Part shown: positions 1-64,000 of the stretch, piece after piece | Position numbering within the stretch: position 1 is the first letter of the stretch | Layout: each line of letters starts with the position of its first letter | NCBI GenBank assembly: GCA_001004105.1 | Contig: LCQK01000002.1 | Span: forward strand, 347-64,346 | From: Candidatus Jorgensenbacteria bacterium GW2011_GWB1_50_10 | GTDB taxonomy: Bacteria > Patescibacteriota > Minisyncoccia > UBA6257 > GWB1-50-10 | Reading direction: 5' to 3' | DNA length: 64,000 bases | Position numbers and translations under genes: made by a program | Notes under the pieces: model-generated | Told to the model about the DNA's origin: nothing | What the model saw: only the letters and a program-made list of their open reading frames with translations | Databases searched by the model: none

Positions 1-68
1 ACGCAAGCGCGCATAGTATAGTAATTAGTAATTGGTAATCAGTAATTAGTCAAGTATAATTATGATTT

Positions 69-680
69 ATGGAGTTTAAATTATTTCTCTATGTCATCAT
101 CGTTCTTTCGGCGGTTTTCCATGAATACGCCCACGCCCTCACGGCTTATAAATTGGGAGATACGACGGCTAAAGACGCCGGTCGGCTTACCCTGAACCCC
201 CTGGTGCATTTGGATTTAGTGGGAACGGTGGTTGTGCCGCTCCTTCTGCTTTTTGCCTCCGGTATTTTTATCGGTTGGGCCAAGCCCGTCCCTTACAATC
301 CCGCAAATCTTCGCGACAAGCGCTACGGGTCTTTGAAGGTCGGAGCAGCGGGCCCGGGCGCGAACTTACTTATCGCCCTGATTTTGGGTCTTGTTTTGCG
401 TTTCTTGCCCCAAATTTTTCCCGGCGCCGAAGTTCTTTTTACGGCGACTTTGGGCGTTATTGTTTACATCAATATTTTTTTGGCGCTTTTTAATCTTTTG
501 CCTTTTCCGCCGCTTGACGGGAGTAAGATTTTCGCCGACGCATTTCCTAACGTCTTCCAAAAACTAGTTAACCTCGGATTTTGGGGATTCTTTTTGGCAC
601 TCCTTGCGGCTTTTTGGATACTGCCCGCCATCGCCAATATTATTTTTTCCCTTATCACTGGCAGGGGTTTTGCCTTTTAA
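69..680 (+). CDS. Site-2 protease family (M50-like) zinc metalloprotease, membrane protein
   Basis: HEYAH (HExxH) motif inside a TM helix, a downstream LDGS/LDG motif and several hydrophobic helices. Confidence 0.65.
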   Translation: MEFKLFLYVIIVLSAVFHEYAHALTAYKLGDTTAKDAGRLTLNPLVHLDLVGTVVVPLLLLFASGIFIGWAKPVPYNPANLRDKRYGSLKVGAAGPGANLLIALILGLVLRFLPQIFPGAEVLFTATLGVIVYINIFLALFNLLPFPPLDGSKIFADAFPNVFQKLVNLGFWGFFLALLAAFWILPAIANIIFSLITGRGFAF

Positions 681-725
681 AAAGCTTGACACTCGCAAAG
701 CAAAGGCCTTAACCTGAAAGCTGCC

Positions 726-1142
726 ATGCCAACGATTCAGCAACTGATTAAGAAAGGCAGGAAAAGGACGGTTCAAAAAACCAAGTCGCCGGCTTTTAGT
801 TTTTATTTCAATTACCAGAAAAACCGCCCGGTTGGTTCGCCTTCGCCCTTCAAGCGCGGCGTTTGTCTCAAGGTGTTTACCACCACCCCCAAAAAACCGA
901 ACTCGGCCCTGCGGAAAGTGGCGCGCGTCCGGCTCACCAACGGCATGGAAGTGACCGCATATATTCCCGGCGAAGGCCACAATCTTCAGGAACACTCGGT
1001 GGTTTTGCTCCGCGGCGGGAGAGTGAAGGATTTGCCGGGCGTCCGCTATCACATCGTCCGGGGCATTCTTGACGCCTCCGGCGTGGAAGCGAGAAAACAG
1101 CAGCGCTCCAAATACGGCGCGAAGCGCCCGAAAGCTAAGTGA
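726..1142 (+). CDS. rpsL: 30S ribosomal protein S12
   Basis: N-terminal [12 protein letters not shown] and conserved S12 core; first gene of the str operon order. Confidence 0.95.
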
Positions 1143-1155
1143 TGTCTAAATAGAA

Positions 1156-1635
1156 ATGAGAAAGAGAGGATATTATAAAAAAAGAGAGCGTCCGGTGGAC
1201 GCCGAATACAACCGCGTTGATGTTGGCCGTTTCATTAATTATTTGATGACGGGCGGCAGAAAACCCGCGGCCGAGAAAGCTTTCTACGGTGCGCTTAAGG
1301 CCATCGGAAAAACTTCAAAAGAAGAGCCGATTAAGGTTTTTGAAAAAGCGATGGAGAATGCCTCGCCGCTTGTTGAAGTGCGGTCGCGGCGGGTGGGCGG
1401 CGCGAACTACCAGATCCCGCAGGAAATCGCGCCGGACCGGCAATTCTTTTTGGCCACTCACTGGATAATTAATGCTGCCCGCAGCCGCAAGGGTAAGCCC
1501 ATTGCCGAGAAATTGGCCGAGGAATTTTTGGCCGCCGCCAAAAACGAAGGCGCTGCCATCAAGAAAAAACAGGACACGCACCGCATGGCCGAGGCGAACC
1601 GCGCCTTCGCGAGTTTCTTGAGGAAGAAAAGATAA
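1156..1635 (+). CDS. rpsG: 30S ribosomal protein S7
   Basis: S7-like sequence in the position following rpsL. Confidence 0.93.
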
Positions 1636-1645
1636 AAAATCTTAT

Positions 1646-3751
1646 ATGCCAAGACAGTATCCCATTGAAAAAGTCCGTGATATCGGAATAATCGCCCACA
1701 TTGATGCCGGGAAGACCACCGTTTCGGAACGGGTACTTTTCTACACCGGCGTCTCCCACAAAATCGGCGAGGTGCACGAGGGTGACACGGTGATGGACTG
1801 GATGGAACAGGAGCGGGAGCGCGGCATCACTATCACTTCGGCCGCGACCACCTGTTTTTGGACGCCGACTTACCGGGAGGGTGACAAGAATTTCGAGCAC
1901 CGCATCAACTTGATTGACACGCCCGGCCACATCGATTTCACCGTTGAAGTGAAGCGCAGTTTGCGCGTTTTGGACGGCGCGGTCGTGGTTTTTGATGGAG
2001 TCGCGGGCGTTGAGCCGCAATCGGAAACGAACTGGCACTACGCCGACGAATACAAGGTGCCGCGCTTATGTTTCATCAATAAACTTGACCGGACGGGCGC
2101 GAGTTTTGACAATAGTTACAGATCAATTTTGGAGCGGCTCACTCCCAACGCCGTTCTTCTTCAGATTCCCATCGGTCTGGAAAACCATTTTGAAGGCGTG
2201 ATTGATCTTTTGACGCGCCACGCCTTCCGCTTTGAAGGCGATAAAGGTGAGAAGACGGTTGGCGGCGAGGTTCCCGACAATCTTAAGGATGAAGTTGAAA
2301 AACAAAGGCATCATCTCATTGAAAAAATCGTCGAGCACGATGACGGAGCGATGCATGAATATCTGGGAGGCGGGGAGCCGGCTTTGGATAAATTAAAAGC
2401 GGTTTTACGCAAGGCGACGATCGGAAACGCTCTGGTGCCGGTGCTCTGCGGTTCGGCCCTGAAAAACAAGGGCGTCCAACTTGTGCTCGATGCGGTGGTG
2501 GACTATCTGCCCTCGCCCGCCGATCTGCCGCCGGTCAAAGGCATTAATCCCGAAACTCACGGTGAGGAGGAAAGGAAACCGAGTGACAATGAACCGCTCT
2601 CCGCACTCGCTTTTAAAATCGCCTCCGACCCTTTTGTGGGAACGCTCACTTTTTTCCGCGTTTACTCCGGTATCATGAAGCGCGGTAGCTATATTTTGAA
2701 TTCAACCAAAGGGGGACAGGAGCGAATCGGGAGAATTCTCCGGATGCACGCCAATCACCGGGAAGAAGCGGAGGAAATTTACGCGGGCGATTTGGGAGCG
2801 CTCGTGGGCCTCAAGGATACGACAACGGGCGATACATTAACTGACCCGGAGCATCCGGTTGTTTTGGAGCAAATCACTTTCCCCGAACCGGTTATCTCCG
2901 TTAGGATTGAGCCCAAGACCAAAGTTGACCAGGAAAGAATGGGCATCGCTCTCCGCCGTTTGGCGGAAGAAGACCCAACTTTCCGGCTTCGCGGAGACAT
3001 CGAAACGGGCGAGACTATCATCTCCGGTATGGGCGAACTGCATTTGGAAATTATCGTTGACCGGATGAAGCGGGAATTCAAAGTGGAAGCGAACGTCGGC
3101 CGGCCCCAGGTTGCTTACAAGGAAACCGTGAAGGGCACGGCGGAGGCCGAGGGCAAATATATTCGGCAGTCGGGCGGCCGGGGCCAGTACGGTCACGTCT
3201 GGCTTCGCTTAGAACCGATGGAACGAGGGCAGGGCTTTGAGTTCGTCGATGCCATCAAAGGCGGCATCATTCCCCAGGAATTCATCCCGGCCGCCGAAAA
3301 AGGCGTTCACGAAGCGGTGGATAAAGGCGTGCTCGCCGGTTACCCGGTCGTGGACGTGAAGGTCACCCTCTACGACGGTTCTTATCACGAAGTGGACTCC
3401 TCGGAAATCGCTTTCAAAATCGCCTCCGCCATGGCTTTTCAAGAGGCGGCCAGGCGCGCCAAAACAGTTCTTCTTGAACCGATAATGAAAGTGCAGGTCA
3501 TCGTCCCGCCAGATTTTTTGGGCGACGTGACCGGGGATTTGAGTTCCAAGCGAGGTAAGATAAAAGCCATGGGCGAGCGGGGAACGGTCCGCACCATCGA
3601 CGCGCTTGTCCCGCTCTCGGAAATGTTCGGCTATTCGACGACCTTGCGGAGTATGACCGAAGGCCGCGGCTCTTTCACGATGGAGTTTTCTCATTACGAA
3701 GAAGTGCCGGCCTCCGTCGCAACGGCAATAATTGAAGGGAAAAAGAAATAA
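1646..3751 (+). CDS. fusA: Elongation factor G
   Basis: GTPase G1 motif AHIDAGKTT, 701 aa, str-operon position. Confidence 0.95.
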
Positions 3752-3757
3752 GGTGTG

Positions 3758-3827
3758 CCCAGTACAATTACGCCGCCACTTCATGTCTTTTGCGCTCAAA
3801 GAGCGCCAGCGGTGTAGTTGTACTGGG
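3758..3827. repeat. Intergenic hairpin element, family A, copy 1: 19-bp stem (with G-U wobbles) enclosing a ~32-nt loop that carries a sub-hairpin GCGCTCAAAGAGCGC
   Basis: 5' arm CCCAGTACAATTACGCCGC at 3758-3776 pairs with GCGGTGTAGTTGTACTGGG at 3809-3827; both mismatches are G-U compatible. Paralogous to the element at 10304-10444. Confidence 0.6.
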
Positions 3828-3844
3828 TGTGGAAAAAGGCGGCT

Positions 3845-3880
3845 ATTGACAAGCGATACTCACTAGTTAATAATTGCCTT
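3845..3880 (+). promoter_or_regulatory. Candidate sigma70-like promoter for tuf (TTGACA, 17-nt spacer, AATAAT)
   Basis: TTGACA at 3846 followed 17 nt later by AATAAT, about 45 nt upstream of the tuf ATG. Confidence 0.35.
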
Positions 3881-3923
3881 TGCTCGCCTAAAAAGGCAGG
3901 TCGAATAAACATTTTTCATAGAT

Positions 3924-5123
3924 ATGGCAGAAAAAGAAAAATTTCAGCGAACTAAGCCCCACGTTAACGTGGGCACCATCGGTCACGTGGACCACGGCAA
4001 GACCACTCTTACCGCGGCAATTACCCACGTGCTCTTCATGAAAGGTCTTACCAAGAAAGAGGAAGGCGTTGACCAGATCGACAACGCGCCCGAGGAAAAG
4101 GCGCGGGGCATCACCATCGCCTTACACCACTCCGAGTACGAGTCAGAGAAGCGCCACTATGCGCACATTGATGCGCCGGGCCACGCCGATTACATCAAGA
4201 ACATGATTACCGGCGCCGCTCAAATGGATGGCGCGGTTCTCGTCGTTTCCGCGGCTGACGGTCCGATGCCGCAGACCCGGGAGCACATTTTGCTTGCCCG
4301 CCAGGTCGGCGTGCCGGCGATCGTCGTTTTCTTGAACAAAGTGGACATGGTTGACGACAAGGAACTCGTTGACTTAGTGGAATCGGAGGTCCGCGAGCTT
4401 TTGAAGAAGTACGAATTTCCCGGCGATGAAATCCCGGTCATCCGCGGCTCGGCCTTGAAGGCCTTGGAAGCGAAATCGGCCGATGACGAAGCGGCCAAAC
4501 CAATCTTGGATTTGGTGAAAGCTTTGGACGATCACATTCCGGAGCCGGTTCGGGAAACCGATAAACCGTTCCTTATGCCCGTTGAAGATATTTTCTCCAT
4601 TGAGGGCCGCGGCACGGTGGTTACCGGCCGGGCCGAGCGGGGTATTCTTAAAGTGAACGAAGAAGTGGAAATCGTTGGCTTAAAGCCGACGCAGAAGACC
4701 GTCGTGACCGGCGTTGAAATGTTCCAGAAGATTTTGGACGAAGCGCGGGCCGGCGACAACGTCGGTATCCTCCTTCGCGGCCTTAAAAAAGAAGACGTGG
4801 AGCGCGGCCAGGTGATTGCAAAGCCCGGCAGCGTCACGCCACACACTGAATTCGATTGCGAGGTCTACGTCCTCTCTAAAGAGGAAGGCGGCCGGCACAC
4901 GCCGTTCTTTAAGGGTTACAAGCCACAGTTCTATATAAGGACCACGGACGTGACGGGAGAAGTCATTTTGCCCGAAGGAATTGAAATGGTGATGCCGGGC
5001 GACACGATTAAAATTTCCGTTAAGCTCATCTCGCCGGTCGCGCTTGAAGAGAAACAGCGGTTCGCCATCCGCGAGGGCGGCAAGACAGTTGGCGCCGGCG
5101 TCGTCACGAAAATTAATAAATAA
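3924..5123 (+). CDS. tuf: Elongation factor Tu
   Basis: [18 protein letters not shown] and NKVD GTPase motifs; 399 aa. Confidence 0.96.
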
Positions 5124-5158
5124 GTCCTATCAGTCCCACCGGACCTATCAGAGAATGT

Positions 5159-5491
5159 ATGCCGAAAGCATCTGAGCAAGTTCAAAAAGAGAAATTAAGA
5201 TTGCGCATCAGAGCGTACGACGCCAAACTCATTGATTCGTCCTCAAGGCAAATCATTGAGGCTATCCGGCGTCAGGGCGGGGAAGTTGTTGGTCCCATTC
5301 CCTTACCGACCGAGATTCGGCGCTACACCGTGAACCGCTCCACTTTCGTGCACAAGAAATCCCGGGAGCAGTTCGAAATGAGGGTGCACAAGCGCCTGAT
5401 AGATATATTGAATCCCGGTCAAAAAATCATCGAATCTTTGACGGACCTGAACCTCCCCGGCGGAGTTGACGTGGAAATCAAAACTGGTTAG
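5159..5491 (+). CDS. rpsJ: 30S ribosomal protein S10
   Basis: S10 sequence (IRIRAYD...VHKKSREQFE); ends with a TAG stop. Confidence 0.95.
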   Translation: MPKASEQVQKEKLRLRIRAYDAKLIDSSSRQIIEAIRRQGGEVVGPIPLPTEIRRYTVNRSTFVHKKSREQFEMRVHKRLIDILNPGQKIIESLTDLNLPGGVDVEIKTG

Positions 5492-5533
5492 GATATTAGG
5501 GCTTTAGGCGATATTACAAACATATCAAAACAA

Positions 5534-5560
5534 TCCGCCTCGGGCGGGTTGTTTTGTTAA
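5534..5560 (+). terminator. Hairpin CCGCC-TCGG-GCGGG followed by a U-rich run, between rpsJ and rplC (possible attenuator)
   Basis: GC stem with a tetraloop followed by TTGTTTTGTT, directly upstream of the rplC start. Confidence 0.35.
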
Positions 5561-5567
5561 GGCGCTT

Positions 5568-6014
5568 ATGGAAAAAATCAAAGCCCAGAAAATCAACATG
5601 ACCCAGATTTGGAGAGGCGACCGGGCGGAGGCCGTCACGGTTCTTAAAGTTGTGGGCGGCGGTGATTCTTTTTTTTCCGAGATGAAACCGGGTGATAAGA
5701 TCATTGTAAGCGGCAAGAGCAAGGGTCGGGGATTCCAAGGCGTCGTGAAGCGCCACGGTTTCCACGGCGGTCCCAAAAGCCACGGCCAGAAAGACCGGCT
5801 CCGGGCGCCGGGTTCGATCGGCGCGACCGCGCCGCAGCGGGTCATTAAAGGCAAAAAAATGGCCGGTCACATGGGGCTCACGAAAGTGACCCTGAAAAAC
5901 ATGGAGGTGGCGGAAATTCGACCGGAGGAAAAAGTCCTAATGGTGAAAGGCGCGGTACCGGGTATGAAAGGCGCTTTCGTCGTAATTCAAGAAAATTTTA
6001 AAAATGATGATTGA
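5568..6014 (+). CDS. rplC: 50S ribosomal protein L3 (short form, 148 aa)
   Basis: L3 C-terminal core (GKGFQGVVKRHGF...KMAGHMG). No in-frame alternative start is available upstream; an in-frame stop lies at 5505. Confidence 0.88.
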   Translation: MEKIKAQKINMTQIWRGDRAEAVTVLKVVGGGDSFFSEMKPGDKIIVSGKSKGRGFQGVVKRHGFHGGPKSHGQKDRLRAPGSIGATAPQRVIKGKKMAGHMGLTKVTLKNMEVAEIRPEEKVLMVKGAVPGMKGAFVVIQENFKNDD

Positions 6015-6639
6015 AATTTACAACATTGAAAACAAAAAGACAGGCAAGATGGATTTACCCGAGGAAATTTTTCAGGCGCCTTGGCGGCCGGCTTTGGTTC
6101 ATCAAGTGATAACGGCGATTCTCTCAAACCGCCGCCGTCCGTTTGCACACGTGAAAGGCAGAGGCGAAGTGAGAGGCGGCGGCAAAAAACCGTGGCCGCA
6201 GAAGGGCACCGGCCAGGCCCGCCACGGTTCCATTCGTTCGCCTATCTGGAGAGGCGGCGGCGTCACTCACGGACCCTTGAAAGAGCGGACTTACGAAAAA
6301 AAGATAAACAAGGAAATGAAAAAGCAGGCGCTTTTTTCCGTTCTTTCCAAGAAGCTTTCCGACCAGGAACTGAAAATCGTGGACGAAATCAATTTGAAGG
6401 AAGCAAAGACGAAAATCTTAAACGGAATCCTCGGCAAATTTTTCGGCCAGAAGCGGAGCGTTCTCATCGTGCCCAAAACCGGCAACCGCGCTGTCCATCT
6501 TGCCGGCCGGAACATTCCGAAAACCACCGTCGGCAATCCGAACGCCTTGAACGTCTATGACTGCCTGGTCCACAAATACGTCGTTTTTGAGAAAGATGCG
6601 GTCGCCGATTTCGCCGGAACGTTTAAAAAAACAAAATGA
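6004..6639 (+). CDS. rplD: 50S ribosomal protein L4
   Basis: L4-like sequence in the S10-operon position. Confidence 0.9.
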   Translation: MMIEIYNIENKKTGKMDLPEEIFQAPWRPALVHQVITAILSNRRRPFAHVKGRGEVRGGGKKPWPQKGTGQARHGSIRSPIWRGGGVTHGPLKERTYEKKINKEMKKQALFSVLSKKLSDQELKIVDEINLKEAKTKILNGILGKFFGQKRSVLIVPKTGNRAVHLAGRNIPKTTVGNPNALNVYDCLVHKYVVFEKDAVADFAGTFKKTK

Positions 6640-7004
6640 GCATTCTTAATTTCAAAAAATCCCCGCCGAAGGCGGATCCGTCTCAGGCGGAGAAAAAGAA
6701 AGTTGAAGCGCCGGTTGGCGCCCACGGGCCGGCTAATTTCGGTTTGATAAGAAAGGCGTGGCTTAGCGAAAAGGCGGGCGACCTGGGTAAGTTCAACCAA
6801 TACGTCTTCCTGGTTCAAAATTCAGCCAACAAAAAGGAAGTGGAACGCGAAGTGGGCCGCCGTTACGGCGTGAAGGTCAAGGGCGTAAACATAATCCGTG
6901 AGCCGGGCAAAACCAAAAGAGTTGGTAACGTCGCCGGCCGCACTTCGGGCTTTAAAAAAGCAATAGTAACCCTGAAGGATGGAGAAAAACTGGAAATAAG
7001 CTAA
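6636..7004 (+). CDS. rplW: 50S ribosomal protein L23 (with N-terminal basic extension)
   Basis: L23 core YVFLV...KKEVEREV...VKV. Confidence 0.88.
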   Translation: MSILNFKKSPPKADPSQAEKKKVEAPVGAHGPANFGLIRKAWLSEKAGDLGKFNQYVFLVQNSANKKEVEREVGRRYGVKVKGVNIIREPGKTKRVGNVAGRTSGFKKAIVTLKDGEKLEIS

Positions 7005-7008
7005 ATAC

Positions 7009-7830
7009 ATGAAATCCTATAAACCGACAACCCCATCAAGGAGATTCATTACCGTGCCCGATTACCGGAGCTTGGCGAAGACCGGTCCTTTAAAATCCCT
7101 GACGCGCGCGGTTTTGAAAAAGGCGGGCCGGAATTCCAGTGGCCGCATCACCATGCGCCACCAGGGCGGCGGCGTTAAATCCATCTACCGCTTGGTGGAT
7201 TTCAAGGAAAATAAGGTGAACGTTCCGGGCCGGGTGGAAGCGATTGAATATGACCCGTACCGCACCGCTTTCATCGCCCGCGTCATCTACAAAGACGGCG
7301 AGCGGCGTTATATTCTTGCCTCGGACGGTCTCAAGGTGGGCACCACCATCGTCAATTCCGAAGACGCTCCTTTTGAAGTCGGCAACCGGACGAGCTTGAA
7401 GCGGATTCCGGTCGGCACTTTTGTCCATAACGTGGAAATCCTGCCAGGCAAAGGCGGCCAGCTGGGACGGGCCGCTGGTTCTTCCATTCAGATTCTCGCG
7501 AATGAAGAGGGCTACACCCACTTGAAGATGTCTTCCGGAGAGGTGAGGAAAGTGCCGTGGGGCGCTTTGGCCTCCATCGGTCAGGTTTCCAATCCGGAGC
7601 ACAATTTAATAGTTGTGGGCAACGCTGGCCGTTCCCGAAAAATGGGAATCAGGCCGACCGTTCGGGCCTCGGTCATGAACCCCCGCGACCACAAGTACGG
7701 CGGCGGCGAAGGCCGGACCCAGCGCGGCACGCGGCGACCCAAGGATAAATGGGGCAATATCACCGGCGGTCGCAAGACCCGCAAGAAAAAGAAGTGGTCT
7801 AACAAAATGATTTTGAAGCGGAGAAAATAA
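7009..7830 (+). CDS. rplB: 50S ribosomal protein L2
   Basis: L2 conserved core; 273 aa. Confidence 0.95.
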
Positions 7831-7834
7831 ATCT

Positions 7835-8161
7835 ATGTCGCGAAGCACTAAAAAAGGACCGTACGTCGACCCGAAACTCTTGAAAAAAATCGGGAAACTG
7901 GGGCCCGGCGCCAAGGAGGTTATTAAAACCTGGTCGCGCGATTCGGAAATTTCCCCCGAGATGGTCGGCTTCACTTTCGGCGTCCATAACGGCAAGAATT
8001 TCATTGAAGTAAAGGTGAGTGAGGACATGGTCGGCCACCGCCTCGGCGAATTTTCGCCGACCCGGCGTTTCACCAGGCACGGCGGCAAGATTCAGAAAGA
8101 GCTGGAGCTCCAGGCCAAGACGGCGACGCCGCCGCCTGCCCCCGCACCCGGCGCCAAATAA
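7835..8161 (+). CDS. rpsS: 30S ribosomal protein S19 (C-terminal Pro/Ala extension)
   Basis: [18 protein letters not shown] is the S19 signature. Confidence 0.93.
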
Positions 8162-8170
8162 TTTTAAACC

Positions 8171-8689
8171 ATGAAAGAAACCGTGACGGCAAAACTTAAA
8201 TACTTGAAAATCGCACCCCGCAAAACGAGATTTGTGGCGGATTTGGTGCGTGGTCTTCCGGTCGGGGCGGCGGAGGCCGAACTTCTCGGCAATCCCCGCC
8301 GGCCGGCCGTTGCGATTTTGAAACTTATCCGCTCGGCGGTTTCGAACGCCAAAAAGGCGACGCTCGCACCCGAGAAGCTCTACGTCAAGGAAATCAAAGT
8401 TGACCAGGGGCCGCGCCTCAAGCGTTTCATGCCGCGGGCTTTCGGCCGCTCCAATTTAATTGAGAAGAAAATGAGCCACGTCACCTTGGTTCTGGGCGTT
8501 GCCGAGAAACCTTTTGCCGAAAGATTTGTCATAGCTCCGAAACCCAAAAAAGAAAAGAAGGAGAAGAAAACAAAGGAACCGAAAGCAATAAAAGGCAAGG
8601 AAGAATTCGAAGAGAAAAAGGCCGCCGCTCCGAAGCCGAAAGCTCAACCGGGATTCTTCCGGAGAATTTTCCGCCGCAAGGCAGTATGA
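8171..8689 (+). CDS. rplV: 50S ribosomal protein L22 (with a K/E-rich C-terminal extension)
   Basis: L22 core at the N-terminus; low-complexity KEKKEKK tail. Confidence 0.88.
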   Translation: MKETVTAKLKYLKIAPRKTRFVADLVRGLPVGAAEAELLGNPRRPAVAILKLIRSAVSNAKKATLAPEKLYVKEIKVDQGPRLKRFMPRAFGRSNLIEKKMSHVTLVLGVAEKPFAERFVIAPKPKKEKKEKKTKEPKAIKGKEEFEEKKAAAPKPKAQPGFFRRIFRRKAV

Positions 8690-8720
8690 GATTTAAATAT
8701 TTAAACATTTAAGTATTCCT

Positions 8721-9413
8721 ATGGCCCAAAAGACAAAACCAGATTCGTTAAGATTAGGAATCAATAAACCGTGGTCCAGCCAGTGGTTTTTCAGGCGTAG
8801 CCGACGGTTTTTCCTGGAAGAAGACGAAATCATCCGGAAGCTGACGAGGGGAAAAATCCTCGCCTCCGGAGTGGCCGGCATTGACATAGAACGGGTGGGG
8901 GATGCCGTTCGAATCTCCATCCGGGCGGCGAGACCGGGGCTCATTATCGGCCGCGGCGGCAAGGGCATCGAGGAGCTGAAGAATCTGCTTCTCAAAGAAA
9001 TGAAAAATCTCCGTCGCAAGAACAAAATCGGTGGAAGTTTCTCCCTGAATTTGAACGTGGAGGAACTGAAGCGGATGGAAATCTCCGCCCCGGTCACGGC
9101 TCAGCAAATCGCTTTTGACATCGAAAGACGGCTCCCTTACCGCACTGCCATGAGACAGCAGATGGAAGGCCTGAAGCAGAATAAAGGTATTAAAGGCGGA
9201 AAAATAAAGATTGCCGGCCGGTTGAACGGCGCCGAAATCTCAAGGAGCGATTGGCTCGCTTTCGGCCGGATGCCTCTCCAGACGCTCCGGGCAAACATTG
9301 ACTACGGCGAAGCGACGGCTTACACCACCTACGGTACGGTGGGCATCAAGGTCTGGCTTTACAAAGGCGATATATTCGACAGCAAAGAGCAAAGCGCAAA
9401 TAGCAAATTGTAA
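8721..9413 (+). CDS. rpsC: 30S ribosomal protein S3
   Basis: KH-domain and S3 C-terminal conserved blocks. Confidence 0.94.
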   Translation: MAQKTKPDSLRLGINKPWSSQWFFRRSRRFFLEEDEIIRKLTRGKILASGVAGIDIERVGDAVRISIRAARPGLIIGRGGKGIEELKNLLLKEMKNLRRKNKIGGSFSLNLNVEELKRMEISAPVTAQQIAFDIERRLPYRTAMRQQMEGLKQNKGIKGGKIKIAGRLNGAEISRSDWLAFGRMPLQTLRANIDYGEATAYTTYGTVGIKVWLYKGDIFDSKEQSANSKL

Positions 9414-9449
9414 CGATTTGCGCTAAGCTATTAGCCATTTGCTAAAAAT

Positions 9450-9863
9450 ATGCTTCAACCCAAGAAACAAAAACACCGCAAAGTGCAAAAAGGACGCTCT
9501 CGCGGGCGCTTGAAGGAGACGCGCGGGGTTAATCTGGCTTTCGGCCAATTCGGGCTTCAGGCCCGTTCGGCCGCCTGGGTGACTTCCGCCCAAATTGAGG
9601 CCGCCCGCAAGGCCATCACTCACTCCTTAAAAAGGGAGGGCAAGCTCTGGATTCGGATTTTTCCCGATAAGCCGGTGACCAGTTTGCCGCCGGAGGTGAC
9701 TTTGGGCGGCGGCAAGGGCGACGTGAGCCATTATGTCGTGCCGGTTCGGCCCGGCCGGATGCTTTTTGAAGTTGACGGCGTGCCCAAGAAAGCCGCGACT
9801 GAAGCTCTGAGAATCGCCGGTCACAAACTGCCGGTTTTGACGAAAATCGTCGTCAAACGTTAA
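9450..9863 (+). CDS. rplP: 50S ribosomal protein L16
   Basis: MLQPKK...RGRLKE is the L16 signature. Confidence 0.94.
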   Translation: MLQPKKQKHRKVQKGRSRGRLKETRGVNLAFGQFGLQARSAAWVTSAQIEAARKAITHSLKREGKLWIRIFPDKPVTSLPPEVTLGGGKGDVSHYVVPVRPGRMLFEVDGVPKKAATEALRIAGHKLPVLTKIVVKR

Positions 9864-9867
9864 AACC

Positions 9868-10074
9868 ATGAAAAGAAAAGAACTGGAAAATTTCAAAACC
9901 AAGCCCCTACCCGAAGTCGACAAGGAAGTGAGACTTCACGAAGAGCGCTTGATGAATCTCAAAAAAGACTTGGTTTTGGGTAAGGTGAAAAACATCAGGG
10001 AAATCAGGCAAATTAAGAAAAGTCTGGCCCAGCTTTTAACCATCAAACGGTCAAGGGCGAATACCGACAAATAA
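9868..10074 (+). CDS. rpmC: 50S ribosomal protein L29
   Basis: Size, position and coiled-coil character. Confidence 0.8.
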
Positions 10075-10075
10075 C

Positions 10076-10303
10076 ATGAGGAAACTTCAAGGGACGGTTG
10101 TCTCCGACAAAATGAATAAGACAAGAGTGGTGGCGGTGGAGCGCCTTAAAAAGCACCCCCGCTACGGCAAGTATTTCAAGGTGACTCGGCGGTTTAAAGC
10201 TCACGACGAAAAAAACGAATATAAAACCGGGGACAAGGTTGTCATCCAAGAAACAAGGCCGATTAGTCGCGAGAAGCGCTGGGTTATCGTCGAAAAAATA
10301 TGA
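10076..10303 (+). CDS. rpsQ: 30S ribosomal protein S17
   Basis: S17 OB-fold sequence ([11 protein letters not shown]...). Confidence 0.9.
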
Positions 10304-10444
10304 CCCGGTACAATTACACCGCTTGCGCTAAAGGCGCACGTCATCAAAAATTAAAAATCAAAACTATGCTGCATACTCACCAAAGGTCAATGCGTATCAA
10401 ACCTACTCTGTCATTCAAGAGAATGGCGGTGTAATTGTACCGGG
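10304..10444. repeat. Intergenic hairpin element, family A, copy 2: perfect 19-bp stem (CCCGGTACAATTACACCGC / GCGGTGTAATTGTACCGGG) enclosing a 103-nt loop; fills the whole rpsQ-rplN gap
   Basis: The 5' arm begins at the first base after the rpsQ TGA stop. The 3' arm ends at the base before the rplN ATG. The loop begins TTGCGCTAAAGGCGCA, which resembles the copy-1 sub-hairpin. Confidence 0.65.
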
Positions 10445-10810
10445 ATGATACAAGAGCGAAGCATATTAAAAGTGGCCGACAACAGCGGAGCAAAACTCGT
10501 CCGCTGCTTCCGGATTTTGGGCGGTTCCAAGCGCCGTTACGCACAGATTGGCGATGTCATCGTGGTTTCCGTCCAGACGGCCGAGCCGCGGAAAGCGGTG
10601 AAGAAAAAGGATGTGGTGCGCGCGCTCGTTGTAAGGCAGAGGGCACCCATCCGCCGTTCGGACGGCACCCGTCTCCGCTTTGACGACAACGCCGTGGTCC
10701 TCGTTGATAAAAAGGAACCGAAAGCGACCCGAATTTTCGGGCCTATTCCCAGAGAAATCAAGGAAAAGGGCTACGACACCATTGCTTCCCTTGCGGAAGA
10801 ACTCGTCTAA
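10445..10810 (+). CDS. rplN: 50S ribosomal protein L14
   Basis: MIQ..ILKVADNSGAK is the L14 signature. Confidence 0.95.
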   Translation: MIQERSILKVADNSGAKLVRCFRILGGSKRRYAQIGDVIVVSVQTAEPRKAVKKKDVVRALVVRQRAPIRRSDGTRLRFDDNAVVLVDKKEPKATRIFGPIPREIKEKGYDTIASLAEELV

Positions 10811-10816
10811 AAATCC

Positions 10817-11122
10817 ATGAAAATCAAGAAAGGCGACAACGTAAAAATCATGAAAGGCAAGGACCGGGGGAAAACCGGCAAGGTTATTAAAGTTGACGAG
10901 GAAAAAGGCCGCCTCACGGTGGAAGGCGTAAATCTTTTCAAAAAGCACGTCCGGCCGAAGCGCCAGGGTGAAAAAGGCGAAGTCGTCTCCGTCGCGAGGC
11001 CGCTTGCCGTCTCGAATGTGATGCTCGTTTGTTCTTCCTGCGGCAAGGCCTCCCGGGTTGGATTTAGGATTGATAAGGAAATAAAAGAGCGATACTGCAA
11101 AAAGTGCAAAAGCGCAATTTAA
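10817..11122 (+). CDS. rplX: 50S ribosomal protein L24 with a C-terminal CxxC...CxxC zinc-ribbon-like extension
   Basis: KOW core MKIKKGD.V.I..GKDRGK; C-terminal CSSCGK...CKKCK. Confidence 0.88.
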   Translation: MKIKKGDNVKIMKGKDRGKTGKVIKVDEEKGRLTVEGVNLFKKHVRPKRQGEKGEVVSVARPLAVSNVMLVCSSCGKASRVGFRIDKEIKERYCKKCKSAI

Positions 11123-11125
11123 ACC

Positions 11126-11611
11126 ATGAAAAGCATAAGAGAACATATCAAAAAAATGGTGGTGAACGTCGGCTTGGGCAAGTTTCGGAACCTTTCCAGT
11201 TTCGAGGATAAGGTTTTGCCCGAGGTTGTAAAAGAAATCGCCCTCATTACCGGCCAGAAGCCTTCTTATCGGCCGGCTAAAAAATCCATCGCCGGTTTCA
11301 AGACGAGGCAAGGCGACACCATTGGTTTGCAGGTGACACTCCGGGGTAAGCGGATGGAGGATTTCTTTGCGCGGCTTATTAATTTCGTTCTGCCCCGCGT
11401 AAAAGACTTCCGGGGATTGGATGTGAGGAATGTCGACCACGACGGCAACTTGAACATTGGTTTTAAGGACCAATTCGTTTTTCCGGAGATAGTTCCCGAA
11501 AAGGCATCGGTCAATTTCGGCCTGCAGGTGACGTTTGTTACGGATTTGAAGAACCGCGAAAAAGCGATTGATTTCTACCGGAGGGTTTTGGTACCCTTAA
11601 AAAACAAATAA
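11126..11611 (+). CDS. rplE: 50S ribosomal protein L5
   Basis: L5 conserved blocks. Confidence 0.94.
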
Positions 11612-11621
11612 ATCAAAATTC

Positions 11622-11807
11622 ATGGCTAAAACTTCCGTAAGGGCCAGAGCCCGCAAAAAACCCAAATTCTCAAGCCGCACCGTGCGGCGCTGTTTCCGCT
11701 GCGGCCGGAGGCGGAGCTACATGCGCGATTTCAACATGTGCCGAATCTGTTTTCGGGAAATGGCCGGCCGCGGAGAAATTCCCGGCGTGAAAAAAGCTAG
11801 CTGGTAA
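11622..11807 (+). CDS. rpsZ: 30S ribosomal protein S14 type Z (zinc-binding)
   Basis: 61 aa with CxxC...CxxC (CFRCGR...CRIC). Confidence 0.9.
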
Positions 11808-11817
11808 TAGAACTTAT

Positions 11818-12189
11818 ATGTACATAAATTTACTGATTAGAATCAAAAACGCGAAGATGGCTGGTTTGGAAACGGTCAAGGCTCCTTACACCAAAAACGA
11901 CGAAGCGGTTGCCCTGCTTCTCAAGCGTTTCGGATTTATCAAAGACATCGAGATTAAGGGGCGGTCTTTCAAAAAAGTAATGGAAATCGATTTGGAGGAA
12001 GCAAGACCGCTTGAAGGTCTGAAATTCTTGAGCCGGCCCTCGCTCCGGCGTTACGGCAAATGCCGCGATTTCCGGAGGGTTAAAAGCGGCCGTGGACTCC
12101 TTATCGTTTCCACGCCCAAAGGAATTTTGACCGGCGAGGACGCCAAAAAAGCCAAAGTCGGCGGCGAACTGCTTTTTGAAATCTGGTAA
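11818..12189 (+). CDS. rpsH: 30S ribosomal protein S8
   Basis: S8-like sequence and position. Confidence 0.9.
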   Translation: MYINLLIRIKNAKMAGLETVKAPYTKNDEAVALLLKRFGFIKDIEIKGRSFKKVMEIDLEEARPLEGLKFLSRPSLRRYGKCRDFRRVKSGRGLLIVSTPKGILTGEDAKKAKVGGELLFEIW

Positions 12190-12194
12190 AAATC

Positions 12195-12752
12195 ATGTCT
12201 AAAATCGGCAAGCAAAAAATTGTCATTCCGGAGGGCGTTGAAGTCGCGGTAGGCGACGATTTCGTCATTTTAAAGAAAGACAAGAACGAATTGAAAGTAA
12301 TCCGGCTTCCGGGAGTGGTGATTTCCTACGATGCCGCGAAAAAGGAACTCGTTTTTTCGCTCGTGAACGTCACCAAGCAGACTAAGAGTAATTGGGGCAC
12401 GGAGCGGTCGCTCGTTTGGAACGCCGTCCAGGGTCTCACGAAAGGATTCGAAAAAACTTTGGTTTTGGAAGGGGTGGGCTACCGCATCACTAAAACCGGC
12501 GAAGATCTGGAGATGAACCTTGGTTTTTCGCATCCCGTCCGCTACAAGGCGTGCCCTGGCATCCAGTTTGAGGTCATCAAGAACACGACCTTGAAAATCC
12601 GGGGCGTGAATAAGGAAGTAGTGGGGCAGGTTGCCGCCGAAATCCGGGCTCTCAAAAAACCCGAGCCCTACAAGGGCAAGGGTTTCCACTATGAGGGCGA
12701 GGTCATCCGCCGCAAGGCCGGCAAGAAAGCGGTTGCTACAAGCGGCGCCTAA
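12195..12752 (+). CDS. rplF: 50S ribosomal protein L6
   Basis: L6 two-domain sequence. Confidence 0.93.
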
Positions 12753-12763
12753 CAAAAATTAAT

Positions 12764-13129
12764 ATGACGGGAAATAAATCTTTAAACAAATTAAGAACAA
12801 GGCGGGGGAGAAGAGTACGGTTCAAGGTAAGAGGCGTTTCTCTGCGGCCCCGGCTTTCGGTTTTCCGGGCGAACCGCCACATTTACGCCCAAATCATAGA
12901 TGACTTAAAACAAAAGACGCTCGTTTCCGCCTCCTCCCTGGAACTTATGAAAAAATCCAAGACAAAAATCCCGAAAACCAAAATCGCCGGGGTAGTGGGC
13001 GAACTTCTTGCGGAGAAAGCCAAGGTCATGAAAATCAAAGCGGTTGTTTTCGACCGCGGCGCTTACCGCTATCACGGTCGGGTAAAGGCGCTCGCCGAGG
13101 CGGCGCGGCAGAAAGGTCTGGAGTTTTAA
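12764..13129 (+). CDS. rplR: 50S ribosomal protein L18
   Basis: L18-like sequence and position. Confidence 0.88.
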
Positions 13130-13133
13130 ATTT

Positions 13134-13655
13134 ATGAACCAGAATTTCAACAGATTCGGCCGGGGACCGCGGCGGCCGCGGGAAGTCAGCGAATTCAAGG
13201 AAAAAACGCTGGAAATCCGGCGGGTGACGCGGGTCATGGCCGGCGGCAAGCGTTTCAGCTTCCGGGCTTCCGTAGTTTTGGGCGACCTGAAAGGCCGGGT
13301 CGGTTTCGGCGTGGCCAAGGGCTTGGACGTCGCCTCCGCCATTTCGAAGGCCAAGCTCAAGGCGAAGAAAAATATGATTAGAATCCCCTTGAAGGACAAC
13401 CGGACTCTCTACTACGACGTGGAAGCCAAATACGGCGCGGCGGTGGTGCGCCTGAAGCCCGCGAGGTTGAACCACGGCCTTATCGCCGGAGGCGCCGCGA
13501 GGCCGGTCTTGGAACTGGCGGGCGTGAAAGACGTCTCCGCCAAAATCATGGGCCGGACGACCAATAAAATCTCGAACGCAAGGGCGACGCTCGAAGCCCT
13601 GAAGAAAATCAAGGTCCCAGAAAAAAAGCAAGAAAATGCAACTCCACAATCTTAG
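13134..13655 (+). CDS. rpsE: 30S ribosomal protein S5
   Basis: S5 dsRBD and C-terminal domain. Confidence 0.94.
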   Translation: MNQNFNRFGRGPRRPREVSEFKEKTLEIRRVTRVMAGGKRFSFRASVVLGDLKGRVGFGVAKGLDVASAISKAKLKAKKNMIRIPLKDNRTLYYDVEAKYGAAVVRLKPARLNHGLIAGGAARPVLELAGVKDVSAKIMGRTTNKISNARATLEALKKIKVPEKKQENATPQS

Positions 13656-14052
13656 AAATCCCTTAAAAAGGAAAATCAAAAGAGTTGGGCGGGGCGGCAA
13701 GCGCGGCACTACTTCCGGCCGCGGCCAGAAGGGCCAGAAGGCGCGAGCCGGCCACCGCATTCGGCCGGCCGAACGCGACCTCTTATTGCGGTTGCCGAAA
13801 TTAAGAGGTGTGAAGAACAAGCCCAGAACTGCGCCTTCCCGCGTGATTAACGTGGGCGTTCTGGCGCGCCATGCCGAGGGCGGTGCTGTGAATCCCGACG
13901 TTCTTTTGAAAAAGAATTTCATCAAGGATAAAAGAGAAAGGGTCAAAATCTTAGGCGGCGGCGAATTGAAAAGCGCCTTGAGCGTTTCCGGAATCAGGGT
14001 TTCTGCTTCCGCCAGGGCCAAGATCGAAAAAGCCGGCGGCAGTGTAAAATAG
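13636..14052 (+). CDS. rplO: 50S ribosomal protein L15 (overlaps rpsE by 20 nt; no rpmD between them)
   Basis: L15 Gly/Arg-rich N-terminus GRGGKRGTTSGRGQKGQ. Confidence 0.9.
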   Translation: MQLHNLRNPLKRKIKRVGRGGKRGTTSGRGQKGQKARAGHRIRPAERDLLLRLPKLRGVKNKPRTAPSRVINVGVLARHAEGGAVNPDVLLKKNFIKDKRERVKILGGGELKSALSVSGIRVSASARAKIEKAGGSVK

Positions 14053-14056
14053 GGTT

Positions 14057-15328
14057 ATGGATAAAATCCTTCAGATTTGGCGGATTCCGGATTTGCGGAA
14101 AAAAATCCTGATGGTTTTGCTCTGGCTTTTGGTTTTCCGGGTTTTGGCGGCCATTCCCATTCCGGGAATTGACGCCTTTCGTCTCAACGAATTTTTCTCC
14201 TCCAACCAGCTCTTCGGCTTTTTGAACATTTTCTCCGGCGGCGGCCTTTCCAATTTGTCGGTCGTGATGCTGGGCGTCGGTCCCTACATTACGGCGGTCA
14301 TCATCATGCAACTCCTCACTATTGTTTTTCCCCAGCTCAAAAAGGCCTACTACGAAGAGGGGGCCGAGGGCCGGGCCAAATTCAACCGCTACTCGCGGTG
14401 GCTCACTCTGCCGCTTGCCGCCTTGCAGTCCTACGGATTTTTGAATCTTCTGGCTTCCCGAGAGGTCCTGCCGGCGCTCACCACCACCGGACTTTTAACC
14501 AACGTCGCCATGATTACGGCCGGGAGCATATTCCTCATGTGGATCGGCGAAATCATTTCGGAATATAAAATCGGCAACGGCGTCTCGCTCCTCATCTTTG
14601 CCGGCATTGTAAGCAGCCTGCCGCAATTCATCGTTTCGAGCGTCCTTACGTATACGCCCTCCGTGTTGCCGACCTACATTGCTTTTTTGATTTTGAGCGT
14701 GGTCGTGATTGCCGCCGTCGTCTTCGTAAACGAAGGCGAGCGGAAAATTCCCGTCTCTTACGCCAAACAAGTCCGCGGCAACCGCCTTTACGGGGGCGTG
14801 GCGACTTATCTGCCGCTCAAGGTGAACCAGGCGGGCGTGATTCCCATCATTTTTGCGATTTCCATCCTGCTTTTCCCGCAGTTCATCGCCCAGGCCGCTT
14901 CCATTTTCTCGCCGGAATTGTCGCTCAAATTGAACGAAATCGTGGTTAATATTTTCAACAATCTGGTGATTTACAGCGTGATTTACTTCCTCTTGGTCGT
15001 GGTTTTCACTTATTTTTATACCGCCATCACCTTTGACCCGAAGGAGATTTCCAAAAACTTGCAGCGTTCCGGCGGCTTCATTCCGGGCATCCGGCCGGGG
15101 GAAGCGACGGCGGAAGCCATCAGCCAAGTGGTGAGAAAGACCACGATTTTCGGAGCTTTTTTCCTCGGGTTTATCGCTATTCTGCCGAACCTCACCCAGC
15201 TTGTGACGGGAATCCAGACCTTGACCATCGGGGGCACGGCGCTCCTCATTGTCGTTGCCGTTGCGCTTGAAGTGATGAAGCAGATTGAATCGCAACTGAC
15301 GGTGCGCGAATACGAGGGGATTTTGTAA
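14057..15328 (+). CDS. secY: Preprotein translocase subunit SecY
   Basis: 10-TM protein with conserved SecY blocks; follows rplO. Confidence 0.95.
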   Translation: MDKILQIWRIPDLRKKILMVLLWLLVFRVLAAIPIPGIDAFRLNEFFSSNQLFGFLNIFSGGGLSNLSVVMLGVGPYITAVIIMQLLTIVFPQLKKAYYEEGAEGRAKFNRYSRWLTLPLAALQSYGFLNLLASREVLPALTTTGLLTNVAMITAGSIFLMWIGEIISEYKIGNGVSLLIFAGIVSSLPQFIVSSVLTYTPSVLPTYIAFLILSVVVIAAVVFVNEGERKIPVSYAKQVRGNRLYGGVATYLPLKVNQAGVIPIIFAISILLFPQFIAQAASIFSPELSLKLNEIVVNIFNNLVIYSVIYFLLVVVFTYFYTAITFDPKEISKNLQRSGGFIPGIRPGEATAEAISQVVRKTTIFGAFFLGFIAILPNLTQLVTGIQTLTIGGTALLIVVAVALEVMKQIESQLTVREYEGIL

Positions 15329-15522
15329 ACCTTTTCTTCCCCACGCCAGACGGCTTCGGCTCGGGCGATTTCGTCCCGCTTCGGCGGGACTCAACCCTTC
15401 GCTCGCTTTAGATTCGGTGATATGATGCGTCATATCACCGAATAGCTCGCTCATCCACGACTGCGGTCGGGACTCCGCCGAAGAGTTGAGGGGTAAGTCT
15501 GGCTTTGGGGAAGAAAAGGTTT
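15325..15522. repeat. Composite ~200-nt palindromic element. Its 22-bp terminal inverted repeats are derived from the 26-nt family-B motif. It contains a perfect GTCCCGC-TTCG-GCGGGAC hairpin and a central 13-bp-stem hairpin (TTCGGTGATATGA-TGCG-TCATATCACCGAA).
   Basis: 5' arm AAACCTTTTCTTCCCCACGCCAGAC at 15327-15351 overlaps the secY stop. Its reverse complement lies at 15497-15522. Confidence 0.6.
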
Positions 15523-15552
15523 TTAGCTTGTGTAATTTGGATAAAAAACGCC

Positions 15553-15590
15553 CCGCGACGAACTGTGTCGCGGGGGTGTTGCTTGTTCGG
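15553..15590 (-). terminator. Hairpin CCCCGCGAC-N7-GTCGCGGGG with a T-run on the - strand; likely terminator of the - strand ORF 15595..15858
   Basis: 9-bp GC stem. The reverse-complement flank is CGTTTTTTATCC. Confidence 0.45.
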
Positions 15591-15594
15591 TGCG

Positions 15595-15858
15595 TCAGAG
15601 AGCTACCGCTAAGCCGCCCTCCACTCGGATGGGGCCGAAGCCGTTGATCGCCCGTAGCCAGGTCTTGTCATCATTGACTCGGACCCACAACCACGGAAGC
15701 ACCGTTGGGGTGTAGCGCCACCAGCGTTGGCCGCAAGGGCACGTGAAGAAATTCATTTCGTCGTGTGCGAATGGGTCTTGGTCTTCGTCCGGGTGTACGA
15801 AAGGCCAACGGGAGCTGCTTGCTTCAACTTCTTGGCACCGGCAGTTAGTATTGGGCAT
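15595..15858 (-). CDS. Small Cys/Trp-rich hypothetical protein (CxC...CPC) inserted between secY and adk
   Basis: 87-aa ORF with an AAGGAG Shine-Dalgarno sequence 7 nt upstream, its own terminator, and GC-rich composition. Confidence 0.4.
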   Translation of the reverse strand: MPNTNCRCQEVEASSSRWPFVHPDEDQDPFAHDEMNFFTCPCGQRWWRYTPTVLPWLWVRVNDDKTWLRAINGFGPIRVEGGLAVAL

Positions 15859-15936
15859 CAGTGCTCCTTTTGGTGTGTGGTCAAAATCTATTGGTCAACT
15901 TGAAACACAATATTATAATTCAGTTTTTTAGTCAAT

Positions 15937-16659
15937 TTGAAGCATTCTAAGTTAATAATTGCTACAATAAACTTAATGTCTAAACAAGCAGTTGTAATTT
16001 ATGGCCCTCCGGGTTCTGGCAAGGGGACGCAGGCGGAACTCCTGGAGAGCAAATACAGTTTCATTCATTTTGACACCGGCAAGTATATTGAGTCGCTGGT
16101 TCATGACCCGGAACTCCGGAAAAATTCGCTTATTAAGCGAGAGAAAAAATTGTTTGATAGTGGAACACTTAACACGCCGGCTTGGGTGCTTAGCATCGTA
16201 AAAGATGCGACGATTAAAATCGCCCGCGCGGGCTACAGCATAATTTTCAGCGGTTCGCCGAGAACGCTTTTTGAAGCGTTGGGCGACAGGAGCCACGGCG
16301 GGCTTTTGGCGGCGCTCATTAATCTTTTTGGTCGTAGAAACATCACTATTCTCAAGCTCTCTGTCCGGCCGCAAACTTCCATCAAAAGGAATTCCAGCCG
16401 GCTTGTTTGCTCCGTTTGCGGCTTGCCGATTCTTGCGGCCTCCAAGATTAAAAATTGCGCTTTGTGCGGCGCACCCGCCCGGAAAAGGATTTTTGACAAT
16501 CCGAAGCTCATTAAAGTGCGGTTGAAGCAATACGAAGACCGCACCTTGCCGATTATTCAGAAAGCGAAAAAATTGGGTTTGAAAGTCGTGCAGATAAACG
16601 GCGAGCCCGCACCTTACAAAGTCCACGCGAGTGTTATCAGAGCTTTGAAATTAAAGTGA
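15937..16659 (+). CDS. adk: Adenylate kinase (long form with a Cys4 lid)
   Basis: P-loop GPPGSGKGTQ; lid CSVCG...CALCG; conserved position after secY. Confidence 0.85.
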   Translation: MKHSKLIIATINLMSKQAVVIYGPPGSGKGTQAELLESKYSFIHFDTGKYIESLVHDPELRKNSLIKREKKLFDSGTLNTPAWVLSIVKDATIKIARAGYSIIFSGSPRTLFEALGDRSHGGLLAALINLFGRRNITILKLSVRPQTSIKRNSSRLVCSVCGLPILAASKIKNCALCGAPARKRIFDNPKLIKVRLKQYEDRTLPIIQKAKKLGLKVVQINGEPAPYKVHASVIRALKLK

Positions 16660-17423
16660 AGATCAGATTAAAGAACGAAAAAGACCTGCAAGCTTTGAGG
16701 CAGTCGGGGCTCATTCTCGCCTCTGTTTTGGAACTTTTGAAAGACACGGCCAGAGTCGGCGTGAAGTTGTCGCATTTGGATGAGCTCGCGCGCCGTCTTA
16801 TTGAAGAGGCGGGCGGCAAGCCCGCGTTTCTTGGTTACCGGCCGGAGGGGGCTCTAAAGCCCTACCCTGCCTCTATTTGCACATCCGTAAACGAAACACT
16901 GGTGCATGGTTTGCCTACGAACTATATTTTGAAATCTGGCGATGTTTTGAAGCTTGATGCGGGCGTAAATTACAAGGGATATTTCACCGATGCGGCGATT
17001 ACCGTCCCGATGGGCGAGGTTTCCAGTGAGGCGAAAAAGCTCATTCAGACGACTAAAGAAGCCCTGGAAAAAGGTATTGAGGCCTGTGTGCCTGGTAACC
17101 GCTCTGGCGATATCGGCCACGCTATAGAGAGTGTTGTTAAGAAACATGGGTTCGCGGTCATTCAAAATCTCACCGGTCACGGCGTGGGTTTTGCGCTCCA
17201 CGAGGAGCCGGACATTTACAACTTCGGCGAGAAGGGGAAGGGAATAGTTTTGGAGCCGGGGATGGTGCTCGCAATTGAGCCGATGGTGGCCGTGAAATCT
17301 TCGCGGGTGTTGCAAAAAGAAGACGACAGTTTTGTGACCGAAAAAGGCGACTTATCCGCCCACTTTGAGCATACGGTGGCGATAACCGAGAAAGGACCGG
17401 AAATCCTTACTCGGTTGGTTTAA
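16656..17423 (+). CDS. map: Methionine aminopeptidase type I
   Basis: Pita-bread fold metal ligands (D..D..H..E..E pattern); 255 aa. Confidence 0.93.
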   Translation: MKIRLKNEKDLQALRQSGLILASVLELLKDTARVGVKLSHLDELARRLIEEAGGKPAFLGYRPEGALKPYPASICTSVNETLVHGLPTNYILKSGDVLKLDAGVNYKGYFTDAAITVPMGEVSSEAKKLIQTTKEALEKGIEACVPGNRSGDIGHAIESVVKKHGFAVIQNLTGHGVGFALHEEPDIYNFGEKGKGIVLEPGMVLAIEPMVAVKSSRVLQKEDDSFVTEKGDLSAHFEHTVAITEKGPEILTRLV

Positions 17424-17472
17424 TTTCCGGTTTTTTATCAGGAAGCAAGTAGGAAGCAAAGCGATAAATTAT

Positions 17473-17496
17473 GTCAGTATGACATGTCATACTGAC
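17473..17496. promoter_or_regulatory. Perfect 24-nt palindrome GTCAGTATGACATGTCATACTGAC, 2 nt from the 3' end of the TrpR-like gene
   Basis: Perfect dyad, seen directly in the sequence. Confidence 0.5.
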
Positions 17497-17498
17497 TA

Positions 17499-17951
17499 TC
17501 ACAACGAAGGGTGCAGGTAGACTTTCCCGTACTTGGTGCGTCGGTATCTTCGATAGGGTTTCTTTTTGGAAGGGTGGCGGCTCCATACTTTCTTTTTCCG
17601 CTCTGTTTTACCTCGTTCCCGGTAGCTCTTGTAATTCCTTTCTTTGATAGCTTTTCTTATGCTATTTATGGTTTGCCGGGAAATTAGGAGTCCTCTTGAG
17701 ATTTGCTGCGGCCTCTTCCCTGAATTTACAAATTCTGCCACCGCGGCGCGCATGACTATATTGCGGCGCTCATTGGCGGTGACGAGTGTTTCCAAAAATT
17801 TTCCGGATTTGGTTATTCTGTCCCAGCAAGCTTTCTCCCAATCTTTACGTGAAGAATATTCACTTCTCGGCGGCAATAAGAACGAACCCGCGCCCATATT
17901 GTTGATTTTAGCCATAAACAAGTTAAGTTTAACATATTTAATGTATGACAT
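17499..17951 (-). CDS. TrpR/YerC/YecD-like helix-turn-helix protein
   Basis: The block ANERRNIVMRAAVAEFV..GKRPQQISRGLLISRQTINSIRKAI fits the TrpR-like HTH pattern. The start codon is the centre of a palindrome. Confidence 0.5.
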   Translation of the reverse strand: MSYIKYVKLNLFMAKINNMGAGSFLLPPRSEYSSRKDWEKACWDRITKSGKFLETLVTANERRNIVMRAAVAEFVNSGKRPQQISRGLLISRQTINSIRKAIKERNYKSYRERGKTERKKKVWSRHPSKKKPYRRYRRTKYGKVYLHPSL

Positions 17952-17958
17952 GTCATAC
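17943..17958. promoter_or_regulatory. Perfect 16-nt palindrome GTATGACATGTCATAC overlapping the start codon of the TrpR-like gene
   Basis: Same core as the 17473-17496 palindrome. Confidence 0.5.
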
Positions 17959-18087
17959 TACCACTCTGTCTACTGTGAGGGGTTATTGATTTTTGGTCGG
18001 GGATAAACTATAACGATTTTAGTCCATTCCACCGTCGCTGATACGGGATTCGTCCTGTGGCGACACTACCAAGAGAGGAGCCTGACA

Positions 18088-18702
18088 ATGGATTCGTCCA
18101 ACAGGGTTCAGCTTTTAACCGAGGGTTTGCAAGTCAACCCCGGCGACCTATCGCCCGAAGAGCGGGTTAGAGTCATGAGGTACTGGATTAACGGGGGACG
18201 CACCTATTTCCAGTATCTTCCCACATTTCGTCCTCTCCGCGATAGGATAGGTTCTTCACAGGAGTCTGACCGGACAAGAAGGCCGGTCGGTGACAACGTC
18301 GTCAATCTTGAGTTTAAAGAAAATGCTTGGGGTGGCGGCGTTGATAGTCGTCTCAGAGTTGCCGACATCAAGCGTCTTCAGTACTCACTAGACGGTAACA
18401 TCGAACTCAGGACGACTATCCTTCTCAGTGAGCGGGGTCTTTTCTTACTCGAGCAGATGAGGTTGGAACTCACACGAGTAGATGGCTTTATACATGAAAC
18501 CCTTCGTGGCTACACAGGGCGCTTGCTCTGTGACGCCGACGTTGTCCAGCACGAGAGCACGAGCTCGTTCTTCGAGGAGACTCTCCGCATCATCGTGGAG
18601 AGCATGCGGCGTGCGGGTCAGGATAAAGTCGACTGGGGTAAGGTGTTGCTGTACAGAGCGGACCAGATGCAAGAGCGACTCGGCACAGCAGTGAGGTGGT
18701 AA
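18088..18702 (+). CDS. Hypothetical protein (GC-rich, strong GAGAGGAG Shine-Dalgarno sequence)
   Basis: 204-aa ORF preceded by a strong SD; no recognisable motif. Confidence 0.45.
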   Translation: MDSSNRVQLLTEGLQVNPGDLSPEERVRVMRYWINGGRTYFQYLPTFRPLRDRIGSSQESDRTRRPVGDNVVNLEFKENAWGGGVDSRLRVADIKRLQYSLDGNIELRTTILLSERGLFLLEQMRLELTRVDGFIHETLRGYTGRLLCDADVVQHESTSSFFEETLRIIVESMRRAGQDKVDWGKVLLYRADQMQERLGTAVRW

Positions 18703-18716
18703 GCGTAGGTAGCGAC

Positions 18717-18760
18717 GGGGCTCGGGAGAGCAAAACTCCCGGGCCCTGTTTGTTTTTATA
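18717..18760 (+). terminator. Rho-independent terminator (CGGGAG-N7-CTCCCG followed by a T-run)
   Basis: Stem-loop followed by GTTTGTTTTT. Confidence 0.5.
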
Positions 18761-18796
18761 ATTCCTCGGGCCGGCGTTTTGGGTTTTGTTTTCTCC

Positions 18797-18824
18797 ATTC
18801 GCCAATTCGCGCGAATTGGCGAAT
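18797..18824. repeat. Perfect 28-nt palindrome ATTCGCCAATTCGC|GCGAATTGGCGAAT
   Basis: Seen directly. Its core TTCGCGCGAA is shared with the palindrome at 42696-42731. Confidence 0.5.
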
Positions 18825-19241
18825 AGTCGCTTTTACCGTTCCGGGAACTTTCCGGGATGGGGTTGGTGGGGGGTTATTAAGCAGTTGGATTTTTGGTTTT
18901 ATTTCTAATATAAATAGATTGACGGTCGTCGGTTAAGTCCGACCTCTGGGTTATGGGTAGCTTGGAATCTGCCCGTTATCAACGAGACCGCCTTCTGCCC
19001 CCATTACCCCGGTTGCGGGGTTATAATCCGAGGAAATCTCCGTCCAAAGGAAAACAAAGGGGAATCGGAGCTCTCAATCGGCCAAGCGATAGAGGGGTAG
19101 CCTAACGCCTTGGTCCAGAAAATCGGACCAAGGCGTTGCTCATTTTCATTTCATCGGGCCGGCGTTTTGGGTTTTTAAAATGCGAACAGCCCCGAAAATT
19201 TCTCGGGGCCGTTTGGCGCAGTAACTGCTCCGTCGCGGGGT

Positions 19242-19532
19242 TCAAAAGAGCAGTTCTTTTACTAGTTGGTCGTTCTGGGCGACCATGATTTTGTTACCTT
19301 GGGCGCGCTCGTCGAGCAGGTGCTCGTAGATGCGAAGGGCGTTGCGTACTAATTCGGCGAAAGTGATGGCATCAGATTTTGCCTTGACGTCTTTCAAGCG
19401 CTTGTAGGTTTCATTTGAAAACTGGAACTGCAACCGATGCCCCGCCGACCGTCCTTTTCGAGCCCTTTTCATTATTAGCTCCCGTGATTTGTGTGCCAAA
19501 TCCAGCGTGCCACAGGTTCTTTTAAGAGTCAA
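19242..19532 (-). CDS. Ribbon-helix-helix (CopG/Arc-like) DNA-binding protein
   Basis: Block HRLQFQFSNETYKRLKDVKAKSDAITFAELVRNALRIY resembles an RHH fold; the start is probably the internal Met. Confidence 0.4.
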   Translation of the reverse strand: MTLKRTCGTLDLAHKSRELIMKRARKGRSAGHRLQFQFSNETYKRLKDVKAKSDAITFAELVRNALRIYEHLLDERAQGNKIMVAQNDQLVKELLF

Positions 19533-19578
19533 ATAAATGAACCTTCAACACTAGAAATTTTATAAATTTCCATACTAA

Positions 19579-19812
19579 CTAAGAAGTGGTCTCAATTTTA
19601 ATAAAATCTATTTTATATTGACGTTCTTTAGATGGGTCAAGATGAATTCCTGAATAAGTCCATCCTGGAATATCAGCAACAAAGCTAGTAACTTCTTTAC
19701 AATCAAATGTCGCGACAATAAAATCATCCTTTGGGTTAGGAAAAATAATATTAGTACAACCCATTTTCTCTAAAGCCTCTTTAATTTTCATTAAGATATC
19801 GTTTTTATCCAT
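19579..19812 (-). CDS. Hypothetical small protein (AT-rich island)
   Basis: 77-aa ORF immediately downstream of the ClpP-like gene; about 33% GC. Confidence 0.4.
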   Translation of the reverse strand: MDKNDILMKIKEALEKMGCTNIIFPNPKDDFIVATFDCKEVTSFVADIPGWTYSGIHLDPSKERQYKIDFIKIETTS

Positions 19813-19817
19813 ATTTT

Positions 19818-20363
19818 TTAGTTAATAATTACTATATCTTCTCTTAATACTCCTTTCGGTGGTATTTCTAGATGATTGATGGCTTGCACAATCCCACATT
19901 GAAGTGCTTGTTGTGCAGTAATACTTGTTCCGGTTTTCATCATGTTTTGAACTTTTTGAAGATCTAAACTGCAATTCTCGGAAATAAAATAAGCTATACG
20001 AGTACTCTCTGTTTTTACTGCTAAAAGTTGTTCATTAAGTCCCTTCTCGTCAAATATACCTTGTGTTGTCGCTCCATGCATATAGAATTTTGCATAAGAT
20101 TCTGCCGTTCTCTCTTTTGCGGAAAGATATATCACATTCGCAATAGAATCAATATTATTAGTAGCATGGATAGAAATGGGAATTTTGCAATTTTGAATAA
20201 CAGAAGCTAACGTGAATCCTTCCTGCGTACTCCCTCCTAATGAAGAAAACAATAAAATAATTTTTTTAGCACCTTGTTGAGTAGCGTTATTAACTGCGTT
20301 TAGCAATCTATTACCAAAACCCTGTTCAATTATCCCAGCGAAAACGATATAATAATCCATCAC
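19818..20363 (-). CDS. ClpP/crotonase-fold serine-protease-like protein (S14/S49 class)
   Basis: Aligns by eye to ClpP: LLFSSLGGS against the ClpP SPGGS block, a TNNIDS Ser position, and a FYMHGA His position. AT-rich. Confidence 0.55.
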   Translation of the reverse strand: MMDYYIVFAGIIEQGFGNRLLNAVNNATQQGAKKIILLFSSLGGSTQEGFTLASVIQNCKIPISIHATNNIDSIANVIYLSAKERTAESYAKFYMHGATTQGIFDEKGLNEQLLAVKTESTRIAYFISENCSLDLQKVQNMMKTGTSITAQQALQCGIVQAINHLEIPPKGVLREDIVIIN

Positions 20364-20409
20364 GGTTAAATTATATGTATAAATTTATTTTAAAGATACC
20401 CAACCTTCT

Positions 20410-20787
20410 TCAACTCTTAACAGCAATCATACTTATCTCAACCCGGGCGCCGAGGGGGAGTTCCTTGACGCAAACCGTTTCGCGGGCGGGGAATGGCTCC
20501 GACATATAGCTTCCGTACACTTCATTCACCTCGCCGTAAAGAGATATATCGGTTACGTAAATCGTAGTTTTGACCACATCCTTAAATGACACCCTAGCCG
20601 CCTCAAGAATCGCTTGCAAATTTTTCATTGCTTGGTGAGTTTGTTCTTCAATGCTCCCCTCAAGTGGTTTCCCCTCCGGCGTTAAGTGTACCTGTCCTGA
20701 AGTAAAAACCATATTGCCGTCTACAACCGCCTGCGAGAAAGGACCAGTTGCTTTTGGGGCTTTTGGAGTTTCAATTTTTTTCTTCAT
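20410..20787 (-). CDS. ridA: RidA/YjgF family reactive-intermediate deaminase
   Basis: 125 aa with conserved YjgF blocks (GPFSQAV..G...F.SGQ). Confidence 0.85.
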   Translation of the reverse strand: MKKKIETPKAPKATGPFSQAVVDGNMVFTSGQVHLTPEGKPLEGSIEEQTHQAMKNLQAILEAARVSFKDVVKTTIYVTDISLYGEVNEVYGSYMSEPFPARETVCVKELPLGARVEISMIAVKS

Positions 20788-20798
20788 TGAGAAATTTT

Positions 20799-21236
20799 TT
20801 AAAAGACTTTGCTGCTGATTTCAATTTTCACTCCCTTGATATAATTTTCTATTGATTTATGAACCCCTAATTTCATAGCTTCCTCCGGTGATTTCCAAAA
20901 GAATTCCTTAAGTTCTCTATCATCCAGTTTTACATCATCCGTCAGCGCTTCGCAGAGAACATGGAAATATACGAGGTGGGCTTTTCTATGAAAAGCGGGG
21001 TCATTAATCAGTTCTCCAATATTCACGCAATAGAGGGGCTTAAGTTTCAGTCCTGTTTCTTCTTCACCCTCTCTTTTTGCGGCCTCTAAAATTGTTTCGC
21101 CGAGCTCCACATGTCCTCCGGGGAGAAGATATTTCTCACCCCATTTGTGTGATTTTATGAGTAGAACTTTTTTCTCTCTATTCACAATAAGTGCAGAAGC
21201 AACCACCTCAGCATAATTGTAATTTTTAGGTGTCAT
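20799..21236 (-). CDS. NUDIX hydrolase
   Basis: Nudix box GGHVELGETILEAAKREGEEETG. The start is trimmed to the internal Met to avoid overlap with the upstream gene. Confidence 0.8.
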   Translation of the reverse strand: MTPKNYNYAEVVASALIVNREKKVLLIKSHKWGEKYLLPGGHVELGETILEAAKREGEEETGLKLKPLYCVNIGELINDPAFHRKAHLVYFHVLCEALTDDVKLDDRELKEFFWKSPEEAMKLGVHKSIENYIKGVKIEISSKVF

Positions 21237-21260
21237 GTTTAGAGATATTAGATTGATTAT

Positions 21261-21286
21261 ATAAACCTTTTCTTTTCTAAGCCAGA
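21261..21286 (+). repeat. 26-nt family-B motif ATAAACCTTTTCTTTTCTAAGCCAGA
   Basis: Identical to the copy at 58570-58595. About 25 nt upstream (on the - strand) of the NUDIX start. Confidence 0.6.
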
Positions 21287-21304
21287 TTTTGAAATAGTGG
21301 GGGA

Positions 21305-22093
21305 TTATCTTCTGATAATAAAATAAAACCCCGGGTATACCATTCCATGGAGACCCTTCTGCGGCTCTTTGCTCTCCAATTGGTTGTTGATTTCCCAATC
21401 ATGAGTCATCGCGTAATGCAAACCGACAAGACCATCCTCGGCCGGAGGATTTTCGCAATAATAACCGTCAACTTGGTCGGAAAGAAGCGTAACCTTGGCT
21501 CCAAAACCGAGTGATAGTTCCTTACCGTTTATAAATTTGTAGCCGCGCTTTTCAATTTCTTGCCACATAGCTTCGGGTATCTTTTTGATTGGGTCGCCGT
21601 ACGGGTAAGTAATGATCTTATTTCCGTTTGCTGAAAGATTCAGCGTTGGCCGTTTTCCGGATTCTTGGTGCTCCTTGCCGATAAATTTGTGAGTCCAGTC
21701 CATTGCCGGGTAGTGGTCAAAGGTGTATAGAGGCAGGCCGTCTTTCTGAATGCTAATAATTAGGCTGTAAATCGGCTCACGGGCGGCATAGCGATACGTC
21801 CCGTCAATTGGGTCTACTGTCAGTAAAAATTCCCCTTCCGGGTCAAATTTGTCCACCAAATCTGTTTTTTCTTCGGCAATCAGACGGCATTGAATAAGCT
21901 CCGTTTTGCTGATGGCGGACAATACCGCTTCTTGAACTGCAAAGTCCGCTTCGGTAACCACGTCAACCTCATCGATTCCCGTACTCTTCTTTTTCTTAGG
22001 AGATATTTCCCGCTGCATCTTCACGGCAATTTTACCCGCCTCAATAAAGGCGGGTTCTAATTTCTTAATCGTTTCTAGATAACTCTCAATCAT
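21305..22093 (-). CDS. Inositol monophosphatase family protein (SuhB/CysQ-like)
   Basis: DPIDGT motif; 262 aa. Confidence 0.82.
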   Translation of the reverse strand: MIESYLETIKKLEPAFIEAGKIAVKMQREISPKKKKSTGIDEVDVVTEADFAVQEAVLSAISKTELIQCRLIAEEKTDLVDKFDPEGEFLLTVDPIDGTYRYAAREPIYSLIISIQKDGLPLYTFDHYPAMDWTHKFIGKEHQESGKRPTLNLSANGNKIITYPYGDPIKKIPEAMWQEIEKRGYKFINGKELSLGFGAKVTLLSDQVDGYYCENPPAEDGLVGLHYAMTHDWEINNQLESKEPQKGLHGMVYPGFYFIIRR

Positions 22094-22102
22094 TTTTCAA
22101 TT

Positions 22103-22128
22103 ATAAACTTTTTCTTTCCTAAGCCAGA
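22103..22128 (+). repeat. 26-nt family-B motif variant ATAAACTTTTTCTTTCCTAAGCCAGA
   Basis: 2 substitutions relative to the 21261 copy. 10 nt upstream (on the - strand) of the IMPase-family start. Confidence 0.6.
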
Positions 22129-22233
22129 CACAATTTAAAACTATTGACAAATAACGTAATTTTTGATTCTATTTAAGACAGTTATTTCTGCAGCCGTGCA
22201 AGGCGGCCCCGGCCTCGGGCAGAGGCGAATTTT

Positions 22234-22815
22234 TTGGCAACCAGCCGAGAAAGGCAGGTTCGTATGAAGTACGGGGAACTTACGCTGGGCCAGGTGGAGG
22301 CGATGGTGAATAAGGTCGGCGGCATGGATGGCGTGAAGCGTCTCCTTGCGGGTGAACTTGCGGTCGGCCCGAAGTGGGAAGTTGAGAGCGTCTTCCGCAT
22401 CGACTGCTGGGGTGATCAAACAGCGAGCGAACTCGTCCGGCTCGGCCAATACGACCGGGTAAATGATTTCGTGACGGACGAGCGATTTCCGCTCGTAAGG
22501 CACGACCCCGAGGAGCGCGTGGTTGAGCTCATTAAACTCGCCAACAAATCGACCTCAGAAGAAGTGCTCCGTGAGTTGGAGGTACGCGGTCTTGCCCGGC
22601 CCACAGCCGAAGACGCTCTCTACTTCGGGAGGAAGTATCTTAGAGAGCAACAGAAGCGCCCAATCGTCTTCCTACATGAGCCGGTGCTTGTCCCGGGTGG
22701 TGACCGCGTCGTTCTCGTCCTGGGCGGGTACGCTTCGAGGCGGAATTTGGACCTGCTCTGGTTTGGATATCGGTGGGATCGGTTCTACGCCTTCGCTGGT
22801 GTCCACAAGAAGTAG
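22234..22815 (+). CDS. Hypothetical protein
   Basis: 193-aa ORF, GC-rich, no recognisable domain. Confidence 0.4.
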   Translation: MATSRERQVRMKYGELTLGQVEAMVNKVGGMDGVKRLLAGELAVGPKWEVESVFRIDCWGDQTASELVRLGQYDRVNDFVTDERFPLVRHDPEERVVELIKLANKSTSEEVLRELEVRGLARPTAEDALYFGRKYLREQQKRPIVFLHEPVLVPGGDRVVLVLGGYASRRNLDLLWFGYRWDRFYAFAGVHKK

Positions 22816-22882
22816 AAGATCATCTAGTTCTTGGCAGTCAACGGCTGCGTGAGCAATCACGCAGCCGTTTCTCATTTTTCTA

Positions 22883-24889
22883 CTATCTGGGTTTTTGCCA
22901 GCTTGCGTAGTCGCAGTCGGGGTAGCGGGTGCAGCCGTAGAAAAAGCGGCCCTTGCGGGTGCGGCGGCGGATGACCTCGCCCTCGCCGCATTTCGGGCAT
23001 TTCATTCTTATGCCGTTCTCGTCTTTTAGCCCCACATTTTTCACGAGCGACTTCGCGTTTTTGCATTCAGGGAAACCGGAGCAGGCGAGGAAGCGGCCAA
23101 AACGTCCCGTTTTAATCACCATCGGTTTGCCGCATTTCTCGCAAACTTCCTCGGTTTTCTCTTCCTTCACTAAATCGCTTTTGGAAACTTCCTCATATTT
23201 TTCGCCCAAGTGTTTGGCGAACGGTTCGTAAAAATTCCTGATTACCTTTTGCCACTTTTCTTTGCCTTCGGCGATTTTGTCCAAATCCTCCTCCATTTTG
23301 GCGGTAAAGCCGATATCCACGACAACCGGAAAATGCTCGCGGAGGACTTTGTTCACGAGTTCGCCGAGTTCGGTCGGCTGGAGCCGCCGCCCTTCGTTCT
23401 TTTCCACGTAGTTGCGCGTCTGAATCACGGAGATGGTCGGCGCGTAGGTGGACGGCCGGCCGATGCCCTCGGCCTCCAGCCGCTTGATCAAGCTCGCTTC
23501 GTTGAAGCGGGCCGGCGGTTCGGTGAAGTGCTGAGCGGGATTAACTTTTTCCACCTCTAAATTCTCACCCTCGGAAACTTCCGGCAGTTCTTTTTCTTCA
23601 AATTTCTGCGGCCAAACCTTGAGGAAGCCGTCAAAGCGGAGAACGTTACCATTAGCTGATAGCTGATAGCTGATAGGTGATAGAGAACTCTTGGCGGCAA
23701 TTTCAATGTGGGTGGAATCAAAGCTTGCTTCGGGCATCTGGGAGGCGATGAAACGGCGCCAGATAAGTTCGTAAAGTTTCTTTTCCCCTGCTTCTTCTAA
23801 TTCTATTTTCTCCGGCGTAATTAGTGGATTTGTCGGCCGAACCGCTTCGTGGGCTTCCTGGGCGAGCCGGGATTTGCCTTTGAAGATACGCGGCGAGGAG
23901 AGGAGATATTTTTCGCCGAATTCGTTTCCGATTGTTTTTGCGGCGGCTTCAAGCGACTCGCGGGAGAGATTCACCGAATCCGTCCTCATATAGGTAATGT
24001 GGCCGTTTTCGTAGAGCCGCTGGGCGAACATCATCGTCTGCCTCACGCTCATCCGTAGGCGTTGGGATGCCGCCTGCTGGAGAGTGCTCGTGGTGAAGGG
24101 CGGGAGGGGGTATTTGTGCGTTTCCTTGCTCTCCACGCTCGTCACGCGGCAATCGGACGATTCCAAGTCCTTGGCAATTCTCTTCGCGTCCTTTTCGTTT
24201 TTTAGCCCTAGCTTATCCAGAACCTCGCCGTCAACTTTCGCGAGCGACACTTCAAATTCTTTTTTACCAGATTTTAAAAGAACATCAATTGACCAGTATT
24301 CCTCGGGCTTGAAAGCGCGGATTTCCTCTTCGCGTTCGGCGATGAGGCGCAAAGCGACGGATTGCACCCGGCCGGCGGAGAGCCCGCGGGCGATTTTTTT
24401 CCACAAAAAAGGCGAGAGCTGGTAGCCGACCAGGCGGTCCAAAATCCTTCTCGCCTGCTGGGCATCCACCATGTGCATGTCTATGCCGCGCGGGTTTTTG
24501 AGGGCATCTTCAATGGCCCGCTCGGTGATTTCGTGAAAAACAATCCGCTCCACCTGCGGTAATTTTGAATTTTGAATTTTGAATTTTGAATTTTCCAAGC
24601 CCAGGGCCTCTGCCAGGTGCCAGGCAATTGCTTCGCCCTCGCGGTCTTCATCGGTCGCGAGAATGATTTTGTCGGATTTGGCCGCCAGTTTTTTCAGGGC
24701 CGTGATGGTCTTCCGAGATTTCACGGGAACTATGTAGTGCGGCTCGAAATCTTTATCCACGTCGACACCGAGCTTGGATTTCGGCAAGTCGCGGACGTGG
24801 CCGTAAGAGGACTCTATTTTATATTTGTCGCCAAGAAATTTGCCGATTGTTTTGGCTTTGGTCGGTGATTCAACGATTACGAGGTTCAT
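22883..24889 (-). CDS. topA: DNA topoisomerase I
   Basis: Toprim N-terminus MNLVIVESPTKAKTI; C-terminal Cys4 zinc ribbons. Confidence 0.95.
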   Translation of the reverse strand: MNLVIVESPTKAKTIGKFLGDKYKIESSYGHVRDLPKSKLGVDVDKDFEPHYIVPVKSRKTITALKKLAAKSDKIILATDEDREGEAIAWHLAEALGLENSKFKIQNSKLPQVERIVFHEITERAIEDALKNPRGIDMHMVDAQQARRILDRLVGYQLSPFLWKKIARGLSAGRVQSVALRLIAEREEEIRAFKPEEYWSIDVLLKSGKKEFEVSLAKVDGEVLDKLGLKNEKDAKRIAKDLESSDCRVTSVESKETHKYPLPPFTTSTLQQAASQRLRMSVRQTMMFAQRLYENGHITYMRTDSVNLSRESLEAAAKTIGNEFGEKYLLSSPRIFKGKSRLAQEAHEAVRPTNPLITPEKIELEEAGEKKLYELIWRRFIASQMPEASFDSTHIEIAAKSSLSPISYQLSANGNVLRFDGFLKVWPQKFEEKELPEVSEGENLEVEKVNPAQHFTEPPARFNEASLIKRLEAEGIGRPSTYAPTISVIQTRNYVEKNEGRRLQPTELGELVNKVLREHFPVVVDIGFTAKMEEDLDKIAEGKEKWQKVIRNFYEPFAKHLGEKYEEVSKSDLVKEEKTEEVCEKCGKPMVIKTGRFGRFLACSGFPECKNAKSLVKNVGLKDENGIRMKCPKCGEGEVIRRRTRKGRFFYGCTRYPDCDYASWQKPR
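23654..23681. repeat. Heptanucleotide tandem repeat (AGCTGAT x3 + AGGTGAT) inside topA
   Basis: Seen directly. Confidence 0.7.
24561..24598. repeat. Heptanucleotide tandem repeat (AATTTTG x5.4) inside topA (encodes ENSKFKIQNSK)
   Basis: Seen directly. Confidence 0.8.
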
Positions 24890-25767
24890 TGGTGTATTCT
24901 GAATTTTCCGTTGCTTTCCTCAATAAATCCATCGAGGGTCAGGAACGTTAATTTTTGTGTCACAACGTTTGGGTCAAGTTTAGTGATTTCGACGAGCTTG
25001 TCAACGTGAAGCGGTTCGGCGGAGTTTTTAATCGTTTCCAAAATCAAAAGCGATGCTTCGTCCTGCGCCGCTTTTTTTGTTTCGTTTTTGGCGGCTAAGT
25101 TGTAGGGCGCGAGCGTTTCGGCTAAATCTTCCAAGACATCTTTAGCGGAAGTGACGATTCTTGCGCCGTTCCGCAAGAGCATATGCGAACCCTCGTAGTT
25201 TTGGTGGCCAGCCCGACCGGGCACGACGAATACTTCGCGGCCCTGGTCCAAAGCGTGTTTGGCCGTGACGAGTGCGCCAGAGTCAATCGGCGCTTCAAGG
25301 ACGATAACCGCAAGCGATAGGCCGCTTACGATTCTGTTTCTTTCCAAAAATTGATGGGGCATTGGCGGCGTGCCGGGGAGATACTCGGATAAAATGCCGC
25401 CGTTTTGATTCAGGATTTTCTGAGCCAGATTGTAGTGGGAATGGGGATAAACTATATCCACGCCGTTGCCGAGCACGGCGAAAGTCCGTCCGCCCGCGGC
25501 GAGCGCCCCTTCGTGGGCGGCCGCATCAATCCCGAGCGCCAGACCGCTTACAATCGTAATGCCCGCCTGGGCGAGGTCGTAGCTAATGGTTTTGGCAACA
25601 GCGAGGCCGTCGTTCGTGGCTTTGCGGGTGCCGACAATAGCGATGAGCGGTTCGTTCTGCGGTAAATGCCCTAAATAGTAAAGTTCCTGCGGCGCACCCT
25701 TAACTTCTTTCAAAAGGGTCGGATAAATTTTATCGGCGAGGGATATTTTCTTAATTGGTAAGGGCAT
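24886..25767 (-). CDS. dprA: DNA processing protein DprA (Smf)
   Basis: Rossmann-like block GLALGIDAAAHEGAL...GNGVD. 4-nt overlap with topA, which is the classic dprA-topA pairing. Confidence 0.9.
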   Translation of the reverse strand: MPLPIKKISLADKIYPTLLKEVKGAPQELYYLGHLPQNEPLIAIVGTRKATNDGLAVAKTISYDLAQAGITIVSGLALGIDAAAHEGALAAGGRTFAVLGNGVDIVYPHSHYNLAQKILNQNGGILSEYLPGTPPMPHQFLERNRIVSGLSLAVIVLEAPIDSGALVTAKHALDQGREVFVVPGRAGHQNYEGSHMLLRNGARIVTSAKDVLEDLAETLAPYNLAAKNETKKAAQDEASLLILETIKNSAEPLHVDKLVEITKLDPNVVTQKLTFLTLDGFIEESNGKFRIHQ

Positions 25768-25805
25768 TAAAATTATGATAAAGTTTTAATGTTTATAAGC
25801 AAACG

Positions 25806-26159
25806 ATGCTGGGGATTATTGGTAAAATTTATTCAGAAAGAAAAGTGATGTTCGTTTTGCTCGCCGCCGCCATGGCACTTATGGCTTTTTCCCTGGTTTT
25901 GGTCCTTTTGAACGTCAATGAACTAAGCGCGCCGCTCATTCTTCACTTTGACAAACTGAAAGGCATTGATTTTTTGGGCGAGAAAAGCGACGTCTGGGGA
26001 ATTTGGGCTGGCGGGTTTGCGCTTCTGGTTTTGAATTCGCTCCTCGCTAGCGTCTTTTTCCACCGGGAGCGGGTGCTCGCTTACGTTTTTGCCGGCGTAA
26101 ATCTCTTGTTTGCGGTTCTGGTGCTAGTCGCCTTGGGCGTTATTTTTTCCGTCAACTGA
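25806..26159 (+). CDS. Hypothetical membrane protein (4 TM)
   Basis: Hydrophobic 117-aa ORF. Confidence 0.45.
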   Translation: MLGIIGKIYSERKVMFVLLAAAMALMAFSLVLVLLNVNELSAPLILHFDKLKGIDFLGEKSDVWGIWAGGFALLVLNSLLASVFFHRERVLAYVFAGVNLLFAVLVLVALGVIFSVN

Positions 26160-26160
26160 C

Positions 26161-27201
26161 ATGGATAATCTGCTTATCATAGCCGTATTTGTCCTTGCTG
26201 CCGCCGTAGCAGCGCTCTTATGGTTTATTTTCAAGCGTGGTGGCGCCGGCGGCGACAATCAGTCGATGCTAATGCTTCAGCAGCAATTAAATAACCTCAA
26301 CCGCACTATTGATTCCAAAATCGGCGAATCAACGAAAGCGATGCAGCGGCAGTTCGGCGAGAGCGCGAAAATCATCCGCGACGTGACGGAGCGCCTGACG
26401 CGGCTCGATGAAACGAACAAACAGGTGGTGAATTTCGCCGACCAGCTGAAATCCCTGCAGGATATCCTGAAAAATCCGAAACAGCGCGGGGTTTTGGGAG
26501 AGTATTATCTGGAGACGGTTTTGAAAAACGTGATGCCGCCGGGCACTTACCAGATGCAGTACGAGTTCAAGGACGGCACAATCGTGGATGCGGTGGTTTT
26601 CGTCAAAGAAAAAATCATTCCAATTGATTCCAAGTTCAGCTTGGAAAATTACAATCGTCTCATTGCTACTCGCGATGACGCCGAGAAAAAGCGGTTGGAA
26701 GAGGCGTTTCGGAGCGATTTGAAAACCAGGATTGACGAGACTTCAAAATACATCAAGCCGGGGGAGAACACGATGGATTTCGCTTTCATGTTCATTCCGG
26801 CCGAGGCCGTTTATTACGATTTACTCATCAACAAAGTCGGTTCGGTTGAGGCGCGGGATTTGATTGAATACGCCATAGTGGATAAAAAAGTGATTGTGGT
26901 CTCGCCGACCTCGTTTCTCGCGTATCTTCAAACCGTGCTTCAGGGTTTGAAAGCGCTCCAGATTGAAGAGTCGGCTAAGGAAATCAGAAAAAGAGTGGAA
27001 GAGTTGGGCCGGCACTTGGGCAGTTACGAAACCTACATGAAGAAATTGGGGACGCACTTGGGCACCACGGTTAATATGTATAACAGCGCTTCCAAAGAAC
27101 TCGGCAAAATTGACAAGGACGTTTTGCGCATCAGCGGTCGGGCCGCCGGTATTGAACCAATAAGCATTGATGGACCGAGAAGCGCAGACGAAACGGAATA
27201 A
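26161..27201 (+). CDS. rmuC: DNA recombination protein RmuC
   Basis: N-terminal TM, coiled coil, and the conserved RmuC C-terminal block DFAFMFIPAEAVY. Confidence 0.82.
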   Translation: MDNLLIIAVFVLAAAVAALLWFIFKRGGAGGDNQSMLMLQQQLNNLNRTIDSKIGESTKAMQRQFGESAKIIRDVTERLTRLDETNKQVVNFADQLKSLQDILKNPKQRGVLGEYYLETVLKNVMPPGTYQMQYEFKDGTIVDAVVFVKEKIIPIDSKFSLENYNRLIATRDDAEKKRLEEAFRSDLKTRIDETSKYIKPGENTMDFAFMFIPAEAVYYDLLINKVGSVEARDLIEYAIVDKKVIVVSPTSFLAYLQTVLQGLKALQIEESAKEIRKRVEELGRHLGSYETYMKKLGTHLGTTVNMYNSASKELGKIDKDVLRISGRAAGIEPISIDGPRSADETE

Positions 27202-27922
27202 GTTGCTGGAAAAGAAATGGCGGAAGTTTTTGCGCCTCCGGCCGGTTTTTTCGTTCATTCCTTTTCTGGATTTCGTGATTGTTTCGGGTTCTTTAGCCAC
27301 CGGTAACGTTCACGAGAATTCGGATTTTGACGTAATTGTGGGCGCGCGAAAAGGTAAGATTTTCACGGTGCGGGCTTTCTGCGTTTTCGTTTTCGGGATT
27401 TTAGGCCTGCGGCGGCGGGGGATAGACCACAAAGCAGCGTCCAGCGATAAAGTTTGTTTCAATCACTTCGTGACACCGAAGGCCTATCGGCTTTCGCCGC
27501 CCTACAACGATTACTGGGTGAAGCTTTACCAGAATCTCGTGCCGGTTTATGGCAGAGAAAAGGCGGTAAGGGATTTTTTCCGGGCTAACGATTGGGCACT
27601 GCCTGCCGGCAGGCAGGGGCCACGCGAGACAATTTTCAGCGAAAAGTACTGGCAGAGCACAAACCCCAATCCTGCAGGTGGTATACATATGTATACCACC
27701 TGGATTTTAAAGACTTTCTTTGAGTTTGTTTTGCAGGGCTGGATCTTGGGCCGGGTTTTTGAAAAGTTCGTGAAAATCATAGAGCTCCATTACATCAAAA
27801 AGGGAATCAAGAACGGCGCTTTGGGTTTCAAGCCGCGCGTCCGCTACGGCGACGACGAATTGGAATTTCACCCCGACACCGCCCGGATTGAGGAGATGCT
27901 CAAAGAGGACTTGCGTTTTTAG
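27167..27922 (+). CDS. Nucleotidyltransferase-domain protein (Pol-beta-like NTase fold)
   Basis: Motif GSLATG(N5)SDFDVIV followed by a downstream acidic residue; 35-nt overlap with rmuC. Confidence 0.55.
   Translation: MMDREAQTKRNKLLEKKWRKFLRLRPVFSFIPFLDFVIVSGSLATGNVHENSDFDVIVGARKGKIFTVRAFCVFVFGILGLRRRGIDHKAASSDKVCFNHFVTPKAYRLSPPYNDYWVKLYQNLVPVYGREKAVRDFFRANDWALPAGRQGPRETIFSEKYWQSTNPNPAGGIHMYTTWILKTFFEFVLQGWILGRVFEKFVKIIELHYIKKGIKNGALGFKPRVRYGDDELEFHPDTARIEEMLKEDLRF
27674..27701. repeat. Perfect 28-nt palindrome CAGGTGGTATACAT|ATGTATACCACCTG (family C) inside the NTase CDS
   Basis: Core GGTGGTATACATATGTATACCACC is identical to the copy at 40495-40518. Confidence 0.7.
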
Positions 27923-28000
27923 GAATGCCGTGATACAATGCTATTGGTGATGTGTTAATTCCCTTGGCGATCACATCGACAAAGGAATTACCCCAATTCC

Positions 28001-28035
28001 ACAAGCCGCCGCAAGGCGGCTTGTGGTTTTTGCTT
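28001..28035 (+). terminator. Rho-independent terminator CCACAAGCCGCC-GCAA-GGCGGCTTGTGG followed by TTTTT
   Basis: 12-bp stem followed by a T-run. Confidence 0.6.
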
Positions 28036-28082
28036 TTAAAAAGCCCTTATTTTATGCTTATTTTGAGGTGATTGGACTGCTT

Positions 28083-28148
28083 GAGCGGCCGCGGATTCGA
28101 GCACTCACCAAGTAATAAAAAAATTGGAGGTCACCGCCGCGGTCGCTC
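28083..28148 (+). promoter_or_regulatory. secA leader stem: GAGCGGCCGCGG (28083-28094) pairs with CCGCGGTCGCTC (28137-28148), enclosing GGAGG and abutting the secA ATG
   Basis: 12-bp stem with one G-U pair; the Shine-Dalgarno sequence at 28118-28122 lies inside the loop. Confidence 0.4.
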
Positions 28149-30668
28149 ATGCGGTCTAATTTTTTGGGATTTTTATTCAAGGACCCGACAAGCCGGCTGA
28201 AGGATGCCGTCCGGCTTATTAACGCCGAAGAGCCGAAAGTGGAAAAATTGAGCGACGAGGAACTGAAATCGGCTTCTTTGGATTTGAGGAAAAAAATATC
28301 TACTGGAGATTCAATAGAGAATAGCGGAGATACAATGGATAATCTTCTGCCGCAGGCATTTGCCTTGGTGCGGGAGGCGAGCCGCCGGACGCTTCGCCAG
28401 CGCCACTTTGACGTCCAGCTTATGGGAGGCATCGTGCTCCACGAAGGGAAAATCGCCGAGATGATGACCGGCGAGGGTAAGACGCTTGTGGCAACATTGC
28501 CGGTGTATCTGAACGCCATATCCGGCAAGGGCGTGCACGTTGTGACGGTGAATGACTATCTGGCCAAGCGCGACACCGTTTGGATGGGGCAGATTTACCA
28601 CGCCTTGGGACTCAAGATTTCCTGCATCGTTCACGACACCGCTTACCAGTACGACCCGGAATTTGAGGGCACCGAATTGGACAAGGAGCGCGATGCGGTC
28701 GCGAGCTTCAAAGTTTTGGAAAAATTCCTGCGGCCGATAAGCCGGCGGGAAGCCTACCAAGCGGACATCACTTACGGCACGAACCACGAGTTCGGTTTTG
28801 ACTATCTGCGGGACAATCTAGTTTTGCGCCTCGCCGACAAAGTTCAAAAGGAACACAACTACGCGATTATCGACGAGGTGGACAGCATTTTGATAGACGA
28901 GGCGCGGACGCCGCTTATAATTTCGGCGCCCGACGTTGAGTCAAGCGGCTATTACCGGACGTTCGCGAAACTCGTTGAACGTTTGAATCAGGAAGACGAC
29001 TATGTCGTTGACGAAAAATTGAGAGTCGTAAACATCACCGATGCGGGTCTCGATAAGGTTGAAAAAATTCTCTCCATTCAAAACATCTTCGGGCCGGAGA
29101 ATGTGCGGCTGGTCCATTTTTTGCAGGAGAGCTTGCGGGCCAAGGCGCTTTTCAAGCGCGACAAGGATTATGTCGTCAAAAACGGCGAGGTGATAATTGT
29201 TGACGAGTTCACCGGCCGGATGCTTTTGGGAAGGCGCTATTCGGGCGGTTTGCATCAGGCGATTGAAGCGAAGGAGGGCGTCTCCGTGCAGGAAGAGAAC
29301 CGCACTTACGCCCAGATTACGATTCAAAATTATTTCCGGCTCTACAAGAAAATCGCCGGCATGACCGGTACCGCTTCCACGAGTGCCGAAGAATTCCACA
29401 AGGTTTACAATCTGGATGCGGTGACGGTTCCGACGAATAAACCGCTCGTTCGGCAGGATTTGTCGGATGCCGTTTATAAGGATAAAGACGGGAAATTCAA
29501 AGCGGTCGCGGAAGAAGTGAAGCGCCGGCACCTGCGTGGCCAGCCCGTGCTTTTGGGCACCGCTTCCATTAGCCACAACGAGTTGCTCTCGGAGTATTTG
29601 AAGCGCGTGGGCGTTCCGCACGAGGTTTTGAACGCCAAGAACAACGAGCGGGAAGGCGAGATTATCGCCCAGGGCGGCCGGGCCGGAGCGGTCACGGTCG
29701 CGACCAACATCGCCGGCCGGGGCGTGGACATTGTTTTAGGCGGTAATCCGCCCAATCCCGAAGAAGCGCAAAAAGTTAAGGAACTTGGCGGTTTGCACGT
29801 CGTCGGTACCGAACGGCATGAAGCGAGGAGAATTGACAACCAGCTTCGTGGCCGGAGCGGCCGGCAAGGCGACCCCGGCTCCACGCAATTCTTTTTGTCG
29901 CTGGAGGACGACCTGCTCCGCATTTTCGGCGGCGACAGAATCAAAAGTTTGATGGAAACTTTGAATTTCCCGGAAGACATGCCCATTGAGTCAAAAATGG
30001 TTTCCCGGTCGGTGAACCAAGCCCAGGCCCGCGTTGAGGGCGCGAACTTGGACATCCGGCGGCATCTTTTGGATTTTGATGACGTATTGAACAAACAGCG
30101 AATCGCCGTTTACGGGAAACGGGCGAAAATTCTGGAGGCGGGGGAGAAAGGCGAAATCCGGCCGTTCCTCATTGAAACGCTCGCGCACTTCGTGGATATC
30201 GCTGAGGAAGGGTTTAAAAAAGGAATAGAAGCGGGCGCGTTAAAGCGGGAAGACGAAGGGAAAATTGCCGAGTTGAGGCAAAAACTCAACACGATCCCTG
30301 AAAAAATTGAACCGGAGCGGGCGCAGGCGGTTGGTCAGCACATGACGCGGATTTTGGACAGTTTGTGGATTGGGCATTTGGAAAACCTGGAGGCGTTGCG
30401 GGACTCCGTTAATATCCGCGCTTACGGCCAGCACGAGCCATTGGTGGAATACCGGCGCGAGGCGCACAAGCTCTACACCGAGCTTAATCTCAATTTTGAG
30501 TCGCTTACGTTCAACACAATCTTTCAGTTTTTTGAAGGGGCCGCGAATAGATTTAAAATGGAAGCTAGACCGCAAGTGGCCAAGCCAGCCGACGTCAAAA
30601 AAATCGGCCGCAACGATCCCTGCTGGTGCGGTTCAGGCAAAAAGTTCAAAAAGTGCCATGGGGTGTGA
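28149..30668 (+). CDS. secA: Preprotein translocase ATPase SecA
   Basis: DEAD-like motor motifs and a C-terminal CWCGSGKKFKKCHG zinc finger. Confidence 0.95.
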   Translation: MRSNFLGFLFKDPTSRLKDAVRLINAEEPKVEKLSDEELKSASLDLRKKISTGDSIENSGDTMDNLLPQAFALVREASRRTLRQRHFDVQLMGGIVLHEGKIAEMMTGEGKTLVATLPVYLNAISGKGVHVVTVNDYLAKRDTVWMGQIYHALGLKISCIVHDTAYQYDPEFEGTELDKERDAVASFKVLEKFLRPISRREAYQADITYGTNHEFGFDYLRDNLVLRLADKVQKEHNYAIIDEVDSILIDEARTPLIISAPDVESSGYYRTFAKLVERLNQEDDYVVDEKLRVVNITDAGLDKVEKILSIQNIFGPENVRLVHFLQESLRAKALFKRDKDYVVKNGEVIIVDEFTGRMLLGRRYSGGLHQAIEAKEGVSVQEENRTYAQITIQNYFRLYKKIAGMTGTASTSAEEFHKVYNLDAVTVPTNKPLVRQDLSDAVYKDKDGKFKAVAEEVKRRHLRGQPVLLGTASISHNELLSEYLKRVGVPHEVLNAKNNEREGEIIAQGGRAGAVTVATNIAGRGVDIVLGGNPPNPEEAQKVKELGGLHVVGTERHEARRIDNQLRGRSGRQGDPGSTQFFLSLEDDLLRIFGGDRIKSLMETLNFPEDMPIESKMVSRSVNQAQARVEGANLDIRRHLLDFDDVLNKQRIAVYGKRAKILEAGEKGEIRPFLIETLAHFVDIAEEGFKKGIEAGALKREDEGKIAELRQKLNTIPEKIEPERAQAVGQHMTRILDSLWIGHLENLEALRDSVNIRAYGQHEPLVEYRREAHKLYTELNLNFESLTFNTIFQFFEGAANRFKMEARPQVAKPADVKKIGRNDPCWCGSGKKFKKCHGV

Positions 30669-30687
30669 GGATAGGAAAAATGTGAAT

Positions 30688-31431
30688 ATGGCTATAAAAT
30701 TGGATTTCAAAATAGAAGACGATTACTTGATAGTTCACACGCTATCAAATATGGGAAAGGGTAAATTTTCTTCAACGAAGTGTCAGAAAGATATTGTGGC
30801 ATTTCAGAATTACGCGTGGGGAAAATGCAAACCATGCTATAACTTACTTATTGGAAGGTTTCAAACAACAAAGATAGTGAAGGGGGGATTACAAAAAACA
30901 GCAGAACAATTGCCGAAATTCTTAAATGAATTAAAGAGGAGTGAGCAGTACAAAAAAATTCGTCAGCAGACAGAGGAATATTTTAGATTCTGTAAAAATC
31001 AATGGAATGGTAACTATCTTGTTGCAAGTAAAATAATAGAGGAATTGATGGGATTGAAATTGAATAAAAAAATTGCGGTATACATTACTCATCCCGGTTT
31101 GAAAAATGGAAGGTATGTAGGAAATAACACAATCGAGTGGGGGCACAATGAAGATTGGCCGAATTATGCAACTATATACTTATGGCACGAAATTCTTCAT
31201 TCATATATCGGATATTCAGAAAAAGGGCATGCGGTAATTGAATTGATAACGGATGAAGAATTGCGGACTCAATTAAACAGTGGTAAATACCCGCCATTTG
31301 TGGGACACAAGTATCTAAAATCGATTAAAAATAGATTATTGCCTCAATGGAGAAAATATCTTAATTCCGAAGAAAGAAACATTAGGAAATTTATAAAAGA
31401 AATTCCGCATGGGATAGTGAATAAAGCGTAA
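30688..31431 (+). CDS. Hypothetical protein with an HExxH motif (WHEILHSY...E); AT-rich
   Basis: The listed ORF 30370..31431 has a 5' part in an alternative frame over secA. The credible start is ATG 30688. About 35% GC. Confidence 0.45.
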   Translation: MAIKLDFKIEDDYLIVHTLSNMGKGKFSSTKCQKDIVAFQNYAWGKCKPCYNLLIGRFQTTKIVKGGLQKTAEQLPKFLNELKRSEQYKKIRQQTEEYFRFCKNQWNGNYLVASKIIEELMGLKLNKKIAVYITHPGLKNGRYVGNNTIEWGHNEDWPNYATIYLWHEILHSYIGYSEKGHAVIELITDEELRTQLNSGKYPPFVGHKYLKSIKNRLLPQWRKYLNSEERNIRKFIKEIPHGIVNKA

Positions 31432-31465
31432 AAGCGTCATAGGAAATAAGATATCCACAGCGCTA

Positions 31466-31495
31466 TTGACAACAAGTTTATCTAAAGATAAACTT
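31466..31495 (+). promoter_or_regulatory. TTGACA -35 element plus a perfect 22-nt palindrome AAGTTTATCT-AA-AGATAAACTT upstream of the Phd-like antitoxin
   Basis: Palindrome at 31474-31495, immediately upstream of the 31502 start. Confidence 0.5.
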
Positions 31496-31501
31496 TAAAA
31501 T

Positions 31502-31741
31502 ATGAAAAATAATATTGTCGGTCTGAAAGAGCTCCGAGAAAATATAGAGAACTACATCGCCCAGGTTAAAAAGGGCAAATCCTTTATTGTAGTGCGCCGC
31601 TCAAAACCGGTGCTTAAAGTTTCTTCCCCTGACGACGAGGGGCTTTGGGAAACCGTTGCTGATTTCACTAAGATAAACAAAAACGGAGTCGCCGCCAGAG
31701 ATGTCTTAAAAGAACTCCGCAAACTGAATGCCCGCTCTTAG
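31502..31741 (+). CDS. Phd/YefM-family type II antitoxin
   Basis: Pattern GLKELRENIENYI....GKSFIVVRRSKPV matches the Phd/YefM N-terminus; followed by an overlapping toxin-like ORF. Confidence 0.6.
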   Translation: MKNNIVGLKELRENIENYIAQVKKGKSFIVVRRSKPVLKVSSPDDEGLWETVADFTKINKNGVAARDVLKELRKLNARS

Positions 31742-31967
31742 AAAACTTCTTTCTAAATTTGACAAGGCGGAAAGAAAAATAATAGAAGCTTTGATTGAGA
31801 AAGTTATTTCTTTGAACTGGCGCGGTTTAGACGTTAAAAAGCTTAAGGGGTATCAAAACATTTTTCGCGTTCGCAAAGGCAAAATCAGGATTATTTTTTC
31901 CAGAAACGGCAAAAATATTTCTATCCTGTCCGTTGAACGTCGGCGAGAAGATACTTATAGGTTGTAA
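31728..31967 (+). CDS. RelE/ParE-family type II toxin
   Basis: Block KKLKG....FRVRKGKIRIIFS..G..I.IL.V.RR...Y; 14-nt overlap with the antitoxin. Confidence 0.6.
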   Translation: MPALRKLLSKFDKAERKIIEALIEKVISLNWRGLDVKKLKGYQNIFRVRKGKIRIIFSRNGKNISILSVERRREDTYRL

Positions 31968-31974
31968 AAGCGCC

Positions 31975-32688
31975 ATGGGACTAGCTGAGCTGGTTGGGTC
32001 TCGTGAGGATAAGAATATGGAAAAGAAAAGTATAAAACAAATATACGATGAATATGATATATCCCCGGCCCTACAGACGCATATGTATCGAGTCGCGGCG
32101 GTAGGTTCCATAATTTGCCGAAATTTTCAGGAGACAATGGAAACCGCCGAAATTATATCGGCTTGCCTGCTGCATGATATGGGCAACATAATAAAATTTA
32201 ATTTTGATGTTTTGCCGGAGCTAGTTGAGCCGCAAGGCAAAGATTACTGGTTGGGCATTCAGAAAAACTTTAAAGATCGGTATGGAGAAGATGAACATGA
32301 GGCCACATACGCGATTGCGAAAGAAATAGGTGTCACGGATAGAGTGTGTGATATAGTTCGGTCAATAGGATTTAGAAAGGCATGCGAGAGATATAAGAAC
32401 GACGATCTTGCCGAGAAAATTTGTACATACGCGGATGAAAGAACAGGGCCATTTGGCGTTTTATCTTTAAAAGGTAGAATCAGGGAGGGTCATAAGCGTT
32501 TCTTGGCATCCGGACGAAAACCAACCGGTGACGAAAGAACGTTTCAGACGCTTGTATCCTGTCTTGAGGGCATCGAAAAACAAATATTCAGCCATTTAGC
32601 TATCAAACCGGCGGATATCAACGACGGTTCGGTAAATTTAGAAATCGAAAATCTCAAAGAATTTGGCATCATTATAAAGTCCGCATGA
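31975..32688 (+). CDS. HD-domain phosphohydrolase
   Basis: LLHDMG HD motif. The start is set at the first Met after the toxin stop; the alternative start is 32017. Confidence 0.6.
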   Translation: MGLAELVGSREDKNMEKKSIKQIYDEYDISPALQTHMYRVAAVGSIICRNFQETMETAEIISACLLHDMGNIIKFNFDVLPELVEPQGKDYWLGIQKNFKDRYGEDEHEATYAIAKEIGVTDRVCDIVRSIGFRKACERYKNDDLAEKICTYADERTGPFGVLSLKGRIREGHKRFLASGRKPTGDERTFQTLVSCLEGIEKQIFSHLAIKPADINDGSVNLEIENLKEFGIIIKSA

Positions 32689-32733
32689 TATTAAGAAATG
32701 CGGGAGTGGGTATGAAATGCCATAGAAAATGCA

Positions 32734-33087
32734 ATGATTAAAAAGTGGCAAAATATTACCAGCAAGATTGAGCCGTGGTGGACGCTGGTTGGGGCGCCTG
32801 TTATACAAGAATTCATTTTCCGGTTTGTTCCGTATCAGATTTATGTTGCCTACGGCGGATTCTATACAGTTGGTATAGTAAGCTCTATCTTATTTGCCGC
32901 AATTCATTGGTATTTTGGGAGATGGTTTGTGTTGTACGCGTTAGTGGGGGGATTTATTGCCTGGTTTGTAATGGTAAGCTACGGGCTTTTATGGGCAGTG
33001 ATTCTTCACGTCGTTGCGAATGTCGTACTTTTGAGATTAGGGGTGTTACAGAAAGTTAAAGAAAAATCTCCGCAGAAAGGGAAGTAA
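32734..33087 (+). CDS. CPBP (CAAX protease/Abi) family intramembrane protein
   Basis: Conserved His blocks AAIHWY and ILHVVAN in TM helices. Confidence 0.55.
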   Translation: MIKKWQNITSKIEPWWTLVGAPVIQEFIFRFVPYQIYVAYGGFYTVGIVSSILFAAIHWYFGRWFVLYALVGGFIAWFVMVSYGLLWAVILHVVANVVLLRLGVLQKVKEKSPQKGK

Positions 33088-33102
33088 TTAAGCAAAAACG
33101 CC

Positions 33103-33375
33103 ATGGAAAATAATTTAGAGCAACGAATTCAAAAAATTGAGGAGAGGAATAGAGCAGTGGAAGCCGATAAGGGTTGGGAGACGAGCTGGACAAGGCGGGT
33201 TTTACTGACAATATTTACTTATTTAGCTATTGCTGTTTATCTCTGGGCGATAAGAATATCGTAGCCATGGCTGAATGCCATCGTGCCGGCGGTGGCTTTT
33301 ATGATTTCAACCTTAACAATGCCGTGGTTTAAGAAGGTTTGGCTGAAGTATGTTCGGCGGCAGAAGGAGATATAA
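33103..33375 (+). pseudogene. Small 2-TM protein ORF interrupted by an in-frame TAG at 33262-33264 (53-aa ORF plus a 36-codon in-frame continuation)
   Basis: MENNLEQRIQKIEERN...LAIAVYLWAIRIS-TAG-PWLNAIVPAVAFMISTLTMPWFKK...; the second hydrophobic helix continues in the same frame. Confidence 0.3.
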
Positions 33376-33439
33376 AATACAAACTTAGCTTGAATTGCCG
33401 GGCTCCATATTTTAGACTTGGGATGTCGGCTTTATTGAT

Positions 33440-33685
33440 ATGATTTCCAAAGAGGACAAGGCCAGTTCGGCGCATTCCAAGGGTTTTATCCGCCCCTTAG
33501 CTCTCGCTTGGGAGCTTGGTTACACCATCGCTATTCCGATTGTTGTTATGGCTTTGGGCGGGAGATTTCTGGATAGGTATTTCGGCACGGGTCCGATTTT
33601 ACTGCTCGTCGGCATCTTCGTTTCCGTTCTGCTTACGAGTTTCCTGGTTTACCGGAAAACGAAGAAAGTTTTGTCTCAATTTTAG
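33440..33685 (+). CDS. AtpZ/AtpI-like small membrane protein preceding the ATP synthase operon
   Basis: 81 aa, 2 TM, located directly upstream of atpB. Confidence 0.45.
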   Translation: MISKEDKASSAHSKGFIRPLALAWELGYTIAIPIVVMALGGRFLDRYFGTGPILLLVGIFVSVLLTSFLVYRKTKKVLSQF

Positions 33686-33737
33686 TATGCGAATAGCCTT
33701 AACGAATAGACACATGCGAATAAATTATGAATAAAAT

Positions 33738-34475
33738 ATGATTGAAGGTGTTCACATATCCCTGTCGGCCGAGAAAATACTGGATGTTTTCGGGTTTCCG
33801 CTCACCAACACCCTTTTAACGTCCTTTCTGGTCGTCATCTCATTAATGGTCGGTGCATACGTCTTGGGCAGAAAGATAAAGGCCATACCGGCCGGGATTC
33901 AAAATGCCGCGGAGTTCGTAATCGACGGCCTGCTTGGCTTTATGACGACCATCGCCGGCGACCGGAAAACGGCCGAAAAGTTTTTTCCGATCGTCGCCAC
34001 GATTTTTATTTTCGTCTTGTTCGCCAATTGGGCCGGCATTATCCCCGGCGTGGGGAGCATCGGTTTTTATGAAGATGGGAAAACTTTTGTGCCGTTTTTC
34101 CGGTCGGTCAATTCCGACCTGAACATGACGCTCGCCCTTGCCTTGATTGCCGTCACTTTAAGTCATTTTTTCGGCGTGGCCGGCCTCGGCGCCTTCAAGC
34201 ACGCCGGCAAGTTTTTCAACTTCAAAAACCCCATCGGCTTTTTCGTCGGCATCCTTGAATTTGTGAGCGAATTTGCTAAGATTATCTCGTTCTCTTTCCG
34301 GTTGTTCGGGAACGTTTTTGCCGGCGAGGTGCTGCTCGTAATCATCACGTTTCTCGTGCCAGTCATCGCCCCGGTGCCGTTCTACGGATTGGAGATTTTC
34401 GTGGGTTTCATTCAAGCGTTGATTTTTGCGGTGTTAACCATGATGTTTCTGGTGGTCGCAACGAAGCATCACTAA
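33738..34475 (+). CDS. atpB: ATP synthase F0 subunit a
   Basis: Conserved block R..GN..AGE. Confidence 0.94.
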   Translation: MIEGVHISLSAEKILDVFGFPLTNTLLTSFLVVISLMVGAYVLGRKIKAIPAGIQNAAEFVIDGLLGFMTTIAGDRKTAEKFFPIVATIFIFVLFANWAGIIPGVGSIGFYEDGKTFVPFFRSVNSDLNMTLALALIAVTLSHFFGVAGLGAFKHAGKFFNFKNPIGFFVGILEFVSEFAKIISFSFRLFGNVFAGEVLLVIITFLVPVIAPVPFYGLEIFVGFIQALIFAVLTMMFLVVATKHH

Positions 34476-34489
34476 ACAAATAAAAATAA

Positions 34490-34729
<240 letters not shown>

Positions 34730-34744
34730 AAGACGGAATGTCTA

Positions 34745-35251
34745 ATGTCGGAGCTATTCCACAATCTCGGCATAGATTGGAAGGTTCTCCTCGCACAGAT
34801 TGTTAATTTTGCGATTCTTCTTTTCGTCCTCAAGAAATTCGCCTACAAGCCCATTTTGAAGGTTTTAAACGATAGGCGGAAAAAGATAGAGGAAGCCATC
34901 GAGCGTTCGAAGGGCGTGGATGAAAAGATGGCTGAAATTGAGGCATTGAAAGAAAAGATTTTAGTTGAGGCAAGGCGGGAGTCGAGCGAGATTATAAAAA
35001 AAGCGGAGGAAGCCGCCGATAAGATTCAAGAGGACGCTTTAAAAGAGGCCTACGGCAAATCCGAAAAATTCATGGCCGAGTCCCTCAAAAAAGTCCAGGC
35101 CGAGCGCGAGAAAATATTCCAAGAGGTGAAAAACGAAACCGCGGGCCTTGTCTATGCGGCGGTTGAAAGAACAATCGGCGACTTGGCCGACGAGAAACTT
35201 AAGGCGAAAATGGTTGAGGATGCATTAAAATTTGTTATTTCAAAAAGATGA
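34745..35251 (+). CDS. atpF: ATP synthase F0 subunit b
   Basis: N-terminal TM plus a long charged helix. Confidence 0.88.
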   Translation: MSELFHNLGIDWKVLLAQIVNFAILLFVLKKFAYKPILKVLNDRRKKIEEAIERSKGVDEKMAEIEALKEKILVEARRESSEIIKKAEEAADKIQEDALKEAYGKSEKFMAESLKKVQAEREKIFQEVKNETAGLVYAAVERTIGDLADEKLKAKMVEDALKFVISKR

Positions 35252-35625
35252 CAAGGTATTCTTCAAAACAATACGCCCGCGCTTTATACGAGTTGGCCGC
35301 GGAATCTCCCAAAAAGATGCCCCTCATTCTCAAGGGTTTTGCGAACACGCTTCTTAAAAACAACGATTTGTCCAAAAGCGAGGAAATCATGAAGGAGTTT
35401 GAAAAAATTTACTACGAAGAGAGCGGAATACGGCGGGTTGAAGTGAGCGCCGCCGATGAAGGGGTTGGGAAATCTTTAAACCAAAAAATCAAGGGGGATA
35501 GCGTTTTCAAAAAAGACCTGGGGCTGATCGGCGGCGTCAAAATCAAAATCGGCGATGAAATGGTTGATAACACTCTTCACGGCAGACTTCGCCGTCTAAA
35601 AGAATCATTAATGCCCAATGGATAA
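35248..35625 (+). CDS. atpH: ATP synthase subunit delta (short)
   Basis: Position between atpF and atpA; OSCP-like sequence. Confidence 0.7.
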
Positions 35626-37153
35626 AGACAAGATTTTACAGGATTTAAAAAAGGATATTCTGGGAGTGAAGCGGGAACTTCGGGTGGAAAACGTCGGAGA
35701 GGTTTTTAAAGTTGGCGATGGCGTTGCGGAAATCAGGGGTTTATCGAACGTGATGTACTCGGAAATACTGGAGTTTGAAGCCGGCGACAAGAAAGTCCGG
35801 GGTTTGGCCTTGAATCTCCTTGAGGATTCCGTGAGCGCGATCGTGCTGGGTGATGCAACACTCATTAAAGAAGGTCAGGTTGTGAAATCAACCAACAAGC
35901 TGCTTTCCATTCCGGTCTCCGAGGGCCTTTTGGGGCGCGTGATAAATCCTTTGGGTGAACCCTTGGACGGCGGGCCGGCGATTAATTTTGAAAAAGCAAA
36001 GAACTATCCCATTGAGAAAATCGCCCCCGGCGTGATTACCAGGGAATCAGTGAACACGCCGATTCATACCGGCGTCAAAGCCATTGACGCCCTGATTCCC
36101 ATCGGCCGGGGCCAGCGGGAGCTCATTATCGGCGACCGGCAAATCGGGAAGACGGCACTTGTCGTTGACACCATCATCAATCAGGGAAAAGACGTTCGCC
36201 ACAAAACTCCCGTCTGCATTTATGTGGCGGTCGGCCAGAAGGAGTCAAAAGTTGCGAAACTCGTCCAGGATTTGAAAAAAGCGGGCGCCATGGATTACTC
36301 CATTGTGGTTTTGACCGGCGCTTCCTCGGGCGTGGCTTTGCAGTTTTTGGCCCCCTACGCCGGGTGCGCCATCGGCGAGTATTTCATGGACCAGGGAAAA
36401 GACGCGCTGGTAATCTACGATGATTTGACAAAGCACGCTTGGGCCTACCGGGAAATTTCCCTGCTTCTCAAACGTCCGCCGGGAAGAGAAGCTTACCCGG
36501 GCGATATTTTTTATCTTCATTCAAGACTTTTGGAGCGGGCGGCGAAAATGAGCAAAGCGCACGGCGGCGGCTCGCTTACGGCCCTACCCATAATAGAAAC
36601 CCAGCTCGCCGATATTTCGGCCTATATTCCCACCAACGTCATTTCGATCACCGACGGCCAGATTTATCTTGAGCCGGAACTTTTTTATCAGGGAGTGCGG
36701 CCGGCCTTGAACGTCGGCCTCTCGGTTTCCCGCGTTGGTTCGGCGGCGCAGACCAAGGCGATGAAGAAAGTCGCCGGCCGGTTAAGACTGGAACTGGCCC
36801 AGTATCGCGAACTGGCCGCTTTCGTTCAATTCGGCCAGGATTTGGACGAGGCCACCAAGCGTCAGATAGAACGGGGACGGCGGCTTACCGAGCTCTTGAA
36901 ACAGCCGCAATATCAGCCGATGCCTTTCGAGAACCAGGTCGCTTCGCTATATGCTGCCGTGAACGGTTTCTTGGACGGCGTAGCGGTGGAGGAAATTCGG
37001 GATTTTGAAAAGGGGTTCCTGAAATTCCTGCATGAGCGGCACAGCGGCATTTTGGACAAAATCCGGGAGACGGCCGACCTTGCGGACGGTCTTGAAGAAA
37101 AATTGAAATCCGCGGCGGAAGATTTCAGCCGGAATTATTTCGGAAAAATCTAA
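35618..37153 (+). CDS. atpA: ATP synthase F1 alpha
   Basis: Walker A motif GDRQIGKT; 511 aa. Confidence 0.96.
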
Positions 37154-37170
37154 ACTATATACATAAAAAT

Positions 37171-39472
<2,302 letters not shown>

Positions 39473-39476
39473 AGGC

Positions 39477-39722
39477 ATGAAAGTTTTCATCTACTCTTTG
39501 AAGAAGACAATTTATGAAGGCGAGGCCGACGTACTGTCCTTGCCCACCGCGGACGGGGAAATCAGCGTTCTAGAGAACCATGTCCCGCTCATCACCTCAA
39601 TAGCCAATGGAAAGATAAGAATAAGAAAGGGCAGCGGTTTTGACGAGACAAGCAGCGTTTATGAGGTCGGCGGCGGGTTTGCCGAGGTTAATCCCAAAGA
39701 AACAATCCTGCTTATTGATTGA
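39477..39722 (+). CDS. atpC: ATP synthase F1 epsilon (beta-sandwich domain only)
   Basis: 81 aa; N-terminal domain conserved. Confidence 0.82.
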   Translation: MKVFIYSLKKTIYEGEADVLSLPTADGEISVLENHVPLITSIANGKIRIRKGSGFDETSSVYEVGGGFAEVNPKETILLID

Positions 39723-39735
39723 TTTTGAAGGGAGT

Positions 39736-40224
39736 ATGGAAAATCAGAAGCTCCACGAAGTAGTGATCACCGCCATTATCGTGAAAGACGGTAAATATTT
39801 GATTACCCAGCGCTCCATGCAGGAGAAACGTTTCCCCGGCATGTGGACGGTGCCGGGCGGGAAGCTGGAAACGGACGACTACGTCCATCTGCCTAAAGAA
39901 ACCGAACATTATTGGTATAACGTGCTTGAGAAAGTATTGAGAAAAGAGGTTCGCGACGAAGTCGGATTGGAAATCAAGAACATTGAATACGTGACGAGTC
40001 TGGCGAGAGTTCACGAAGACAAAAATCCTTCGCTCGTAATCTCATGTATGGCCGATTACGAGTCAAGGGAAGTTGTTTTACAAGAAGGAGAAACGGATAG
40101 TTTCGCCTGGGTGAGCTTGGACGAAGCTAAAAATTATAAACTCATTGACGGAATTTATGATGAATTGGTGATGGTGGAAAATAAAAGAAAAGGCGTAAAA
40201 TCGGAGTGGCAGAGGTTTAAATAA
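39736..40224 (+). CDS. NUDIX hydrolase
   Basis: Nudix box GGKLE...LRKEVRDEVG. The internal ATG is taken as the start; the listed ORF begins inside atpC. Confidence 0.72.
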   Translation: MENQKLHEVVITAIIVKDGKYLITQRSMQEKRFPGMWTVPGGKLETDDYVHLPKETEHYWYNVLEKVLRKEVRDEVGLEIKNIEYVTSLARVHEDKNPSLVISCMADYESREVVLQEGETDSFAWVSLDEAKNYKLIDGIYDELVMVENKRKGVKSEWQRFK

Positions 40225-40226
40225 TC

Positions 40227-40451
40227 ATGGAACAGATCAAATTAGGCAAATACGAGCATTTCAAAGGAGATATAGTTGAGGTTTTTGGCAATGCGTTTCA
40301 CAGTGAAACTCTGGAGGGGTTTGTCATATACAAACACACCACCGGCAAGTGCGCCGGAGAACCTTATTATTGGGTCCGGCCGCTCAAAATGTTCACGGAA
40401 GAAGTGGAAGTAAACGGCCAAAAATTACCGCGGTTCCGTTACATCGGTTAA
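40227..40451 (+). CDS. DUF1653-like small protein
   Basis: Pattern YEHFKG..Y.V...A.HSET.E..V.Y.......WVRP...F. Confidence 0.5.
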   Translation: MEQIKLGKYEHFKGDIVEVFGNAFHSETLEGFVIYKHTTGKCAGEPYYWVRPLKMFTEEVEVNGQKLPRFRYIG

Positions 40452-40487
40452 TAACTAAAAATTCAGCAACTAAGAATTTAGTGACTA

Positions 40488-40528
40488 AAACCAAGGTGGT
40501 ATACATATGTATACCACCTTGGTTTTTT
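40488..40528 (+). terminator. Family-C palindrome AAACCAAGGTGGTATACA|TATGTATACCACCTTGGTTT followed by TTTTT; rho-independent terminator
   Basis: 18-bp stem followed by a T-run, after the DUF1653 gene. Confidence 0.6.
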
Positions 40529-40601
40529 GATTTTTACTGAAGTTTTTTAGGTTTTTAACCCAGCTTATTGTTACTGCTTTTCGTTTCCAGAGCCTTATTA
40601 G

Positions 40602-40970
40602 CTAGGAGTGCAGGGAACTCCAGCGGCCTCGGCCGTAGGAAGCGGGGTATTTTTGAAATTTATTCCTTTTAGGAAATTTTGAGTAAATTTTCTTTTTATA
40701 ATTGAGTTTTTTCAGGCCGCGCTTGATGAAAATCACGGTTTTTCTCGCGACGTCAGCTTTCTTGCTAGTTTCTCTCAAGCTTTCACCCTGCTTCAGGAAA
40801 TAAAGAGCAGCCAATCTTTTTTCCAAAATGACTTTTTCTTCTTCGGTTAGGAATTTTGAAAGAAAATCCGCCGGGCCGGATTTCTTGGATTTTTCAACCT
40901 CGGCCCAGAAAATTTTCCAAATCTCCTTTCTCAATCCCTCGCTAAAATTTTTCCTATTAGTTCTCGGCAT
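40602..40970 (-). CDS. TrpR/YerC/YecD-like helix-turn-helix protein
   Basis: Block EEEKVILEKRLAALYFLKQGESLRETSKKADVARKTV. The start is set at the internal Met; the listed ORF extends to 41024. Confidence 0.55.
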   Translation of the reverse strand: MPRTNRKNFSEGLRKEIWKIFWAEVEKSKKSGPADFLSKFLTEEEKVILEKRLAALYFLKQGESLRETSKKADVARKTVIFIKRGLKKLNYKKKIYSKFPKRNKFQKYPASYGRGRWSSLHS

Positions 40971-40972
40971 GG

Positions 40973-40996
40973 GTGGTATACTTAAGTATACCACCG
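40973..40996. promoter_or_regulatory. Family-C palindrome variant GGTGGTATACTTAAGTATACCACC, abutting the start of the TrpR-like gene
   Basis: Perfect 24-nt dyad, 2 nt from the ATG. Confidence 0.5.
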
Positions 40997-41148
40997 GGGA
41001 TTGAAATAGGAAGTGGCTGGGCATAAAATTGACAAAGGTATTAATATTTGACTGGGGGCAGACGCTTTACGGCGGTTTTCCCCAAGTATTCGGAGAAAAT
41101 TAAAAAAATACGGCCTCATTGTGATAGAGTTGTGATAAAATTAATACA

Positions 41149-41673
41149 ATGACTCCTGCGCAAAAGCGGATAACGGTGCAAGTTTCCATTGCTTTGGGGA
41201 TTGTGGGCGTTTTGGTTGCAGGTCTCATTTTTTTCGGTTTTAACATCAAAAACCTCACCCAAAAAATCGTGGCGGCAAGGGAAGAGCTTGCGTTGAGAAC
41301 GGTGGCTCTCCAATCGCTTGCAACGTTGCGGGCCGATTACACGAGCAAGGCCGAGGCCTATTTGAACGTTTTGCACAACATCATTCCCCAGAAAGACGAG
41401 CTTATAGACCTTTCCAAAGATTTCCAGACGATTGCTTCGGCATCGGGATTGGAATACGGCTTCACATTTTTGGGGGAGAATCCGCCAGCTGCCGGCGCCC
41501 TGGGTTCGGTGAAGTTCGGCTTGAAACTGGGCGGCACTCTAAATAAGCTTCTGGAGTTCCTGAAAAATATCCAAAATTTCCGTTATCTTGTCCAAGTGGA
41601 GAGCGTTTCTATTTTCCGGGAAGAATCAATGATGAGAATGAACTTGAGCGGCAGTGTTTATTTTAGACAATAA
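41149..41673 (+). CDS. PilO-like type IV pilus assembly protein (tentative)
   Basis: N-terminal TM, coiled coil, then a C-terminal domain with PilO-like spacing. Confidence 0.4.
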   Translation: MTPAQKRITVQVSIALGIVGVLVAGLIFFGFNIKNLTQKIVAAREELALRTVALQSLATLRADYTSKAEAYLNVLHNIIPQKDELIDLSKDFQTIASASGLEYGFTFLGENPPAAGALGSVKFGLKLGGTLNKLLEFLKNIQNFRYLVQVESVSIFREESMMRMNLSGSVYFRQ

Positions 41674-41917
41674 AATGAAAATCAATTTAGGATTTCTTTC
41701 AAAATTAAAGAATAAAAAACCATCCCGCGGCGGCAGTAAGCAATTCACCTTCATCGCCCTCGCTTTCGTGATGCTCGTTGTGGTCGCGCTTTTCGTTATT
41801 TACAGTTTCACCTTTCTTATTTCGGAGTTTAATGACGTTTCCGGACAACAGATTTCGCCGCCGCCGGTGCCACGATTTGACATTCAGGGTTTCGAAAAGC
41901 TAGATTTGACTAAGTAA
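41654..41917 (+). CDS. Hypothetical small membrane protein
   Basis: One TM segment; overlaps the upstream gene's end. Confidence 0.35.
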   Translation: MFILDNKMKINLGFLSKLKNKKPSRGGSKQFTFIALAFVMLVVVALFVIYSFTFLISEFNDVSGQQISPPPVPRFDIQGFEKLDLTK

Positions 41918-41922
41918 TCACC

Positions 41923-41994
41923 GGGTGACTAGTTCAGTGGTAGAACGCTGTCCTGATAAGACAGAGGTCGCAGGTTCGATTCCTGCGTCACCCA
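41923..41994 (+). tRNA. tRNA-Ile (anticodon GAT); no CCA encoded
   Basis: Cloverleaf: acceptor GGGTGAC/GTCACCC, D stem GTTC/GAAC, anticodon stem CTGTC/GACAG with loop CTGATAA, T arm GCAGG-TTCGATT-CCTGC. Confidence 0.85.
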
Positions 41995-42001
41995 CTATTT
42001 T

Positions 42002-42694
42002 ATGGTTTCCGTTATTTACGAGGATGAGAATTTTATTGGTCTTTCAAAACCGGCCGGCGTTTTGGTTCACAAAACCGCAAAAAACGAGCAGGAAGAAACG
42101 GTAGCGGATTGGCTGGTTAACCGTTACCCGGAAGTGAAAAGCGTCGGGGATGCGCCGGGGGTCCGGCCAGGGCTGGTTCACCGATTAGACAAAGAAACTT
42201 CCGGAGTTCTCGTCGTTGCCCGAAACCAAAATAGCTTCAAGTATCTGAAAGGCCTTTTTCAAGAGCACAAAATTATCAAAAAATATGTTGCCCTTGTGCA
42301 CGGCAAACTTGAAGGAAACGGCGTGATTAACGTGCCGATAGGACTGAAACCCGGGACGGTAAAAAGAAGTGTGCGGGCCAAGAACATGAAGATGGTTAAG
42401 GAAGCGGTAACGGAATACAGAGTCCTGAAAAACTTTGAAAAAAGCGGCGAATTTTTCACTTTGGTCGAACTTATTCCTAAAACCGGTCGGACTCACCAAT
42501 TGCGGGTTCATTTGGCGAGCATTTATCATCCGGTTGTGGGGGATATACTTTATGGTCCGAAGAATAATTCCTTGGGCATGAAACGGCAATTTTTACACGC
42601 CAACTCATTAGAATTCGTGAACCAGGAAGGTGCCCGTCTCAGGTTAGAAGCGGGGTTACCCCGGGAACTTGAAGAAACTCTTTCAGCTCTTTAA
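42002..42694 (+). CDS. Pseudouridine synthase, RluA/RluD family
   Basis: HRLDKETSGVLV catalytic-Asp motif. Confidence 0.88.
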   Translation: MVSVIYEDENFIGLSKPAGVLVHKTAKNEQEETVADWLVNRYPEVKSVGDAPGVRPGLVHRLDKETSGVLVVARNQNSFKYLKGLFQEHKIIKKYVALVHGKLEGNGVINVPIGLKPGTVKRSVRAKNMKMVKEAVTEYRVLKNFEKSGEFFTLVELIPKTGRTHQLRVHLASIYHPVVGDILYGPKNNSLGMKRQFLHANSLEFVNQEGARLRLEAGLPRELEETLSAL

Positions 42695-42695
42695 T

Positions 42696-42731
42696 AACTA
42701 TTTTCTTATTCGCGCGAATAAGAAAATAGTT
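42696..42731. repeat. Perfect 36-nt palindrome AACTATTTTCTTATTCGC|GCGAATAAGAAAATAGTT immediately after the rluD stop
   Basis: Seen directly; a T-run follows 10 nt later. Confidence 0.5.
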
Positions 42732-42773
42732 AGAATTTGACTTTTTTATCCAAGAAATTATCATTACTCCATA

Positions 42774-43094
42774 ATGATTCCAACTGAAGTTTTAGAAAAA
42801 ATTAGGCCCGGCGCGCGGGTGAGAGTTTGGGAACGTATTAAAGAAGGGGATAAGGAGCGGCAAAGCGCTTTTGAAGGCATCGTTTTGGCGCGCAAGCATG
42901 GGGATGAGGCGGGCGCGACTTTCACCGTCCGGGCCATTTTGCAGGAAGTGGGCGTTGAGAAAGTTTATCCCGTTCATTCGCCGGTTATCGCGAAAGTGGA
43001 GGTTATTTCCAGCCCGAAAAAAGTAAGCCGCGCCAAGCTTTATTTTTTGAGGAAGCTTTCGCCTAAGAGAGTGGCGGAGAAACTAAAGATTTAG
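42774..43094 (+). CDS. rplS: 50S ribosomal protein L19
   Basis: L19-like sequence. Confidence 0.92.
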   Translation: MIPTEVLEKIRPGARVRVWERIKEGDKERQSAFEGIVLARKHGDEAGATFTVRAILQEVGVEKVYPVHSPVIAKVEVISSPKKVSRAKLYFLRKLSPKRVAEKLKI

Positions 43095-43182
43095 ATTTCA
43101 TTAGATTCCGATCCCCACAGTCTTTTTTATTTCATTATATTTGGTATACGCTATAAACTTGAGGTATGATATAATAAGAAAA

Positions 43183-43848
43183 ATGGGGAAAAGGGGACCG
43201 AAGCCGAAAAGAAAGGTGGAAATCAGATGGTCGCCGGAATTTGCTTATGCCCTCGGGCTTTTGGCTACCGATGGGAATCTTTCTTCGGATGGCCGGCACC
43301 TTGATCTCACTTCTCAAGATAAAGAACAGCTTTTGAATTTTATGAAATGTCTTAGGATCAAGGTGGAAATTGGTTATAAAACTTCCGGGTTGAGCGGAGA
43401 AAGAACAGCCCGGGTTCAGTTCGGAGATGTCAATTTTTATAAATTTTTATTAAACATCGGTTTTTCACCCAACAAGTCGAAAACCATAGGGAGATTGGAT
43501 ATTCCGGATAAGTATTTCTTTGATTTTCTCCGAGGTCATTTTGACGGCGACGGTACTTTTTATTCTTATTGGGATCCGCGCTGGAGGTCGAGTTTTATGT
43601 TTTACACGGTTTTCATTTCGGCCAGCAAAGGTCATATTCAGTGGTTGAGAAAAAAAATTAATGAAACGTTGCCTATAAAGGGGCACATAACCAAGAGTAA
43701 AACCCAATCCACTTATAATCTTAAATACGCTAAAAGAGAATCATTAAAATTACTGAAAAAAGTTTATTATTCTCATAAAGTAATTTGCCTTTCTCGCAAA
43801 CGTTTGAAGATTGAAAAAGCTTTGGCTATAATGGGAGCGAAGCTATAA
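43183..43848 (+). CDS. LAGLIDADG homing endonuclease (double-motif, free-standing)
   Basis: Motifs LGLLATDGNLS and LRGHFDGDGTF; AT-rich; TATAAT about 10 nt upstream. The listed ORF starts at TTG 43141. Confidence 0.75.
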   Translation: MGKRGPKPKRKVEIRWSPEFAYALGLLATDGNLSSDGRHLDLTSQDKEQLLNFMKCLRIKVEIGYKTSGLSGERTARVQFGDVNFYKFLLNIGFSPNKSKTIGRLDIPDKYFFDFLRGHFDGDGTFYSYWDPRWRSSFMFYTVFISASKGHIQWLRKKINETLPIKGHITKSKTQSTYNLKYAKRESLKLLKKVYYSHKVICLSRKRLKIEKALAIMGAKL

Positions 43849-43849
43849 T

Positions 43850-43934
43850 GCCCAGGTGGCGGAACTGGAATACGCGTGCGTTCGAGGGGCGCATGCCGCA
43901 AGGCTTGCGGGTTCAAATCCCGCCCTGGGCACCA
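43850..43934 (+). tRNA. tRNA-Leu, type II with a long variable arm; anticodon most likely GAG; CCA encoded
   Basis: Acceptor GCCCAGG/CCTGGGC; T arm GCGGG-TTCAAAT-CCCGC; 13-nt variable arm; discriminator A. Alignment to canonical tRNA-Leu(GAG) puts GAG at positions 34-36 but gives C at position 33. A reading as Ser-CGA would need a G-G mismatch in the anticodon stem. Confidence 0.7.
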
Positions 43935-44001
43935 GTAAGGAATTTGCAAGCAAGAAACGAATTGGCGGTTTCGTTTGGGGGAAAGAAAAATTTTTAATCA
44001 T

Positions 44002-44451
44002 ATGGAAACAGAAAATACAACTTTCAGTTATGCTGGCTTTTGGAAAAGATTTGCCGCTTTTATCATAGATATGTTTATCGTGTCTATCGGTGGCTTTATT
44101 ATTGGTTTTATATTCGGAGTTCCCTACGATGTTCTCACTGGTAAAGCCGAGTTCGCTGGATTTGCCGAAGATTATATTCTTAGTTTCATTTTGAGTTTTT
44201 TGCTTGTTTGGATTTACCAAGCAGTTATGGAAAGTTCTTCTAAACAAGCGACTCTTGGCAAAATGGCTCTTGGAATAATAGTTACTGATTTGTCTGGCAA
44301 GCGTGTATCTTTCGGAAAGGCATCGGGTCGCTACTTTGGGCAGATACTTTCCGGGTTTATCCTCGGCATAGGATTTCTCATGATTGCTTTTACTGCAAGA
44401 AAACAGGGGCTTCACGATAAAATGGCTGGTTGTCTTGTTGTGAATAAATAA
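44002..44451 (+). CDS. RDD-family membrane protein
   Basis: Blocks FWKRFAAFIIDMFI and ATLGKMALGI...GLHDKMAGCLVV are typical of RDD. Confidence 0.65.
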   Translation: METENTTFSYAGFWKRFAAFIIDMFIVSIGGFIIGFIFGVPYDVLTGKAEFAGFAEDYILSFILSFLLVWIYQAVMESSSKQATLGKMALGIIVTDLSGKRVSFGKASGRYFGQILSGFILGIGFLMIAFTARKQGLHDKMAGCLVVNK

Positions 44452-44831
44452 TGTTTCCATATCGCCGATTTTTATTTCCCCGAGAAGACTATCCGGAAAA
44501 TTGGGACGAATTGAGAAAAGCGGTTTATCGCAGAGACGGATGGCAATGTCAGCAGTGCGGTGCTAGAAATATCCAACTCCACGCCCACCACCAAACTCCG
44601 TTGTCTGCGGGTGGCTCTAACGACATGAGCAACCTGATTACTCTTTGTAAAAATTGTCATATTGATGACCATCCGCACATGTGGTGGGGTAGGTGGAAAG
44701 AAAACAATCCCCAAACCGTTCTCGCACTTCGTATTATTGTTCTCGCCATAGCAATCTCGTTACTTATAATATCTGGCTTTAGTTGGTGGAAAGTTATAAT
44801 TTTAATAATTGTACTTCGACCTTTATTCTGA
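44451..44831 (+). CDS. HNH endonuclease domain protein with a C-terminal transmembrane anchor
   Basis: Block CQQCG...LHAHHQ...NL..LCKNCH, followed by a hydrophobic LALRIIVLAIAISLLIISGFSWWKVIILIIV tail. Confidence 0.65.
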   Translation: MFPYRRFLFPREDYPENWDELRKAVYRRDGWQCQQCGARNIQLHAHHQTPLSAGGSNDMSNLITLCKNCHIDDHPHMWWGRWKENNPQTVLALRIIVLAIAISLLIISGFSWWKVIILIIVLRPLF

Positions 44832-44844
44832 TTTAATATGAATT

Positions 44845-44932
44845 GCCGCCAAAGAAAAACTTGAAATTGTCAGCGGTGCGGCTCTGCCGCCAAAGAAAAA
44901 CTTGAAATTGTCAGCGGTGCGGCTCCGCCGCC
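44845..44932. repeat. 41-nt tandem direct repeat x2.1 (GCCGCCAAAGAAAAACTTGAAATTGTCAGCGGTGCGGCTCY) upstream of gyrB
   Basis: Seen directly; the units differ at one position. Confidence 0.8.
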
Positions 44933-45106
44933 TTTCCGAATTTTCACGGGGGGATTTCCTCGCCGCCGCAGGCGGCGAAATGCGTTCGGACTAATTCAAG
45001 AATACTGCACAAATAGAAAGGCCTCTGGGCCGTTTTTGCTCAGATTTTACGCTTGTTTTTGGCCCTAAATATGGTAAAATTAAAGAGCCCGTAAGAGGGG
45101 CTTTTT

Positions 45107-47029
<1,923 letters not shown>

Positions 47030-47057
47030 CAGCATAATTTTGCAGAATAAGACGACC

Positions 47058-47243
47058 ATGATAGGCAGGATTAAAAACTTTTTTGAGGAGTCCCGGCGCG
47101 AGTTCAAGCGCGTCAATTGGCCGAGCCGCGCTGAAACGACCCGCTACACGATTTTCGTGGTCGTTTTCTCCATTATTTTGGCTGCTTTTCTCGGGTTTTT
47201 GGATTTCGCCTTCTTGAAGGGACTGGAAAATTTGATTTTATAA
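47058..47243 (+). CDS. secE: Preprotein translocase subunit SecE
   Basis: Single-TM protein with a conserved FF.E...E..KV.WP block. The internal Met is taken as the start. Confidence 0.75.
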   Translation: MIGRIKNFFEESRREFKRVNWPSRAETTRYTIFVVVFSIILAAFLGFLDFAFLKGLENLIL

Positions 47244-47244
47244 C

Positions 47245-47781
47245 ATGACCGACAAGAACAGACATTGGTACGCGATTCACACTTACGCCGGCTACGAGGA
47301 CGCCGTCTCCCGCTACTTGAAGCAGCGCATAGAGTCGCTCGCCATGACCGACAAGATTTTCAGCGTCATCGTTCCGAAAGAGGTGAAAATCAAAGTGAAA
47401 AGCGGCAAGCGGCATAAGGTGGAGGAAAAAATCTACCCCGGCTACGTGCTTGTGGATATGATTCTGGACAATGATTCTTGGTACGTGGTGCGCAACACCC
47501 CGCGCGTCACGGGATTTGTGGGGGCGAGCGCCGCCAAACCCACGCCGCTTTCCAAGGAAGAGGTGGACGAACTGATGACACGGATGGGGGAGGCCGAACC
47601 GCGCTTCAAGCTTGACTTGAAGGTGAACGAAACGGTAAAAATCATTGACGGGCCTTTTAAGGAGCATGACGCCAAGATCGCCGAGATCGACGAGGAACGA
47701 GGAAAGGTGAAAGTGCTTGTGCCGATATTCGGCCGCGACACCGTGGTGGAATTAGACACATTACAGGTTCAGAAGATATAA
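47245..47781 (+). CDS. nusG: Transcription termination/antitermination factor NusG
   Basis: NGN and KOW domains (WYAIHTYAGYE). Confidence 0.93.
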   Translation: MTDKNRHWYAIHTYAGYEDAVSRYLKQRIESLAMTDKIFSVIVPKEVKIKVKSGKRHKVEEKIYPGYVLVDMILDNDSWYVVRNTPRVTGFVGASAAKPTPLSKEEVDELMTRMGEAEPRFKLDLKVNETVKIIDGPFKEHDAKIAEIDEERGKVKVLVPIFGRDTVVELDTLQVQKI

Positions 47782-47805
47782 TAAAGGCTGAAAAGAAATA
47801 ATTTT

Positions 47806-48294
47806 ATGGGAAAAGAAAGATACGAACCAATACCAGAAGAAATGCAAAAAGCTGAAAGCTCAATGGAGAGAGTGCAACAAGAACTTTCGAAAATTAGAGA
47901 GAGATATTATGCAGAAAGATTGGAGATAGCTCAGAGAGAGGGTATTCCTCCTGAAGTCTTAGAAGAAACATTTTTGACACTTGATAAGACTCACGATGGA
48001 GGGGAAGACAAAGAATGGCAGTTTATACGCGGAAAAATAAAAAATCTGAGAGTTTCCGGAAGTAGACCAGAAAAAGGATTTACTGTGTATGTTGATATTG
48101 ATGGCAAACAAATGCCGATGAGCGACGCTGGACTTTTTTGGGGAAAATTTGGGGATTTAGCTAAATCTTTTTCTGAAGAACAAGAGCAGGTAGAGGAGGC
48201 ATTGCAAAAAGATTGGGAGACGATAGAAAAAGGGGAGGCGTCACAAGCGGAAGCCGAACAAGCAAAAGAACTTTTGAGAGACATTCTAGACTAG
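47806..48294 (+). CDS. Hypothetical acidic protein inserted between nusG and rplK (AT-rich)
   Basis: 162 aa, Glu-rich, about 38% GC, in a site that is normally contiguous. Confidence 0.45.
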
Positions 48295-48331
48295 TTACGG
48301 GTTTAGCGAAGTCGTAAAAATTTGTATATTA

Positions 48332-48760
48332 GTGAAGCTTATGAAACCAATCAAAACAACAATTAAATTGCAACTGCCAGCCGGAGCGGCCAATCCCGCC
48401 CCGCCCGTGGGCACCGCCCTGGGGCCGCATGGCGTAAACATCGGGCTTTTCTGTCAGCAGTTTAATGAGGCGACCAAAGCAATGGCTGGTGACATCATTC
48501 CGGCGGAGATCACGATTTACGAAGACCGGAGTTTTGACTTCAAACTGAAAACCCCGCCCGCTTCGGCGCTTTTAGAGAAAGCCGCCGGCATCGAAAAGGG
48601 TTCAGCCGAGCCCCACAAGACCAAGGTGGGTAAGGTGACCAGGGCGCAAATCCGCGAAATCGCTGAGAAGAAGATGGTGGATTTGAACGCCAATTCCTTG
48701 GAAGCCGCCGAGAAGATAATTGAAGGAACAGCAAGGCAGATGGGGATTGTGGTAGAGTAA
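48332..48760 (+). CDS. rplK: 50S ribosomal protein L11
   Basis: L11-like sequence. Confidence 0.94.
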
Positions 48761-48768
48761 AGAGTAAT

Positions 48769-49347
48769 ATGGTTCTTTCCGACAAGGACATAAAAAAATA
48801 CATTCAGGAAGGGAAAATAAACATCTCTCCCGCACCCGATTTTGAAAAACAGCTGGGTTCTTGTTCGCTCGACCTCCATCTCGGGGAAATTTTCAAAATT
48901 TTCAAATCCTCCCAGTACCCCTATTTGGATTTGAAGCAGAACGTCAACTTTGAAGGGCTAATGGAAGAAGTTCGGGTGGATAAGGAAGGCGGCGCTTTCG
49001 TTCTCCAGCCCAAAGGTTTCGTGCTCGCCGTCACCAAGGAATCCTTTGAGCTTCCGGACGACATTATGGGCCGACTTGACGGAAGGAGTTCTTTGGGGAG
49101 ATTGGGAGTAGTGGTTCATTCAACAGCCGCGCGTTTTGACCCCGGCTGGAAGGGGAAAGCGGTAATGGAATTGGGCAATCTCGGCATCATGCCGGTGGTT
49201 CTTTATTCCGGTATGAGAATTTGCGCCCTTACTTTTGAGATGCTTTCTTCGCCTTCGGAAGTTCCTTACGGTAAAGGAAAAGACAGCAAGTACCTTTCCC
49301 AAGAAGGACCGCAGGCAACCAAAGTTGACGAGGAATTACGGGGCTAA
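48769..49347 (+). CDS. dcd: dCTP deaminase
   Basis: dUTPase-fold dCTP deaminase sequence. Confidence 0.82.
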   Translation: MVLSDKDIKKYIQEGKINISPAPDFEKQLGSCSLDLHLGEIFKIFKSSQYPYLDLKQNVNFEGLMEEVRVDKEGGAFVLQPKGFVLAVTKESFELPDDIMGRLDGRSSLGRLGVVVHSTAARFDPGWKGKAVMELGNLGIMPVVLYSGMRICALTFEMLSSPSEVPYGKGKDSKYLSQEGPQATKVDEELRG

Positions 49348-50315
49348 AGGCTCGCGTGGAGTTTTTTGTTGTAACCGCCGGCCACCGTCAGTTCGCCTTT
49401 GATGGGCGGATGGGGATCATACCTTTCGAGGGTTACGTGCTCGGGGCGGAAGTCGTCAAGGTTTTTGACGGCGTCCGCAATCTTAATCGTAGGGAAGGTT
49501 TTTGGTTCCCGCGTGAGTTGCTCGCGTGCTTGTTCCAGGTGGTTTTCGTAGATGTGAACGTCGCCGAAGGTATGGGTGAATTCGCCGGGTTCAAGATTTG
49601 TCACTTTCGCGAGGACGTGGAGGAGAAGGGCGTAGCTTGCAATATTAAAAGGAACTCCGAGGAAGATATCGGCGGTTCGCTGATAGAGTTGGAGGCAAAG
49701 CCGGCCGTCTTTGACGTTTAGCTGGTACATGTTGTGGCAGATGGGGAATCGGGACGCCTCTTCCGGACGAGCCATCGCGTAGAGATATTCCGGATTCCAC
49801 GAGTTTACTATCGCGTTGTGACAATCGGGATCTTTTTTGATTTCGCTCACCACCCAGGCGAGCTGGTCAATTTCGCGACCGTCTTTGGCGGGCCAGCGCC
49901 GCCACATTTCGCCGTAGATGCGCGGGAGCTCGCCGTGCACTTTAGCGAAGTCGGCGTCTTTCCCGATGCGGTCAATGAAATCTTCTTTTGTCATATCCTC
50001 CGCTTCCCTTCGTTCAACGAGCTCCCGATAAATTTTATAGGGGTAGTCGTCCCAGATGTGGACACCATTATCAACGAGATATTTAATGTTGGTTCCTCCG
50101 GAATAGAACCAGTAAAGTTCGTGGAGCACGCCTTTCCAATACACTTTTTTCGTCGTAAGGAGCGGGAAACCGTCTTTCATGTCAAAACGGATTTGCCGAC
50201 CGAAGACGCTGTAAGTGGAGACGCCCGTGCCCTTATCAACCTGCTTTATGCCTTTGTCCAGGATTTCTTGGAGAAGGTTCAAATATTGATATTCAGGGTG
50301 TTGGGAATTATTCAT
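49344..50315 (-). CDS. thyA: Thymidylate synthase ThyA
   Basis: Blocks SWNP...PCH-equivalent...DIFLGVPFNIASYALL. The internal Met is chosen as the start; the listed ORF extends to 50408. Confidence 0.85.
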   Translation of the reverse strand: MNNSQHPEYQYLNLLQEILDKGIKQVDKGTGVSTYSVFGRQIRFDMKDGFPLLTTKKVYWKGVLHELYWFYSGGTNIKYLVDNGVHIWDDYPYKIYRELVERREAEDMTKEDFIDRIGKDADFAKVHGELPRIYGEMWRRWPAKDGREIDQLAWVVSEIKKDPDCHNAIVNSWNPEYLYAMARPEEASRFPICHNMYQLNVKDGRLCLQLYQRTADIFLGVPFNIASYALLLHVLAKVTNLEPGEFTHTFGDVHIYENHLEQAREQLTREPKTFPTIKIADAVKNLDDFRPEHVTLERYDPHPPIKGELTVAGGYNKKLHASL

Positions 50316-50327
50316 GTTCCGGATTCT

Positions 50328-50344
50328 GTGATAGTATATCACAC
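50328..50344. promoter_or_regulatory. Inverted repeat TGTGATA-GTA-TATCACA in the divergent thyA / DHFR-like intergenic region
   Basis: Seen directly, between the two divergent starts. Confidence 0.45.
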
Positions 50345-50346
50345 AT

Positions 50347-50840
50347 TGAAAGCGTTCATTATTGCGGCTTTGACCGCCGACGGATTTATCGCCAAGGATG
50401 CCCGCCATCCGGCTTTTTGGACGAGCAAAGAGGACAAGAAATTTTTTGCGGAAATGACGAAGAAGGCGGGGGTGGTTATTATGGGTCGGACGACCTACGA
50501 AACCATCGGGAGGCCGCTCAAGGACAGGTTAAATATTGTTTATTCTCGGCAAGGAGGAAATTATCCCGGCGTTGAAGTGACAGCTGAAGGGCCGGCCGAA
50601 CTCTTTAAAAACTTAGAAGCACGAGGTTACAGCGAAGCTGCAATTATGGGGGGCTCCTCCATTTATACGATGTTTATGGCCTCCGGTATGGTTCAAAAAC
50701 TCTATTTGACGGTGTCCCCGCTCGTCTTCGGACAGGGAGTAAATCTCTTCAGTAAGGCGTTTGAGAAAAAACTTAAGTTGGAATCGGTGGAAAAACTTGG
50801 CGAGGAAACCGTTTTAATGGAGTACAGTATAATAAATTAG
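50347..50840 (+). CDS. Dihydrofolate reductase-like (RibD C-terminal domain family) reductase; TTG start
   Basis: Block IIAALTADGFIA...VVIMGRTTYE..G.PL..R...V.S is the DHFR/RibD_C pattern. The listed ORF 49734..50840 is an artefactual fusion. Confidence 0.55.
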
Positions 50841-50842
50841 CC

Positions 50843-51382
50843 ATGGTATTGGGAATTGAAGAACTTCATAGACTGGTTAAGGAAAATAATCTAGTGGAGG
50901 GACTTTCCAAGCGCGAGCTGGAGAATCCCGAGGGGGCGGGTTTTGACTTGCGGATAGGCGGGCTCTATGAGATGTCCGGGGGCGGCTTTTTGGGCGTGGA
51001 GAAGCGCGAGACGCCGGAGGTGAAGCTAATCGCCGAGTATAAAGAGGGGGAAACAAAAACAGTGGCGCTTCAGCCACACACCTATTACCTTATGAGAACC
51101 GTGGAGAAAGTGAATCTGCCGGAGAGTCTCTTGGCCATCATGACGCCCCGTTCCACCTTGTTCCGTTCGGGAATCTACATTTTTGGAGGCCAGGTCGCTC
51201 CTGGTTACAGCGGCGAGCTCTATTTGGGAATTTACAATTTTAGAGACGCCAAATTTGAAATGGAGATGGGTTCTCGCGTTTTGCACATCATGTTTTTTGA
51301 AGTGAAAGGCAAGGGAAACATGTACAGAGGGCAGTGGCAGGGAGGAAGAGTCGCTACAAACGAAAGAGAAACTCAAGTTTAG
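50843..51382 (+). CDS. dCTP deaminase/dUTPase family protein (second copy)
   Basis: dUTPase-fold sequence; paralogous to 48769..49347. Confidence 0.65.
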   Translation: MVLGIEELHRLVKENNLVEGLSKRELENPEGAGFDLRIGGLYEMSGGGFLGVEKRETPEVKLIAEYKEGETKTVALQPHTYYLMRTVEKVNLPESLLAIMTPRSTLFRSGIYIFGGQVAPGYSGELYLGIYNFRDAKFEMEMGSRVLHIMFFEVKGKGNMYRGQWQGGRVATNERETQV

Positions 51383-51399
51383 ATTTTTGAAATGAAAAC

Positions 51400-51422
51400 A
51401 GGACAGCAACTAATGCTGTCCT
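51400..51422. terminator. Convergent terminator hairpin AGGACAGC-N7-GCTGTCCT
   Basis: Lies between the + gene ending at 51382 and the - gene ending at 51441. Confidence 0.5.
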
Positions 51423-51440
51423 GGCCGACTTTCTGGTCGG

Positions 51441-51974
51441 CTATGCTCGTTGCAACGCCCGTTGCAACGCCCCTTTCTTTTTCAGAGTGAAGAGGCAGCG
51501 GGCCCGGTCCTTGTTTTTCGGCTCCCGCCTTACCCAAACCCAAGCGTCATTCGGGAAAACGAAGGGGCGAGCGTTGCTCCTCTGTAGGAACGCTCCGATG
51601 ACGGCAAGGTGAATCTGGGTTGCCCGCCCTACAGTTTGGTGAATGACTTCGGTGCCGCCGATGACAAACACATCGGTTTTTCCCCTTGCTTCGGCGAGCG
51701 TGATTGCCTCGTCAATGCTCCCAGCAGTGAGGCGGTCGGGAGCTTCGTAATGAGGGTTCCGGGAGAGCACCACCACGGTGCGATTGTTGAACACGCGGCC
51801 GCGGCCATTCCGCAGAGTGGCTTCGTAGGTATTGCGACCCACGATAACGACTTTGTGCCGGGTGAGATTGTAGAGGGGATGCAGGCCAATTGCCATCTCA
51901 GAAGTGCTTTCGCCGTTCCGCCCTCCGATGAAACTGTCCATGGAGGCCGTCACCATCAGGGAAACGTTGACCAT
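51441..51974 (-). CDS. folA: Dihydrofolate reductase
   Basis: Block MVNVSLMVTASMDSFIGG..G.......VIVGRNTYE...L....VVLSR is the canonical DHFR pattern. Confidence 0.78.
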   Translation of the reverse strand: MVNVSLMVTASMDSFIGGRNGESTSEMAIGLHPLYNLTRHKVVIVGRNTYEATLRNGRGRVFNNRTVVVLSRNPHYEAPDRLTAGSIDEAITLAEARGKTDVFVIGGTEVIHQTVGRATQIHLAVIGAFLQRSNARPFVFPNDAWVWVRREPKNKDRARCLFTLKKKGALQRALQRA

Positions 51975-52102
51975 ATCGCAATCTCCTTAAGGAGATAATC
52001 GGTTGTTGTTCTAGTAGAGTGCCGTCCGTATTATCGTTCTCTCAAAGGTCATAGTCAAGGTTTAATTCTCAAAAATAGGCCTTTATTGTAGTATTAAAAC
52101 TA

Positions 52103-53512
52103 ATGTATATCCCGACCATTGGCTTGGAAATTCACGTTGAATTGAAGACAAAAACCAAAATGTTCTGTTCCTGCCCGAATGAGCCGGATGAAAAACACCC
52201 GAACAAAAACGTCTGTCCGATTTGTTTGGGCCATCCTGGCACTTTACCCGTCGCCAACAAGGAAGCGATTCTTTCGGTTATCAAACTGGGTTTGGCTTTG
52301 GGCGGGAAAATTGCCGAGCATTCCCACTTTGACCGGAAAAGCTATTTTTATCCGGATTTGCCCAAAGGCTACCAAATCTCGCAGTATGAGCATCCGCTCG
52401 TGGAAGGCGGCACGTTAAATGATGTCCGTCTCCGACGGATTCACTTGGAAGAAGATACCGGCCGATTGCTTCATGAGGACGACTTATCCCTCGTCGATTT
52501 CAATCGAGCGGGCGTGCCTTTGATGGAGCTTGTGACCGAACCCGACATCAAAAACGCGGAGGAAGCGGTTGCTTTCGCCCGCGAACTGCGTTTGATTCTC
52601 CGTTATCTCGGGATCTCCGACGCCGACATGGAAAAAGGGCATATGCGGATTGAAGCAAACGTAAGCGTGGGCAAAGCCGGCGAGCTAGGAACGAAAGTGG
52701 AGCTCAAAAACATCAATTCCTTCAAGGTGGTTCATGACGCCATTGCTTGTGAGCTTAAAAGGCAGGAGAAACTACTTGAGAGCGGCAAAAAAGTGAGTCA
52801 GGAAACGCGGGGATGGAACAGTGATAAAGGCACAACCGAGAGCCAGCGGAGCAAGGAAGAAGCCCACGACTACCGCTATTTTCCCGAACCGGATTTGCCG
52901 CCCCTGGATTTGCGGGAATTTGACATCAAAACCTTGAAAACGGAGATTCTGGAGCTGCCGGAAGCAAAGCGGCAGAGATTTATCGGGGAGTACGGACTTA
53001 ATAAGGAACAAGTAGAAATACTTATTGAGGACCAAAAAATGTCCGAGATTTTTGAGGAGGCAGTTAGTGAATTAAAATCTAAAGTTTCAAATCCAGATAA
53101 TAATCTTTTATACAATTACATAGTTACCGACCTTCGCGGGACTATAAGCGCTAGAAAAGCGACGTTTGAAGATTTAGTGATAAAACCCGAGCATCTCGCA
53201 CATCTTATTGCAATGATTCAAGAGGGTAAGTTATCCAGCCGTTTGGCCAAAGACATACTCCTCAAAATGTTTGAAACAGGCGAGGACCCGGAGAATTTGA
53301 TGGAGTCAGAAAAAGTTACGCTCATCTCCGCCGAGGCGGAACTGCGAGAAATCGCCAAAGCAATTATAGAAGAAAATCCGAAACCGGCCGAAGATTACAA
53401 GAAAGGAAAAATTCCAGCACTCCAAGCACTGGTTGGGAGAGCGATGGTCAAAACAAGAGGCCAAGCCGACCCCAAAGTTACCGAAAAAATTCTAAAAGAG
53501 CTCTTAAAGTGA
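52103..53512 (+). CDS. gatB: Asp-tRNA(Asn)/Glu-tRNA(Gln) amidotransferase subunit B
   Basis: Block PTIGLEIHVEL.T..K.FC.C; 469 aa. Confidence 0.94.
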   Translation: MYIPTIGLEIHVELKTKTKMFCSCPNEPDEKHPNKNVCPICLGHPGTLPVANKEAILSVIKLGLALGGKIAEHSHFDRKSYFYPDLPKGYQISQYEHPLVEGGTLNDVRLRRIHLEEDTGRLLHEDDLSLVDFNRAGVPLMELVTEPDIKNAEEAVAFARELRLILRYLGISDADMEKGHMRIEANVSVGKAGELGTKVELKNINSFKVVHDAIACELKRQEKLLESGKKVSQETRGWNSDKGTTESQRSKEEAHDYRYFPEPDLPPLDLREFDIKTLKTEILELPEAKRQRFIGEYGLNKEQVEILIEDQKMSEIFEEAVSELKSKVSNPDNNLLYNYIVTDLRGTISARKATFEDLVIKPEHLAHLIAMIQEGKLSSRLAKDILLKMFETGEDPENLMESEKVTLISAEAELREIAKAIIEENPKPAEDYKKGKIPALQALVGRAMVKTRGQADPKVTEKILKELLK

Positions 53513-53517
53513 GCAAC

Positions 53518-53549
53518 TCCATTTATGGACGACCGTCCATAAATGGAGT
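53518..53549. terminator. Bidirectional terminator palindrome CTCCATTTATGGACG-AC-CGTCCATAAATGGAG
   Basis: Lies between convergent gatB and miaA. Confidence 0.55.
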
Positions 53550-53560
53550 ATTTGGAAGAA

Positions 53561-54451
53561 TCAATTCTTTAAGTTCAAAAACTTGTTTACTAATTTTTCA
53601 GCTTTTTCTTTTGAATCCACCCAATGGATATCCGGTTGCATTTTGAACCACGTTATTTGTCTCCGGGCATAGCGGCGGCTGTTTCTTTTTATATCTTCAA
53701 TTGATTTTTCCAGCGTGGTTTCACCGCGGAGATAGGGGAGCAGTTCTTTGTAAGCAATGGAGTTTTGGAGGGCGTAGGCATTTTCGCCGTATTTTTTCAC
53801 CAATTTTTTAACTTCCTGCACCAGTCCTCTTTTGATTTGTTCGTTTACTCTTTTATTTATTCTTTCGTACAATTCTTCACGCGGAACTTTAATGCCGATT
53901 ACAAGCGCGTTAAAAAGCGGTTTGCCTTTTTGCCTTTGCGAAGAGAAGTAATTGCCGGTTTTTAAGATCACCTCCAGGGCTCGGATAATGCGGCGCTTGT
54001 TTTTACTCGCGGTTTTAGCGGCTTCGGGGTCAAGCCGACTCAGTTTTTCTTCCAGTTCTTCGGTCGTCATTTCTTCCAGTTCTTCGCGGAGTTTCTTGTC
54101 GGGTTTCACGGCCGGTATTTTCAGATTTTCTAAAATGGCTTTGATGTAAAGGCCCGTGCCGCCGACCAAAATCGGGAGCTTGCCTCTTTTCAAAATCTCC
54201 CGGATTTTCTTCACGGTTGCCCGCTTGTATTTCACGGCATTCCAAACTTGTTTTGGGGCAGTCGTGTCAATGAGGAATTGTGGATAAGTTTTATCTTTGC
54301 CGGTGCCGATATCCATTCCTCTGTAGATTTGACGGGAATCAGCCGAAATAACCTCCCCCCGGAGTCGTTTGGCGAGGGCAATGGCGAGTGCTGTTTTGCC
54401 TGAGGCGGTCGGGCCCGCGATGGCGATGATTTTAGGTCTTTTGTTTGACAC
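53561..54451 (-). CDS. miaA: tRNA dimethylallyltransferase MiaA
   Basis: P-loop GPTASGKT; 296 aa. Confidence 0.9.
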   Translation of the reverse strand: MSNKRPKIIAIAGPTASGKTALAIALAKRLRGEVISADSRQIYRGMDIGTGKDKTYPQFLIDTTAPKQVWNAVKYKRATVKKIREILKRGKLPILVGGTGLYIKAILENLKIPAVKPDKKLREELEEMTTEELEEKLSRLDPEAAKTASKNKRRIIRALEVILKTGNYFSSQRQKGKPLFNALVIGIKVPREELYERINKRVNEQIKRGLVQEVKKLVKKYGENAYALQNSIAYKELLPYLRGETTLEKSIEDIKRNSRRYARRQITWFKMQPDIHWVDSKEKAEKLVNKFLNLKN

Positions 54452-54506
54452 GGATTTCGCTACACCATATCATTTTAGCGTAGTTCTTTTTAAGAGGAGG
54501 TGGGTT

Positions 54507-54947
54507 ATGACGACCCGCCGGATATACAAGAAGGACTGGCTTCGCTCTTTTGACCGGGGAATTGAGGTCGTTGAGCGCGTCTCGGGCAGAAAAGTGCTCA
54601 ACAAGAAGCTAGCCAGAGAGGTTGCTGACGATTTTCTCCGTGGTAAGGTCGTGGAGGTACCGGAGGCACAAGTCTTCGCAGACTTCACCATGATGCCCCT
54701 CACGATGCAAGGTGTACCAGATAGCTCTCTTCAAATTGCCTTCGGGCGTTGGCCGCTTGAGCTGACAATTCGGAGCAACACAGGAGCTCTGGACATCCGG
54801 GCGTTGGAGAGGGAGTATGAAAGTCGTCGCAGCTCCCATTCCCACATTCGGGTCCGCTTTCGGGAGATAGGCTATGCAGAACTGAAACGTGAGTTCGTAA
54901 GCAGGCTGAAAAAGGAACCTCCCATCGTTGGACTTGACGACAGCTAG
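54507..54947 (+). CDS. Hypothetical protein (GC-rich, AGGAGG Shine-Dalgarno sequence)
   Basis: Internal ATG preceded by AGGAGG; the listed ORF starts inside miaA. Confidence 0.4.
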   Translation: MTTRRIYKKDWLRSFDRGIEVVERVSGRKVLNKKLAREVADDFLRGKVVEVPEAQVFADFTMMPLTMQGVPDSSLQIAFGRWPLELTIRSNTGALDIRALEREYESRRSSHSHIRVRFREIGYAELKREFVSRLKKEPPIVGLDDS

Positions 54948-54984
54948 TAGACCGAGTATCGGAGGGTACTCGGTCTTCGCATTC

Positions 54985-56838
54985 TTACATTCGCCGTTCC
55001 TTTATTTCCTCGGTTATCTTTTTCAAAAAATCCTCAATCGTCATTTTGACGTTTTCTTTTTTGTGCCGCAGGCGAACGCTCAAGTTTTTGTCCTGCATTT
55101 CTTTCTCGCCGACGACGACAACGTAGGGAATTTTTTCCATCTCGGCTTGTCTGATGTTTTTGCCGAGCGTTTCGCTCTCGGAGGCCAAATCCGCCCTCAA
55201 ACCCTTTTCTTTGAAAAGCTCCAGAAGTTTTCTGGCGTAGGCCGCGGATTTGACGCTCACCGGCGCGATTCGGACTTGGACGGGGGAGAGCCACGTCGGG
55301 AAATCGCCGGCGAAATGTTCCAATAAGAAGCCGACCATTCGTTCATGACTGCCGAGCGGGGCTCTATGTATAATAACCGGTCTTTCTTTTTCACCTCTTT
55401 CATTGATAAAAGAGAGATTGAACCGGGTCGGCATAAAGAGGTCGATTTGGATTGTACCGATGGCATATTCTTTGCCGATGACGGACTCAATAATGACATC
55501 TCCTTTTGGTCCGTAGTGCGCCGCGCCGCCCACGTCTTCGCTGTATTTGACGCGGGCTTTTTTTAGACCTGCTCTGGTTAATTTTTCTGCTTTGGCCCAC
55601 ATTTTATCGTCACCGTGATATTTCTTGCGGAGATTTTTAGGGTCTCTTATTCCTAACTTAACTTTGAAATTTTTGATGCCCAATTTTTTGTAGTAGTACC
55701 GGTGCATATCCATAACTCGCGCAAATTCATCAACAACGTCTTTCTCCGCCACGTAAATGTGGGCGTCGTTTTGGCAGAATCCTCGCACCCTAAAAAGACC
55801 GTGGAGAGTGCCTGATCTCTCGTAGCGGTAAAGCTGGCCGTACTCGGTGAGCCGAAGCGGAAGTTCTCTGTAGCTCCGGGTGCGGGATTTATAAATCATG
55901 TGGTGGTGGGGACAGTTCATTGGTTTTAGATAGTATTTTTCATTCTCAATGTTCATTGGTGAATACATATCATCCGTGTAGTAAGGGATGTGGCCGGAGA
56001 TTTTATAAAGATCTTCTTTTGTAATGTGAGGAGTGACGACGCGCTGGTAGCCGGCCGCCGTTTCAACCTCTTTTGCCCAAGCTTCAAGTTCATCGCGAAC
56101 GATAGTGCCCTTGGGCAGCCAAAGAGGAAGACCGGGGCCGACTTCCTCGGCAAAAGTGAAAAGTTCCAGGTCCTGGCCTAATTTGCGGTGGTCGCGTTTT
56201 TTCGCTTCCTCTTCCATTTCGAGATACGCTTCAAGTTCTTTTTTGTTTTTGAAAGCGACGCCATAAATCCGCTGGAGCTGGGGCTTGTTTTCGTCACCGT
56301 GCCAGTAAGCGGCGGCGATTTCGGTAAGTTTGAAAGCGTCCGAATTGATTTCACCGGTATTTTTCACGTGGCCGCCGCGGCAGAGGTCAATAAAACAGGT
56401 TATAGGTTTTAGGTTATAGGTTTTAGGAGGGCAGGTGGAATATACGGTAAGTTGTTTTTTTTCTTCAATAAATTCTTTTATTAAATCAAGTTTAAAAGGT
56501 TGATTTTGGAATAAATTTTTAGCTTCGTCGGCGGTCACCTTTTTGCCGGAGAATACCCACCTTTCTTTAATCGTTTGCCGCATTGTTTTTTCAAATTCCT
56601 TCAAATCCTCGGGCGAGAGAGAGCGGGGGAGGAGAAAATCGTAATAGAAGCCGTTCTCAATGGTCGGGCCGATGCCGAGCTTGGCGTCCGGAAACTTCTT
56701 CAAAACCGCCGCCGCCAAGAGATGCGCAAGCGAGTGTCTAATATTTTCCAAATTGCTTTTAGGCACGATGCTAATAATTATAGAAAAATTGGACTTTTTT
56801 GGTAGGGTATTGACAGATTTTCGTTCATATGTTAGCAT
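54985..56838 (-). CDS. thrS: Threonyl-tRNA synthetase
   Basis: N2 editing domain HSLAHLL; class II core and anticodon-binding domain. The internal Met is taken as the start. Confidence 0.9.
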   Translation of the reverse strand: MLTYERKSVNTLPKKSNFSIIISIVPKSNLENIRHSLAHLLAAAVLKKFPDAKLGIGPTIENGFYYDFLLPRSLSPEDLKEFEKTMRQTIKERWVFSGKKVTADEAKNLFQNQPFKLDLIKEFIEEKKQLTVYSTCPPKTYNLKPITCFIDLCRGGHVKNTGEINSDAFKLTEIAAAYWHGDENKPQLQRIYGVAFKNKKELEAYLEMEEEAKKRDHRKLGQDLELFTFAEEVGPGLPLWLPKGTIVRDELEAWAKEVETAAGYQRVVTPHITKEDLYKISGHIPYYTDDMYSPMNIENEKYYLKPMNCPHHHMIYKSRTRSYRELPLRLTEYGQLYRYERSGTLHGLFRVRGFCQNDAHIYVAEKDVVDEFARVMDMHRYYYKKLGIKNFKVKLGIRDPKNLRKKYHGDDKMWAKAEKLTRAGLKKARVKYSEDVGGAAHYGPKGDVIIESVIGKEYAIGTIQIDLFMPTRFNLSFINERGEKERPVIIHRAPLGSHERMVGFLLEHFAGDFPTWLSPVQVRIAPVSVKSAAYARKLLELFKEKGLRADLASESETLGKNIRQAEMEKIPYVVVVGEKEMQDKNLSVRLRHKKENVKMTIEDFLKKITEEIKERRM

Positions 56839-57058
56839 TCTCGCCAGCAGTATTTCAGCAGTGTAATCGTTGGTTAATTCTTGGTAGTGCCTCCAGTGGG
56901 GGCGAAGTTCCGCTATACTCTTTCTCTTTTTTCTTGTTTCAGTTCGTTCGGAAAGCAGTGTAGTGGCGTTCGGCACAAGGCCGCACGTCGCCCACCACCA
57001 GTTCGTGTGAGTATGGCGCTCGCACGGACTCAACACCCCTTAGGGGAGGAGGCACGCC

Positions 57059-57412
57059 ATGGAGATAGGAACAACTAGAGAGACCAAGGATCAGTTGGTT
57101 TCTCGAGTCAAGCAGGTGCTCGAAAGGTATCTGCTTGGGGATCCGGGACCCACTAGGATCGAGAAAGATCCGATCTGGGGGAGAATCGCCGCCGAGTACA
57201 TCATCAGCAGATCGCTGGTGATTGCTGCGGTCGATCCTCTCGAGCTCGCTCAGCGAGTCGATCCCAAACTCTTCCGGCTCGTCACTGTTCCGGAAGGTTG
57301 GGCGAATCGCGCCGACTGGGCACTCGGGGTATACCTGACATTCGGGAATGGTTCTATGCCCGAAAAGGTCAGTCGTATACTCGAGACGGCGAGTTCGATG
57401 ATTCCCGAATAG
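57059..57412 (+). CDS. Hypothetical protein (GC-rich, GGAGGAGG Shine-Dalgarno sequence)
   Basis: 117-aa ORF with a strong SD. Confidence 0.4.
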   Translation: MEIGTTRETKDQLVSRVKQVLERYLLGDPGPTRIEKDPIWGRIAAEYIISRSLVIAAVDPLELAQRVDPKLFRLVTVPEGWANRADWALGVYLTFGNGSMPEKVSRILETASSMIPE

Positions 57413-57843
57413 GGAACCGGCCGGGGTTCACCACCACCCCCGGAAAGAGGTGGGAGCGAGCCGAAGCTCGCGCGCAAGGCGTCGTGGAAGTTCACGGCGC
57501 TTTTTGTTTTAGTAAGAAGACCCGTTCCATAGGTTTTTCGAGTTGGGATTTGTAGAGTTTATATTAATGCTGTAAAATGCAAATATGTTGAAAGCAATAT
57601 TGAGTGCCTAGGCCGGAGTCGGGGATCCTCATATGGGCACAAAAGTTAGATCAGAGTTTTTCAGCCGGAGTCGGAACCCCTCATTGCTTCTCACATGAAA
57701 AATTGAGAAGGATTCAGTGAATAGAAACCGCTTTAACGGCGGTTTCTGTCACTACAGAACATCTAAATATAGGAGATAATCATTGAGAAATCAGAAGATT
57801 GACGGTACTAGACCGTTTACATTATGCTGATAGCCCTACCGTC

Positions 57844-57867
57844 AACGGCTAGCCGTTAAGGTATAAT
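57844..57867 (+). promoter_or_regulatory. 14-nt palindrome AACGGCTAGCCGTT followed by a TATAAT -10 box, upstream of the HicB-like gene
   Basis: Palindrome at 57844-57857; TATAAT at 57862-57867; GTG start at 57874. Confidence 0.4.
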
Positions 57868-57873
57868 AAAAAT

Positions 57874-58281
57874 GTGAGAATAGATAACAATATCATCCCG
57901 GTAATATTAGTGGTTTATAAGTCAAAGAATGGTTATTGGCATGGTTTTTGCCACCCATACGATGTGTCTTGTAATGCAGAAATTAAAGAAGAGGTTATAA
58001 ACAACCTAGAAGAATTGGTGGAAACCTACGAAAAATCGTTAGAGCGCTATGGGAACCCAATACATCTAATAGAGAAGAAACTTTCTGATAAAGAAGATCA
58101 AGAGAAGTTCAAGAAAATATGGCCGTATGTTTCTAAAAAGATTGCGGAGCATATTAAAACCGCACATAGTCCTATTCGATACTCTCAATATTTATCACGA
58201 GCCAAGAAATTCAGTATTAAATCTGGAGCAGATATAACTTATTCTCACAGAAGTTTATCGTTAACACCCTCACCTCGCTGA
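57874..58281 (+). CDS. HicB-like (UPF0150) antitoxin-like protein; AT-rich
   Basis: N-terminal pattern IPVILVVYKSKNGYWHGFCHPYDVSCNAEIKEEVINNLEE resembles the HicB N-terminus. Confidence 0.3.
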   Translation: MRIDNNIIPVILVVYKSKNGYWHGFCHPYDVSCNAEIKEEVINNLEELVETYEKSLERYGNPIHLIEKKLSDKEDQEKFKKIWPYVSKKIAEHIKTAHSPIRYSQYLSRAKKFSIKSGADITYSHRSLSLTPSPR

Positions 58282-58285
58282 TATT

Positions 58286-58564
58286 GTGGCGGCGCCGACA
58301 GATATTAATTTTGATGATTTCTATGAAGCAGTTAAATCATTAGCTGCACAAAAAGGATTTATTTGTAAACCCTATAAGGGTAAGAAAGCTTCTGCTATAT
58401 GTTTTGAATTTTTCCGAGATGGAGAAAATAAACCGTTTGAGATATTTTGCGTTCATGAAGATAAGAAAAATAGAGTTATATGGTCAGATGATCTCAAAAA
58501 GGCATGTAAAGCGTTAGGAGTAACTAAAAAAGAATTTATTGATTTTACAAAAAATAAAGTTTAA
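58286..58564 (+). CDS. Hypothetical small protein (possibly HicA-like); AT-rich
   Basis: 92 aa, basic, 4-nt gap from the upstream gene. Confidence 0.3.
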   Translation: MAAPTDINFDDFYEAVKSLAAQKGFICKPYKGKKASAICFEFFRDGENKPFEIFCVHEDKKNRVIWSDDLKKACKALGVTKKEFIDFTKNKV

Positions 58565-58569
58565 CTAAT

Positions 58570-58595
58570 ATAAACCTTTTCTTTTCTAAGCCAGA
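58570..58595 (+). repeat. 26-nt family-B motif ATAAACCTTTTCTTTTCTAAGCCAGA (identical to the 21261 copy)
   Basis: Seen directly, 6 nt after the stop of the upstream + gene. Confidence 0.65.
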
Positions 58596-58614
58596 ATTAT
58601 TCTTCCCAACTAAA

Positions 58615-58769
58615 AAATCTGCCCCGCGTGTGTCTCTGACGGCAACTCTCGGAGGCAAAAAAGCTCGGTGTCGCCTGAGGCGACTTTTTCGCCGAGAGCG
58701 TAGCGGTGCGCCTTGCTGCTGGAGCGGGGCGACACCCGGTGGCGGAGGAGATATACGCGGGGCAGATTT
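58615..58769. repeat. Nested inverted-repeat structure: AAATCTGCCCCGCG ... CGCGGGGCAGATTT flanking CTCTCGG...CCGAGAG and GTCGCC-TGAG-GCGAC; the 3' arm overlaps the dnaE stop
   Basis: Seen directly; 14-bp outer arms. Confidence 0.5.
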
Positions 58770-61700
58770 ACAGCTCCTTTACTGCGTTCACGATGACTTT
58801 CGGTTCGTTCCCTTTGAAGGAGAGACGGCCGTCTATCATCACCGCCTTGTTTTCCTGCCAGACATTCGGATTTTTGTTAAGAACATCGGAGAAGACAAGC
58901 ACTTCCGTGGAACCCGTCGCGTCTTCCAAGCTCACGAAAAGCATCGGGTCGCCCCTTTTGGTCAAAATCTTTTGGACGGCGGTAATGACACCGGCCAAAA
59001 GCAGCTGTCCGGAACCGGCGTTATTGGGAGTCGCGCCGGCTATTTTTTTAATCGGCACCGTCTGCTTTTTGATTTTTGAGGCATAGGCGTTGAAAGGGTG
59101 GTCGGTGATATAGAGACCCAGCAGTTCTTTTTCCCAGATAAGCATCATTTTTTTGTCGGTCGGCTCGCCGCCATTTACGAATTTCATGGCGGCGAGTTCC
59201 AGACCGGCGCCGCCGAATAAGGAATTCTGATTGGCGCTTTTCATTTTTTTGGCGGCCTGGTTAAATCTGATAATTTCATCAATATTAGCGAGAGCTCTTG
59301 CTCTGTCCACGCCCAAAGAATCAAAAGCGCCGCATTTTATGAGGGATTCCAGGGATTTTTTGTTCAAATCGCGGTGCTGGATGCGGTTTAAGAATTCGCT
59401 GAAATTTTGGAAGGGGCCGCCGCGGCTCCGTTCGTCGATCACAACCTCAACGATGTTCACGCCCAAATTCTTGATGGCGAGAAGTCCGAAGCGGATATTG
59501 CCTTGGTCCACGGTGAAGTCCTGCAAGCTTAAATTGACGTCCGGCGGCAGAACTTTGATTTTCAGGCGCTTGGCCTCGTTGATGAGGAAATTAACTCTCT
59601 CCACGTCGCTCCCGGAGATATTCAGCAAACTCGTCATGAATTCAACTGGGAAGTTGGCCTTGAGGTAGGCGGTGCGGTAGCTAATTAGTGCGTAGGCGGC
59701 GCCGTGGCTTTTGTTGAAGCCGTATCTCGCGAAAGGCGGGAAGAGTTCCCAGATTTGGTTCGCCGTTTTTTTATCAATGCCGTTTGCGACGAGACCGTTC
59801 AAGAGTTTTTCCTTTTGCTCGTCGAGAAGTTTTTTTATTTTTTTGCCGATTGCTTTACGTAGCGTGTCGGCCTCGGCGAGCGTAAAGCCGGCCAAGTCCC
59901 TTGCAATGCGCATCATCTGTTCCTGATAGATGCCCACGCCGTAGGTTTTTTCCAAAATCGGTTCGAGTCGCGGGTGGATGTAGGTCACTTTTTCCCGGCC
60001 GAATTTTCTTTTGATGTAGAGCGGGATAAGTTCCATCGGTCCCGGCCGGTAGAGGGAAATCATGACGATGATGTCTTCCAACTCCGTCGGTTTCAATTCT
60101 TTTAAGTAGCGGCGCATGCCGGAGGATTCAAGCTGAAAAACGCCGGTCATCTCCGCGCTCTGAAAAAGCTCAAAAGTTTTTTTGTCGTCCAAAAGCAAGT
60201 TGTTGATGTCAATATCAATGCCGTGGAGGTCTTTCACGAGCCGCAAAGTTTTTTCGATGATGGTGAGATTTTTCAAACCCAAGAGGTCAATTTTAAGGAG
60301 CCCCAAGTCCTCAATGCTGTGCATTTCGAACTGGGTGATAATCGCGTCGTCGCCCTGCGGCGCGCGCTGGAGCGGCACGAAATTTACGAGCGGGTAACTG
60401 GAAATCACAATGCCGCAGGCATGGACGGAGGCATGTCTCGCCGTTCCTTCCAGTTTGATAGCCGCCTCCAAAATCTTTTTGGCGTCTTCGTTTTCGTCCA
60501 TCATTTTTTTCAACTCCGGCACGGCCGCAATGGATTGTTTCAAGGGGACATTGAAGGGGATTAGTTTGGCGATTTGGTCGCAGAAGCCGTAGGGAAGCCC
60601 TAGAGCCCGGCCGGCGTCGCGCACCGCGGCTCTTGCCATCATTGTGCCGAAAGTGATGATTTGAGCCACTTTATCGGCGCCGTATTTGTCCTTGATGTAG
60701 GCCAAAACCTCGTCGCGACGGGTGTCGGTGAAGTCAATATCAATATCCGGCACCTGGATGCGGTCGGGGTTCAAAAACCGCTCAAAAAGCAAGTCGTATT
60801 TCAAAGGGTCAACGTCGGTGATGCCTAAAATATAGGAGACGATGCTCCCGGCGGCCGAGCCTCTTCCCGGGCCGACCACGATGCCGTGATTCTTCGCCCA
60901 GTTCACGAAATCCTGGACAATGAGGAAGTAATCGACGAAACCCGTTTTTTCAATGACGTCTATTTCATGAGAGAGCCGTTCCTCGACTTCTTTGGTGGTG
61001 CGTGGGAAGCGGAGAGGCAAACGCTCGGCAATCAGTTTTTTCAAGTAATTCATTGCCGTTTCGCCTTCGGGGAGGGGAAAACTTGGAAGATACGTTTGGT
61101 TCAAGTCAATTTCCAGATTACATTTCTCCGCAATGCGGGCCGTGTTCTCAATCGCTTGAGGCACATGGCGGAAAAGTTCAATCATTTCTTCGGGCGAGCG
61201 GAGAGAGACGTTGTAGTTTTTTAAAGAGAGCCGGTCCTGGTCGTCCAGTTTGGTGTTGGTCTGTACGGCGAGAAGTATCTCGTGGGCGGTTCGGTCATCG
61301 AGCGACACGTAATGAACGTCCTGGGTGGCGACCACGGGAATTTTAAGTTTCTCCGCCATATCGAGAATCAGTTTGTGGATTTCCGGCGCGTGTGGCTGGA
61401 TTTCCAGATAAAAATCTCCTCCGAAGACGGATTGATACCACTTGGCCGCTTCTTCGGCCTCGCTCATTTTGCCCTGGGAGAGAAGGCGGGAAATTTCGCC
61501 GGAGAAGCAGCCCGAAAGGCAGACGAGACCCTCGGCGTGCTTCAAAAGAATTTCCTTATCAATGCGGGGCTTGTAATAAAAACCTTCGAGGTGGGCGGCG
61601 GTCACGAGGCGAACCAAATTTTTCCAACCGGTTTTGTTTTTGGCGAGTAAGATAAGGTGATAGCGTGCCTCGTCTATCTTCGGGCGTTTGTTCAGGCGGC

Positions 61701-61917
61701 CGTTAGGCGCCAAATATGCTTCCACGCCGACGATTGGCTTAATTCCTTCTTTCCTCGCTTTTTTGTAGAACTCAATCGCGCCGTAGAGGTTGCCGTGGTC
61801 GGTTAAGGCAAGCGAATCCATCCCGAGTTCCTTGGTTTTTTTGATGAGGTCGTCGATTTTCGCGAGGCCGTCGAGCAACGAGTAATGGCTGTGGACGTGC
61901 AGATGGACAAATTTCAT
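58768..61917 (-). CDS. dnaE: DNA polymerase III alpha subunit
   Basis: PHP domain HLHVHSHYSLLDG; 1049 aa. Confidence 0.95.
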   Translation of the reverse strand: MKFVHLHVHSHYSLLDGLAKIDDLIKKTKELGMDSLALTDHGNLYGAIEFYKKARKEGIKPIVGVEAYLAPNGRLNKRPKIDEARYHLILLAKNKTGWKNLVRLVTAAHLEGFYYKPRIDKEILLKHAEGLVCLSGCFSGEISRLLSQGKMSEAEEAAKWYQSVFGGDFYLEIQPHAPEIHKLILDMAEKLKIPVVATQDVHYVSLDDRTAHEILLAVQTNTKLDDQDRLSLKNYNVSLRSPEEMIELFRHVPQAIENTARIAEKCNLEIDLNQTYLPSFPLPEGETAMNYLKKLIAERLPLRFPRTTKEVEERLSHEIDVIEKTGFVDYFLIVQDFVNWAKNHGIVVGPGRGSAAGSIVSYILGITDVDPLKYDLLFERFLNPDRIQVPDIDIDFTDTRRDEVLAYIKDKYGADKVAQIITFGTMMARAAVRDAGRALGLPYGFCDQIAKLIPFNVPLKQSIAAVPELKKMMDENEDAKKILEAAIKLEGTARHASVHACGIVISSYPLVNFVPLQRAPQGDDAIITQFEMHSIEDLGLLKIDLLGLKNLTIIEKTLRLVKDLHGIDIDINNLLLDDKKTFELFQSAEMTGVFQLESSGMRRYLKELKPTELEDIIVMISLYRPGPMELIPLYIKRKFGREKVTYIHPRLEPILEKTYGVGIYQEQMMRIARDLAGFTLAEADTLRKAIGKKIKKLLDEQKEKLLNGLVANGIDKKTANQIWELFPPFARYGFNKSHGAAYALISYRTAYLKANFPVEFMTSLLNISGSDVERVNFLINEAKRLKIKVLPPDVNLSLQDFTVDQGNIRFGLLAIKNLGVNIVEVVIDERSRGGPFQNFSEFLNRIQHRDLNKKSLESLIKCGAFDSLGVDRARALANIDEIIRFNQAAKKMKSANQNSLFGGAGLELAAMKFVNGGEPTDKKMMLIWEKELLGLYITDHPFNAYASKIKKQTVPIKKIAGATPNNAGSGQLLLAGVITAVQKILTKRGDPMLFVSLEDATGSTEVLVFSDVLNKNPNVWQENKAVMIDGRLSFKGNEPKVIVNAVKEL

Positions 61918-61950
61918 GTCTTGGTATCAGACTAATTATACTAATAGCAG

Positions 61951-62541
61951 GTGGCAAGAAAAAGATACATCGTAGGCATTGATGAAGTCGGGCGCGGCTC
62001 TCTGGCTGGCTACTTGCTCGTGGCTGCGGTCATAGTTCCTTCAGGAATAAACCTGCGCCGCCGGCATCTTCCGAAAATCAAGGACTCCAAGCGTCTCACG
62101 GCGCTTGCAAGGGGGAAATGGCTTTCTTTCGTAGAAAGGCATCCGGGAATAAAATACACCCTTTTTAAGGCGAGTCCGGGGACCATAGATGGGATTAACG
62201 TAACCCGCGCCGCTAATATAGCCGCAACCGGAGCGGTAAGGAATTTGATGACTAAGAACCCCGCCACTTTTGCCCGCGCCAACGTCTATTTGGATGGCGG
62301 CCTTTATTTGAACCTTAAGAACGTAAAGTTCAGGACCTTGACGAGAGGCGACGAAAAAATCAACGCTATCAAGCTTGCTTCAATCATCGCCAAGGTGAAA
62401 AGGGACAAATATATGACTGAACTCCATAAAAAATATCCCAAATATGCCTTTGACAAACACAAGGGCTATGGAACGAAGAAGCATAAAAGAGCCATTAAAA
62501 AATACGGTCCGACCAAGATACACAGATTGACGTTCATTTAA
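61951..62541 (+). CDS. rnhB: Ribonuclease HII
   Basis: Block GIDEVGRGSLAG; GTG start. Confidence 0.9.
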   Translation: MARKRYIVGIDEVGRGSLAGYLLVAAVIVPSGINLRRRHLPKIKDSKRLTALARGKWLSFVERHPGIKYTLFKASPGTIDGINVTRAANIAATGAVRNLMTKNPATFARANVYLDGGLYLNLKNVKFRTLTRGDEKINAIKLASIIAKVKRDKYMTELHKKYPKYAFDKHKGYGTKKHKRAIKKYGPTKIHRLTFI

Positions 62542-62575
62542 ACTTTCATTATTCTTAATTCATAATTCTAGGAAT

Positions 62576-62752
62576 ATGGGAGGCGTACCAGTAAAACATC
62601 ATTCCAAGTCCAAAGTCGGCCGGCGGCGGTCGCAACTCGCCTTGAAGAGGCGGTTTCTTGCGGTTTGTCCCGACTGCAAGGGGCCAACCATGCCGCACCG
62701 TAGCTGTCCCCAATGCGGAAAATACGCAAAATCGAAATCTGGAAAAAGCTAA
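62576..62752 (+). CDS. rpmF: 50S ribosomal protein L32 (58 aa; below the ORF-track size cutoff)
   Basis: Own translation: MGGVPVKHHSKSKVGRRRSQLAL....CPDCKG...HRSCPQCGKY matches the L32 zinc-ribbon pattern. Confidence 0.8.
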   Translation: MGGVPVKHHSKSKVGRRRSQLALKRRFLAVCPDCKGPTMPHRSCPQCGKYAKSKSGKS

Positions 62753-62775
62753 ACTCACTCGCTCTTTAAAAATCC

Positions 62776-63216
62776 ATGGCCACAAGACACTTAGCGAGAA
62801 CGATTGTTGTCCAATCGCTTTACGAATGGGATTTTTACAATCGGGAAGCCGACCTCATTAAAATCGTGGAGAGGAACATGGCAAGTTTCGGTGCGGGCAT
62901 TGACGAGCCGGATTTTGTCTGGCGGATGGTGAAAGGCGTAATAGAGCATTTGAAAGATATTGATGCGGTCATTGAAAAGGCGGCGCCGGAGTGGCCGCTT
63001 GCGAAAATCGCGATCGTGGACCGGAACGTCCTGCGTCTCGGCCTCTACGAGCTTCTTTACGCCGACCGAAACGAAGTGCCGCCTAAGGTAGCCATCAACG
63101 AAGCGATTGAAATCGCCAAAAATTACAGCGGCCCCAATTCGCCGAAGTTCGTAAACGGCGTCTTGGGCACGGTTTATCGGCAAATGGAAGGCGGGACGGC
63201 GGAAGAGAAAAAATAA
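62776..63216 (+). CDS. nusB: Transcription antitermination factor NusB
   Basis: NusB-like sequence. Confidence 0.88.
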
Positions 63217-63217
63217 A

Positions 63218-63916
63218 ATGTTTTCGGAACTGAAAAAACTGGAAGAGAAAATTGGCGTTGATTTCAAAAACAAAGCGCTTCTTCTTGAAGCTCTCACTCA
63301 CCGTTCCTATTTAAATGAGAATCCCGGAGTAAAAACCGGGAATAACGAGCGTTTGGAATATTTGGGCGACGCAGTTTTGGAACTTGTCGTGACGGAGGAG
63401 CTTTTTCACAAGTTTCCCGAGCGTCAGGAAGGGGAACTCACGCTTCTCCGGGCCGCGCTCGTAAATTACGTGATGTTGGGGCGAATCGCCCGTGAAATCG
63501 GTTTGGAAAAATACGTGCTTTTGTCCCGGGGTGAAGCCAAGGATTTCGGCAAGGCGCGGGAAGTGATTTTGGCAAACGCCATTGAAGCTTTGATTGGCGC
63601 GCTGTATCTCGACAAGGGCTACGATATTGCCGGTAAATTCATTAAGGATAACGTTTTGAATCATTTGGAAGAAGTGATCGCCAACGGCTCTTACCGCGAC
63701 TCCAAAAGCAGCTTGCAGGAAATCATTCAGGAGAAAACGAAGGTTACGCCGACCTACAAAGTTTTGGAAGAACGGGGGCCGGACCACGCCCGAGAGTTCG
63801 TGGTCGGGGTTTTCTTTGGCGGCGAGCTTCAGGCGACCGGCACCGGGAGTTCCAAACAGGAGGCCGAAAATGACGCGGCGGGGGAGGCGCTAAGGGATTT
63901 AAGGCATAAGAAATGA
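63218..63916 (+). CDS. rnc: Ribonuclease III
   Basis: Block ERLEYLGDAVL and a dsRBD. Confidence 0.94.
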   Translation: MFSELKKLEEKIGVDFKNKALLLEALTHRSYLNENPGVKTGNNERLEYLGDAVLELVVTEELFHKFPERQEGELTLLRAALVNYVMLGRIAREIGLEKYVLLSRGEAKDFGKAREVILANAIEALIGALYLDKGYDIAGKFIKDNVLNHLEEVIANGSYRDSKSSLQEIIQEKTKVTPTYKVLEERGPDHAREFVVGVFFGGELQATGTGSSKQEAENDAAGEALRDLRHKK

Positions 63917-64000
63917 ATTTTTTGAAACGTTTGGAGTTGCAGGGATTCAAATCTTTTGCCGGGAAGATGATTTTGGATTTTCCGGCCAAAATCGTGGGCG
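63913..64000 (+). CDS. smc: Chromosome segregation protein SMC, 5' end (partial)
   Basis: MNFLKRLELQGFKSFAG is the typical SMC N-terminus; rnc-smc adjacency is common. Confidence 0.55.
   Translation, partial: MNFLKRLELQGFKSFAGKMILDFPAKIVG

Follow-up and report, generated by a model that had tools for sequence, protein, structure and literature searches.

The window, by which we mean the whole 64,000-nt stretch of DNA that was analysed, comes from a Jorgensenbacteria genome of the candidate phyla radiation (CPR), obtained from Rifle groundwater metagenomes (PRJNA268031); exact-protein matches carry the NCBI name Candidatus Jorgensenbacteria bacterium GW2011_GWA1. It carries a ribosomal protein operon up to secY (14057-15328), adk, map, and a 5.4-kb accessory stretch, and further topA-dprA, secA, ATP synthase, gyrB, thrS, and dnaE. 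GC3 of the accessory genes is 0.18-0.49, compared to about 0.6 for the core genes. The features that bear on the analysis are listed here, the short repeat at its centre being called the motif.

15328-15523, no strand assigned: 196-nt MITE-like element with degenerate motif copies as terminal inverted repeats, around a GC-rich core with three hairpins
17424-22882, no strand assigned: hypervariable stretch between map and topA, the site of the motif arrays in the window and in the relatives L019, L048, and L055
20799-21236, - strand: NUDIX gene, putatively driven by the 21261 motif copy
21256-21286, - strand: motif copy lying past the IMPase-family stop (21305) and before the NUDIX gene, with CTGGCT at 21285-21280, an 18-nt spacer, TATAAT at 21261-21256, 19 nt, and ATG at 21236
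21305-22093, - strand: IMPase-family (PF00459) accessory gene with direct motif copies on both sides
22100-22128, - strand: motif copy before the IMPase-family gene, with CTGGCT at 22127-22122, a 16-nt spacer, TATAAT at 22105-22100, 6 nt, and ATG at 22093
57874-58564, + strand: low-GC two-gene module (135 aa + 92 aa, GC3 0.33/0.18), HicB/HicA-like by eye, with no Pfam hit
58567-58595, - strand: gene-less motif copy, with CTGGCT, 16 nt, and TATATT
58615-58769, - strand: branched terminator-like element past the dnaE stop, with a closing stem of 23 bp and then a T-run

Between genomes, only secY, map, topA, and dprA align across the hypervariable locus, and in all four genomes with synteny information the motif copies occupy the same map-topA stretch. 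The 58570 copy lies in the gap between dnaE and thrS, which measures 23 nt in the relative L107 versus 1.7 kb in the window; the whole block, consisting of a 117-aa gene, the toxin-antitoxin-like module, the 58570 copy, and the terminator-like structured element, is absent in L107. The right end of the HicB/HicA-like module adjoins this copy, with the HicA-like stop 6 nt away, and the copy itself is found 14 nt past the T-run of the dnaE 3′ structured element and is directed into the HicA-like gene in antisense. The dnaE 3′ element is a neighbour of this copy, separate from the motif. Its homologues follow other genes in L019 (13259-13368) and L029 (6306-6379), and 8 pairs are kept by compensatory changes among the 3 sequences. 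In appearance it is a complex terminator or a 3′ RNA element that is conserved in Jorgensenbacteria. A 15-nt piece of the same element (TGACGGCAACTCTCG) was also seen between two motif copies in L055. In the region 57059-58595, the 117-aa gene is GC-rich and has a Shine-Dalgarno (SD) sequence, and two direct repeats CCGGAGTCGG(G/A)A..CCTCAT lie at 57611-57690.

Other features of the window and its surroundings were noted in their own right. Immediately left of window position 1 (L099 50-1810) lies a 586-aa large serine recombinase (Resolvase + Recombinase + Zn_ribbon_recom), directly upstream of a Peptidase_M50-like gene and the rpsL operon. A 540-nt non-coding region (18703-19241) has a 28-nt palindrome at 18797-18824 and two TCGGGCCGGCGTTTTGGGTTTT copies (18762 and 19150); it showed no Rfam match at E<=1 and may hold an unrecognised RNA gene. 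A second non-coding motif, the G-quadruplex-like CGGGATGGGGTTGGTGGGG, is shared 19/19 between window 18853-18871 and L002 592-610, and its core GATGGGGTTGGTGG is present in L104 at about 1035 (reverse complement). Perfect palindromes of the family AGGTGGTATACATATGTATACCACCT occur at 27676-27709, 40486-40526, and 40971-41003, and also at about 15650 in L101; two of the copies flank a Trp_repressor-like gene (40602-41024), and the palindrome may serve as an operator or as a hairpin terminator. In relatives, perfect hairpins of a similar kind (GTGATATGA..TCATATCAC, GGCACTACGCTATAGCGTAGTGCC) are found repeatedly behind genes. At 43141-44925, ORFs for LAGLIDADG-like and HNH endonucleases stand beside a tRNA-Leu gene (43850-43934), and an exact 41-nt tandem duplication comes after them at 44844-44925.

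The 26-mer ATAAACCTTTTCTTTTCTAAGCCAGA was found with no mismatch at 21261-21286 and 58570-58595 and with 2 mismatches at 22103-22128, always on the + strand, and none of 100 dinucleotide-preserving shuffles matched it, giving three near-exact copies where zero were expected. Pattern search and shuffling thus bore out the initial annotation, which had described three copies in one orientation, two of them identical at 26/26 positions and the third with 2 substitutions. Identity between the first two extends over 28 nt (21259-21286 = 58568-58595), outside of which their flanks are unrelated. The degenerate copies that had been suspected near 15325 and, in reverse complement, 15497 are also real; they lie at 15326-15351 (+) and 15497-15523 (reverse complement, with a 1-nt indel), and a single 196-nt element has them as its terminal inverted repeats. 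With an nhmmer profile, the 21261 and 22103 copies scored E values of 3.9e-6 and 8.5e-5, respectively.

The distribution of the motif was observed by scanning 80 SecY-centred loci from GTDB genomes with a position weight matrix (PWM) and nhmmer. Among these loci, copies were present only in the three closest relatives (L055, L019, and L048; SecY 82% identity). The nhmmer profile gave 15 matches at or above 15.4 bits (E <=0.036), followed by noise at or below 13.0 bits (E >=0.2), in about 1.5 Mb of related CPR DNA. The search in related genomes that had been proposed as a check returned a narrow answer: all 15 matches belong to this species and four close relatives, and nearly all of them are in the hypervariable map-topA stretch. 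L055 has three motif copies, including an 'empty' pair 56 nt apart, L019 has three copies of the variant TATAACCCTTTTCTTTTTyGAGTCGAT, and L048 has one degenerate copy that is orthologous to one of the L019 copies. The metagenome contig L002, from a different organism, has two copies in the same orientation. Two independent assemblies (the L002 and L103 contigs) break inside the arm, as we call the repeated unit, which suggests a multi-copy repeat in that genome.

Searches in wider collections added little to this list. Scanning for the motif pattern yielded no match in GTDB species genomes, no match in IMG/VR viral contigs, and only 2 matches in JGI metagenomes (same organism; L002), and since the JGI scan missed L007, a contig known to carry two copies, absence from it counts for little. 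No plasmid matched the 196-nt element by BLAST and no phage matched the extended arm, and the 12 kb of this genome beyond the window contained no further copy. Exact-protein matches of the IMPase-family and HicA-like proteins led only to the same strain and the same context, with no empty site or alternative context among them. The sister assembly L105 is 99.7-99.9% identical and uninformative, and an apparent indel in L005 was rejected as a run of Ns only.

For a closer view of the motif, 14 copies (5 from the window, 3 from L055, 3 from L019, 1 from L048, and 2 from L002) were aligned on a common anchor. On the strand of the downstream genes the layout is (A/G)T-CTGGCT-TAG-AAAAGAAAAGG-TTT-ATAAT. 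Most copies begin this layout with the hexamer CTGGCT, for which L055c has TTGGCT and L019 has TCGACT; the hexamer is separated from TATAAT by an A-rich spacer of 16-18 nt, whose stretch AAGAAA(A)GG is the best conserved part of the alignment. Copies are identical over 28-35 nt within one genome (21261 = 58570 in the window; L019a = L019c), and lineage-specific variants are common to all copies of the same genome.

The geometry observed relative to genes is promoter-like and close to the start codon. In four copies (22103, L002b, L055c, and L019a), only 6-7 nt separate TATAAT from the ATG, in front of four different genes in four genomes, and the predicted leader in the 21261 copy and L019c is about 12-25 nt. 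In the window, the distance of 10-25 nt between the motif and - strand starts given in the initial annotation was measured as 9 nt for the IMPase-family ATG (22093) and 24 nt for the NUDIX ATG, the NUDIX start being taken as ATG 21236 and not as the start of the longer TTG ORF; a second -10-like sequence, TAATAT, lies 8 nt upstream of this ATG. Of the TTAGAA...TATAAT boxes proposed earlier, TATAAT holds, as it adjoins the motif, and TTAGAA does not, as it is only 13 nt away; the workable hexamer is CTGGCT at 16-18 nt. A perfect TATAAT adjoins 6 of the 14 copies, and all 6 have a start codon on the same strand 6-32 nt downstream. None of the 5 gene-less copies (58570, 15327, the reverse-complement copy at 15497, L055a, and L055b) has the perfect hexamer, their matches reaching 3-5 of 6 positions; those in the window agree with the initial annotation, by which the 58570 copy and the 15325-15522 element precede no - strand genes. 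L002a, L019b, and L048 have a degraded hexamer too, and their genes carry an own -10 beside the ATG. The dependence between a perfect TATAAT and a gene reached p ~3e-4 by Fisher's test on copies that are not independent of each other. The integrity of the -10 box appears to follow need, as it is intact only where a gene would depend on the box borne by the motif.

This geometry would not be foreign to the host. SD cores were found in just 9 of 80 genes of the window, and a strong -10 ends 4-9 nt before the start codon in 12 of 80 genes, compared to 1 of 80 in a shifted control window; leaderless geometry appears to be common in this genome, and SD sequences scarce. The promoter reading has a genuine weakness in the upstream hexamer. 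Against TTGACA, CTGGCT matches at 3 of 6 positions and TTGGCT or TCGACT at 4 of 6, and an E. coli-style consensus scan requiring at least 4/6 per hexamer called no copy in the window because the -35 matches at only 3/6 positions. There is also no gene to drive for 5 of the 14 copies. Two other sigma factors were considered and rejected: a sigma-28 reading of the + strand (TAAA-N15-GCCAGA), because its -10 is unlike GCCGATAA and its + strand targets are inconsistent, and sigma-54, because the spacing of GG and GC is wrong.

The genes behind the motif are unrelated to each other, and comprise IMPase-family, NUDIX, Ser_hydrolase, Peptidase_S51, GrpB, HicB-like, and two unknown proteins. Homologous sequence before non-homologous coding sequences is thus found in one genome, with the IMPase-family and NUDIX genes in the window, and six more unrelated genes have it in relatives. 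As noted earlier, the IMPase-family gene (21305-22093, -) lies between direct copies, its stop being 18 nt from the 21261 copy. Past the NUDIX gene follow a RidA-like gene (20410-20787), a ClpP-like gene (19818-20363, GC3 0.24), and a 77-aa ORF, and the motif does not recur among them. Homologues of the IMPase-family gene (L013, L016, and L116; 57-73% identity) were found in unrelated contexts, one beside a tRNA-Leu gene, with their own -10 and no motif, and a hydrolase homologue at 83% identity also lacks the motif. The same is true for the NUDIX gene of L104 (88% DNA identity; window 20770-21260 versus L104 250-790), which is in an unrelated contig context. Its homology with the window is lost within the -10 box, at the beginning of the motif, and has its other limit about 20 nt past the stop codon; these tight bounds suggest that single genes, each with its own -10, may be the unit of rearrangement in these genomes. 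The difference between L019 and L048 begins directly after the other edge of the motif. By all these comparisons the motif behaves as a discrete, clade-specific module and does not belong to the adjoining genes.

The two degenerate copies at secY give a different view of the same unit. The 196-nt element that they close folds at -107 kcal/mol (z = -9.96 versus shuffled sequence), with its arms pairing over about 25 nt. TA stands on both sides of the element (15326-15327 and 15524-15525), a 2-nt duplication that can arise by chance. Removal of the element and one TA gives ATT TTG TAG, a plausible original secY stop as read from the sequence, and the predicted empty site would be ...GGGATTTTGTAGCTTGTGTAA... 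The insertion status is observed by comparison with relatives: secY is followed directly by adk in L055, L019, and L048, and in the window the two are separated by the 196-nt element and an 87-aa gene. The search yielded no empty site within the same species.

The element resembles a MITE in structure, and the extent of this resemblance is limited. In about 76 kb, the inverted-repeat element occurs complete just once, beside three solo arms, which is not the many copies expected of a MITE, and the shared unit of 28-35 nt is far shorter than a typical MITE. The arm of L002b runs on for about 18 nt that resemble the inner part of the inverted-repeat element of the window. Near the solo copies there was no inverted partner arm, save a weak and unconvincing resemblance at 22240-22262. 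No transposase was found among the scanned ORFs of the window. In L021, a different relative, a further GC-rich element with terminal inverted repeats (ATAGGTTTCATTGCTTA / TAAGCAATAAAGCCTAT) was noted in the same position, right after the secY stop (5680-5830), and it is followed by an AT-rich toxin-antitoxin island; the 3′ end of secY seems to act as a recurrent insertion site.

Taken together, we consider the motif to be probably a clade-specific propagated promoter arm. It would form the upstream two-thirds of a sigma-70-type promoter, comprising the weak -35-like hexamer (CTGGCT; TCGACT in one relative), the A-rich spacer with its conserved sequence (..AAGAAAAGG..), and the beginning of the -10. 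This arm may have spread as a discrete 28-35 nt block inside a narrow Jorgensenbacteria clade, and the junction of arm and gene would complete the TATAAT box, so that RNA polymerase would start at the ATG or a few bases before it, giving leaderless or short-leader mRNA. In this manner the arm could allow accessory genes that are unrelated and were acquired recently to be expressed in hypervariable regions. A pair of arms in inverted orientation closes the 196-nt hairpin-rich element that was putatively inserted at TA in the secY stop codon, and a solo copy would then be one arm, or a remnant, of such a small non-autonomous mobile element. Since the same arm closes this element in inverted pairs, it is most simply seen as the outward-facing promoter end of a mobile element. 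Both transcription initiation and the mode of spread are what we infer from the sequence.

Two readings that the initial annotation had set against each other are complementary rather than alternative, and both are partly right. The shared promoter module is the best-supported one and is supported in part, by the TATAAT adjoining the motif, the -35-like hexamer 16-18 nt from it, and the ATG 6-7 nt past the -10 in four copies from four genomes. The mobile repeat gains support from the inverted ends of the TA-flanked 196-nt element, the discrete unit, the breakpoints at its edges, the narrow clade, and the unrelated accessory neighbours. Two further observations speak against the propagated promoter arm: the spacer AAGAAA(A)GG is conserved, which a plain promoter does not require, and direct copies flank single genes in three genomes, as site-specific accretion would give. 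Because of this invariant stretch, the direct copies around single genes, and a very short unit, a recombination site similar to att and an operator have to be kept in consideration.

The main rival takes the motif as the core of an att-like recombination site, at which single-gene cassettes were inserted or accreted, either as in integrons or in tandem, with the promoter belonging to the site as in Pc/attI; we regard it as unlikely. It would account for the direct copies around the IMPase-family gene in the window, Ser_hydrolase in L002, and Peptidase_S51 in L055, for the array of three motif-gene units in L019, and for the restriction of the arrays to one syntenic hypervariable stretch. A discrete unit with unrelated flanks and breakpoints at both edges, the 'empty' pair in L055, and the variants shared by the copies of each genome fit it as well. 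However, the motif has neither dyad symmetry nor hairpin potential, and therefore fits neither attC nor the usual core of a tyrosine or serine recombinase. No integron integrase or tyrosine recombinase was found among the scanned ORFs of the window or the precomputed Pfam calls for the loci, an integrase is beside none of the arrays, and the nearest recombinase is of the large serine type, about 17 kb away. The inverted pair 15326/15497 encloses a non-coding core unlike a cassette, and the difference between L019 and L048 is not a clean motif-to-motif insertion. Two particular forms of such a site were rejected. A Xer/dif-type 28-nt site (11-6-11) would read ATATAAACCTT / TTCTTT / TCTAAGCCAGA, which shows no symmetry of the arms and no self-complementarity. 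Large serine recombinases are not known to leave long direct repeats, and their att sites were rejected on this ground. We give a still smaller chance to the bolder version, in which the unit would be the recombination site of an undescribed CPR cassette-capture system, with genes inserted at the -10 box and thereby gaining a ready leaderless promoter, and with arrays at map-topA that have no integron integrase or folded attC. A new cassette system would be indicated if the arm proved to serve recombination instead of being the end of a transposon.

It is somewhat less probable than an att-like site, and improbable by itself, that the motif is functionless debris of a small transposable element, that is, solo terminal repeats whose position at start codons reflects an insertion preference for TA-rich -10 regions. 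This explanation is consistent with the TA-flanked inverted-repeat element and its degenerate 15326/15497 arms, with the five copies that have no downstream gene, and with the fact that -10 boxes are natural TA targets and the breakpoints fall in them. It does not explain why a perfect TATAAT and a constant spacing of 16-18 nt are kept precisely before genes and lost elsewhere, nor the four exact 6-7 nt junctions with ATG before four different genes in four genomes.

An operator over the -35 and spacer, bound by a clade-specific regulator and co-regulating the accessory genes, is very unlikely in our view. In its favour, AAGAAA(A)GG is invariant although RNA polymerase makes few sequence demands on the spacer, copies of one genome vary together, and a protein bound between -12 and -38 could control initiation. 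The operator that had been suggested earlier found no specific support, though, because the motif has no dyad symmetry; the site is asymmetric, with neither a dyad nor the spaced direct repeats typical of operators. Moreover, the genes concerned share no function, no candidate regulator is linked to the motif, and the gene-less and inverted copies are left unexplained.

We hardly believe that the motif acts as RNA, either as a 3′-end/UTR motif of + strand genes (secY, HicA-like, and a small L055 ORF) or as an SD- or anti-SD-like sequence, although three copies are at or within 6 nt of + strand stop codons and the purine tract AGAAA(G)GAG can pair with the 16S 3′ tail. Solo copies, taken with their flanks, have folds of -0.3 to -1.3 kcal/mol or none, which does not exceed the stability of shuffled sequence, and they are unstructured on both strands (z > 0). 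This argues against attC-like sites, terminators, and structured RNA alike, and does not support the RNA motif of the initial annotation. Rfam 15 gave no match at the gathering threshold and none at E<=1 over 15200-22400; over 57400-58850 at E<=1 there was only a chance-level CcsR1 match outside the motif. An SD role was rejected since the purine tract and the ATG are a variable 13-42 nt apart, a distance too large for an SD sequence to work, and most copies are antisense to nothing or are upstream of minus-strand genes.

Among known systems, integron cassette arrays (Vibrio cholerae repeats) share with these loci a hypervariable chromosomal stretch in which same-orientation repeats stand between toxin-antitoxin modules and accessory genes that are single and unrelated, and the homogeneity of the repeats within a genome. 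Their attC sites are imperfect palindromes of 57-141 nt that fold, and stand 3′ of promoterless ORFs next to an intI gene. The motif, in comparison, is 28 nt long, asymmetric, and unstructured, carries a putative promoter itself, and has no integrase nearby.

A propagated promoter arm, which we prefer, has closer counterparts. Putative mobile promoters are highly similar non-coding sequences upstream of non-homologous genes in one genome, as is the motif, and among the means proposed for their spread are terminal inverted repeats that belong to mobile or non-autonomous elements (Matus-Garcia, Nijveen & van Passel 2012; PMC3488235). They were defined as 50-100 nt at >=80% identity (PMC3488235), and the unit here is only 28-35 nt, so that such a screen would miss it. 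The Correia elements of Neisseria have a 'Black' promoter whose -35 and partial -10 are contained in the element, the -10 being completed when the element inserts at TA (PMC2649163). Like the 196-nt element here, they are non-coding elements of about 100-200 nt with terminal inverted repeats of about 26 nt and a structured core. Their insertion at TA has its possible counterpart in the TA on both sides of the 196-nt element, and their outward-facing promoter in the arm with its weak -35-like hexamer and a partial -10 that the flank completes; here the -10 straddles the junction of arm and flank, and transcription is predicted. The two have no sequence similarity and are from different phyla. 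Correia elements (CREE) number more than 100 mostly complete copies per genome, versus one complete element and three solo arms in about 76 kb here, where most of the functional-looking copies are solo arms in direct orientation.

Promoters and expression signals of CPR/Patescibacteria are almost unstudied because the organisms are rarely cultured, and this repeat offers a concrete, testable promoter candidate. It suggests that tiny genomes may plug new single genes into expression via a reusable promoter arm at insertion hot spots. Most likely, it represents a clear new example, in a new phylum, of the known phenomenon of MITE-borne or propagated promoters rather than a new kind of system.

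Follow-up and report, generated by a model that had tools for sequence, protein, structure and literature searches.

The closest described systems are the regulators TrpR and HisR (YerC in B. subtilis). The published HisR consensus is cacTTTA-N6-TAAAgtg and the TrpR operator spans 20 bp; both regulators are often autoregulated, and binding has been shown in vitro for R. gnavus HisR (PMC9413887). The locus described here resembles them in its protein, a small all-helical helix-turn-helix protein with a TrpR-aligning signature, and in its palindrome of 20-24 bp, whose consensus is specific to each lineage and whose core is TnTA-N6-TAnA. It departs from them in that the putative targets are heterogeneous housekeeping genes without a common functional theme and none of the dyads has trp or his genes nearby, that the regulator gene has a second dyad at its 3' end, that near-perfect 24-mers recur, some of them at the tips of terminator hairpins and some in frame in coding sequences, and that the protein carries an extra conserved basic C-terminal tail. 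From sequence comparison, we consider it rather probable that this TrpR/YerC-family protein recognises the dyad as its cognate DNA operator, and the dyad's place in front of the regulator's own gene would imply autoregulation.

The palindrome, GGTGGTATAC-N4-GTATACCACC, is 24 bases long and occurs three times in the window, that is, the whole 64,000-nucleotide stretch analysed, which comes from a Candidatus Jorgensenbacteria genome (Table 1). An earlier note had placed a dyad family at three sites, and all three copies were located, although the positions given for copies 1 and 3 were off by one. The centre is ATAT in copies 1 and 2 and TTAA in copy 3. Allowing three mismatches still returned three matches, against 0.00 expected from 100 dinucleotide-preserving shuffles, so the identical 24-mers do exceed chance, as had been claimed; a looser pattern (GTGGTNTN8ANACCAC, one mismatch) gave no window matches beyond these. 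Perfect symmetry exceeds the core in copy 2 (20+20 nt) and copy 1 (14+14 nt, 27675-27702), and is 12+12 nt in copy 3.

Table 1. Features of the dyads and their neighbouring genes, in positions of the window
Feature	Position	Strand	Remarks
Paralogue 3' dyad, GTCAGTATGACATGTCATACTGAC	17473..17496		2 nt past stop codon
Second TrpR-like paralogue	17499..17915	-	hmmsearch A3 profile E=5.5e-10; Pfam Trp_repressor E=1.6e-4
Paralogue 5' dyad core, GTATGACATGTCATAC	17943..17958		~28 nt upstream of ATG 17915
Nucleotidyltransferase (NTase)-like CDS, conserved candidate-phyla-radiation (CPR) protein	27170..27922	+	weak NTP_transf_2 and Polbeta matches
Dyad copy 1, centre ATAT	27677..27700		in-frame 8-codon insertion in NTase-like CDS
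NTase-like gene's own terminator hairpin	27999..28026	+	12-pair stem then TTTTTGCTTT; terminator scan
DUF1653 gene	40227..40451	+	Pfam PF07866, E=2.6e-21; transcript would end at 40487-40526 hairpin
Dyad copy 2, in 40-nt perfect palindrome	40487..40526		core 40495-40518 at tip
TrpR/YerC-like helix-turn-helix protein, 122 aa	40602..40970	-	proposed cognate binding protein of dyad
Dyad copy 3, GGTGGTATAC-TTAA-GTATACCACC	40972..40995		1 nt 5' of TrpR/YerC-like ATG; proposed autoregulatory operator

The proposed binding protein scores under the Pfam cut-off, and none of the NCBIfam models, YerC/YecD included, matched it. Its L-T-x-x-E...LEKRLA...G-x-S-x-R-E...T-I signature aligns to the TrpR helices, and it ends in a basic tail (...YGRGRW) of a conserved GRGRW type. 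An alignment of 12 orthologues backs the ATG at 40970-40968 (minus strand) as the true start; copy 3 abuts it, as the earlier note had said, but at a distance of 1 nt rather than 2. Copy 3 brackets the gene on its 5' side and the core of copy 2 on its 3' side, a pairing that the earlier note had missed. At 10 of 10 orthologous loci examined (39-84% identity), a dyad lies either 1 nt (L026, L036/L049, L039/L046, L047, L048) or 7 nt (L032, L041, L042) before the ATG. In six lineages (most loci) a second copy stands just past the stop codon, the two being 477 bp apart in the window, 404 in L039, 412 in L032, 426 in L041, 423 in L042 and 433 in L048. Since all orthologues and distant homologues with available flanks, sampled in CPR bacteria, have a dyad at or near the start codon, the proposal that copy 3 is a candidate operator is strongly supported by comparison.

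A Shine-Dalgarno-like motif was found in only 7 of the 67 window genes, and in many a TATAAT stands 6-9 nt before the ATG. On each strand of copy 3 there is an extended -10-like motif, TGGTATACT, with the hexamer TATACT. At L054, L056 and L057, TATACT likewise lies within the dyad and ends 6 nt before the ATG; if it is the -10 element, the leader after the 5' dyad would be at most 7-13 nt. No conserved -35 element was found at the 5' dyads. The regulator's dyad probably overlaps its own promoter. Might it be nothing but a promoter, portable and bidirectional through the TGnTAnnnT motif on both of its strands, with no dedicated binding protein? The scarcity of Shine-Dalgarno sequences, with -10 boxes adjoining start codons, would suit this idea, as would the divergent intergenic regions of 57-90 nt in which a dyad leaves room for no other promoter (L010, L019, L026, L036). 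In addition, the ATAT-centred window copies, which are in non-promoter positions, read TATACA and have no final T of the -10 box. However, a promoter alone leaves unexplained the matching 5' and 3' copies that change with the protein across lineages, does not fit copies between convergent genes and inside coding sequences, and is at odds with L055 and L058, whose dyads lie upstream of a separate canonical TATAAT or TATAAA 6-8 nt before the ATG. We regard it as very unlikely.

The correspondence between dyad and protein extends to distant homologues, sampled as nine non-redundant loci at 24-44% identity (L053-L062, L061 duplicating L057), and to the window paralogue. Each of these genes is flanked on both sides by its own lineage-specific dyad, for example CACTATAG-N4-CTATAGTG, CGCTCTAACTAGTTAGAGCG, TGGTATAGTATACTATACCA or GTGTTTACTTAAGTAAACAC, and further GGTCTAACGCGTTAGACC, GCGCTCTAACGCGTTAGAGCGC and ACTTCATTATATTAATATAATGAAGT. 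For the paralogue, ATG 17915 is the likely start; the one listed, at 17951, falls within the gene's 5' dyad, whose outer bases are unlike those of the 3' copy. A TnTA-N6-TAnA layout within 20-24 bp fits all dyads, and the helix-turn-helix residues vary together with the dyad sequence: three lineages with TCTAAC-type dyads have a His-containing recognition segment in common (DVHYNTIS, DTHYSTIS, DVHRSTIS), and the corresponding segment of the GGTGGTATAC-dyad group is DVA[RK]KTVI. It is this combination of a private dyad per lineage, a common layout and co-varying residues that leads us to read the dyad as a cognate operator.

Sites that adjoin the gene for their binding protein also recall parS and ParB, and about 10 perfect palindromes per genome, some of them intragenic and base-perfect, could suggest chromosome-organisation sites (parS, matS or NBS-like) with the TrpR-like protein in a structural rather than transcriptional role. 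Nevertheless, the dyads keep a fixed position relative to the start codon, paralogues within one genome each have a dyad of their own (the window; DAICAC and DAICAD), and a related contig (L055) encodes canonical ParA and ParB; we give this explanation almost no credence.

Copy 2 separates the convergent DUF1653 and TrpR-like genes, and at L032 the same two genes converge with a dyad at the same spot. Its stem has 18 pairs, seven of them G-C, with a 4-nt loop and flanking A- and T-runs; it folds as RNA at -28.2 kcal/mol on the plus strand and -28.7 on the minus strand (z -7.5 and -8.4) and passes the terminator scan, in support of the earlier view that it terminates DUF1653 transcripts. Because the core forms the tip of a longer perfect palindrome (40 nt) that has A- and T-runs, copy 2 may plausibly be a bidirectional intrinsic terminator as well as the regulator's 3' bracket. 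It resembles such terminators in its stable stem, its flanking runs and its place between convergent genes, but its tip is a conserved 24-mer common to non-terminator sites, and copies 1 and 3, as well as more than half of the gene-3'-end copies elsewhere, have no U-tract (a correctly oriented T-run is found at ~45%).

The dyad could instead act in RNA, as a hairpin terminator, a 5' or 3' mRNA stabiliser or a processing site, whether the basic-tailed protein recognises an RNA dyad or the flanking hairpins regulate its own mRNA. Predicted hairpins are stable (-15.6 to -28.7 kcal/mol, z -3.4 to -8.4), non-conserved complementary flanks lengthen 11 of 51 copies, and T-runs occur more often where a gene is directed towards the dyad (17/38 directions, vs 3/17 without an incoming gene). 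There are variants with symmetric compensation, among them GGTGGTCTATTTAAATAGACCACC and GGTGGTATCTTTAAAGATACCACC, the 3' copies are almost always perfect and frequently extended, and the conserved GRGRW-type tail would suit an RNA ligand. Perfect symmetry by itself, however, cannot tell whether a sequence serves as an RNA stem or as a dimer site. At L041, L042, L048, L053, L058 and L062 the 5' copy is asymmetric and predicted to fold poorly, yet holds its position, which speaks for recognition of the double-stranded DNA. Translation would be blocked by a hairpin only 1 nt from the AUG if it were transcribed, no Rfam family matches the dyad, and the conserved core of the protein is a TrpR-type helix-turn-helix paired with a TrpR/HisR operator layout. 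Together with the many 3'-end copies that have no U-tract, these points make an RNA role doubtful.

Copy 1 does lie inside the NTase-like ORF, as the earlier note had claimed, where it encodes ...NPAGGIHMYTTWI... and is followed by TGGATTTTAAAG. The protein has 453 homologues at E<=1e-5, and the dyad is an eight-codon insertion (GGIHMYTT) in a variable loop, found in only some orthologues (alignment A2); within one clade it is patchily present, decayed or absent. The L017 orthologue, 58% identical as a protein, has the insertion at the same column, with 6 of 6 comparable dyad codons identical versus 38 of 75 elsewhere in the gene. The suggestion of an intragenic terminator or attenuator finds no support: copy 1 fails the terminator scan, the L017 copy has no T-run, and the protein is read in a conserved frame both before and after the dyad. 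A terminator of the gene's own lies downstream, so the dyad is not needed as one. The earlier note's alternative, a regulator-binding site within the gene, would better fit an in-frame insertion that is base-perfect in two genomes.

Related genomes carry a base-perfect dyad as an inserted GGILKYTT octapeptide in PGK, MurC, MurD and a DUF4015 protein, which brings the in-frame insertions to five unrelated proteins. In PGK, 8 of 8 dyad codons are identical vs 126 of 265 elsewhere (Fisher p=0.003), and upstream of mpg the dyad is kept between the same two genes although the MPG proteins are only 48% identical. Base-perfect dyads across 26-42% protein divergence suggest function rather than pure selfishness, and their retention at orthologous sites (mpg, pgk, DUF1653, NTase-like) across deep divergence points to long-term maintenance, not recent movement. 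Density is about 1 per 20-60 kb, with 2-10 exact copies in better-sampled related assemblies, in a sample biased toward perfect dyads because most dispersed copies came from an exact-match search. Each genome has its own central tetranucleotide (TATA in 11/11 CAZMFA and 7/7 JAKALR copies, TTAA or TCAA elsewhere), and some copies are nested at the tips of longer palindromes.

Such features, together with the patchy insertions, could mark a selfish or mobile short repeat with the TrpR-like gene as its reader or mobilisation factor. As with REPs around RAYT genes, short dispersed palindromes, mostly extragenic and some serving as terminators, flank a single-copy cognate gene; here, however, that gene encodes a 122-aa helix-turn-helix protein with no transposase or Y1/HUH domain, the dyads are perfect and hence have no strand asymmetry, and exact copies number at most 10 in an assembly, not hundreds. 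Rickettsia palindromic elements (RPEs) are selfish palindromic DNA found in frame inside protein-coding genes (PMC10969869). The dyad likewise occurs in frame in housekeeping proteins that are unrelated to each other, where surface or loop positions tolerate it, with patchy presence and decay among relatives. RPEs measure roughly 100-150 bp, whereas the dyad has only 24 bp, stays base-perfect across the divergence given above and would equal the operator recognised by a regulator family encoded nearby. The flanks show no evident target-site duplications, and for the other lineage-specific dyads no copies were seen outside their bracket in 7-20 kb of flanking DNA. A mobile repeat is therefore unlikely.

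The operator reading has its own difficulties. Near-perfect 24-nt identity among copies and compensated symmetric variants are unusual for a regulon, and with the extended flanks they fit hairpin selection or copying better than plain operator drift. It is difficult to see what regulation an operator in frame within an essential gene would achieve, and the target genes share no functional theme. The leader of at most 7-13 nt at the 5' dyad, should TATACT be the -10 element, and the want of a conserved -35 element also count against this reading.

If the dyad is nevertheless the cognate operator, a regulator dimer would bind the 24 bp adjoining the start codon. In an organism without Shine-Dalgarno sequences, whose mRNAs are seemingly leaderless or short-leadered, the dyad itself supplies the -10-like hexamers, so a bound dimer would occlude the promoter of its own gene and thereby repress that gene. 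Auxiliary operators can act by looping, as with lac O1-O2 about 400 bp apart. By analogy, the two identical dyads, of which one is at the promoter and the other 404-477 bp downstream, may allow the 3' operator to help repression through looping or by blocking incoming RNA polymerase, although unlike the lac case the downstream dyad is beyond the stop codon and is also a hairpin, which would double as a bidirectional terminator for the DUF1653 and regulator genes. Copy 1 would be an operator carried as an in-frame insertion, and the other copies may form a small, partly conserved set of extra sites beside or inside heterogeneous housekeeping genes.

The 24-nt palindrome GGTGGTATAC-N4-GTATACCACC occurs three times in the window, and neither tolerance of up to three mismatches nor a looser dyad pattern added any further match. 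None appeared in 100 dinucleotide-preserving shuffles, so the repeats exceed chance, as the earlier note had held; its three copies are all real, with two of its positions 1 nt off, and the gap between the dyad and the ATG of the TrpR/YerC-like regulator measures 1 nt rather than 2. Coordinates and genomic contexts are collected in the table, in which handles of the form L0xx denote loci or contigs of related genomes.

Dyads, the genes they adjoin, and other features discussed here. Coordinates are window positions unless a locus is named.
Feature	Locus or position	Description
Dyad copy 27677	27677-27700	Centre ATAT; perfect palindrome 27675-27702 (14+14 nt); within the nucleotidyltransferase-like (NTase-like) gene 27170-27922 (a conserved CPR gene), between rmuC and secA
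Dyad copy 40495	40495-40518	Centre ATAT; perfect palindrome 40487-40526 (20+20 nt); between the convergent DUF1653 gene 40227-40451 and TrpR-like gene 40602-40970 (minus)
Dyad copy 40972	40972-40995	Centre TTAA; perfect palindrome 40972-40995 (12+12 nt); abuts the ATG of TrpR-like gene 40602-40970
Dyad 1 nt before ATG	window, L026, L036/L049, L039/L046, L047, L048	
Dyad 7 nt before ATG	L032, L041, L042-L045/L050	
Homologue dyad	L053	GTGTTTACTTAAGTAAACAC
Homologue dyad	L054	CACTATAG-N4-CTATAGTG
Homologue dyad	L055	CGCTCTAACTAGTTAGAGCG
Homologue dyad	L056, L057, L061	TGGTATAGTATACTATACCA
Homologue dyad	L058	GGTCTAACGCGTTAGACC
Homologue dyad	L059	CAATAC-N6-GTATTG type
Homologue dyad	L060	GCGCTCTAACGCGTTAGAGCGC
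Homologue dyad	L062	ACTTCATTATATTAATATAATGAAGT
Paralogue dyads	17473-17496; 17943-17958	GTCAGTATGACATGTCATACTGAC; core GTATGACATGTCATAC; bracket the gene; unlike the regulator's dyad
Other perfect-palindrome terminators	15412-15443, 22840-22869, 27999-28026, 53516-53549	Sequences unrelated; at gene ends
Cys-rich arrays	L004 60-6550; L023 104-4770; L019 2-3294; L009 641-2452	

The source of the window is a Candidatus Jorgensenbacteria genome, and its regulator ORF matches UY26_C0003G0045 identically. The public annotation of that entry is 140 aa long and begins 18 codons farther upstream, with the dyad read as VVYLSIPP. Because the alignment of 12 orthologues begins at M[PS][RK]T[SN]RKNF, we take the ATG at 40970 as the start, and the same 12 sequences rule out an upstream ATG at 41024. 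The 140-aa annotation is probably too long and the 122-aa product is favored, which likely puts right a start-codon mis-annotation; comparable N-terminal artefacts are seen in the homologues P0020 and P0023 (MVYLSA.., MVYCSIP..). Direct support for placing the window protein in the TrpR family is weak but consistent: it scores 20 bits against Pfam Trp_repressor (PF01371; cut-off 27 bits), hhalign pairs it with E. coli TrpR at E=1.2e-3, it matches no NCBIfam model, and its family profile finds no significant match among the sequences of solved structures. A profile search collected 385 cluster representatives of the family, most of them with PF01371 and with the source names Trp family regulator or YerC.

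The association of the dyad with this gene extends well beyond the window. In every orthologue with flanking DNA, a dyad lies directly upstream of the TrpR-like gene, and in the window, L032, L039/L046, L041, L042, and L048 a second copy follows just past the stop codon, at a spacing of 404-477 bp. In the orthologues of L041 and L042 (39-41% identity), the outer GGTGGT...ACCACC is retained and the inner bases have drifted. In L051 (33% identity), the sequence ~60 nt upstream is a distinct inverted repeat of 7-4-7 layout. Contigs were also taken for ten homologues with 24-44% identity to the regulator, and every one of these genes is bracketed by a dyad of its own, upstream and again just past the stop. 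The paralogue in the window (17499-17915, minus strand; family profile E=5.5e-10, Pfam E=1.6e-4) is flanked in the same way, and its mechanical ORF start, 17951, falls inside its 5' dyad. As positional evidence for autoregulation, a site overlapping the ATG or 1-90 nt upstream of it is found in the ten orthologous loci, in the window paralogue, and in the distant homologues, which amount to nine loci once redundancy is removed. Moreover, dyad sequence tracks the helix-turn-helix: D[VT]H[YR][SN]TIS is common to three TCTAAC-type lineages and DVA[RK]KTVI marks the GGTGGTATAC-group regulators. The ~12 lineage-specific dyads are all palindromes of 16-26 bp that fit TnTA-N6-TAnA. We therefore consider it probable, on positional and comparative grounds, that the dyad is the cognate operator of the CPR TrpR/YerC-like regulator; one copy is best read as additionally a terminator, and another as a conserved in-frame intragenic site.

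A precedent is provided by the TrpR-family repressor HisR (YerC in B. subtilis), which is reported to recognize 20-bp palindromes with the lineage-specific consensus cacTTTA-N6-TAAAgtg, is often autoregulated, and has been shown to bind in vitro in the case of R. gnavus HisR, and by TrpR with its operator TGTAcTnGTnnACnAgTACA (PMC9413887). The CPR dyads resemble TrpR/HisR operators in being lineage-specific palindromes of ~20 bp with a TnTA-N6-TAnA fit within 20-24 bp. They differ in their regulon, as neither trp nor his biosynthesis or transport genes occur among the neighbors of 51 copies. In the literature, we found no mention of the dyad in this context, nor of a CPR TrpR/YerC regulon.

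Some homologues have distinctive neighborhoods. The position upstream of grpE-dnaK-dnaJ is usually occupied by hrcA. In L054 (10001-15229) a TrpR-like gene lies immediately upstream of these genes, with its 3' dyad 164 nt before grpE, and L059 (5659-11980) has hrcA-grpE-dnaK together with a TrpR-like gene near dnaJ. The order dinB, TrpR-like gene, PD-(D/E)XK (Cas4-like) nuclease is kept in L056 (1065-3524), L057 (8819-11235), and its duplicate L061 (4837-7045), and in L040 (6872-8000) dinB has a GGTGGTATAC dyad 79 nt upstream, a hint of a connection with DNA damage.

How binding might act is suggested by promoter context. Only 7 of 67 window genes have a Shine-Dalgarno-like motif, and in many the start codon is preceded at 6-9 nt by a TATAAT-like box (examples lie upstream of 69, 19818, 21305, 50843, 57874, and 61951), which suggests that leaderless or very short-leader mRNAs are widespread in this organism. 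Both strands of the dyad itself contain the extended -10-like motif TGGTATACT. A TATACT within the dyad ends 6 nt before the ATG in L054, L056, and L057, whereas L055 and L058 have a canonical box (TATAAT or TATAAA) past the dyad, 6-8 nt before the ATG. With -10-like motifs inside the dyad or a -10 box next to it, a regulator bound there would block the promoter. The divergent intergenic regions that hold several of the dyads span just 57-90 nt, and thus one dyad may serve both flanking genes. The same motifs could also make the dyad a bidirectional promoter that needs no protein, but we regard this as highly improbable for an element whose sequence follows that of its helix-turn-helix partner.

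The 40495 copy was also proposed to act as a terminator, and this is supported: its palindrome is predicted to fold at -28 kcal/mol on either strand (z ~-8) and is matched by the terminator scan with 18 pairs and the tail TTGATTTTTA. It is the only one of the three window copies with a stem-loop followed by a U-tract. Copies 27677 and 40972 failed the scan, and the suggestion of an intragenic terminator or attenuator at 27677 has to be dropped, since L017 also lacks the T-run and the NTase-like gene has its own terminator at 27999-28026. Extra flanking pairs are bimodally distributed among the 51 distinct copies, with 0-2 in 40 and 4-9 in 11, the latter made of complementary but non-conserved bases. 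Where a gene runs into the dyad, a T-run lies beyond it in 17 of 38 directions, versus 3 of 17 directions without an incoming gene. The 11 extended copies and this bias indicate that some dyads form the tip of a genuine terminator. Perfect palindromes appear to be the usual form of terminator in this genome. A "conserved tip, variable stem" layout like that of the dyad is also seen in palindromes 18797-18824 (28 nt) and 42695-42732 (38 nt), which share the core ATTCGCGCGAAT between differing complementary flanks, one after a 204-aa ORF without a Pfam match and the other between rluA and rplS. One may ask whether the dyad acts at the RNA level throughout, as its hairpins would allow. We consider this unlikely: several of the 5' copies lack symmetry and are poor at folding, which favors recognition as double-stranded DNA, and an Rfam scan of the whole window returned only a tRNA, with no RNA family at the dyad.

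The intragenic copies point to constraint on the DNA. When 32 NTase-like proteins are aligned, the segment encoded by the dyad stands out as an insertion within a variable loop. It is intact in seven (as GGILKYTT, GGIHMYTT, or GGTHMYTT), decayed in three, and absent from the remainder including all outgroups, a patchy pattern within one clade. The octapeptide is also in frame in PGK (L002 and L005, 74% identical), MurC (L005, L021), MurD (L012), and a DUF4015 protein (L003). Within the dyad, 8 of 8 PGK codons agree between genomes, compared with 126 of 265 in the rest of the gene (p=0.003); for the NTase-like gene the counts are 6 of 6 and 38 of 75. With all in-dyad codons identical, the DNA itself is constrained. 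A MITE/RPE-type mobile element would span tens to hundreds of bp and show terminal inverted repeats, target-site duplication, and insertion polymorphism. For the dyad, in-frame insertion and patchy presence were seen; it has only 24 bp and is kept at orthologous sites, and no target-site duplications or direct repeats were evident when flanks were inspected by eye. REP/RAYT systems flank a Y1 (HUH) REP-associated tyrosine transposase, whereas the dyad-flanked gene codes for a 122-aa TrpR-like helix-turn-helix protein. In addition, genomes with MPG proteins of only 48% identity still keep the dyad upstream of mpg while the remaining spacer differs, which speaks for a long-lasting function and against a recent insertion. 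A REP/RPE-like mobile element is thus distinctly unlikely as an overall explanation.

With one genome scanned per species, exact matches to the dyad came from 40 stretches in 16 assemblies, nearly all Patescibacteria, with at most 10 exact copies per assembly. That dispersed copies look perfect and 5' copies imperfect is in part an artefact of this exact-match search and is to be read only as a trend. The center is mostly T-NN-A and genome-specific, being TATA in CAZMFA, JAKALR, and DAIDAY, and TTAA or TCAA in CAZGRD, CAZUMB, JBBTQX, and others. Several dyad-bearing MAGs are labeled Saccharibacteria, but secA of L017 has 74% nucleotide identity to the window in the same gene order, and the NTase-like and regulator proteins of these MAGs have 58-83% amino-acid identity to those of the window. 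The label "uncultured Candidatus Saccharibacteria" of L017 and other CAZ* loci is probably imprecise, and we therefore claim conservation inside a Jorgensenbacteria-related clade rather than across phyla.

Genes next to the 51 copies include mpg, NUDIX, dinB, glyA, tsaC, yceG, dnaX, tyrS, murD, miaA, gyrB, and Cys-rich Zn-ribbon proteins. A coherent metabolic or DNA-repair regulon was considered, as mpg, dinB, NUDIX, RmuC, and DprA lie near some copies, but the full list is heterogeneous and the idea is no more than a lead. The Cys-rich proteins, of ~590 aa, carry Zn-ribbon-like CxxC motifs at both ends, match nothing in Pfam or NCBIfam, and form tandem arrays of 3-4 paralogues; dyads mark array borders in eight loci. 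L028 (3335-6646) encodes a GyrB with an intein, and the window contains a Phd/ParE-like toxin-antitoxin pair (31502-31967) and a free-standing LAGLIDADG-like ORF (43141-43848). A search of 2.9 million viral contigs gave one match, L052 5070-5093, in a T4-like phage contig between sliding-clamp-like and clamp-loader-like genes; its arms surround a non-palindromic center, CTCA. It is probably unrelated, and a phage origin was set aside. DNA uptake sequences (DUS/USS) occur in hundreds to thousands of copies per genome, ~1 per kb, a density far above three copies in 64 kb. A role of the dyads in chromosome organization is barely credible for an element so regularly placed with respect to the start codons of regulator genes. 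If all four alternatives nevertheless stay alive, it is because of the universal 5'/3' bracketing, the near-perfect copies with hairpin extension, and the origin of the in-frame insertions.

Bacteria of the candidate phyla radiation (CPR, or Patescibacteria) have few regulators and are not culturable alone, and to our knowledge almost nothing is known of their transcriptional regulation. A recurrent small regulator paired with a probable operator in ~12 lineages offers protein-DNA pairs with natural specificity variants, as well as a rule for predicting sites: inspect both sides of the regulator gene. More tentatively, and with considerable doubt, CPR TrpR/YerC-like proteins and their perfect dyads might constitute an undescribed "operator-terminator" punctuation system of leaderless genomes without Shine-Dalgarno sequences. 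Its self-bracketed regulator cassettes would use the 24-bp dyad simultaneously as a promoter core, a roadblock or insulator gated by protein, and a terminator hairpin, and the dyad would be able to spread, even in frame into the essential pgk, murC, and murD, and be kept base-perfect by selection. If true, the union of promoter, operator, and terminator in one dyad would show how very compact genomes save on control signals. The base-perfect in-frame copies in essential enzymes point in the same direction, and would blur the line between a regulatory site and a selfish repeat.

What the first reader, a model, noticed from the sequence alone, without database searches (positions are those of the whole stretch)
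30688..33375. AT-rich accessory island after secA: HExxH protein, Phd/RelE pair with palindromic operator, HD hydrolase, CPBP/Abi protein, stop-interrupted small membrane ORF
GC drops sharply after the secA stop. The Phd-like antitoxin is preceded by a TTGACA element and a perfect 22-nt dyad (31474-31495) in the classic autoregulation position. The RelE-like toxin overlaps it by 14 nt. An HD phosphohydrolase and an Abi/CPBP protein follow in the same orientation, so the toxin-antitoxin pair may be part of a larger immunity module. The 248-aa HExxH protein (WHEILHSY) is unassigned, possibly an ImmA/IrrE-like or other gluzincin. The 33103-33375 ORF has an in-frame TAG while TAG is a genuine stop elsewhere (rpsJ), so it is probably a pseudogene or two micro-ORFs.
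Basis: partly seen in the sequence, partly recalled or inferred. Interest (0 to 1): 0.5.

Follow-up and report, generated by a model that had tools for sequence, protein, structure and literature searches.

The report
Gene-cassette array at the secA stop codon
The AT-rich stretch after secA is not one defence module but four separately inserted small gene cassettes, each bounded by a worn copy of the short sequence where secA's stop overlaps the start of a conserved small membrane-protein gene, and the same landing site holds different cassettes in related ultra-small (CPR) bacteria.

Summary
The features are real: a GC drop, an HExxH protein, a Phd/RelE pair with promoter and dyad, an HD protein, a mini-CPBP protein and an in-frame TAG. 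The "larger immunity module" reading is not supported.

In the closest relative (L004) secA's stop overlaps the start of a conserved 88-aa membrane gene, here called F: AAAAAGTGCCATGGAAAATAA. In the window, worn copies of this junction lie at secA's end, after the HExxH gene, after RelE, between HD and CPBP, and at F's start. That defines four cassettes.

Junction-bounded arrays with other cargo occur in at least eight other Parcubacteria genomes. The HExxH and CPBP cassettes recur in other arrays with different neighbours. HD relatives lie near recO and glyS without any toxin-antitoxin pair.

F is not accessory. It is 56-86% identical across CPR bacteria, DPANN archaea and a few high-GC bacteria. 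It lies next to secA/secDF in CPR and between ftsY and srp54 in one archaeal lineage. Its TAG is identical in eight assemblies, so it is not a random assembly error.

How the cassettes insert is inferred. No recombinase was found.

The parts
28149..30668 (+). secA, the upstream anchor gene. It ends ...KKFKKCHGV*.
   Evidence: for the ORF. 72% identical to secA of L008 and 71% to secA of L179. The SecA Pfam domains are seen on the identical contig L171.
30649..30668 (+). Junction copy J1 (AAAAGTGCCATGGGGTGTGA), inside the secA 3' end. Its ATG (30658) is in frame with the HExxH ORF.
   Evidence: In-frame translation MGCEDRKNVN-MAIKL.
30688..31431 (+). Cassette 1: 247-aa HExxH protein (A). It has a gluzincin-like fold and belongs to an unnamed family seen only in Patescibacteria. 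The start may be at 30658.
31430..31449 (+). Junction copy J2 (AAAAGCGTCATAGGAAATAA). Decayed, with ATG changed to ATA.
   Evidence: 4 mismatches to the independent 19-mer from L004. Alignment A3.
31466..31495 (+). Promoter and operator of cassette 2. The -35 is TTGACA (31466-31471) and the -10-like hexamer is TAAACT (31489-31494). The 10-2-10 dyad (31474-31495) spans the spacer and the -10. The ATG lies 8 nt after the -10, so the mRNA is probably leaderless.
   Evidence: Operator function and a leaderless start are inferred.
31502..31741 (+). Cassette 2: Phd/YefM-type antitoxin, 79 aa.
   Evidence: PF02604 E=7.7e-6. TIGR01552 above its cut-off.
31728..31967 (+). Cassette 2: RelE/ParE-superfamily toxin, 79 aa, archaeal-RelE-like. 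The C-terminus reads ...RRREDTYRL.
   Evidence: PDB phmmer: RelE3 (3bpq_B) E=9.5e-6, aRelE (1wmi) E=0.78. Pfam ParE_toxin E=0.0076.
31966..31980 (+). Junction copy J3 (AAAAGCGCCATGGGA). Its ATG (31975) is in frame with the HD ORF.
   Evidence: Translation MGLAELVGSREDKN-MEKK.
32017..32688 (+). Cassette 3: HD-domain phosphohydrolase, 223 aa. The start may be at 31975.
   Evidence: PF01966. 369 relatives, 80 loci kept at 40-51% identity, lying next to recO, an MBL hydrolase, glyS and argS.
32714..32732 (+). Junction copy J3b (GAAATGCCATAGAAAATGC), in the HD-CPBP spacer.
   Evidence: 5 mismatches to the L004 19-mer. TGCCATAGAAAAT has 1 mismatch to TGCCATGGAAAAT.
32734..33087 (+). Cassette 4: minimal CPBP/Rce1-like intramembrane protease, 117 aa. 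Motifs QEFIFR, FAAIH and HVVAN.
   Evidence: PF02517 E=1.9e-10. 100% identical to UY26_C0003G0032 of a Candidatus Jorgensenbacteria MAG. Relatives at 77-83% identity lie in the secA arrays L179 and L181.
33094..33113 (+). Junction copy J4 (AAAAACGCCATGGAAAATAA). This is the displaced remnant of the secA end, and it carries the working start codon of F.
   Evidence: 2 mismatches to the L004 19-mer. Alignment A3.
33103..33375 (+). F, the downstream anchor gene. It is a conserved 2-TM protein of about 88 aa, here carrying an amber codon (33262-33264) at loop codon 54.
   Evidence: 538 homologues at 70-86% identity (top 120 listed), no Pfam family. The same column is CAG in L004 and CGG in L008. 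The TAG is identical in 8 assemblies. Model: helices 3-26, 29-49 and 55-87.
33440..33685 (+). AtpZ (PF09527), the first gene of the atp operon. The F|atpZ interval is a second variable slot, empty here.
   Evidence: L004 has 6 genes and L008 has 3 genes between F and atpZ.

Best explanation
Region 30669-33102 is a tandem array of four independently acquired, co-oriented gene cassettes:
1. a gluzincin-like HExxH protein;
2. an autoregulated Phd/RelE pair;
3. an HD hydrolase;
4. a mini-CPBP protease.

All four sit at one landing site. That site is the junction where secA's stop codon overlaps the start codon of the conserved small membrane gene F. The ancestral form is AAAAAGTGCCATGGAAAATAA.

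Shown: each insertion left another copy of this junction, so every cassette is bracketed by one. The leftmost copy still completes secA. The rightmost copy still supplies F's ATG.

Inferred:
- Cassette genes without a promoter (A, HD, CPBP) are transcribed by read-through from secA. They can start translation from the junction ATG or just after it; those ATGs are in frame for A and for HD.
- The TA cassette brings its own promoter with an operator dyad. It probably acts as an addiction unit that hinders loss of the array.
- Insertion works in one of two ways. Either a site-specific recombinase encoded elsewhere uses the junction as its att core. Or circular or transformed DNA carrying one junction copy recombines by short homology; the secA zinc-finger codons and F's first codons are conserved across Parcubacteria, so they would serve as a near-universal homology patch.

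F itself is core rather than cargo. In this population it carries a genuine amber mutation, most simply CAG to TAG.
For: Ancestral, empty site:
- In L004 secA and F overlap by 11 nt.

Single insertion with a duplicated junction:
- In L008 a glyoxalase gene is flanked by a 21-nt duplication, AAGAGGTGTCATGGGAAATAA. The gene starts at the duplicated ATG.

The window:
- The independent 19-mer from L004 matches 5 places in the 64-kb window on both strands at <=5 mismatches. Four of them lie on the + strand at gene boundaries within 30650-33113.
- Inside the secA-to-F gap there are 3 matches against 0.147 expected, P=0.0004.
- J3 matches the 13-mer with 1 mismatch.

Other arrays:
- L005 has 4 copies in its gap against 0.019 expected. 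Two of them supply the start codons of called genes, at 7056 and 7499.
- Copies are also seen in L006, L014, L020, L029, L059, L179 and L181.
- In L181 a 39-nt copy of the secA end (GSGKKYKRCHGR*) lies about 800 nt downstream of secA.

Cassette modularity:
- The A cassette (66-70% identical) lies behind secA in L168 and between junction copies in L169, with unrelated sequence beyond the copies.
- The CPBP cassette (77-83% identical) lies in arrays L179 and L181 with different neighbours on both sides. Homology stops at GCCATGG.

Independence of the genes:
- HD relatives never lie near the other genes.

Composition:
- A has GC 0.34 (z=-2.65), RelE 0.37, HD 0.415 and CPBP 0.42, against 0.49 for the window.
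Against: - No recombinase was found in the called genes flanking arrays L005, L006 and L179. In the window, only ORFs from 10466 onward were inspected, by eye and not by profile search. No excision product was observed.
- The internal copies are short and decayed, with 4-5 mismatches in 19.
- Seven secA...F loci with inserts show no detectable copy: L010, L013, L018, L023, L031, L034 and L082.
- The TA and HD cassettes were not found in any other array.
- CPBP is 83% identical to its L179 counterpart. Core genes of the same pair are 71-92% identical, so that cassette may have been inherited vertically.
- The sample is about 20 secA-F loci, not a census.
Confidence: 0.75

Rival explanations
1. 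This is one accessory island whose genes work together: the Phd/RelE pair, the HD hydrolase and the CPBP/Abi protein form a single multi-gene immunity or defence module, acquired in one event.
For: The genes are adjacent, co-oriented and all below the genome's GC content. CPBP/Abi and TA genes are often annotated as immunity-related (general knowledge).
Against: - Each gene or pair is bracketed by its own junction copy.
- GC differs between units, from 0.34 to 0.45.
- 80 HD loci contain none of the other genes.
- CPBP relatives lie in other arrays beside NUDIX, VTT, Cu-oxidase_4, AAA_18 and C39-like genes, with no relative of this Phd/RelE pair.
- PADLOC shows only a weak dGTPase match (E=0.0069) for the HD protein.
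Confidence: 0.05
2. There are no mobile cassettes. The secA-F interval is simply a permissive intergenic spot where genes accumulate and are lost by ordinary illegitimate recombination. The repeated motif would then reflect selection to keep a secA-like translational-coupling or start context in front of each gene (convergence), or repeated local duplication.
For: - Several junction copies do supply start codons, so selection on them is plausible.
- No recombinase was found.
- Seven loci with inserts lack detectable copies.
- CPBP identity to L179 is in the range of core genes.
Against: - The copies include secA coding sequence far beyond a start context: 36-39 nt encoding GSGKKYK.C.G.* in L005 and L181.
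- Decayed copies that have lost the ATG persist (J2, J3b).
- No other gene start in the 64-kb window carries the motif.
- The same cassettes reappear with homology ending exactly at the copies.
Confidence: 0.15
3. For the TAG only: the interrupted F ORF is a sequencing or assembly artefact, or TAG is read through or recoded, so F is made full-length.
For: - Both halves are still conserved. Against L004, the 35 codons downstream of the TAG show 13 synonymous and 3 non-synonymous differences.
- The TAG lies in a variable loop column occupied by R, Q, K, N, H or D.
Against: - The sequence is identical, with the TAG, in 8 assemblies, which rules out a random error.
- TAG ends 16 of 74 ORFs in the window.
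- There is no tRNA(CUA) among the two tRNAs in the window.
- Low-level natural read-through cannot be excluded.
Confidence: 0.15

Closest known systems
Chromosomal integron cassette arrays (IntI, attI and attC; sedentary arrays that include TA cassettes)
   Same: - Tandem, co-oriented units of mostly one gene, mostly without promoters, placed downstream of a fixed site.
- A short repeated boundary at every cassette.
- The same cassette is found in different arrays next to different neighbours.
- One TA cassette with its own promoter. From my own knowledge, TA cassettes stabilise large integron arrays.
   Different: - No IntI gene near any array examined.
- No structured 50-150-nt attC sites.
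- Here the repeated boundary is a copy of the target itself, the secA 3' end plus F's start.
- Cassettes take over a start codon rather than rely only on Pc.
Genomic islands integrated at the 3' end of tRNA, tmRNA or conserved protein genes, with att duplication and tandem arrays
   Same: - Insertion at the 3' end of a conserved gene, which stays intact.
- The displaced 3'-end copy (13-39 nt) remains as a direct repeat on the far side.
- Repeated use of the site gives arrays separated by repeats.
   Different: The units are 0.4-1.1 kb and carry no integrase, excisionase or mobility genes. The target is a stop/start overlap between two protein-coding genes.
Recombinase-free modular shuffling by short repeated regulatory cassettes (PeSL elements of T4-type phages), and Xer-dependent dif modules of Acinetobacter plasmids
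   Same: Single genes or TA pairs are bracketed by short repeated sequences that allow modules to be excised and reinserted (from my own knowledge of those systems).
   Different: The junction is not a promoter-plus-stem-loop and is not a 28-bp dif-like imperfect palindrome; only CCATGG is palindromic. The host is a CPR bacterium, and the site is chromosomal and coding.
Phd/YefM-RelE type II toxin-antitoxin systems
   Same: - The antitoxin gene comes first and overlaps the toxin gene by 14 nt.
- Both proteins are 79 aa.
- A palindrome lies over the promoter.
- The toxin's best solved relative is RelE3.
   Different: The profile scores are weak. Toxicity, neutralisation and operator binding are untested. 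The transcript is probably leaderless.
Gluzincin metallopeptidases (M1 aminopeptidase and thermolysin catalytic domains)
   Same: - HExxH on a helix preceded by a three-stranded sheet.
- A Glu 20 residues after the second His, on the next helix (E191, >=90% conserved).
   Different: - No sequence-level match to any Pfam, NCBIfam or PDB entry.
- A private 120-residue N-terminal helical domain.
- Extra invariant residues H135 and H181.
- A 247-aa stand-alone cytoplasmic protein seen only in Patescibacteria.
Small Sec-translocon accessory proteins (YajC, SecG): comparison for F only
   Same: A small membrane protein encoded between secA and secDF in Parcubacteria, the position yajC occupies before secDF in E. 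coli. In an Aenigmatarchaeota lineage it lies between ftsY and srp54.
   Different: - No Pfam match to YajC or SecG.
- The predicted topology is N-in, 2 TM, C-in with a 28-aa charged N-helix, unlike YajC (1 TM) or SecG.
- Most of its 80 sampled contexts have no Sec or SRP gene nearby.

Membership tests
Integron | An IntI tyrosine recombinase gene adjacent to the array | tested here: not met
   No recombinase among the called genes flanking arrays L005, L006, L171 (identical to the window) and L179. In the window, ORFs from 10466 onward were inspected by eye only, not by a full profile scan.
Integron | attC sites (imperfect inverted repeats with R''/R' cores) at cassette ends | tested here: not met
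   The boundaries are direct copies of the secA/F junction. Only CCATGG is palindromic, and no inverted repeat pair lies at the boundaries.
Integron | A tandem array of co-oriented cassettes that recur in other arrays | tested here: met
   There are four cassettes in the window. The A cassette also occurs in L168 and L169, and the CPBP cassette in L179 and L181, with different neighbours.
3'-end-targeting integrative island | A direct repeat of the target gene's 3' end flanking the insert, with the target gene left intact | tested here: met
   The duplication is 21 nt in L008, >=36 nt in L005, 39 nt in L181 and 13-20 nt in the window. secA keeps its CxC...CH motif.
3'-end-targeting integrative island | An element-encoded integrase | tested here: not met
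   The cassettes carry one gene or one TA pair. None has a recombinase domain.
Phd/YefM antitoxin | Profile match to the N-terminal Phd/YefM fold | tested here: met
   TIGR01552 scores 21.6 bits against a cut-off of 20.8. PF02604 scores 26 bits, below its gathering score of 29.8.
RelE/ParE toxin | Profile or sequence match to the RelE fold | tested here: inconclusive
   PF05016 gives E=0.0076 and 17.2 bits, below its cut-off of 23. phmmer against RelE3 (3bpq) gives E=9.5e-6 over residues 17-72.
RelE/ParE toxin | Toxicity that is neutralised by the cognate antitoxin; operator binding | not testable with these tools
   This needs expression assays and EMSA.
Gluzincin (clan MA(E)) metallopeptidase | HExxH plus a downstream Glu ligand on the next helix, in a zincin fold | tested here: met
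ImmA/IrrE (Peptidase_M78) | Profile or fold match to M78; a partner HTH repressor gene | tested here: not met
CPBP / Rce1-like intramembrane protease | Pfam PF02517 with the EExxxR, FxxxH and HxxxN motifs | tested here: met
   E=1.9e-10, 41.3 bits. The motifs read QEFIFR, FAAIH and HVVAN. At 117 aa it is the bare catalytic core.
HD phosphohydrolase | Pfam HD domain with the H...HD motif | tested here: met
   PF01966 scores 24.8 bits against a cut-off of 22. The motif is LLHDMGN. The substrate is unknown.
YajC / SecG (for F) | Profile match | tested here: not met
   No match for 26 family members at E<=1.

The most novel reading that the evidence does not exclude
Parcubacteria (CPR) carry an integron-like gene-capture system that has not been described. 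Its attachment site is the overlap between the secA stop codon and the start codon of a small membrane gene. Single-gene cassettes move between species through this roughly 20-40-nt site, which is kept nearly universal by selection on SecA's zinc-finger codons. The cassettes take over its start codon for expression. Movement would depend either on no dedicated recombinase or on an unlinked, unknown one.

A further reading: the anchor gene F is 56-86% identical across CPR bacteria, DPANN archaea and a few other bacteria, and it is linked to secA/secDF and to ftsY/srp54. It could be an unrecognised accessory factor of protein targeting or translocation.
Probability: 0.4. Interest if true: 0.8.

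Novelty: new variant of a known kind. Interest (0 to 1): 0.62.

Why it matters
CPR bacteria have tiny genomes with few recognisable mobile elements, and how they acquire accessory genes is poorly understood. A landing site defined by a stop/start overlap between two conserved genes, used repeatedly across lineages and holding arrays of small housecleaning, protease and TA genes, would be a simple route for gene flow in this group. The arrays are also a ready-made catalogue of CPR accessory functions.

This reading changes how the individual genes should be interpreted. They are independent cargo, not an operon with a shared function.

Two families without any annotation stand out as targets for experiment:
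- the HExxH zincin seen only in Patescibacteria;
- the small membrane protein F, which crosses domains and is exceptionally conserved for its size.

Tried and rejected
- PADLOC scan of all six products: only a weak dGTPase match (E=0.0069) for the HD protein.
- Profile search of the A family against PDB sequences: no hit.
- Pfam scan of 10 longer A-family members for informative fusions: a single M23 fusion, otherwise nothing.
- IMG/VR scans for A and F: no viral relatives, so carriage by phages is not supported.
- Foldseek against afdb50: the library was unavailable.
- Pfam scan of 26 F-family members: only weak, scattered DUF hits.
- Exact look-up of the A protein: not on record, probably because the start was called differently. 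The source genome was identified through the CPBP protein instead.
- Flanking repeats around distant A homologues (L001, L003, L170): none found, so the A gene does not carry its own repeats wherever it occurs.
- A fuzzy-regex scan timed out. It was replaced by a Hamming-distance scan.
- Literature searches for CPR integrons, secA hotspots or the F family: nothing relevant in the held library.
- A suppressor tRNA in the window: none.
- A second F copy in the window: none.


Full report
**What is there**

The window comes from a Candidatus Jorgensenbacteria MAG. The CPBP product is 100% identical to UY26_C0003G0032, and 6.3 kb of the window is identical to the Rifle groundwater contig L171.

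- secA (28149-30668, GC 0.53) is followed by five co-oriented genes with lower GC:
  - A: HExxH protein, 30688-31431, GC 0.34.
  - B: Phd, 31502-31741, GC 0.45.
  - C: RelE-like, 31728-31967, GC 0.37, overlapping B by 14 nt.
  - D: HD, 32017-32688, GC 0.415.
  - E: CPBP, 32734-33087, GC 0.42.
- Next comes the TAG-interrupted ORF F (33103-33375), followed by the atp operon (AtpZ 33440, then atpB and onward).
- Family assignments hold with varying strength. CPBP and HD are above their Pfam cut-offs. Phd is above the TIGR01552 cut-off. The toxin is weak in Pfam (ParE_toxin E=0.0076), but its best solved relative is M. jannaschii RelE3 (E=9.5e-6).
- The promoter TTGACA-17-TAAACT (31466-31494) is the best sigma-70-like match in the region, 10 of 12.
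- The dyad is 10-2-10, not a perfect 22-mer. It covers the spacer and the -10.
- The ATG lies 8 nt after the -10 with no Shine-Dalgarno sequence, so the mRNA is probably leaderless (inferred).

**The stretch is accessory, but the TAG ORF is not**

F has 538 homologues. The top 120 listed are 83-132 aa, mostly 83-95 aa, and 70-86% identical. None matches a Pfam family. Both halves of the window's ORF align across the TAG. The TAG column is a variable loop position, mostly R, with Q in the closest homologue.

- In the closest relative, L004, secA's last codons overlap F's start by 11 nt: AAAAAGTGCCATGGAAAATAA.
- In L008, a Jorgensenbacteria MAG, the surrounding order is preserved: RmuC, then the ORF matching window 27167-27922, then secA, F, atpZ, atpB and atpE. 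The core genes are 70-88% identical. The only thing between secA and F is a glyoxalase gene.
- None of genes A-E occurs in the 80 genome loci that carry F.
- In about 20 Parcubacteria loci, secA lies upstream of F on the same strand. The distance ranges from an 11-nt overlap to 3.3 kb.

**Repeated junctions define four cassettes**

A repeat search found AAAAGYGCCATGG four times, each at a gene boundary. I then used the L004 junction as an independent probe (AAAGTGCCATGGAAAATAA, up to 5 mismatches).

- The whole window has 5 matches on both strands. Four are on the + strand:
  - 30650, at secA's end;
  - 31431, just after A's stop;
  - 32714, in the HD-CPBP spacer;
  - 33095, at F's start.
- Within the secA-to-F gap there are 3 matches against 0.147 expected (P=0.0004).
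- A fifth copy follows RelE at 31966. It matches the 13-mer with one mismatch.
- The copies align with one another and with the L004 and L008 junctions.
- The junction ATGs at 30658 and 31975 are in frame with A and with HD.

The stretch therefore consists of four units: [A], [promoter/operator-Phd-RelE], [HD] and [CPBP].

**The pattern is general**

- L008: a 21-nt duplication flanks the glyoxalase gene, which starts at the duplicated ATG.
- L005: four copies in a 2.3-kb gap, against 0.019 expected. Two supply the start codons of called genes, and further copies lie beyond F towards secD.
- L006, L014, L020, L029 and L059: remnants of the secA end lie in front of F or inside the gap.
- L179 (Brennerbacteria): secA, seven genes, F, two genes, then the atp operon, with junction copies at two gene starts.
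- L181: four copies. One is a 39-nt copy of GSGKKYKRCHGR* lying about 800 nt after secA.
- Seven loci with inserts show no detectable copy.

**Cassettes recur with different neighbours**

- The closest A homologues are in the same kind of site. In L168 (70% identical) A directly follows a secA end that reads ...KKCHGV*, as in the window, and another copy follows A. In L169 (66% identical) A lies between two copies, and the next gene (ASCH) starts at the junction ATG. Sequence beyond the copies is unrelated in all three.
- CPBP relatives (77-83% identical) are in arrays L179 and L181 with different genes on both sides. Homology ends at GCCATGG.
- More distant A homologues (50-61% identical) lie in unrelated places: inside a macB-like operon, after clpB, and next to recO. 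They have no such repeats.
- HD relatives (40-51% identical, 80 loci) never have A, B, C, E, F or secA within the flanks held. Their usual neighbours are an HD paralogue, RecO, an MBL-fold hydrolase, a PaaX-like protein, GlyRS and ArgRS.

PADLOC found only a weak dGTPase match for the HD protein.

**How it most likely works**

Shown:
- insertions at one junction, each with a duplicated junction;
- arrays of co-oriented single-gene units;
- reuse of the same cassettes in different arrays.

Inferred:
- Promoterless cassettes are expressed by read-through from secA and start translation at or near the junction ATG.
- The TA cassette is self-regulated through the dyad and stabilises the array.
- Insertion happens either by an unlinked site-specific recombinase or by short-homology recombination of DNA carrying one junction copy. 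That patch is conserved across lineages because it encodes SecA's zinc-finger end and F's first codons.
- No recombinase lies among the called genes flanking the arrays examined.

**Protein A**

- The family has 517 representatives at E<=0.001 among 1.84 billion proteins. The named members are Patescibacteria or unclassified bacterial MAGs. There is no Pfam, NCBIfam or PDB sequence match.
- The AF2 model is confident, with pLDDT 93.4.
- Conserved residues fit HExxH (167-171) plus E191, with spacing x19 as in thermolysin. E168 is invariant; H167, H171 and E191 are conserved in at least 90% of sequences. H135 and H181 are also invariant, and a WGHNED stretch precedes the active-site helix.
- It is most likely a cytoplasmic zinc peptidase. 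Its substrate is unknown.
- ImmA/IrrE is not supported.

**Gene F**

- Topology from the model and the charge distribution: a charged N-terminal helix (3-26), TM1 (29-49), a 5-residue loop and TM2 (55-87).
- The family also occurs at 56-69% identity in contigs that are clearly archaeal, since they carry prefoldin or Cdc6/Orc1. It also occurs in a few high-GC bacterial contigs. It is absent from IMG/VR.
- In Parcubacteria it often lies between secA and secDF.
- In an Aenigmatarchaeota lineage it lies between ftsY and srp54, overlapping ftsY's stop.
- This suggests a role in protein targeting or translocation, but most contexts are uninformative. I rate it about 0.3.

**The TAG**

- It is identical in 8 assemblies, so it is not a random error.
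- TAG is a normal stop codon here, and no suppressor tRNA is in the window.
- Downstream of the TAG the gene still looks constrained, with 13 synonymous and 3 non-synonymous codon differences against L004.
- The simplest reading is a recent CAG-to-TAG nonsense allele fixed in this population. It would leave a 53-aa fragment with one TM helix. Low-level read-through cannot be excluded.

**Comparison with known systems and verdict**

The array works like an integron array or like tandem islands at a tRNA 3' end. It fails the defining tests for both, because it has no IntI gene, no attC sites and no element-borne integrase.

I file it as a new variant of a known kind: a site-specific integration hotspot or cassette array. 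The held literature returned nothing on it.

The toxin-antitoxin pair, the HD protein and the CPBP protein are ordinary in themselves. The interest lies in the landing site and in two unannotated families, A and F.

Noticed in passing
window 33103-33375; loci L019, L021, L080, L039, L032, L083, L084: The small membrane protein F is 56-69% identical between CPR bacteria and DPANN archaea. The archaeal contigs carry prefoldin or Cdc6. F also occurs in a few high-GC (0.64-0.65) bacterial contigs, one of them 2.8 Mb long. It has no Pfam family. In Aenigmatarchaeota it lies between ftsY and srp54.
   Followed up: partly
window 33376-33439; L004 434-4171; L008 10264-11499; L005 8265-11268: The interval after F (between F and atpZ, or F and secD) is a second variable slot. 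It is empty in the window. L004 has 6 genes there (glyoxalase, LMWPc, PCC, TrpR-like and others) and L008 has 3 (PCC, MazG-like, DinB-like). Junction-like copies also occur downstream of F in L005 (8271, 10681) and in L008 (10660).
   Followed up: partly
window 27677-27700, 40495-40518, 40972-40995: A 24-nt perfect palindrome, GGTGGTATAC-N4-GTATACCACC, occurs three times against 0 expected. Two copies flank a TrpR-like gene (40602-41024, minus strand). The third lies inside ORF 27167-27922, upstream of secA. It may be a regulator binding site.
   Followed up: partly
window 17473-17496 and 17499-17951 (-): Another perfect palindrome, GTCAGTATGACATGTCATACTGAC, lies immediately next to a second TrpR-like gene (PF01371, E=1.6e-4).
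   Followed up: no
window 43141-43848 (+), 43850-43934 tRNA-Leu, 44451-44831 (+): A low-GC ORF (0.38) with LAGLIDADG-like motifs (read by eye) abuts tRNA-Leu(gag). A nearby ORF has an HNH-like CxxC...H..H pattern. These may be homing-endonuclease remnants.
   Followed up: no
window 19818-21398 (-), 47806-48294 (+), 57874-58564 (+): Other small low-GC genes (GC 0.31-0.40, against 0.49 for the window) are scattered among core genes. They may be further small insertions. I did not check them for flanking repeats.
   Followed up: no
L170 6001-11824 and HD loci L088-L167: In L170 the A homologue lies just upstream of the recO - large protein - glyS block. In many other CPR genomes that block is preceded by the HD family. 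The region upstream of recO may be another variable slot.
   Followed up: no
L075 1217-1456 and 10001-10234: One Woesebacteria contig carries two copies of the F gene about 8.5 kb apart.
   Followed up: no

Follow-up and report, generated by a model that had tools for sequence, protein, structure and literature searches.

What is a free-standing homing endonuclease gene doing one nucleotide away from a tRNA gene in a bacterial chromosome? The question is raised by the window, a stretch of 64,000 nucleotides of Candidatus Jorgensenbacteria bacterium GW2011_GWB1_50_10 (contig LCQK01000002.1). A preliminary description had placed there, in an insert after rplS and immediately upstream of a tRNA-Leu, a gene with two LAGLIDADG motifs. 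LAGLIDADG homing endonucleases cleave both DNA strands site-specifically, at targets of 14-40 bp, and leave 3' overhangs of 4 nt. To our knowledge, homing endonucleases persist within an essential gene only if a self-splicing intron or an intein houses them, and are otherwise expected in harmless intergenic DNA. The features of the locus are collected in Table 1. We consider it likely that the open reading frame is a selfish gene, coding for a free-standing monomeric LAGLIDADG homing endonuclease, at a fixed site 5' of tRNA-Leu(GAG) and downstream of rplS in the ultra-small Patescibacteria; its nuclease activity, its target site and its current mobility are what we infer from sequence comparisons.

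Table 1. Features of the rplS/tRNA-Leu(GAG) locus; positions are those of the window.
Feature	Position	Strand	Evidence	GC
rplS (ribosomal protein L19), conserved left flank of the insertion site	42774..43094	+	Pfam Ribosomal_L19, E 2.2e-29	
Fossil 5' half of a tRNA-Leu(GAG) gene (TTGGTATACGCTATAAACTTGAGGT)	43141..43165	+	Pattern search	
Putative endonuclease promoter	43141..43175	+	Promoter scan	
LAGLIDADG endonuclease gene, free-standing, monomeric (two-domain), 221 aa	43183..43848	+	ORF call, AlphaFold2 model, Foldseek	
Putative promoter for the downstream tRNA, inside C-terminal-helix codons (R-L-K-I-E-K-A-L-A-I-M)	43804..43832	+	Promoter scan	
tRNA-Leu(GAG), intact, long variable arm, encoded CCA	43850..43934	+	ARAGORN; Rfam tRNA	
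AT-rich variable block 3' of the tRNA: RDD-family membrane protein and HNH endonuclease	43935..44831	+	Pfam RDD, HNH	
RDD-family membrane protein	44003-44451	+	Pfam RDD	0.39
HNH endonuclease	44451-44831	+	Pfam HNH	0.43

The gene starts at the ATG at 43183 and ends with a TAA at 43846-43848; an in-frame TTG at 43141 is an unlikely start, since homologues begin with MGKRG at the ATG. Motif 1, AYALGLLATDG (residues 21-31, nt 43243-43275), contains the catalytic aspartate D30, and motif 2, DFLRGHFDGDG (residues 114-124, nt 43522-43554), contains D123. Both are unchanged in 70 of 70 family members, as are K98 and K184: the motifs are intact, as had been claimed, with no inactivating change at the catalytic positions. 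The Pfam LAGLIDADG_3 score, 21.7 bits, is slightly under the cut-off of 22.5, and the assignment to the LAGLIDADG family therefore rests on the motifs, on a match to I-Tsp061I in a sequence search of the PDB (E 5.8e-5), and on the predicted fold. A profile search against NCBIfam gave no match, and many homologues have a precomputed PF14528 match.

In monomeric enzymes of this type, each domain contributes one LAGLIDADG helix, and the two helices pack against each other where the domains meet; the domains form a beta-sheet DNA-binding saddle, and an acidic catalytic residue sits at the C-terminal end of each helix. The AlphaFold2 model (pLDDT 88.5, pTM 0.87) predicts an alpha-beta-beta-alpha-beta-beta-alpha unit that occurs twice, with the two motifs forming helices H18-30 and H109-122. 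Compared to the PDB with Foldseek, its top match is I-Tsp061I (2DCH, E 2e-11, TM 0.69/0.74); there are 112 matches at E <= 0.001, and 50 of 50 among the matches listed have the LAGLIDADG fold.

The two LAGLIDADG domains take up the whole length of the protein, and nothing else is present: neither a Hint domain nor a flanking extein was found with Pfam, in the annotations of homologues or in the model. An intein is thus ruled out, and the name carried by the identical protein at NCBI, "Intein-containing protein", is a by-product of the LAGLIDADG_3 profile. Nor does the gene lie in an intron today, since no ribozyme is left: a search of positions 42600-44200 against Rfam at E <= 1 yields only tRNA, with no group I intron (Intron_gpI) or other RNA. 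A free-standing gene with a double motif is thus what the locus contains. Its reported AT-richness relative to its neighbours is also real: its GC content is 0.390 versus 0.491 for the window, at the 4th percentile of windows of 666 nt, and its GC3 is 0.405 versus a mean of 0.579 for long ORFs.

A single base, T 43849, separates the stop codon from the tRNA, exactly the distance first described. The tRNA gene is uninterrupted, as had appeared, and is accepted by ARAGORN and by the Rfam tRNA model, at 44 bits for a gathering score of 29. Its anticodon, at 43884-43886, is indeed GAG, and the suspected C at position 33 is nt 43883; with G38 at nt 43888, the anticodon loop reads U-C-G-A-G-G-G. Three further assemblies (L007, L050 and L060) have the identical loop, which shows that C33 does not come from faulty sequencing. 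Most occupied loci, 57 of 70, have the loop TTGAGGT instead, which makes C33 a minority allele. A whole-window Rfam scan at gathering scores reported tRNA-Ile only, and missed the tRNA-Leu owing to the filters of the scan.

The endonuclease belongs to a large family, with more than 3,400 protein clusters at 90% identity, 231 clusters at 50% identity with E <= 1e-30, and members in at least 439 GTDB species. We did not find it described in the literature on LAGLIDADG proteins in CPR, Patescibacteria or Parcubacteria, or on free-standing LAGLIDADG proteins. Among 80 related loci, tRNA-Leu(GAG) lies directly 3' of the endonuclease in 71, the contigs of the other 9 ending too early, and rplS lies directly 5' in 74. 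The tRNA starts between 0 and 24 nt past the endonuclease stop (median 4) in 63 loci, and it overlaps the end of the ORF in 9 further ones. The linkage to tRNA-Leu extends to 8 of 9 readable distant relatives (7 of 8 contig look-ups and the paralogue of L117), which flank tRNA-Leu genes of GAG, CAA and CAG anticodon.

When relatives were picked by rplS similarity alone, in a metagenome scan, 45 loci were empty, with rplS followed by the tRNA, 7 were occupied, and 4 held decayed remnants; about three quarters of these relatives do not have the endonuclease. The length of the spacer between rplS and the tRNA is bimodal: 0-193 nt in the 45 empty loci, and about 690-920 nt in most of 72 occupied ones. 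The remnants (L102, L114, L108 and L148, to which L100 and L124 add tiny 3' remnants) always retain the end that is proximal to the tRNA, and the paralogue of L117 is a pseudogene with an in-frame stop. Presence and absence can differ between close relatives, the nearest discordant pairs sharing 94% (L071/L120) and 92% (L029/L098) nucleotide identity in rplS. The empty sites overturned an early reading of the locus as a conserved, possibly domesticated, gene pair. They also bear on the preliminary description: the comparison of junctions shows real empty sites and confirms that the gene is an insert after rplS, and the event turns out to be neither recent nor private to this genome, the synonymous divergence between copies being saturated.

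A further trace of the insertion was found upstream of the gene. The spacer between rplS and the ORF contains the 5' half of a tRNA-Leu(GAG) gene: the D-loop, the 3' strand of the D-stem, the 5' strand of the anticodon stem, and the anticodon loop up to about position 37/38. This fossil has the U33 that the living tRNA of the window does not have. Searching with a 38-nt profile of the tRNA 5' half with nhmmer was too insensitive, detecting 6 of 70, and gave way to a search for an explicit motif, with shuffled spacers as control. This motif, GG[CT]A[GT]A[CT]G[CT].{5,8}[CT]TGA[GT], is present in 59 of 70 occupied spacers, against a mean of 0.015 in shuffled spacers and 0 of 45 in empty spacers. 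The whole 5' half of the tRNA is retained in L012, and no fossil of a 3' half was found in occupied loci. The first suggestion of an intron or intein remnant, or of an insertion hotspot, was well aimed in that this fossil is broken in the anticodon loop, as at an intron-like site: the fixed site and the tRNA fragment stand, the ribozyme and the intein do not exist today.

The fossil coincides with a putative promoter. Its candidate -35 box, TTGGTA (43141-43146), consists of the same letters as the fossil D-loop, and its -10 box could be TATGAT (43165-43170), which the promoter scan reports as TTGGTA-18-TATGAT (43141-43170), or the overlapping TATAAT (43170-43175), the box that had been attributed to the gene from the start. 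No Shine-Dalgarno sequence was found upstream of the ORF, and the predicted mRNA would be leaderless, or almost so, because the second of these -10 boxes ends 7 nt short of the ATG. Of the 59 loci with the fossil, 54 have a -10-like hexamer at most 25 nt past it, and in 23 loci TTGGYA and the -10 box are 18 nt apart. The D-loop of the fossil thus appears to supply the -35 box of the endonuclease promoter.

At its other end, the gene contains what could be a promoter for its neighbour. The last codons of the endonuclease hold a predicted, near-consensus sigma-70 promoter aimed at the tRNA: a -35 box TTGAAG (43804-43809), a spacer of 17 nt, and a -10 box TATAAT (43827-43832) that ends 17 nt upstream of the tRNA 5' end. 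A -10-like hexamer is found 16-26 nt upstream of the tRNA in 34 of 70 loci, 22 of which also have TTGAA(A/G) at a spacing of 17 nt. The codon choices can be compared to their backgrounds: Leu208 is encoded by TTG in 31 of 39 cases (background 0.23, P 1e-13), Ile216 by ATA in 32 of 43 (background 0.33, P 3e-8), and Ala215 by GCT in 13 of 21 (background 0.25, P 4e-4). The synonymous codons at the end of the ORF are biased toward the promoter consensus. In part, the embedded -10-like hexamers could simply follow from A-I-I codons, and a Tyr-Tyr-Asn motif elsewhere in the ORF likewise gives TATAAT-like hexamers.

Intact copies of the endonuclease are under purifying selection, with dN/dS between 0.06 and 0.17; dS is at least 1.08 even between the closest pairs, and it is saturated in 85% of pairs. 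From the conserved catalytic residues and this selection we infer that the enzyme is active. Read from the sequences, the occupied, empty and decayed loci, together with purifying selection and invariant aspartates, probably reflect the life cycle of a homing endonuclease at a fixed site.

The endonucleases follow their hosts to a moderate degree: their distances correlate with those of the hosts measured on L19 (rho 0.42, P 0.002) and on RluA (rho 0.55), close to the control correlation of 0.62 between L19 and RluA. In a few pairs, such as L014/L063, the endonucleases are more alike than the hosts. AT-richness is common to the whole family: the GC3 of the endonuclease is under that of the host in 69 of 70 loci, and tracks it (r 0.83). 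No near-identical copies were found in distant hosts, and there is no sign of recent transfer between species. A phage origin is rejected: the family is absent from the viral contigs of IMG/VR, which give a single match at 35% identity, and the phages of GenBank contain only LAGLIDADG proteins of at most 31% identity. These host-tracking, low-transfer data fit a long vertical residence, and a domesticated gene would fit them too.

We also considered whether the endonuclease and the tRNA travel as one cassette. The distances between tRNAs are uncorrelated with those between endonucleases (rho 0.007), and control tRNAs (His, Ile, Val and Arg) are equally uncorrelated with L19; given both this value and the similar noise of the controls, claims resting on these correlations were dropped. 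In close pairs, the tRNA is much more diverged than rplS, with 16 differences at 92-94% rplS identity. An immunity conferred by the tRNA sequence is likewise unsupported. Between occupied and empty alleles no systematic base difference was found, the largest difference in frequency being 0.23; the anticodon stem CTACC, of the fossil type, is weakly depleted (12 of 70 occupied versus 15 of 45 empty, P 0.07); and variants of the anticodon loop are not enriched in occupied loci (P 0.25).

How might such an arrangement have arisen? An ancestral element could have entered the tRNA-Leu(GAG) gene in the anticodon loop, near position 37/38, which we take to be the classic intron position of tRNAs, but without an intron that would allow it to be spliced out. 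The locus would then have come to carry a replacement, which may be a whole tRNA or just a fresh 5' half joined to the 3' half of the old one. The orphaned 5' half would have survived because the TTGGTA of its D-loop acts as -35 box for the endonuclease, and perhaps as an operator, and the embedded TTGAA(A/G)-17-TATAAT would maintain the expression of the tRNA despite an insertion of 0.75 kb. In this scenario, the enzyme would cut alleles of tRNA-Leu(GAG) that have no endonuclease, in or near the anticodon arm, and repair from an occupied allele, guided by homology in rplS on one side and in the tRNA on the other, would copy the gene in. Over the depths sampled, inheritance would be mostly vertical, with repeated losses, and any homing would take place within populations.

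Taken as a whole, this would be a third route by which a homing endonuclease gene invades an essential gene, without intron or intein, of the kind "bring your own spare part": a cut in the anticodon arm, a replacement tRNA, or 5' half, under a promoter at the end of the ORF, and the old 5' half reused as -35 box and operator. We propose it tentatively, as a possibility that we would not yet bet on. If it is true, the endonuclease would be switched on only in its proper target, its pressure would add to the unusual diversity of the anticodon arm of tRNA-Leu(GAG) in Patescibacteria, and the C33/G38 allele of the window would be among the variants that escape cleavage.

There is always the possibility that selection maintains the protein for the benefit of its host, as a vertically inherited, domesticated LAGLIDADG protein that has stopped homing and that numerous lineages have simply lost; it might bind DNA to regulate the rplS/tRNA-Leu locus, for instance, or act as a nuclease in some cellular process. 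The low dN/dS over saturated synonymous sites, the growth of endonuclease distance with host distance, the GC3 that follows the host, the lack of near-identical copies in distant hosts and the absence from IMG/VR would all suit such a gene, as would a strongly conserved beta-sheet nucleic-acid-binding surface, and a target-like fossil that overlaps the putative promoter of the gene would suit autoregulation. However, the 45 empty loci for 7 occupied ones among rplS-selected relatives, the presence that differs between genomes with 92-94% identical rplS, the deletion remnants and the stop-codon pseudogene argue against domestication; a pure binding protein would not need two invariant catalytic aspartates; and the endonuclease is AT-richer than the genes of its host in 69 of 70 loci. 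On balance, we find domestication unlikely. A second possibility is that the locus is what is left of a group I intron that contained the ORF and interrupted tRNA-Leu(GAG), with the fossil as the 5' exon and the ribozyme decayed. The fossil does end in the anticodon loop, where the group I introns of bacterial tRNAs sit (PMC13011429), and in L166 a tRNA-Leu(CAA) with a group I intron (Rfam, 59 bits, E 5.5e-13) has a member of the family about 30 nt upstream of it. But the 42600-44200 region has no intron signal even at E <= 1, and the 17 nt between the fossil and the ATG, or the 1 nt between the stop and the tRNA, leave no room for a ribozyme. The downstream tRNA is not a 3' exon, since it is complete, with its own 5' half, and occupied loci have no fossil 3' half. 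As a description of the locus, the intron remnant is quite improbable; it may concern the origin of the element rather than its present state.

Finally, the endonuclease could be the cargo of an island integrated at tRNA-Leu(GAG), the AT-rich region 43095-44831 being one single element. The low-GC stretch indeed does not end with the ORF, but takes in the RDD and HNH genes and reaches 44831; genes 3' of the tRNA are hypervariable; of the 38 contigs whose end lies no more than 4 kb downstream, 23 stop about 125 nt or less from the 3' end of the tRNA; and L120 and L117 have orphan tRNA 3' ends past short islands. Against this, the endonuclease lies on the 5' side of the tRNA, and it is linked to rplS and the tRNA but to no downstream gene: the gene content 3' of the tRNA is unconserved in occupied and empty loci alike, and the clustering of 338 ORFs from that side yields a largest shared cluster of 9 members, and none that is linked to the endonuclease. 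The RDD and HNH genes have no homologues in the 80 related loci, the window contains neither an integrase nor conserved cargo, and no second copy of the last 25 nt of the tRNA was found in it with up to 3 mismatches allowed; the orphan 3' ends, for their part, occur only in loci that have no endonuclease. An island is thus very improbable, and the RDD/HNH block is probably outside the endonuclease element.

If the gene is, as we hold, a homing endonuclease at a fixed site, it resembles several known systems without being identical to any. The archaeal enzymes I-Tsp061I and I-DmoI, of the LAGLIDADG_3 type, are also monomers of about 200 amino acids, with two motifs, the same fold and acidic helix ends; they are, however, encoded inside rRNA introns, whereas the endonuclease of the window is free-standing, and the sequence identity is only about 18%. 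In CPR bacteria, the LAGLIDADG proteins of rRNA insertions are so far mostly single-domain (PMC11270868), unlike the two-domain protein studied here. SegB of phage T4 is, according to its abstract, a free-standing endonuclease encoded in a tRNA cluster, as here beside a tRNA; its recognition site includes a conserved tRNA motif, and the adjacent tRNA genes are co-converted when it homes (PMC2330249), a process of a type known as intronless homing (PMC3984707). SegB is a GIY-YIG enzyme of a phage and its target is the T-psi-C arm, whereas ours is a LAGLIDADG enzyme of a cellular chromosome and its fossil points to the anticodon arm; the split-tRNA fossil and the promoter embedded in the ORF belong to the family of the window, and neither is mentioned for SegB in the abstract of PMC2330249. 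In collaborative, or trans, homing, a free-standing endonuclease targets the insertion site of an intron, as with F-CphI/psbA and mobE/I-TevIII (PMC3984707, PMC2790892). The likeness lies in a free-standing endonuclease beside a gene whose intron position is the presumed target, all the more so in L166 with its intron-containing tRNA-Leu(CAA); the difference is that the adjacent tRNA of the window has no intron, so that the occupied allele, which still has an intact tRNA-Leu(GAG), is without intron protection.

Integrative elements that insert in tRNA genes bring along a copy of the 3' end, with which the interrupted gene is made whole again. The analogy would be that of a disrupted tRNA that remains functional through a duplicate part, with an orphan fragment at the border; these elements duplicate the 3' end, whereas here it is the 5' half, with a break in the anticodon loop and no integrase. 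The enzyme being a homing endonuclease, the proposed entry is by repair of a double-strand break.

The family, then, appears to have entered the tRNA gene itself, with a duplicate compensating for the damage, and to have left a dated fossil in hundreds of genomes. If confirmed, it would offer a natural range of alleles, from occupied through decaying to empty, in which to follow the life cycle of an endonuclease in uncultivated bacteria; compact monomeric LAGLIDADG scaffolds, of about 220 amino acids, whose probable target in the anticodon arm of tRNA-Leu can be read from the fossil; and a case in which selection can be measured on a sequence that is coding region and promoter at once. The database names "hypothetical" and "intein-containing" would then be corrected. 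The junction between rplS and tRNA-Leu(GAG) is also a hot spot of plasticity that breaks the assemblies of Patescibacteria.

The gene lying between rplS and tRNA-Leu(GAG) encodes a protein with two LAGLIDADG motifs, LGLLATDG and LRGHFDGDG. Its GC content is 0.39, compared with 0.49 for the window (4th percentile), its GC3 is 0.41 against 0.58, and the hexamer TATAAT stands 7 nt before its start codon. The two motifs, the AT-richness, the TATAAT and the single base that separates the gene from the tRNA had been reported in the preliminary description, and all of them are visible in the sequence. An identical protein (P0001, window 43183-43845) comes from the record of Candidatus Jorgensenbacteria GW2011_GWA1_48_13, which places the window in a Patescibacteria (CPR) genome. 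Its GenBank name, 'Intein-containing protein', is misleading, since the protein has neither extein nor Hint domain; most homologues are called 'hypothetical protein'. We reject an intron- or intein-borne enzyme: despite the NCBI label, the endonuclease is free-standing.

The Pfam LAGLIDADG_3 match falls just below its cut-off (21.7 versus 22.5 bits), and NCBIfam yields no match. Among proteins of solved structure, the closest in sequence is I-Tsp061I, an archaeal intron endonuclease (E 5.8e-5). A confident AlphaFold2 model based on 25 homologues (pLDDT 88.5, pTM 0.87) contains two alpha-beta-beta-alpha-beta-beta-alpha units, and Foldseek places I-Tsp061I at the top (E 2e-11, TM 0.69/0.74), ahead of intein endonucleases, I-AniI, I-SceI and I-DmoI. 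The acidic residues that end the two LAGLIDADG helices, D30 and D123, are invariant in all 70 family members, as are K98 and K184; an inactivating change at a catalytic Asp was looked for, and none was found. The closest endonuclease pairs have dN/dS between 0.06 and 0.17. Its motifs, fold and catalytic residues make the protein a monomeric LAGLIDADG enzyme; it evolves under purifying selection, and we lean towards the view that it is still active today.

Coordinates of the features discussed (window positions unless a related locus, L-number, is named)
Feature	Position	Remarks
rplS, left neighbour of the ORF	end at 43094	
5' half of a tRNA-Leu(GAG) gene (very probable fossil)	43141-43165	U33 kept
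LAGLIDADG ORF	ATG 43183 to TAA 43846-43848	221 aa
Predicted tRNA promoter, TTGAAG-17 nt-TATAAT	43804-43832	ends 17 nt before tRNA; promoter scan
tRNA-Leu(GAG), complete	43850-43934	one base after ORF stop; ARAGORN; Rfam tRNA 44 bits
RDD-family membrane protein and 126-aa HNH endonuclease (hydrophobic tail)	44003-44831	same low-GC block, just after tRNA
Hot-spot regions 3' of tRNA	L120 3518-5474; L093 3411-5245; L117 ~3593-3623	
Relative	L162	overlaps start of tRNA-Leu(GAG)
Relatives	L165 58-975; L167 605-1459; L168 401-1513	8-33 nt upstream of tRNA-Leu(CAA)
Relative	L163	just 3' of tRNA-Leu(CAA)
Paralogue, 47% identical	L117 791-1577	starts 5 nt past 3' end of tRNA-Leu(CAA)
Relative	L169	3' of tRNA-Leu(CAG)
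Relative	L164	at canonical rplS site
tRNA-Leu(CAA) split in anticodon loop by group I intron	L166 788-1043	Rfam Intron_gpI 59 bits, E 5.5e-13

The family is large and its site is fixed. A protein search returns over 3,400 clusters, of which the top 120 all show about 70% identity and lengths of 215-225 aa. When each GTDB species is represented by a single genome, a scan finds 439 carriers, nearly all in Parcubacteria/Paceibacteria-type lineages. Of the 80 best related loci, 62 (63 if the window is counted) have a same-strand tRNA-Leu(GAG) that starts 0-24 nt past the stop codon, with a median of 4; in 9 more the tRNA overlaps the end of the ORF, and the last 9 contigs stop before a tRNA could fit. 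The gene rplS lies immediately upstream in 74 of the 80, and an RluA-type pseudouridine synthase precedes rplS in 44. The rplS-endonuclease-tRNA module also appears in L007, labelled Omnitrophica, and L017, labelled Gammaproteobacteria, which may be mis-binned Patescibacteria contigs. Literature searches turned up no description of this family: published LAGLIDADG work in CPR bacteria concerns rRNA insertions, and published studies of tRNA introns in Patescibacteria mention no LAGLIDADG genes in them.

Read from these 80 loci, the arrangement suggested a gene pair that was conserved and perhaps domesticated, a reading abandoned when a search of metagenome contigs with an rplS alignment, which samples loci independently of the endonuclease, revealed empty sites: this sample comprises 45 empty loci, 7 occupied ones and 4 with remnants. 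Wherever both rplS and the tRNA are present (124 loci in all), spacer length is bimodal: 0-193 nt in the 45 without endonuclease, and roughly 690-920 nt in the majority of the 72 occupied loci. Occupancy differs between loci whose rplS genes are 92-94% identical in nucleotides (L071, occupied, versus L120, empty; L029, occupied, versus L098, empty), and in both pairs homology stops 0-52 nt past the rplS stop. Remnants, detected with a DNA profile of the gene, range from the last ~270 nt (L102, L114) to the last 40-55 nt (L100, L124), with an internal deletion in L108 and a more decayed copy in L148; the tRNA-proximal part is always the one kept. With such junctions in its relatives, the insert after rplS that had been proposed from the window is borne out. 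The series of occupied, decayed and empty sites is the pattern of invasion, decay and loss expected of a homing endonuclease gene, and we regard the gene as probably a selfish element.

The remnants of L102, L114 and L108 look independent and share a start point, codon W134 (profile position 415-417), and the deletion in L114 spans the interval between two TTGG microhomologies. The shared start could reflect one inherited deletion, or recurrent deletion at a TTGG microhomology with the D-loop of the relic tRNA described below. In L114, the remaining ~89 codons are still open.

A DNA alignment of the regions before the start codons reveals a conserved element, with consensus ATTGGTA(T/G)ACGCTAT(T/A)ACCTTGAGG(T) and a TATAAT-like hexamer directly after it. 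The element corresponds, in correct order and spacing, to the D-loop, the 3' strand of the D-stem, the 5' strand of the anticodon stem and the anticodon loop of tRNA-Leu(GAG); in L012 the entire 5' half is preserved (GCGCGGGTGGCGAAATTGGTAGACGCTACTACCTTGAG). An explicit pattern matches 59 of 70 occupied spacers, against a mean of 0.015 in shuffled spacers and none of the 45 empty ones. It is very probably a fossil of a tRNA-Leu(GAG) gene. Its match to the tRNA always ends at position 36-38, and in occupied loci the intact tRNA is not followed by a corresponding 3'-half fossil. From this fossil, we infer that an ancestral element would have entered the tRNA gene in its anticodon loop, where tRNA introns sit, and that duplication would have restored a working tRNA, whether by copying the whole gene or by joining another 5' half to the original 3' half. 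Conservation is stronger in the fossil than in its living counterparts, of which just 27 in 124 match the pattern. The likely reason is that the fossil's D-loop TTGGTA, placed 18 nt from the -10 hexamer in 23 loci, serves as the -35 element of a putative endonuclease promoter; more speculatively, the fossil could also be an operator for the endonuclease protein.

A second promoter is predicted inside the ORF. In 34 of 70 loci a -10-like hexamer precedes the tRNA by 16-26 nt, and 22 of these loci have TTGAA(A/G) at 17-nt spacing. The motif falls within conserved codons for R-L-K...A-I-I in the C-terminal helix. Synonymous codon choice there is shifted toward the promoter consensus: Leu208 is TTG in 31 of 39 (background 0.23, P 1e-13), Ile216 is ATA in 32 of 43 (0.33, P 3e-8) and Ala215 is GCT in 13 of 21 (0.25, P 4e-4). 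Such a promoter would account for the consistent survival of the 3' end of the ORF in decayed copies, since that end would drive the tRNA, and for the tolerance of a 0.75-kb insertion between rplS and the tRNA.

The divergence data bear on the age of the element. Even in the closest endonuclease pairs dS is at least 1.08, and 85% of pairs are saturated. Endonuclease and host distances increase together (rho 0.42 versus L19, Mantel P 0.002, and 0.55 versus RluA; the control correlation between L19 and RluA is 0.62). The GC3 of the endonuclease tracks that of the host (r 0.83), yet is lower in 69 of 70 loci; AT-richness is thus a family trait, and no sign of recent arrival in the window. The family is essentially absent from IMG/VR and GenBank phages. 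Together, these observations give no evidence of recent transfer between species: as far as sequences tell, the endonuclease is an old resident, repeatedly lost, and any homing must take place within populations, beyond the sight of these data.

A profile search of 1.8 billion representatives yields 231 clusters at E <= 1e-30. Among distant relatives with readable DNA, 8 of 9 adjoin a tRNA-Leu, far beyond chance, which points to tRNA-Leu DNA as the target of the family, a proposal that we hold in even balance. In L166, a free-standing relative lies ~30 nt upstream of the intron-bearing tRNA-Leu(CAA), for which ARAGORN gives no call; this layout resembles collaborative homing at intron-insertion sites (PMC3984707), which the family context recalls. 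The L117 paralogue has an in-frame stop (TAA at ~1048), and its contig also holds an rplS-tRNA-Leu(GAG) junction that is empty, the spacer being 68 nt. The relatives in L165, L167 and L168 are GC-rich, probably from outside the Patescibacteria, and are extended at the N-terminus by 60-145 aa that look like a helix-turn-helix domain (e.g. ...AEIADVLGCSATTIARRMREYGLP); an apparent extension in L163 is an artefact of an ORF call crossing the upstream tRNA-Leu(CAA).

By analogy, the mode of the element would be most like that of phage endonucleases that are likewise free-standing and target conserved genes nearby. The closest is T4 SegB, whose target is the T-psi-C motif (PMC2330249), comparable to the tRNA-Leu DNA proposed for the present family. 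The present gene belongs to another nuclease family and is chromosomal; it also reuses a split-tRNA fossil as a putative promoter and embeds a predicted tRNA promoter in its ORF, neither of which the abstract on SegB mentions.

The tRNA-Leu(GAG) of the occupied allele is intact, so that this allele should be prone to self-cleavage. Compared between occupied and empty loci, the tRNAs have no systematic sequence difference: the fossil-type CTACC stem is only weakly depleted in occupied loci (P 0.07), and unusual anticodon loops are not enriched there (P 0.25). In the window, ARAGORN and a local Rfam scan (44 bits, above the gathering score of 29) both recognise the uninterrupted tRNA; its GAG anticodon and C at position 33 agree with those read earlier from the sequence. 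A whole-window Rfam scan at gathering thresholds reports only tRNA-Ile (41923-41994); it missed the tRNA-Leu because of speed filters, which is no evidence against it. U33 is nearly universal in tRNAs. Here the loop at 43882-43888 is U-C-G-A-G-G-G, with C33 at 43883 and G38 at 43888, and the same loop occurs in four assemblies, the window, L007, L050 and L060. In this sample C33 is seen only beside endonuclease genes, 3 of 70 versus 0 of 45, a difference that is not significant with such small numbers. L050 has C33 and its close relative L071 has U33; in L060 the C33 loop sits on a different anticodon stem.

In four pairs whose rplS genes are 86-94% identical in nucleotides (L071/L120, L050/L120, L145/L157, L093/L110), tRNA-Leu(GAG) differs at 16-31 positions, in the D-arm, anticodon stem and variable arm. 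Such divergence beyond that of rplS may reflect local allele replacement, although genome-wide tRNA divergence is high in these lineages. Since tRNA distances correlate with nothing to which they were compared, and control tRNAs behave alike, we make no claim of cassette transfer of endonuclease and tRNA.

A separate plasticity hot spot lies immediately 3' of the tRNA. Its genes are unrelated from one locus to the next, and the RDD and HNH genes of the window have no homologue at this position in any of the 80 related loci. Of the 38 contigs with a downstream end, 23 stop no more than ~125 nt beyond the tRNA. In L120 and L117, both without endonuclease at this site, short islands are followed by an orphan tRNA 3' end, resembling attL/attR, with no integrase. 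The gap from the tRNA to gyrB is 1173 nt in the window, and 580 nt and 2020 nt in its Jorgensenbacteria relatives L041 and L034.
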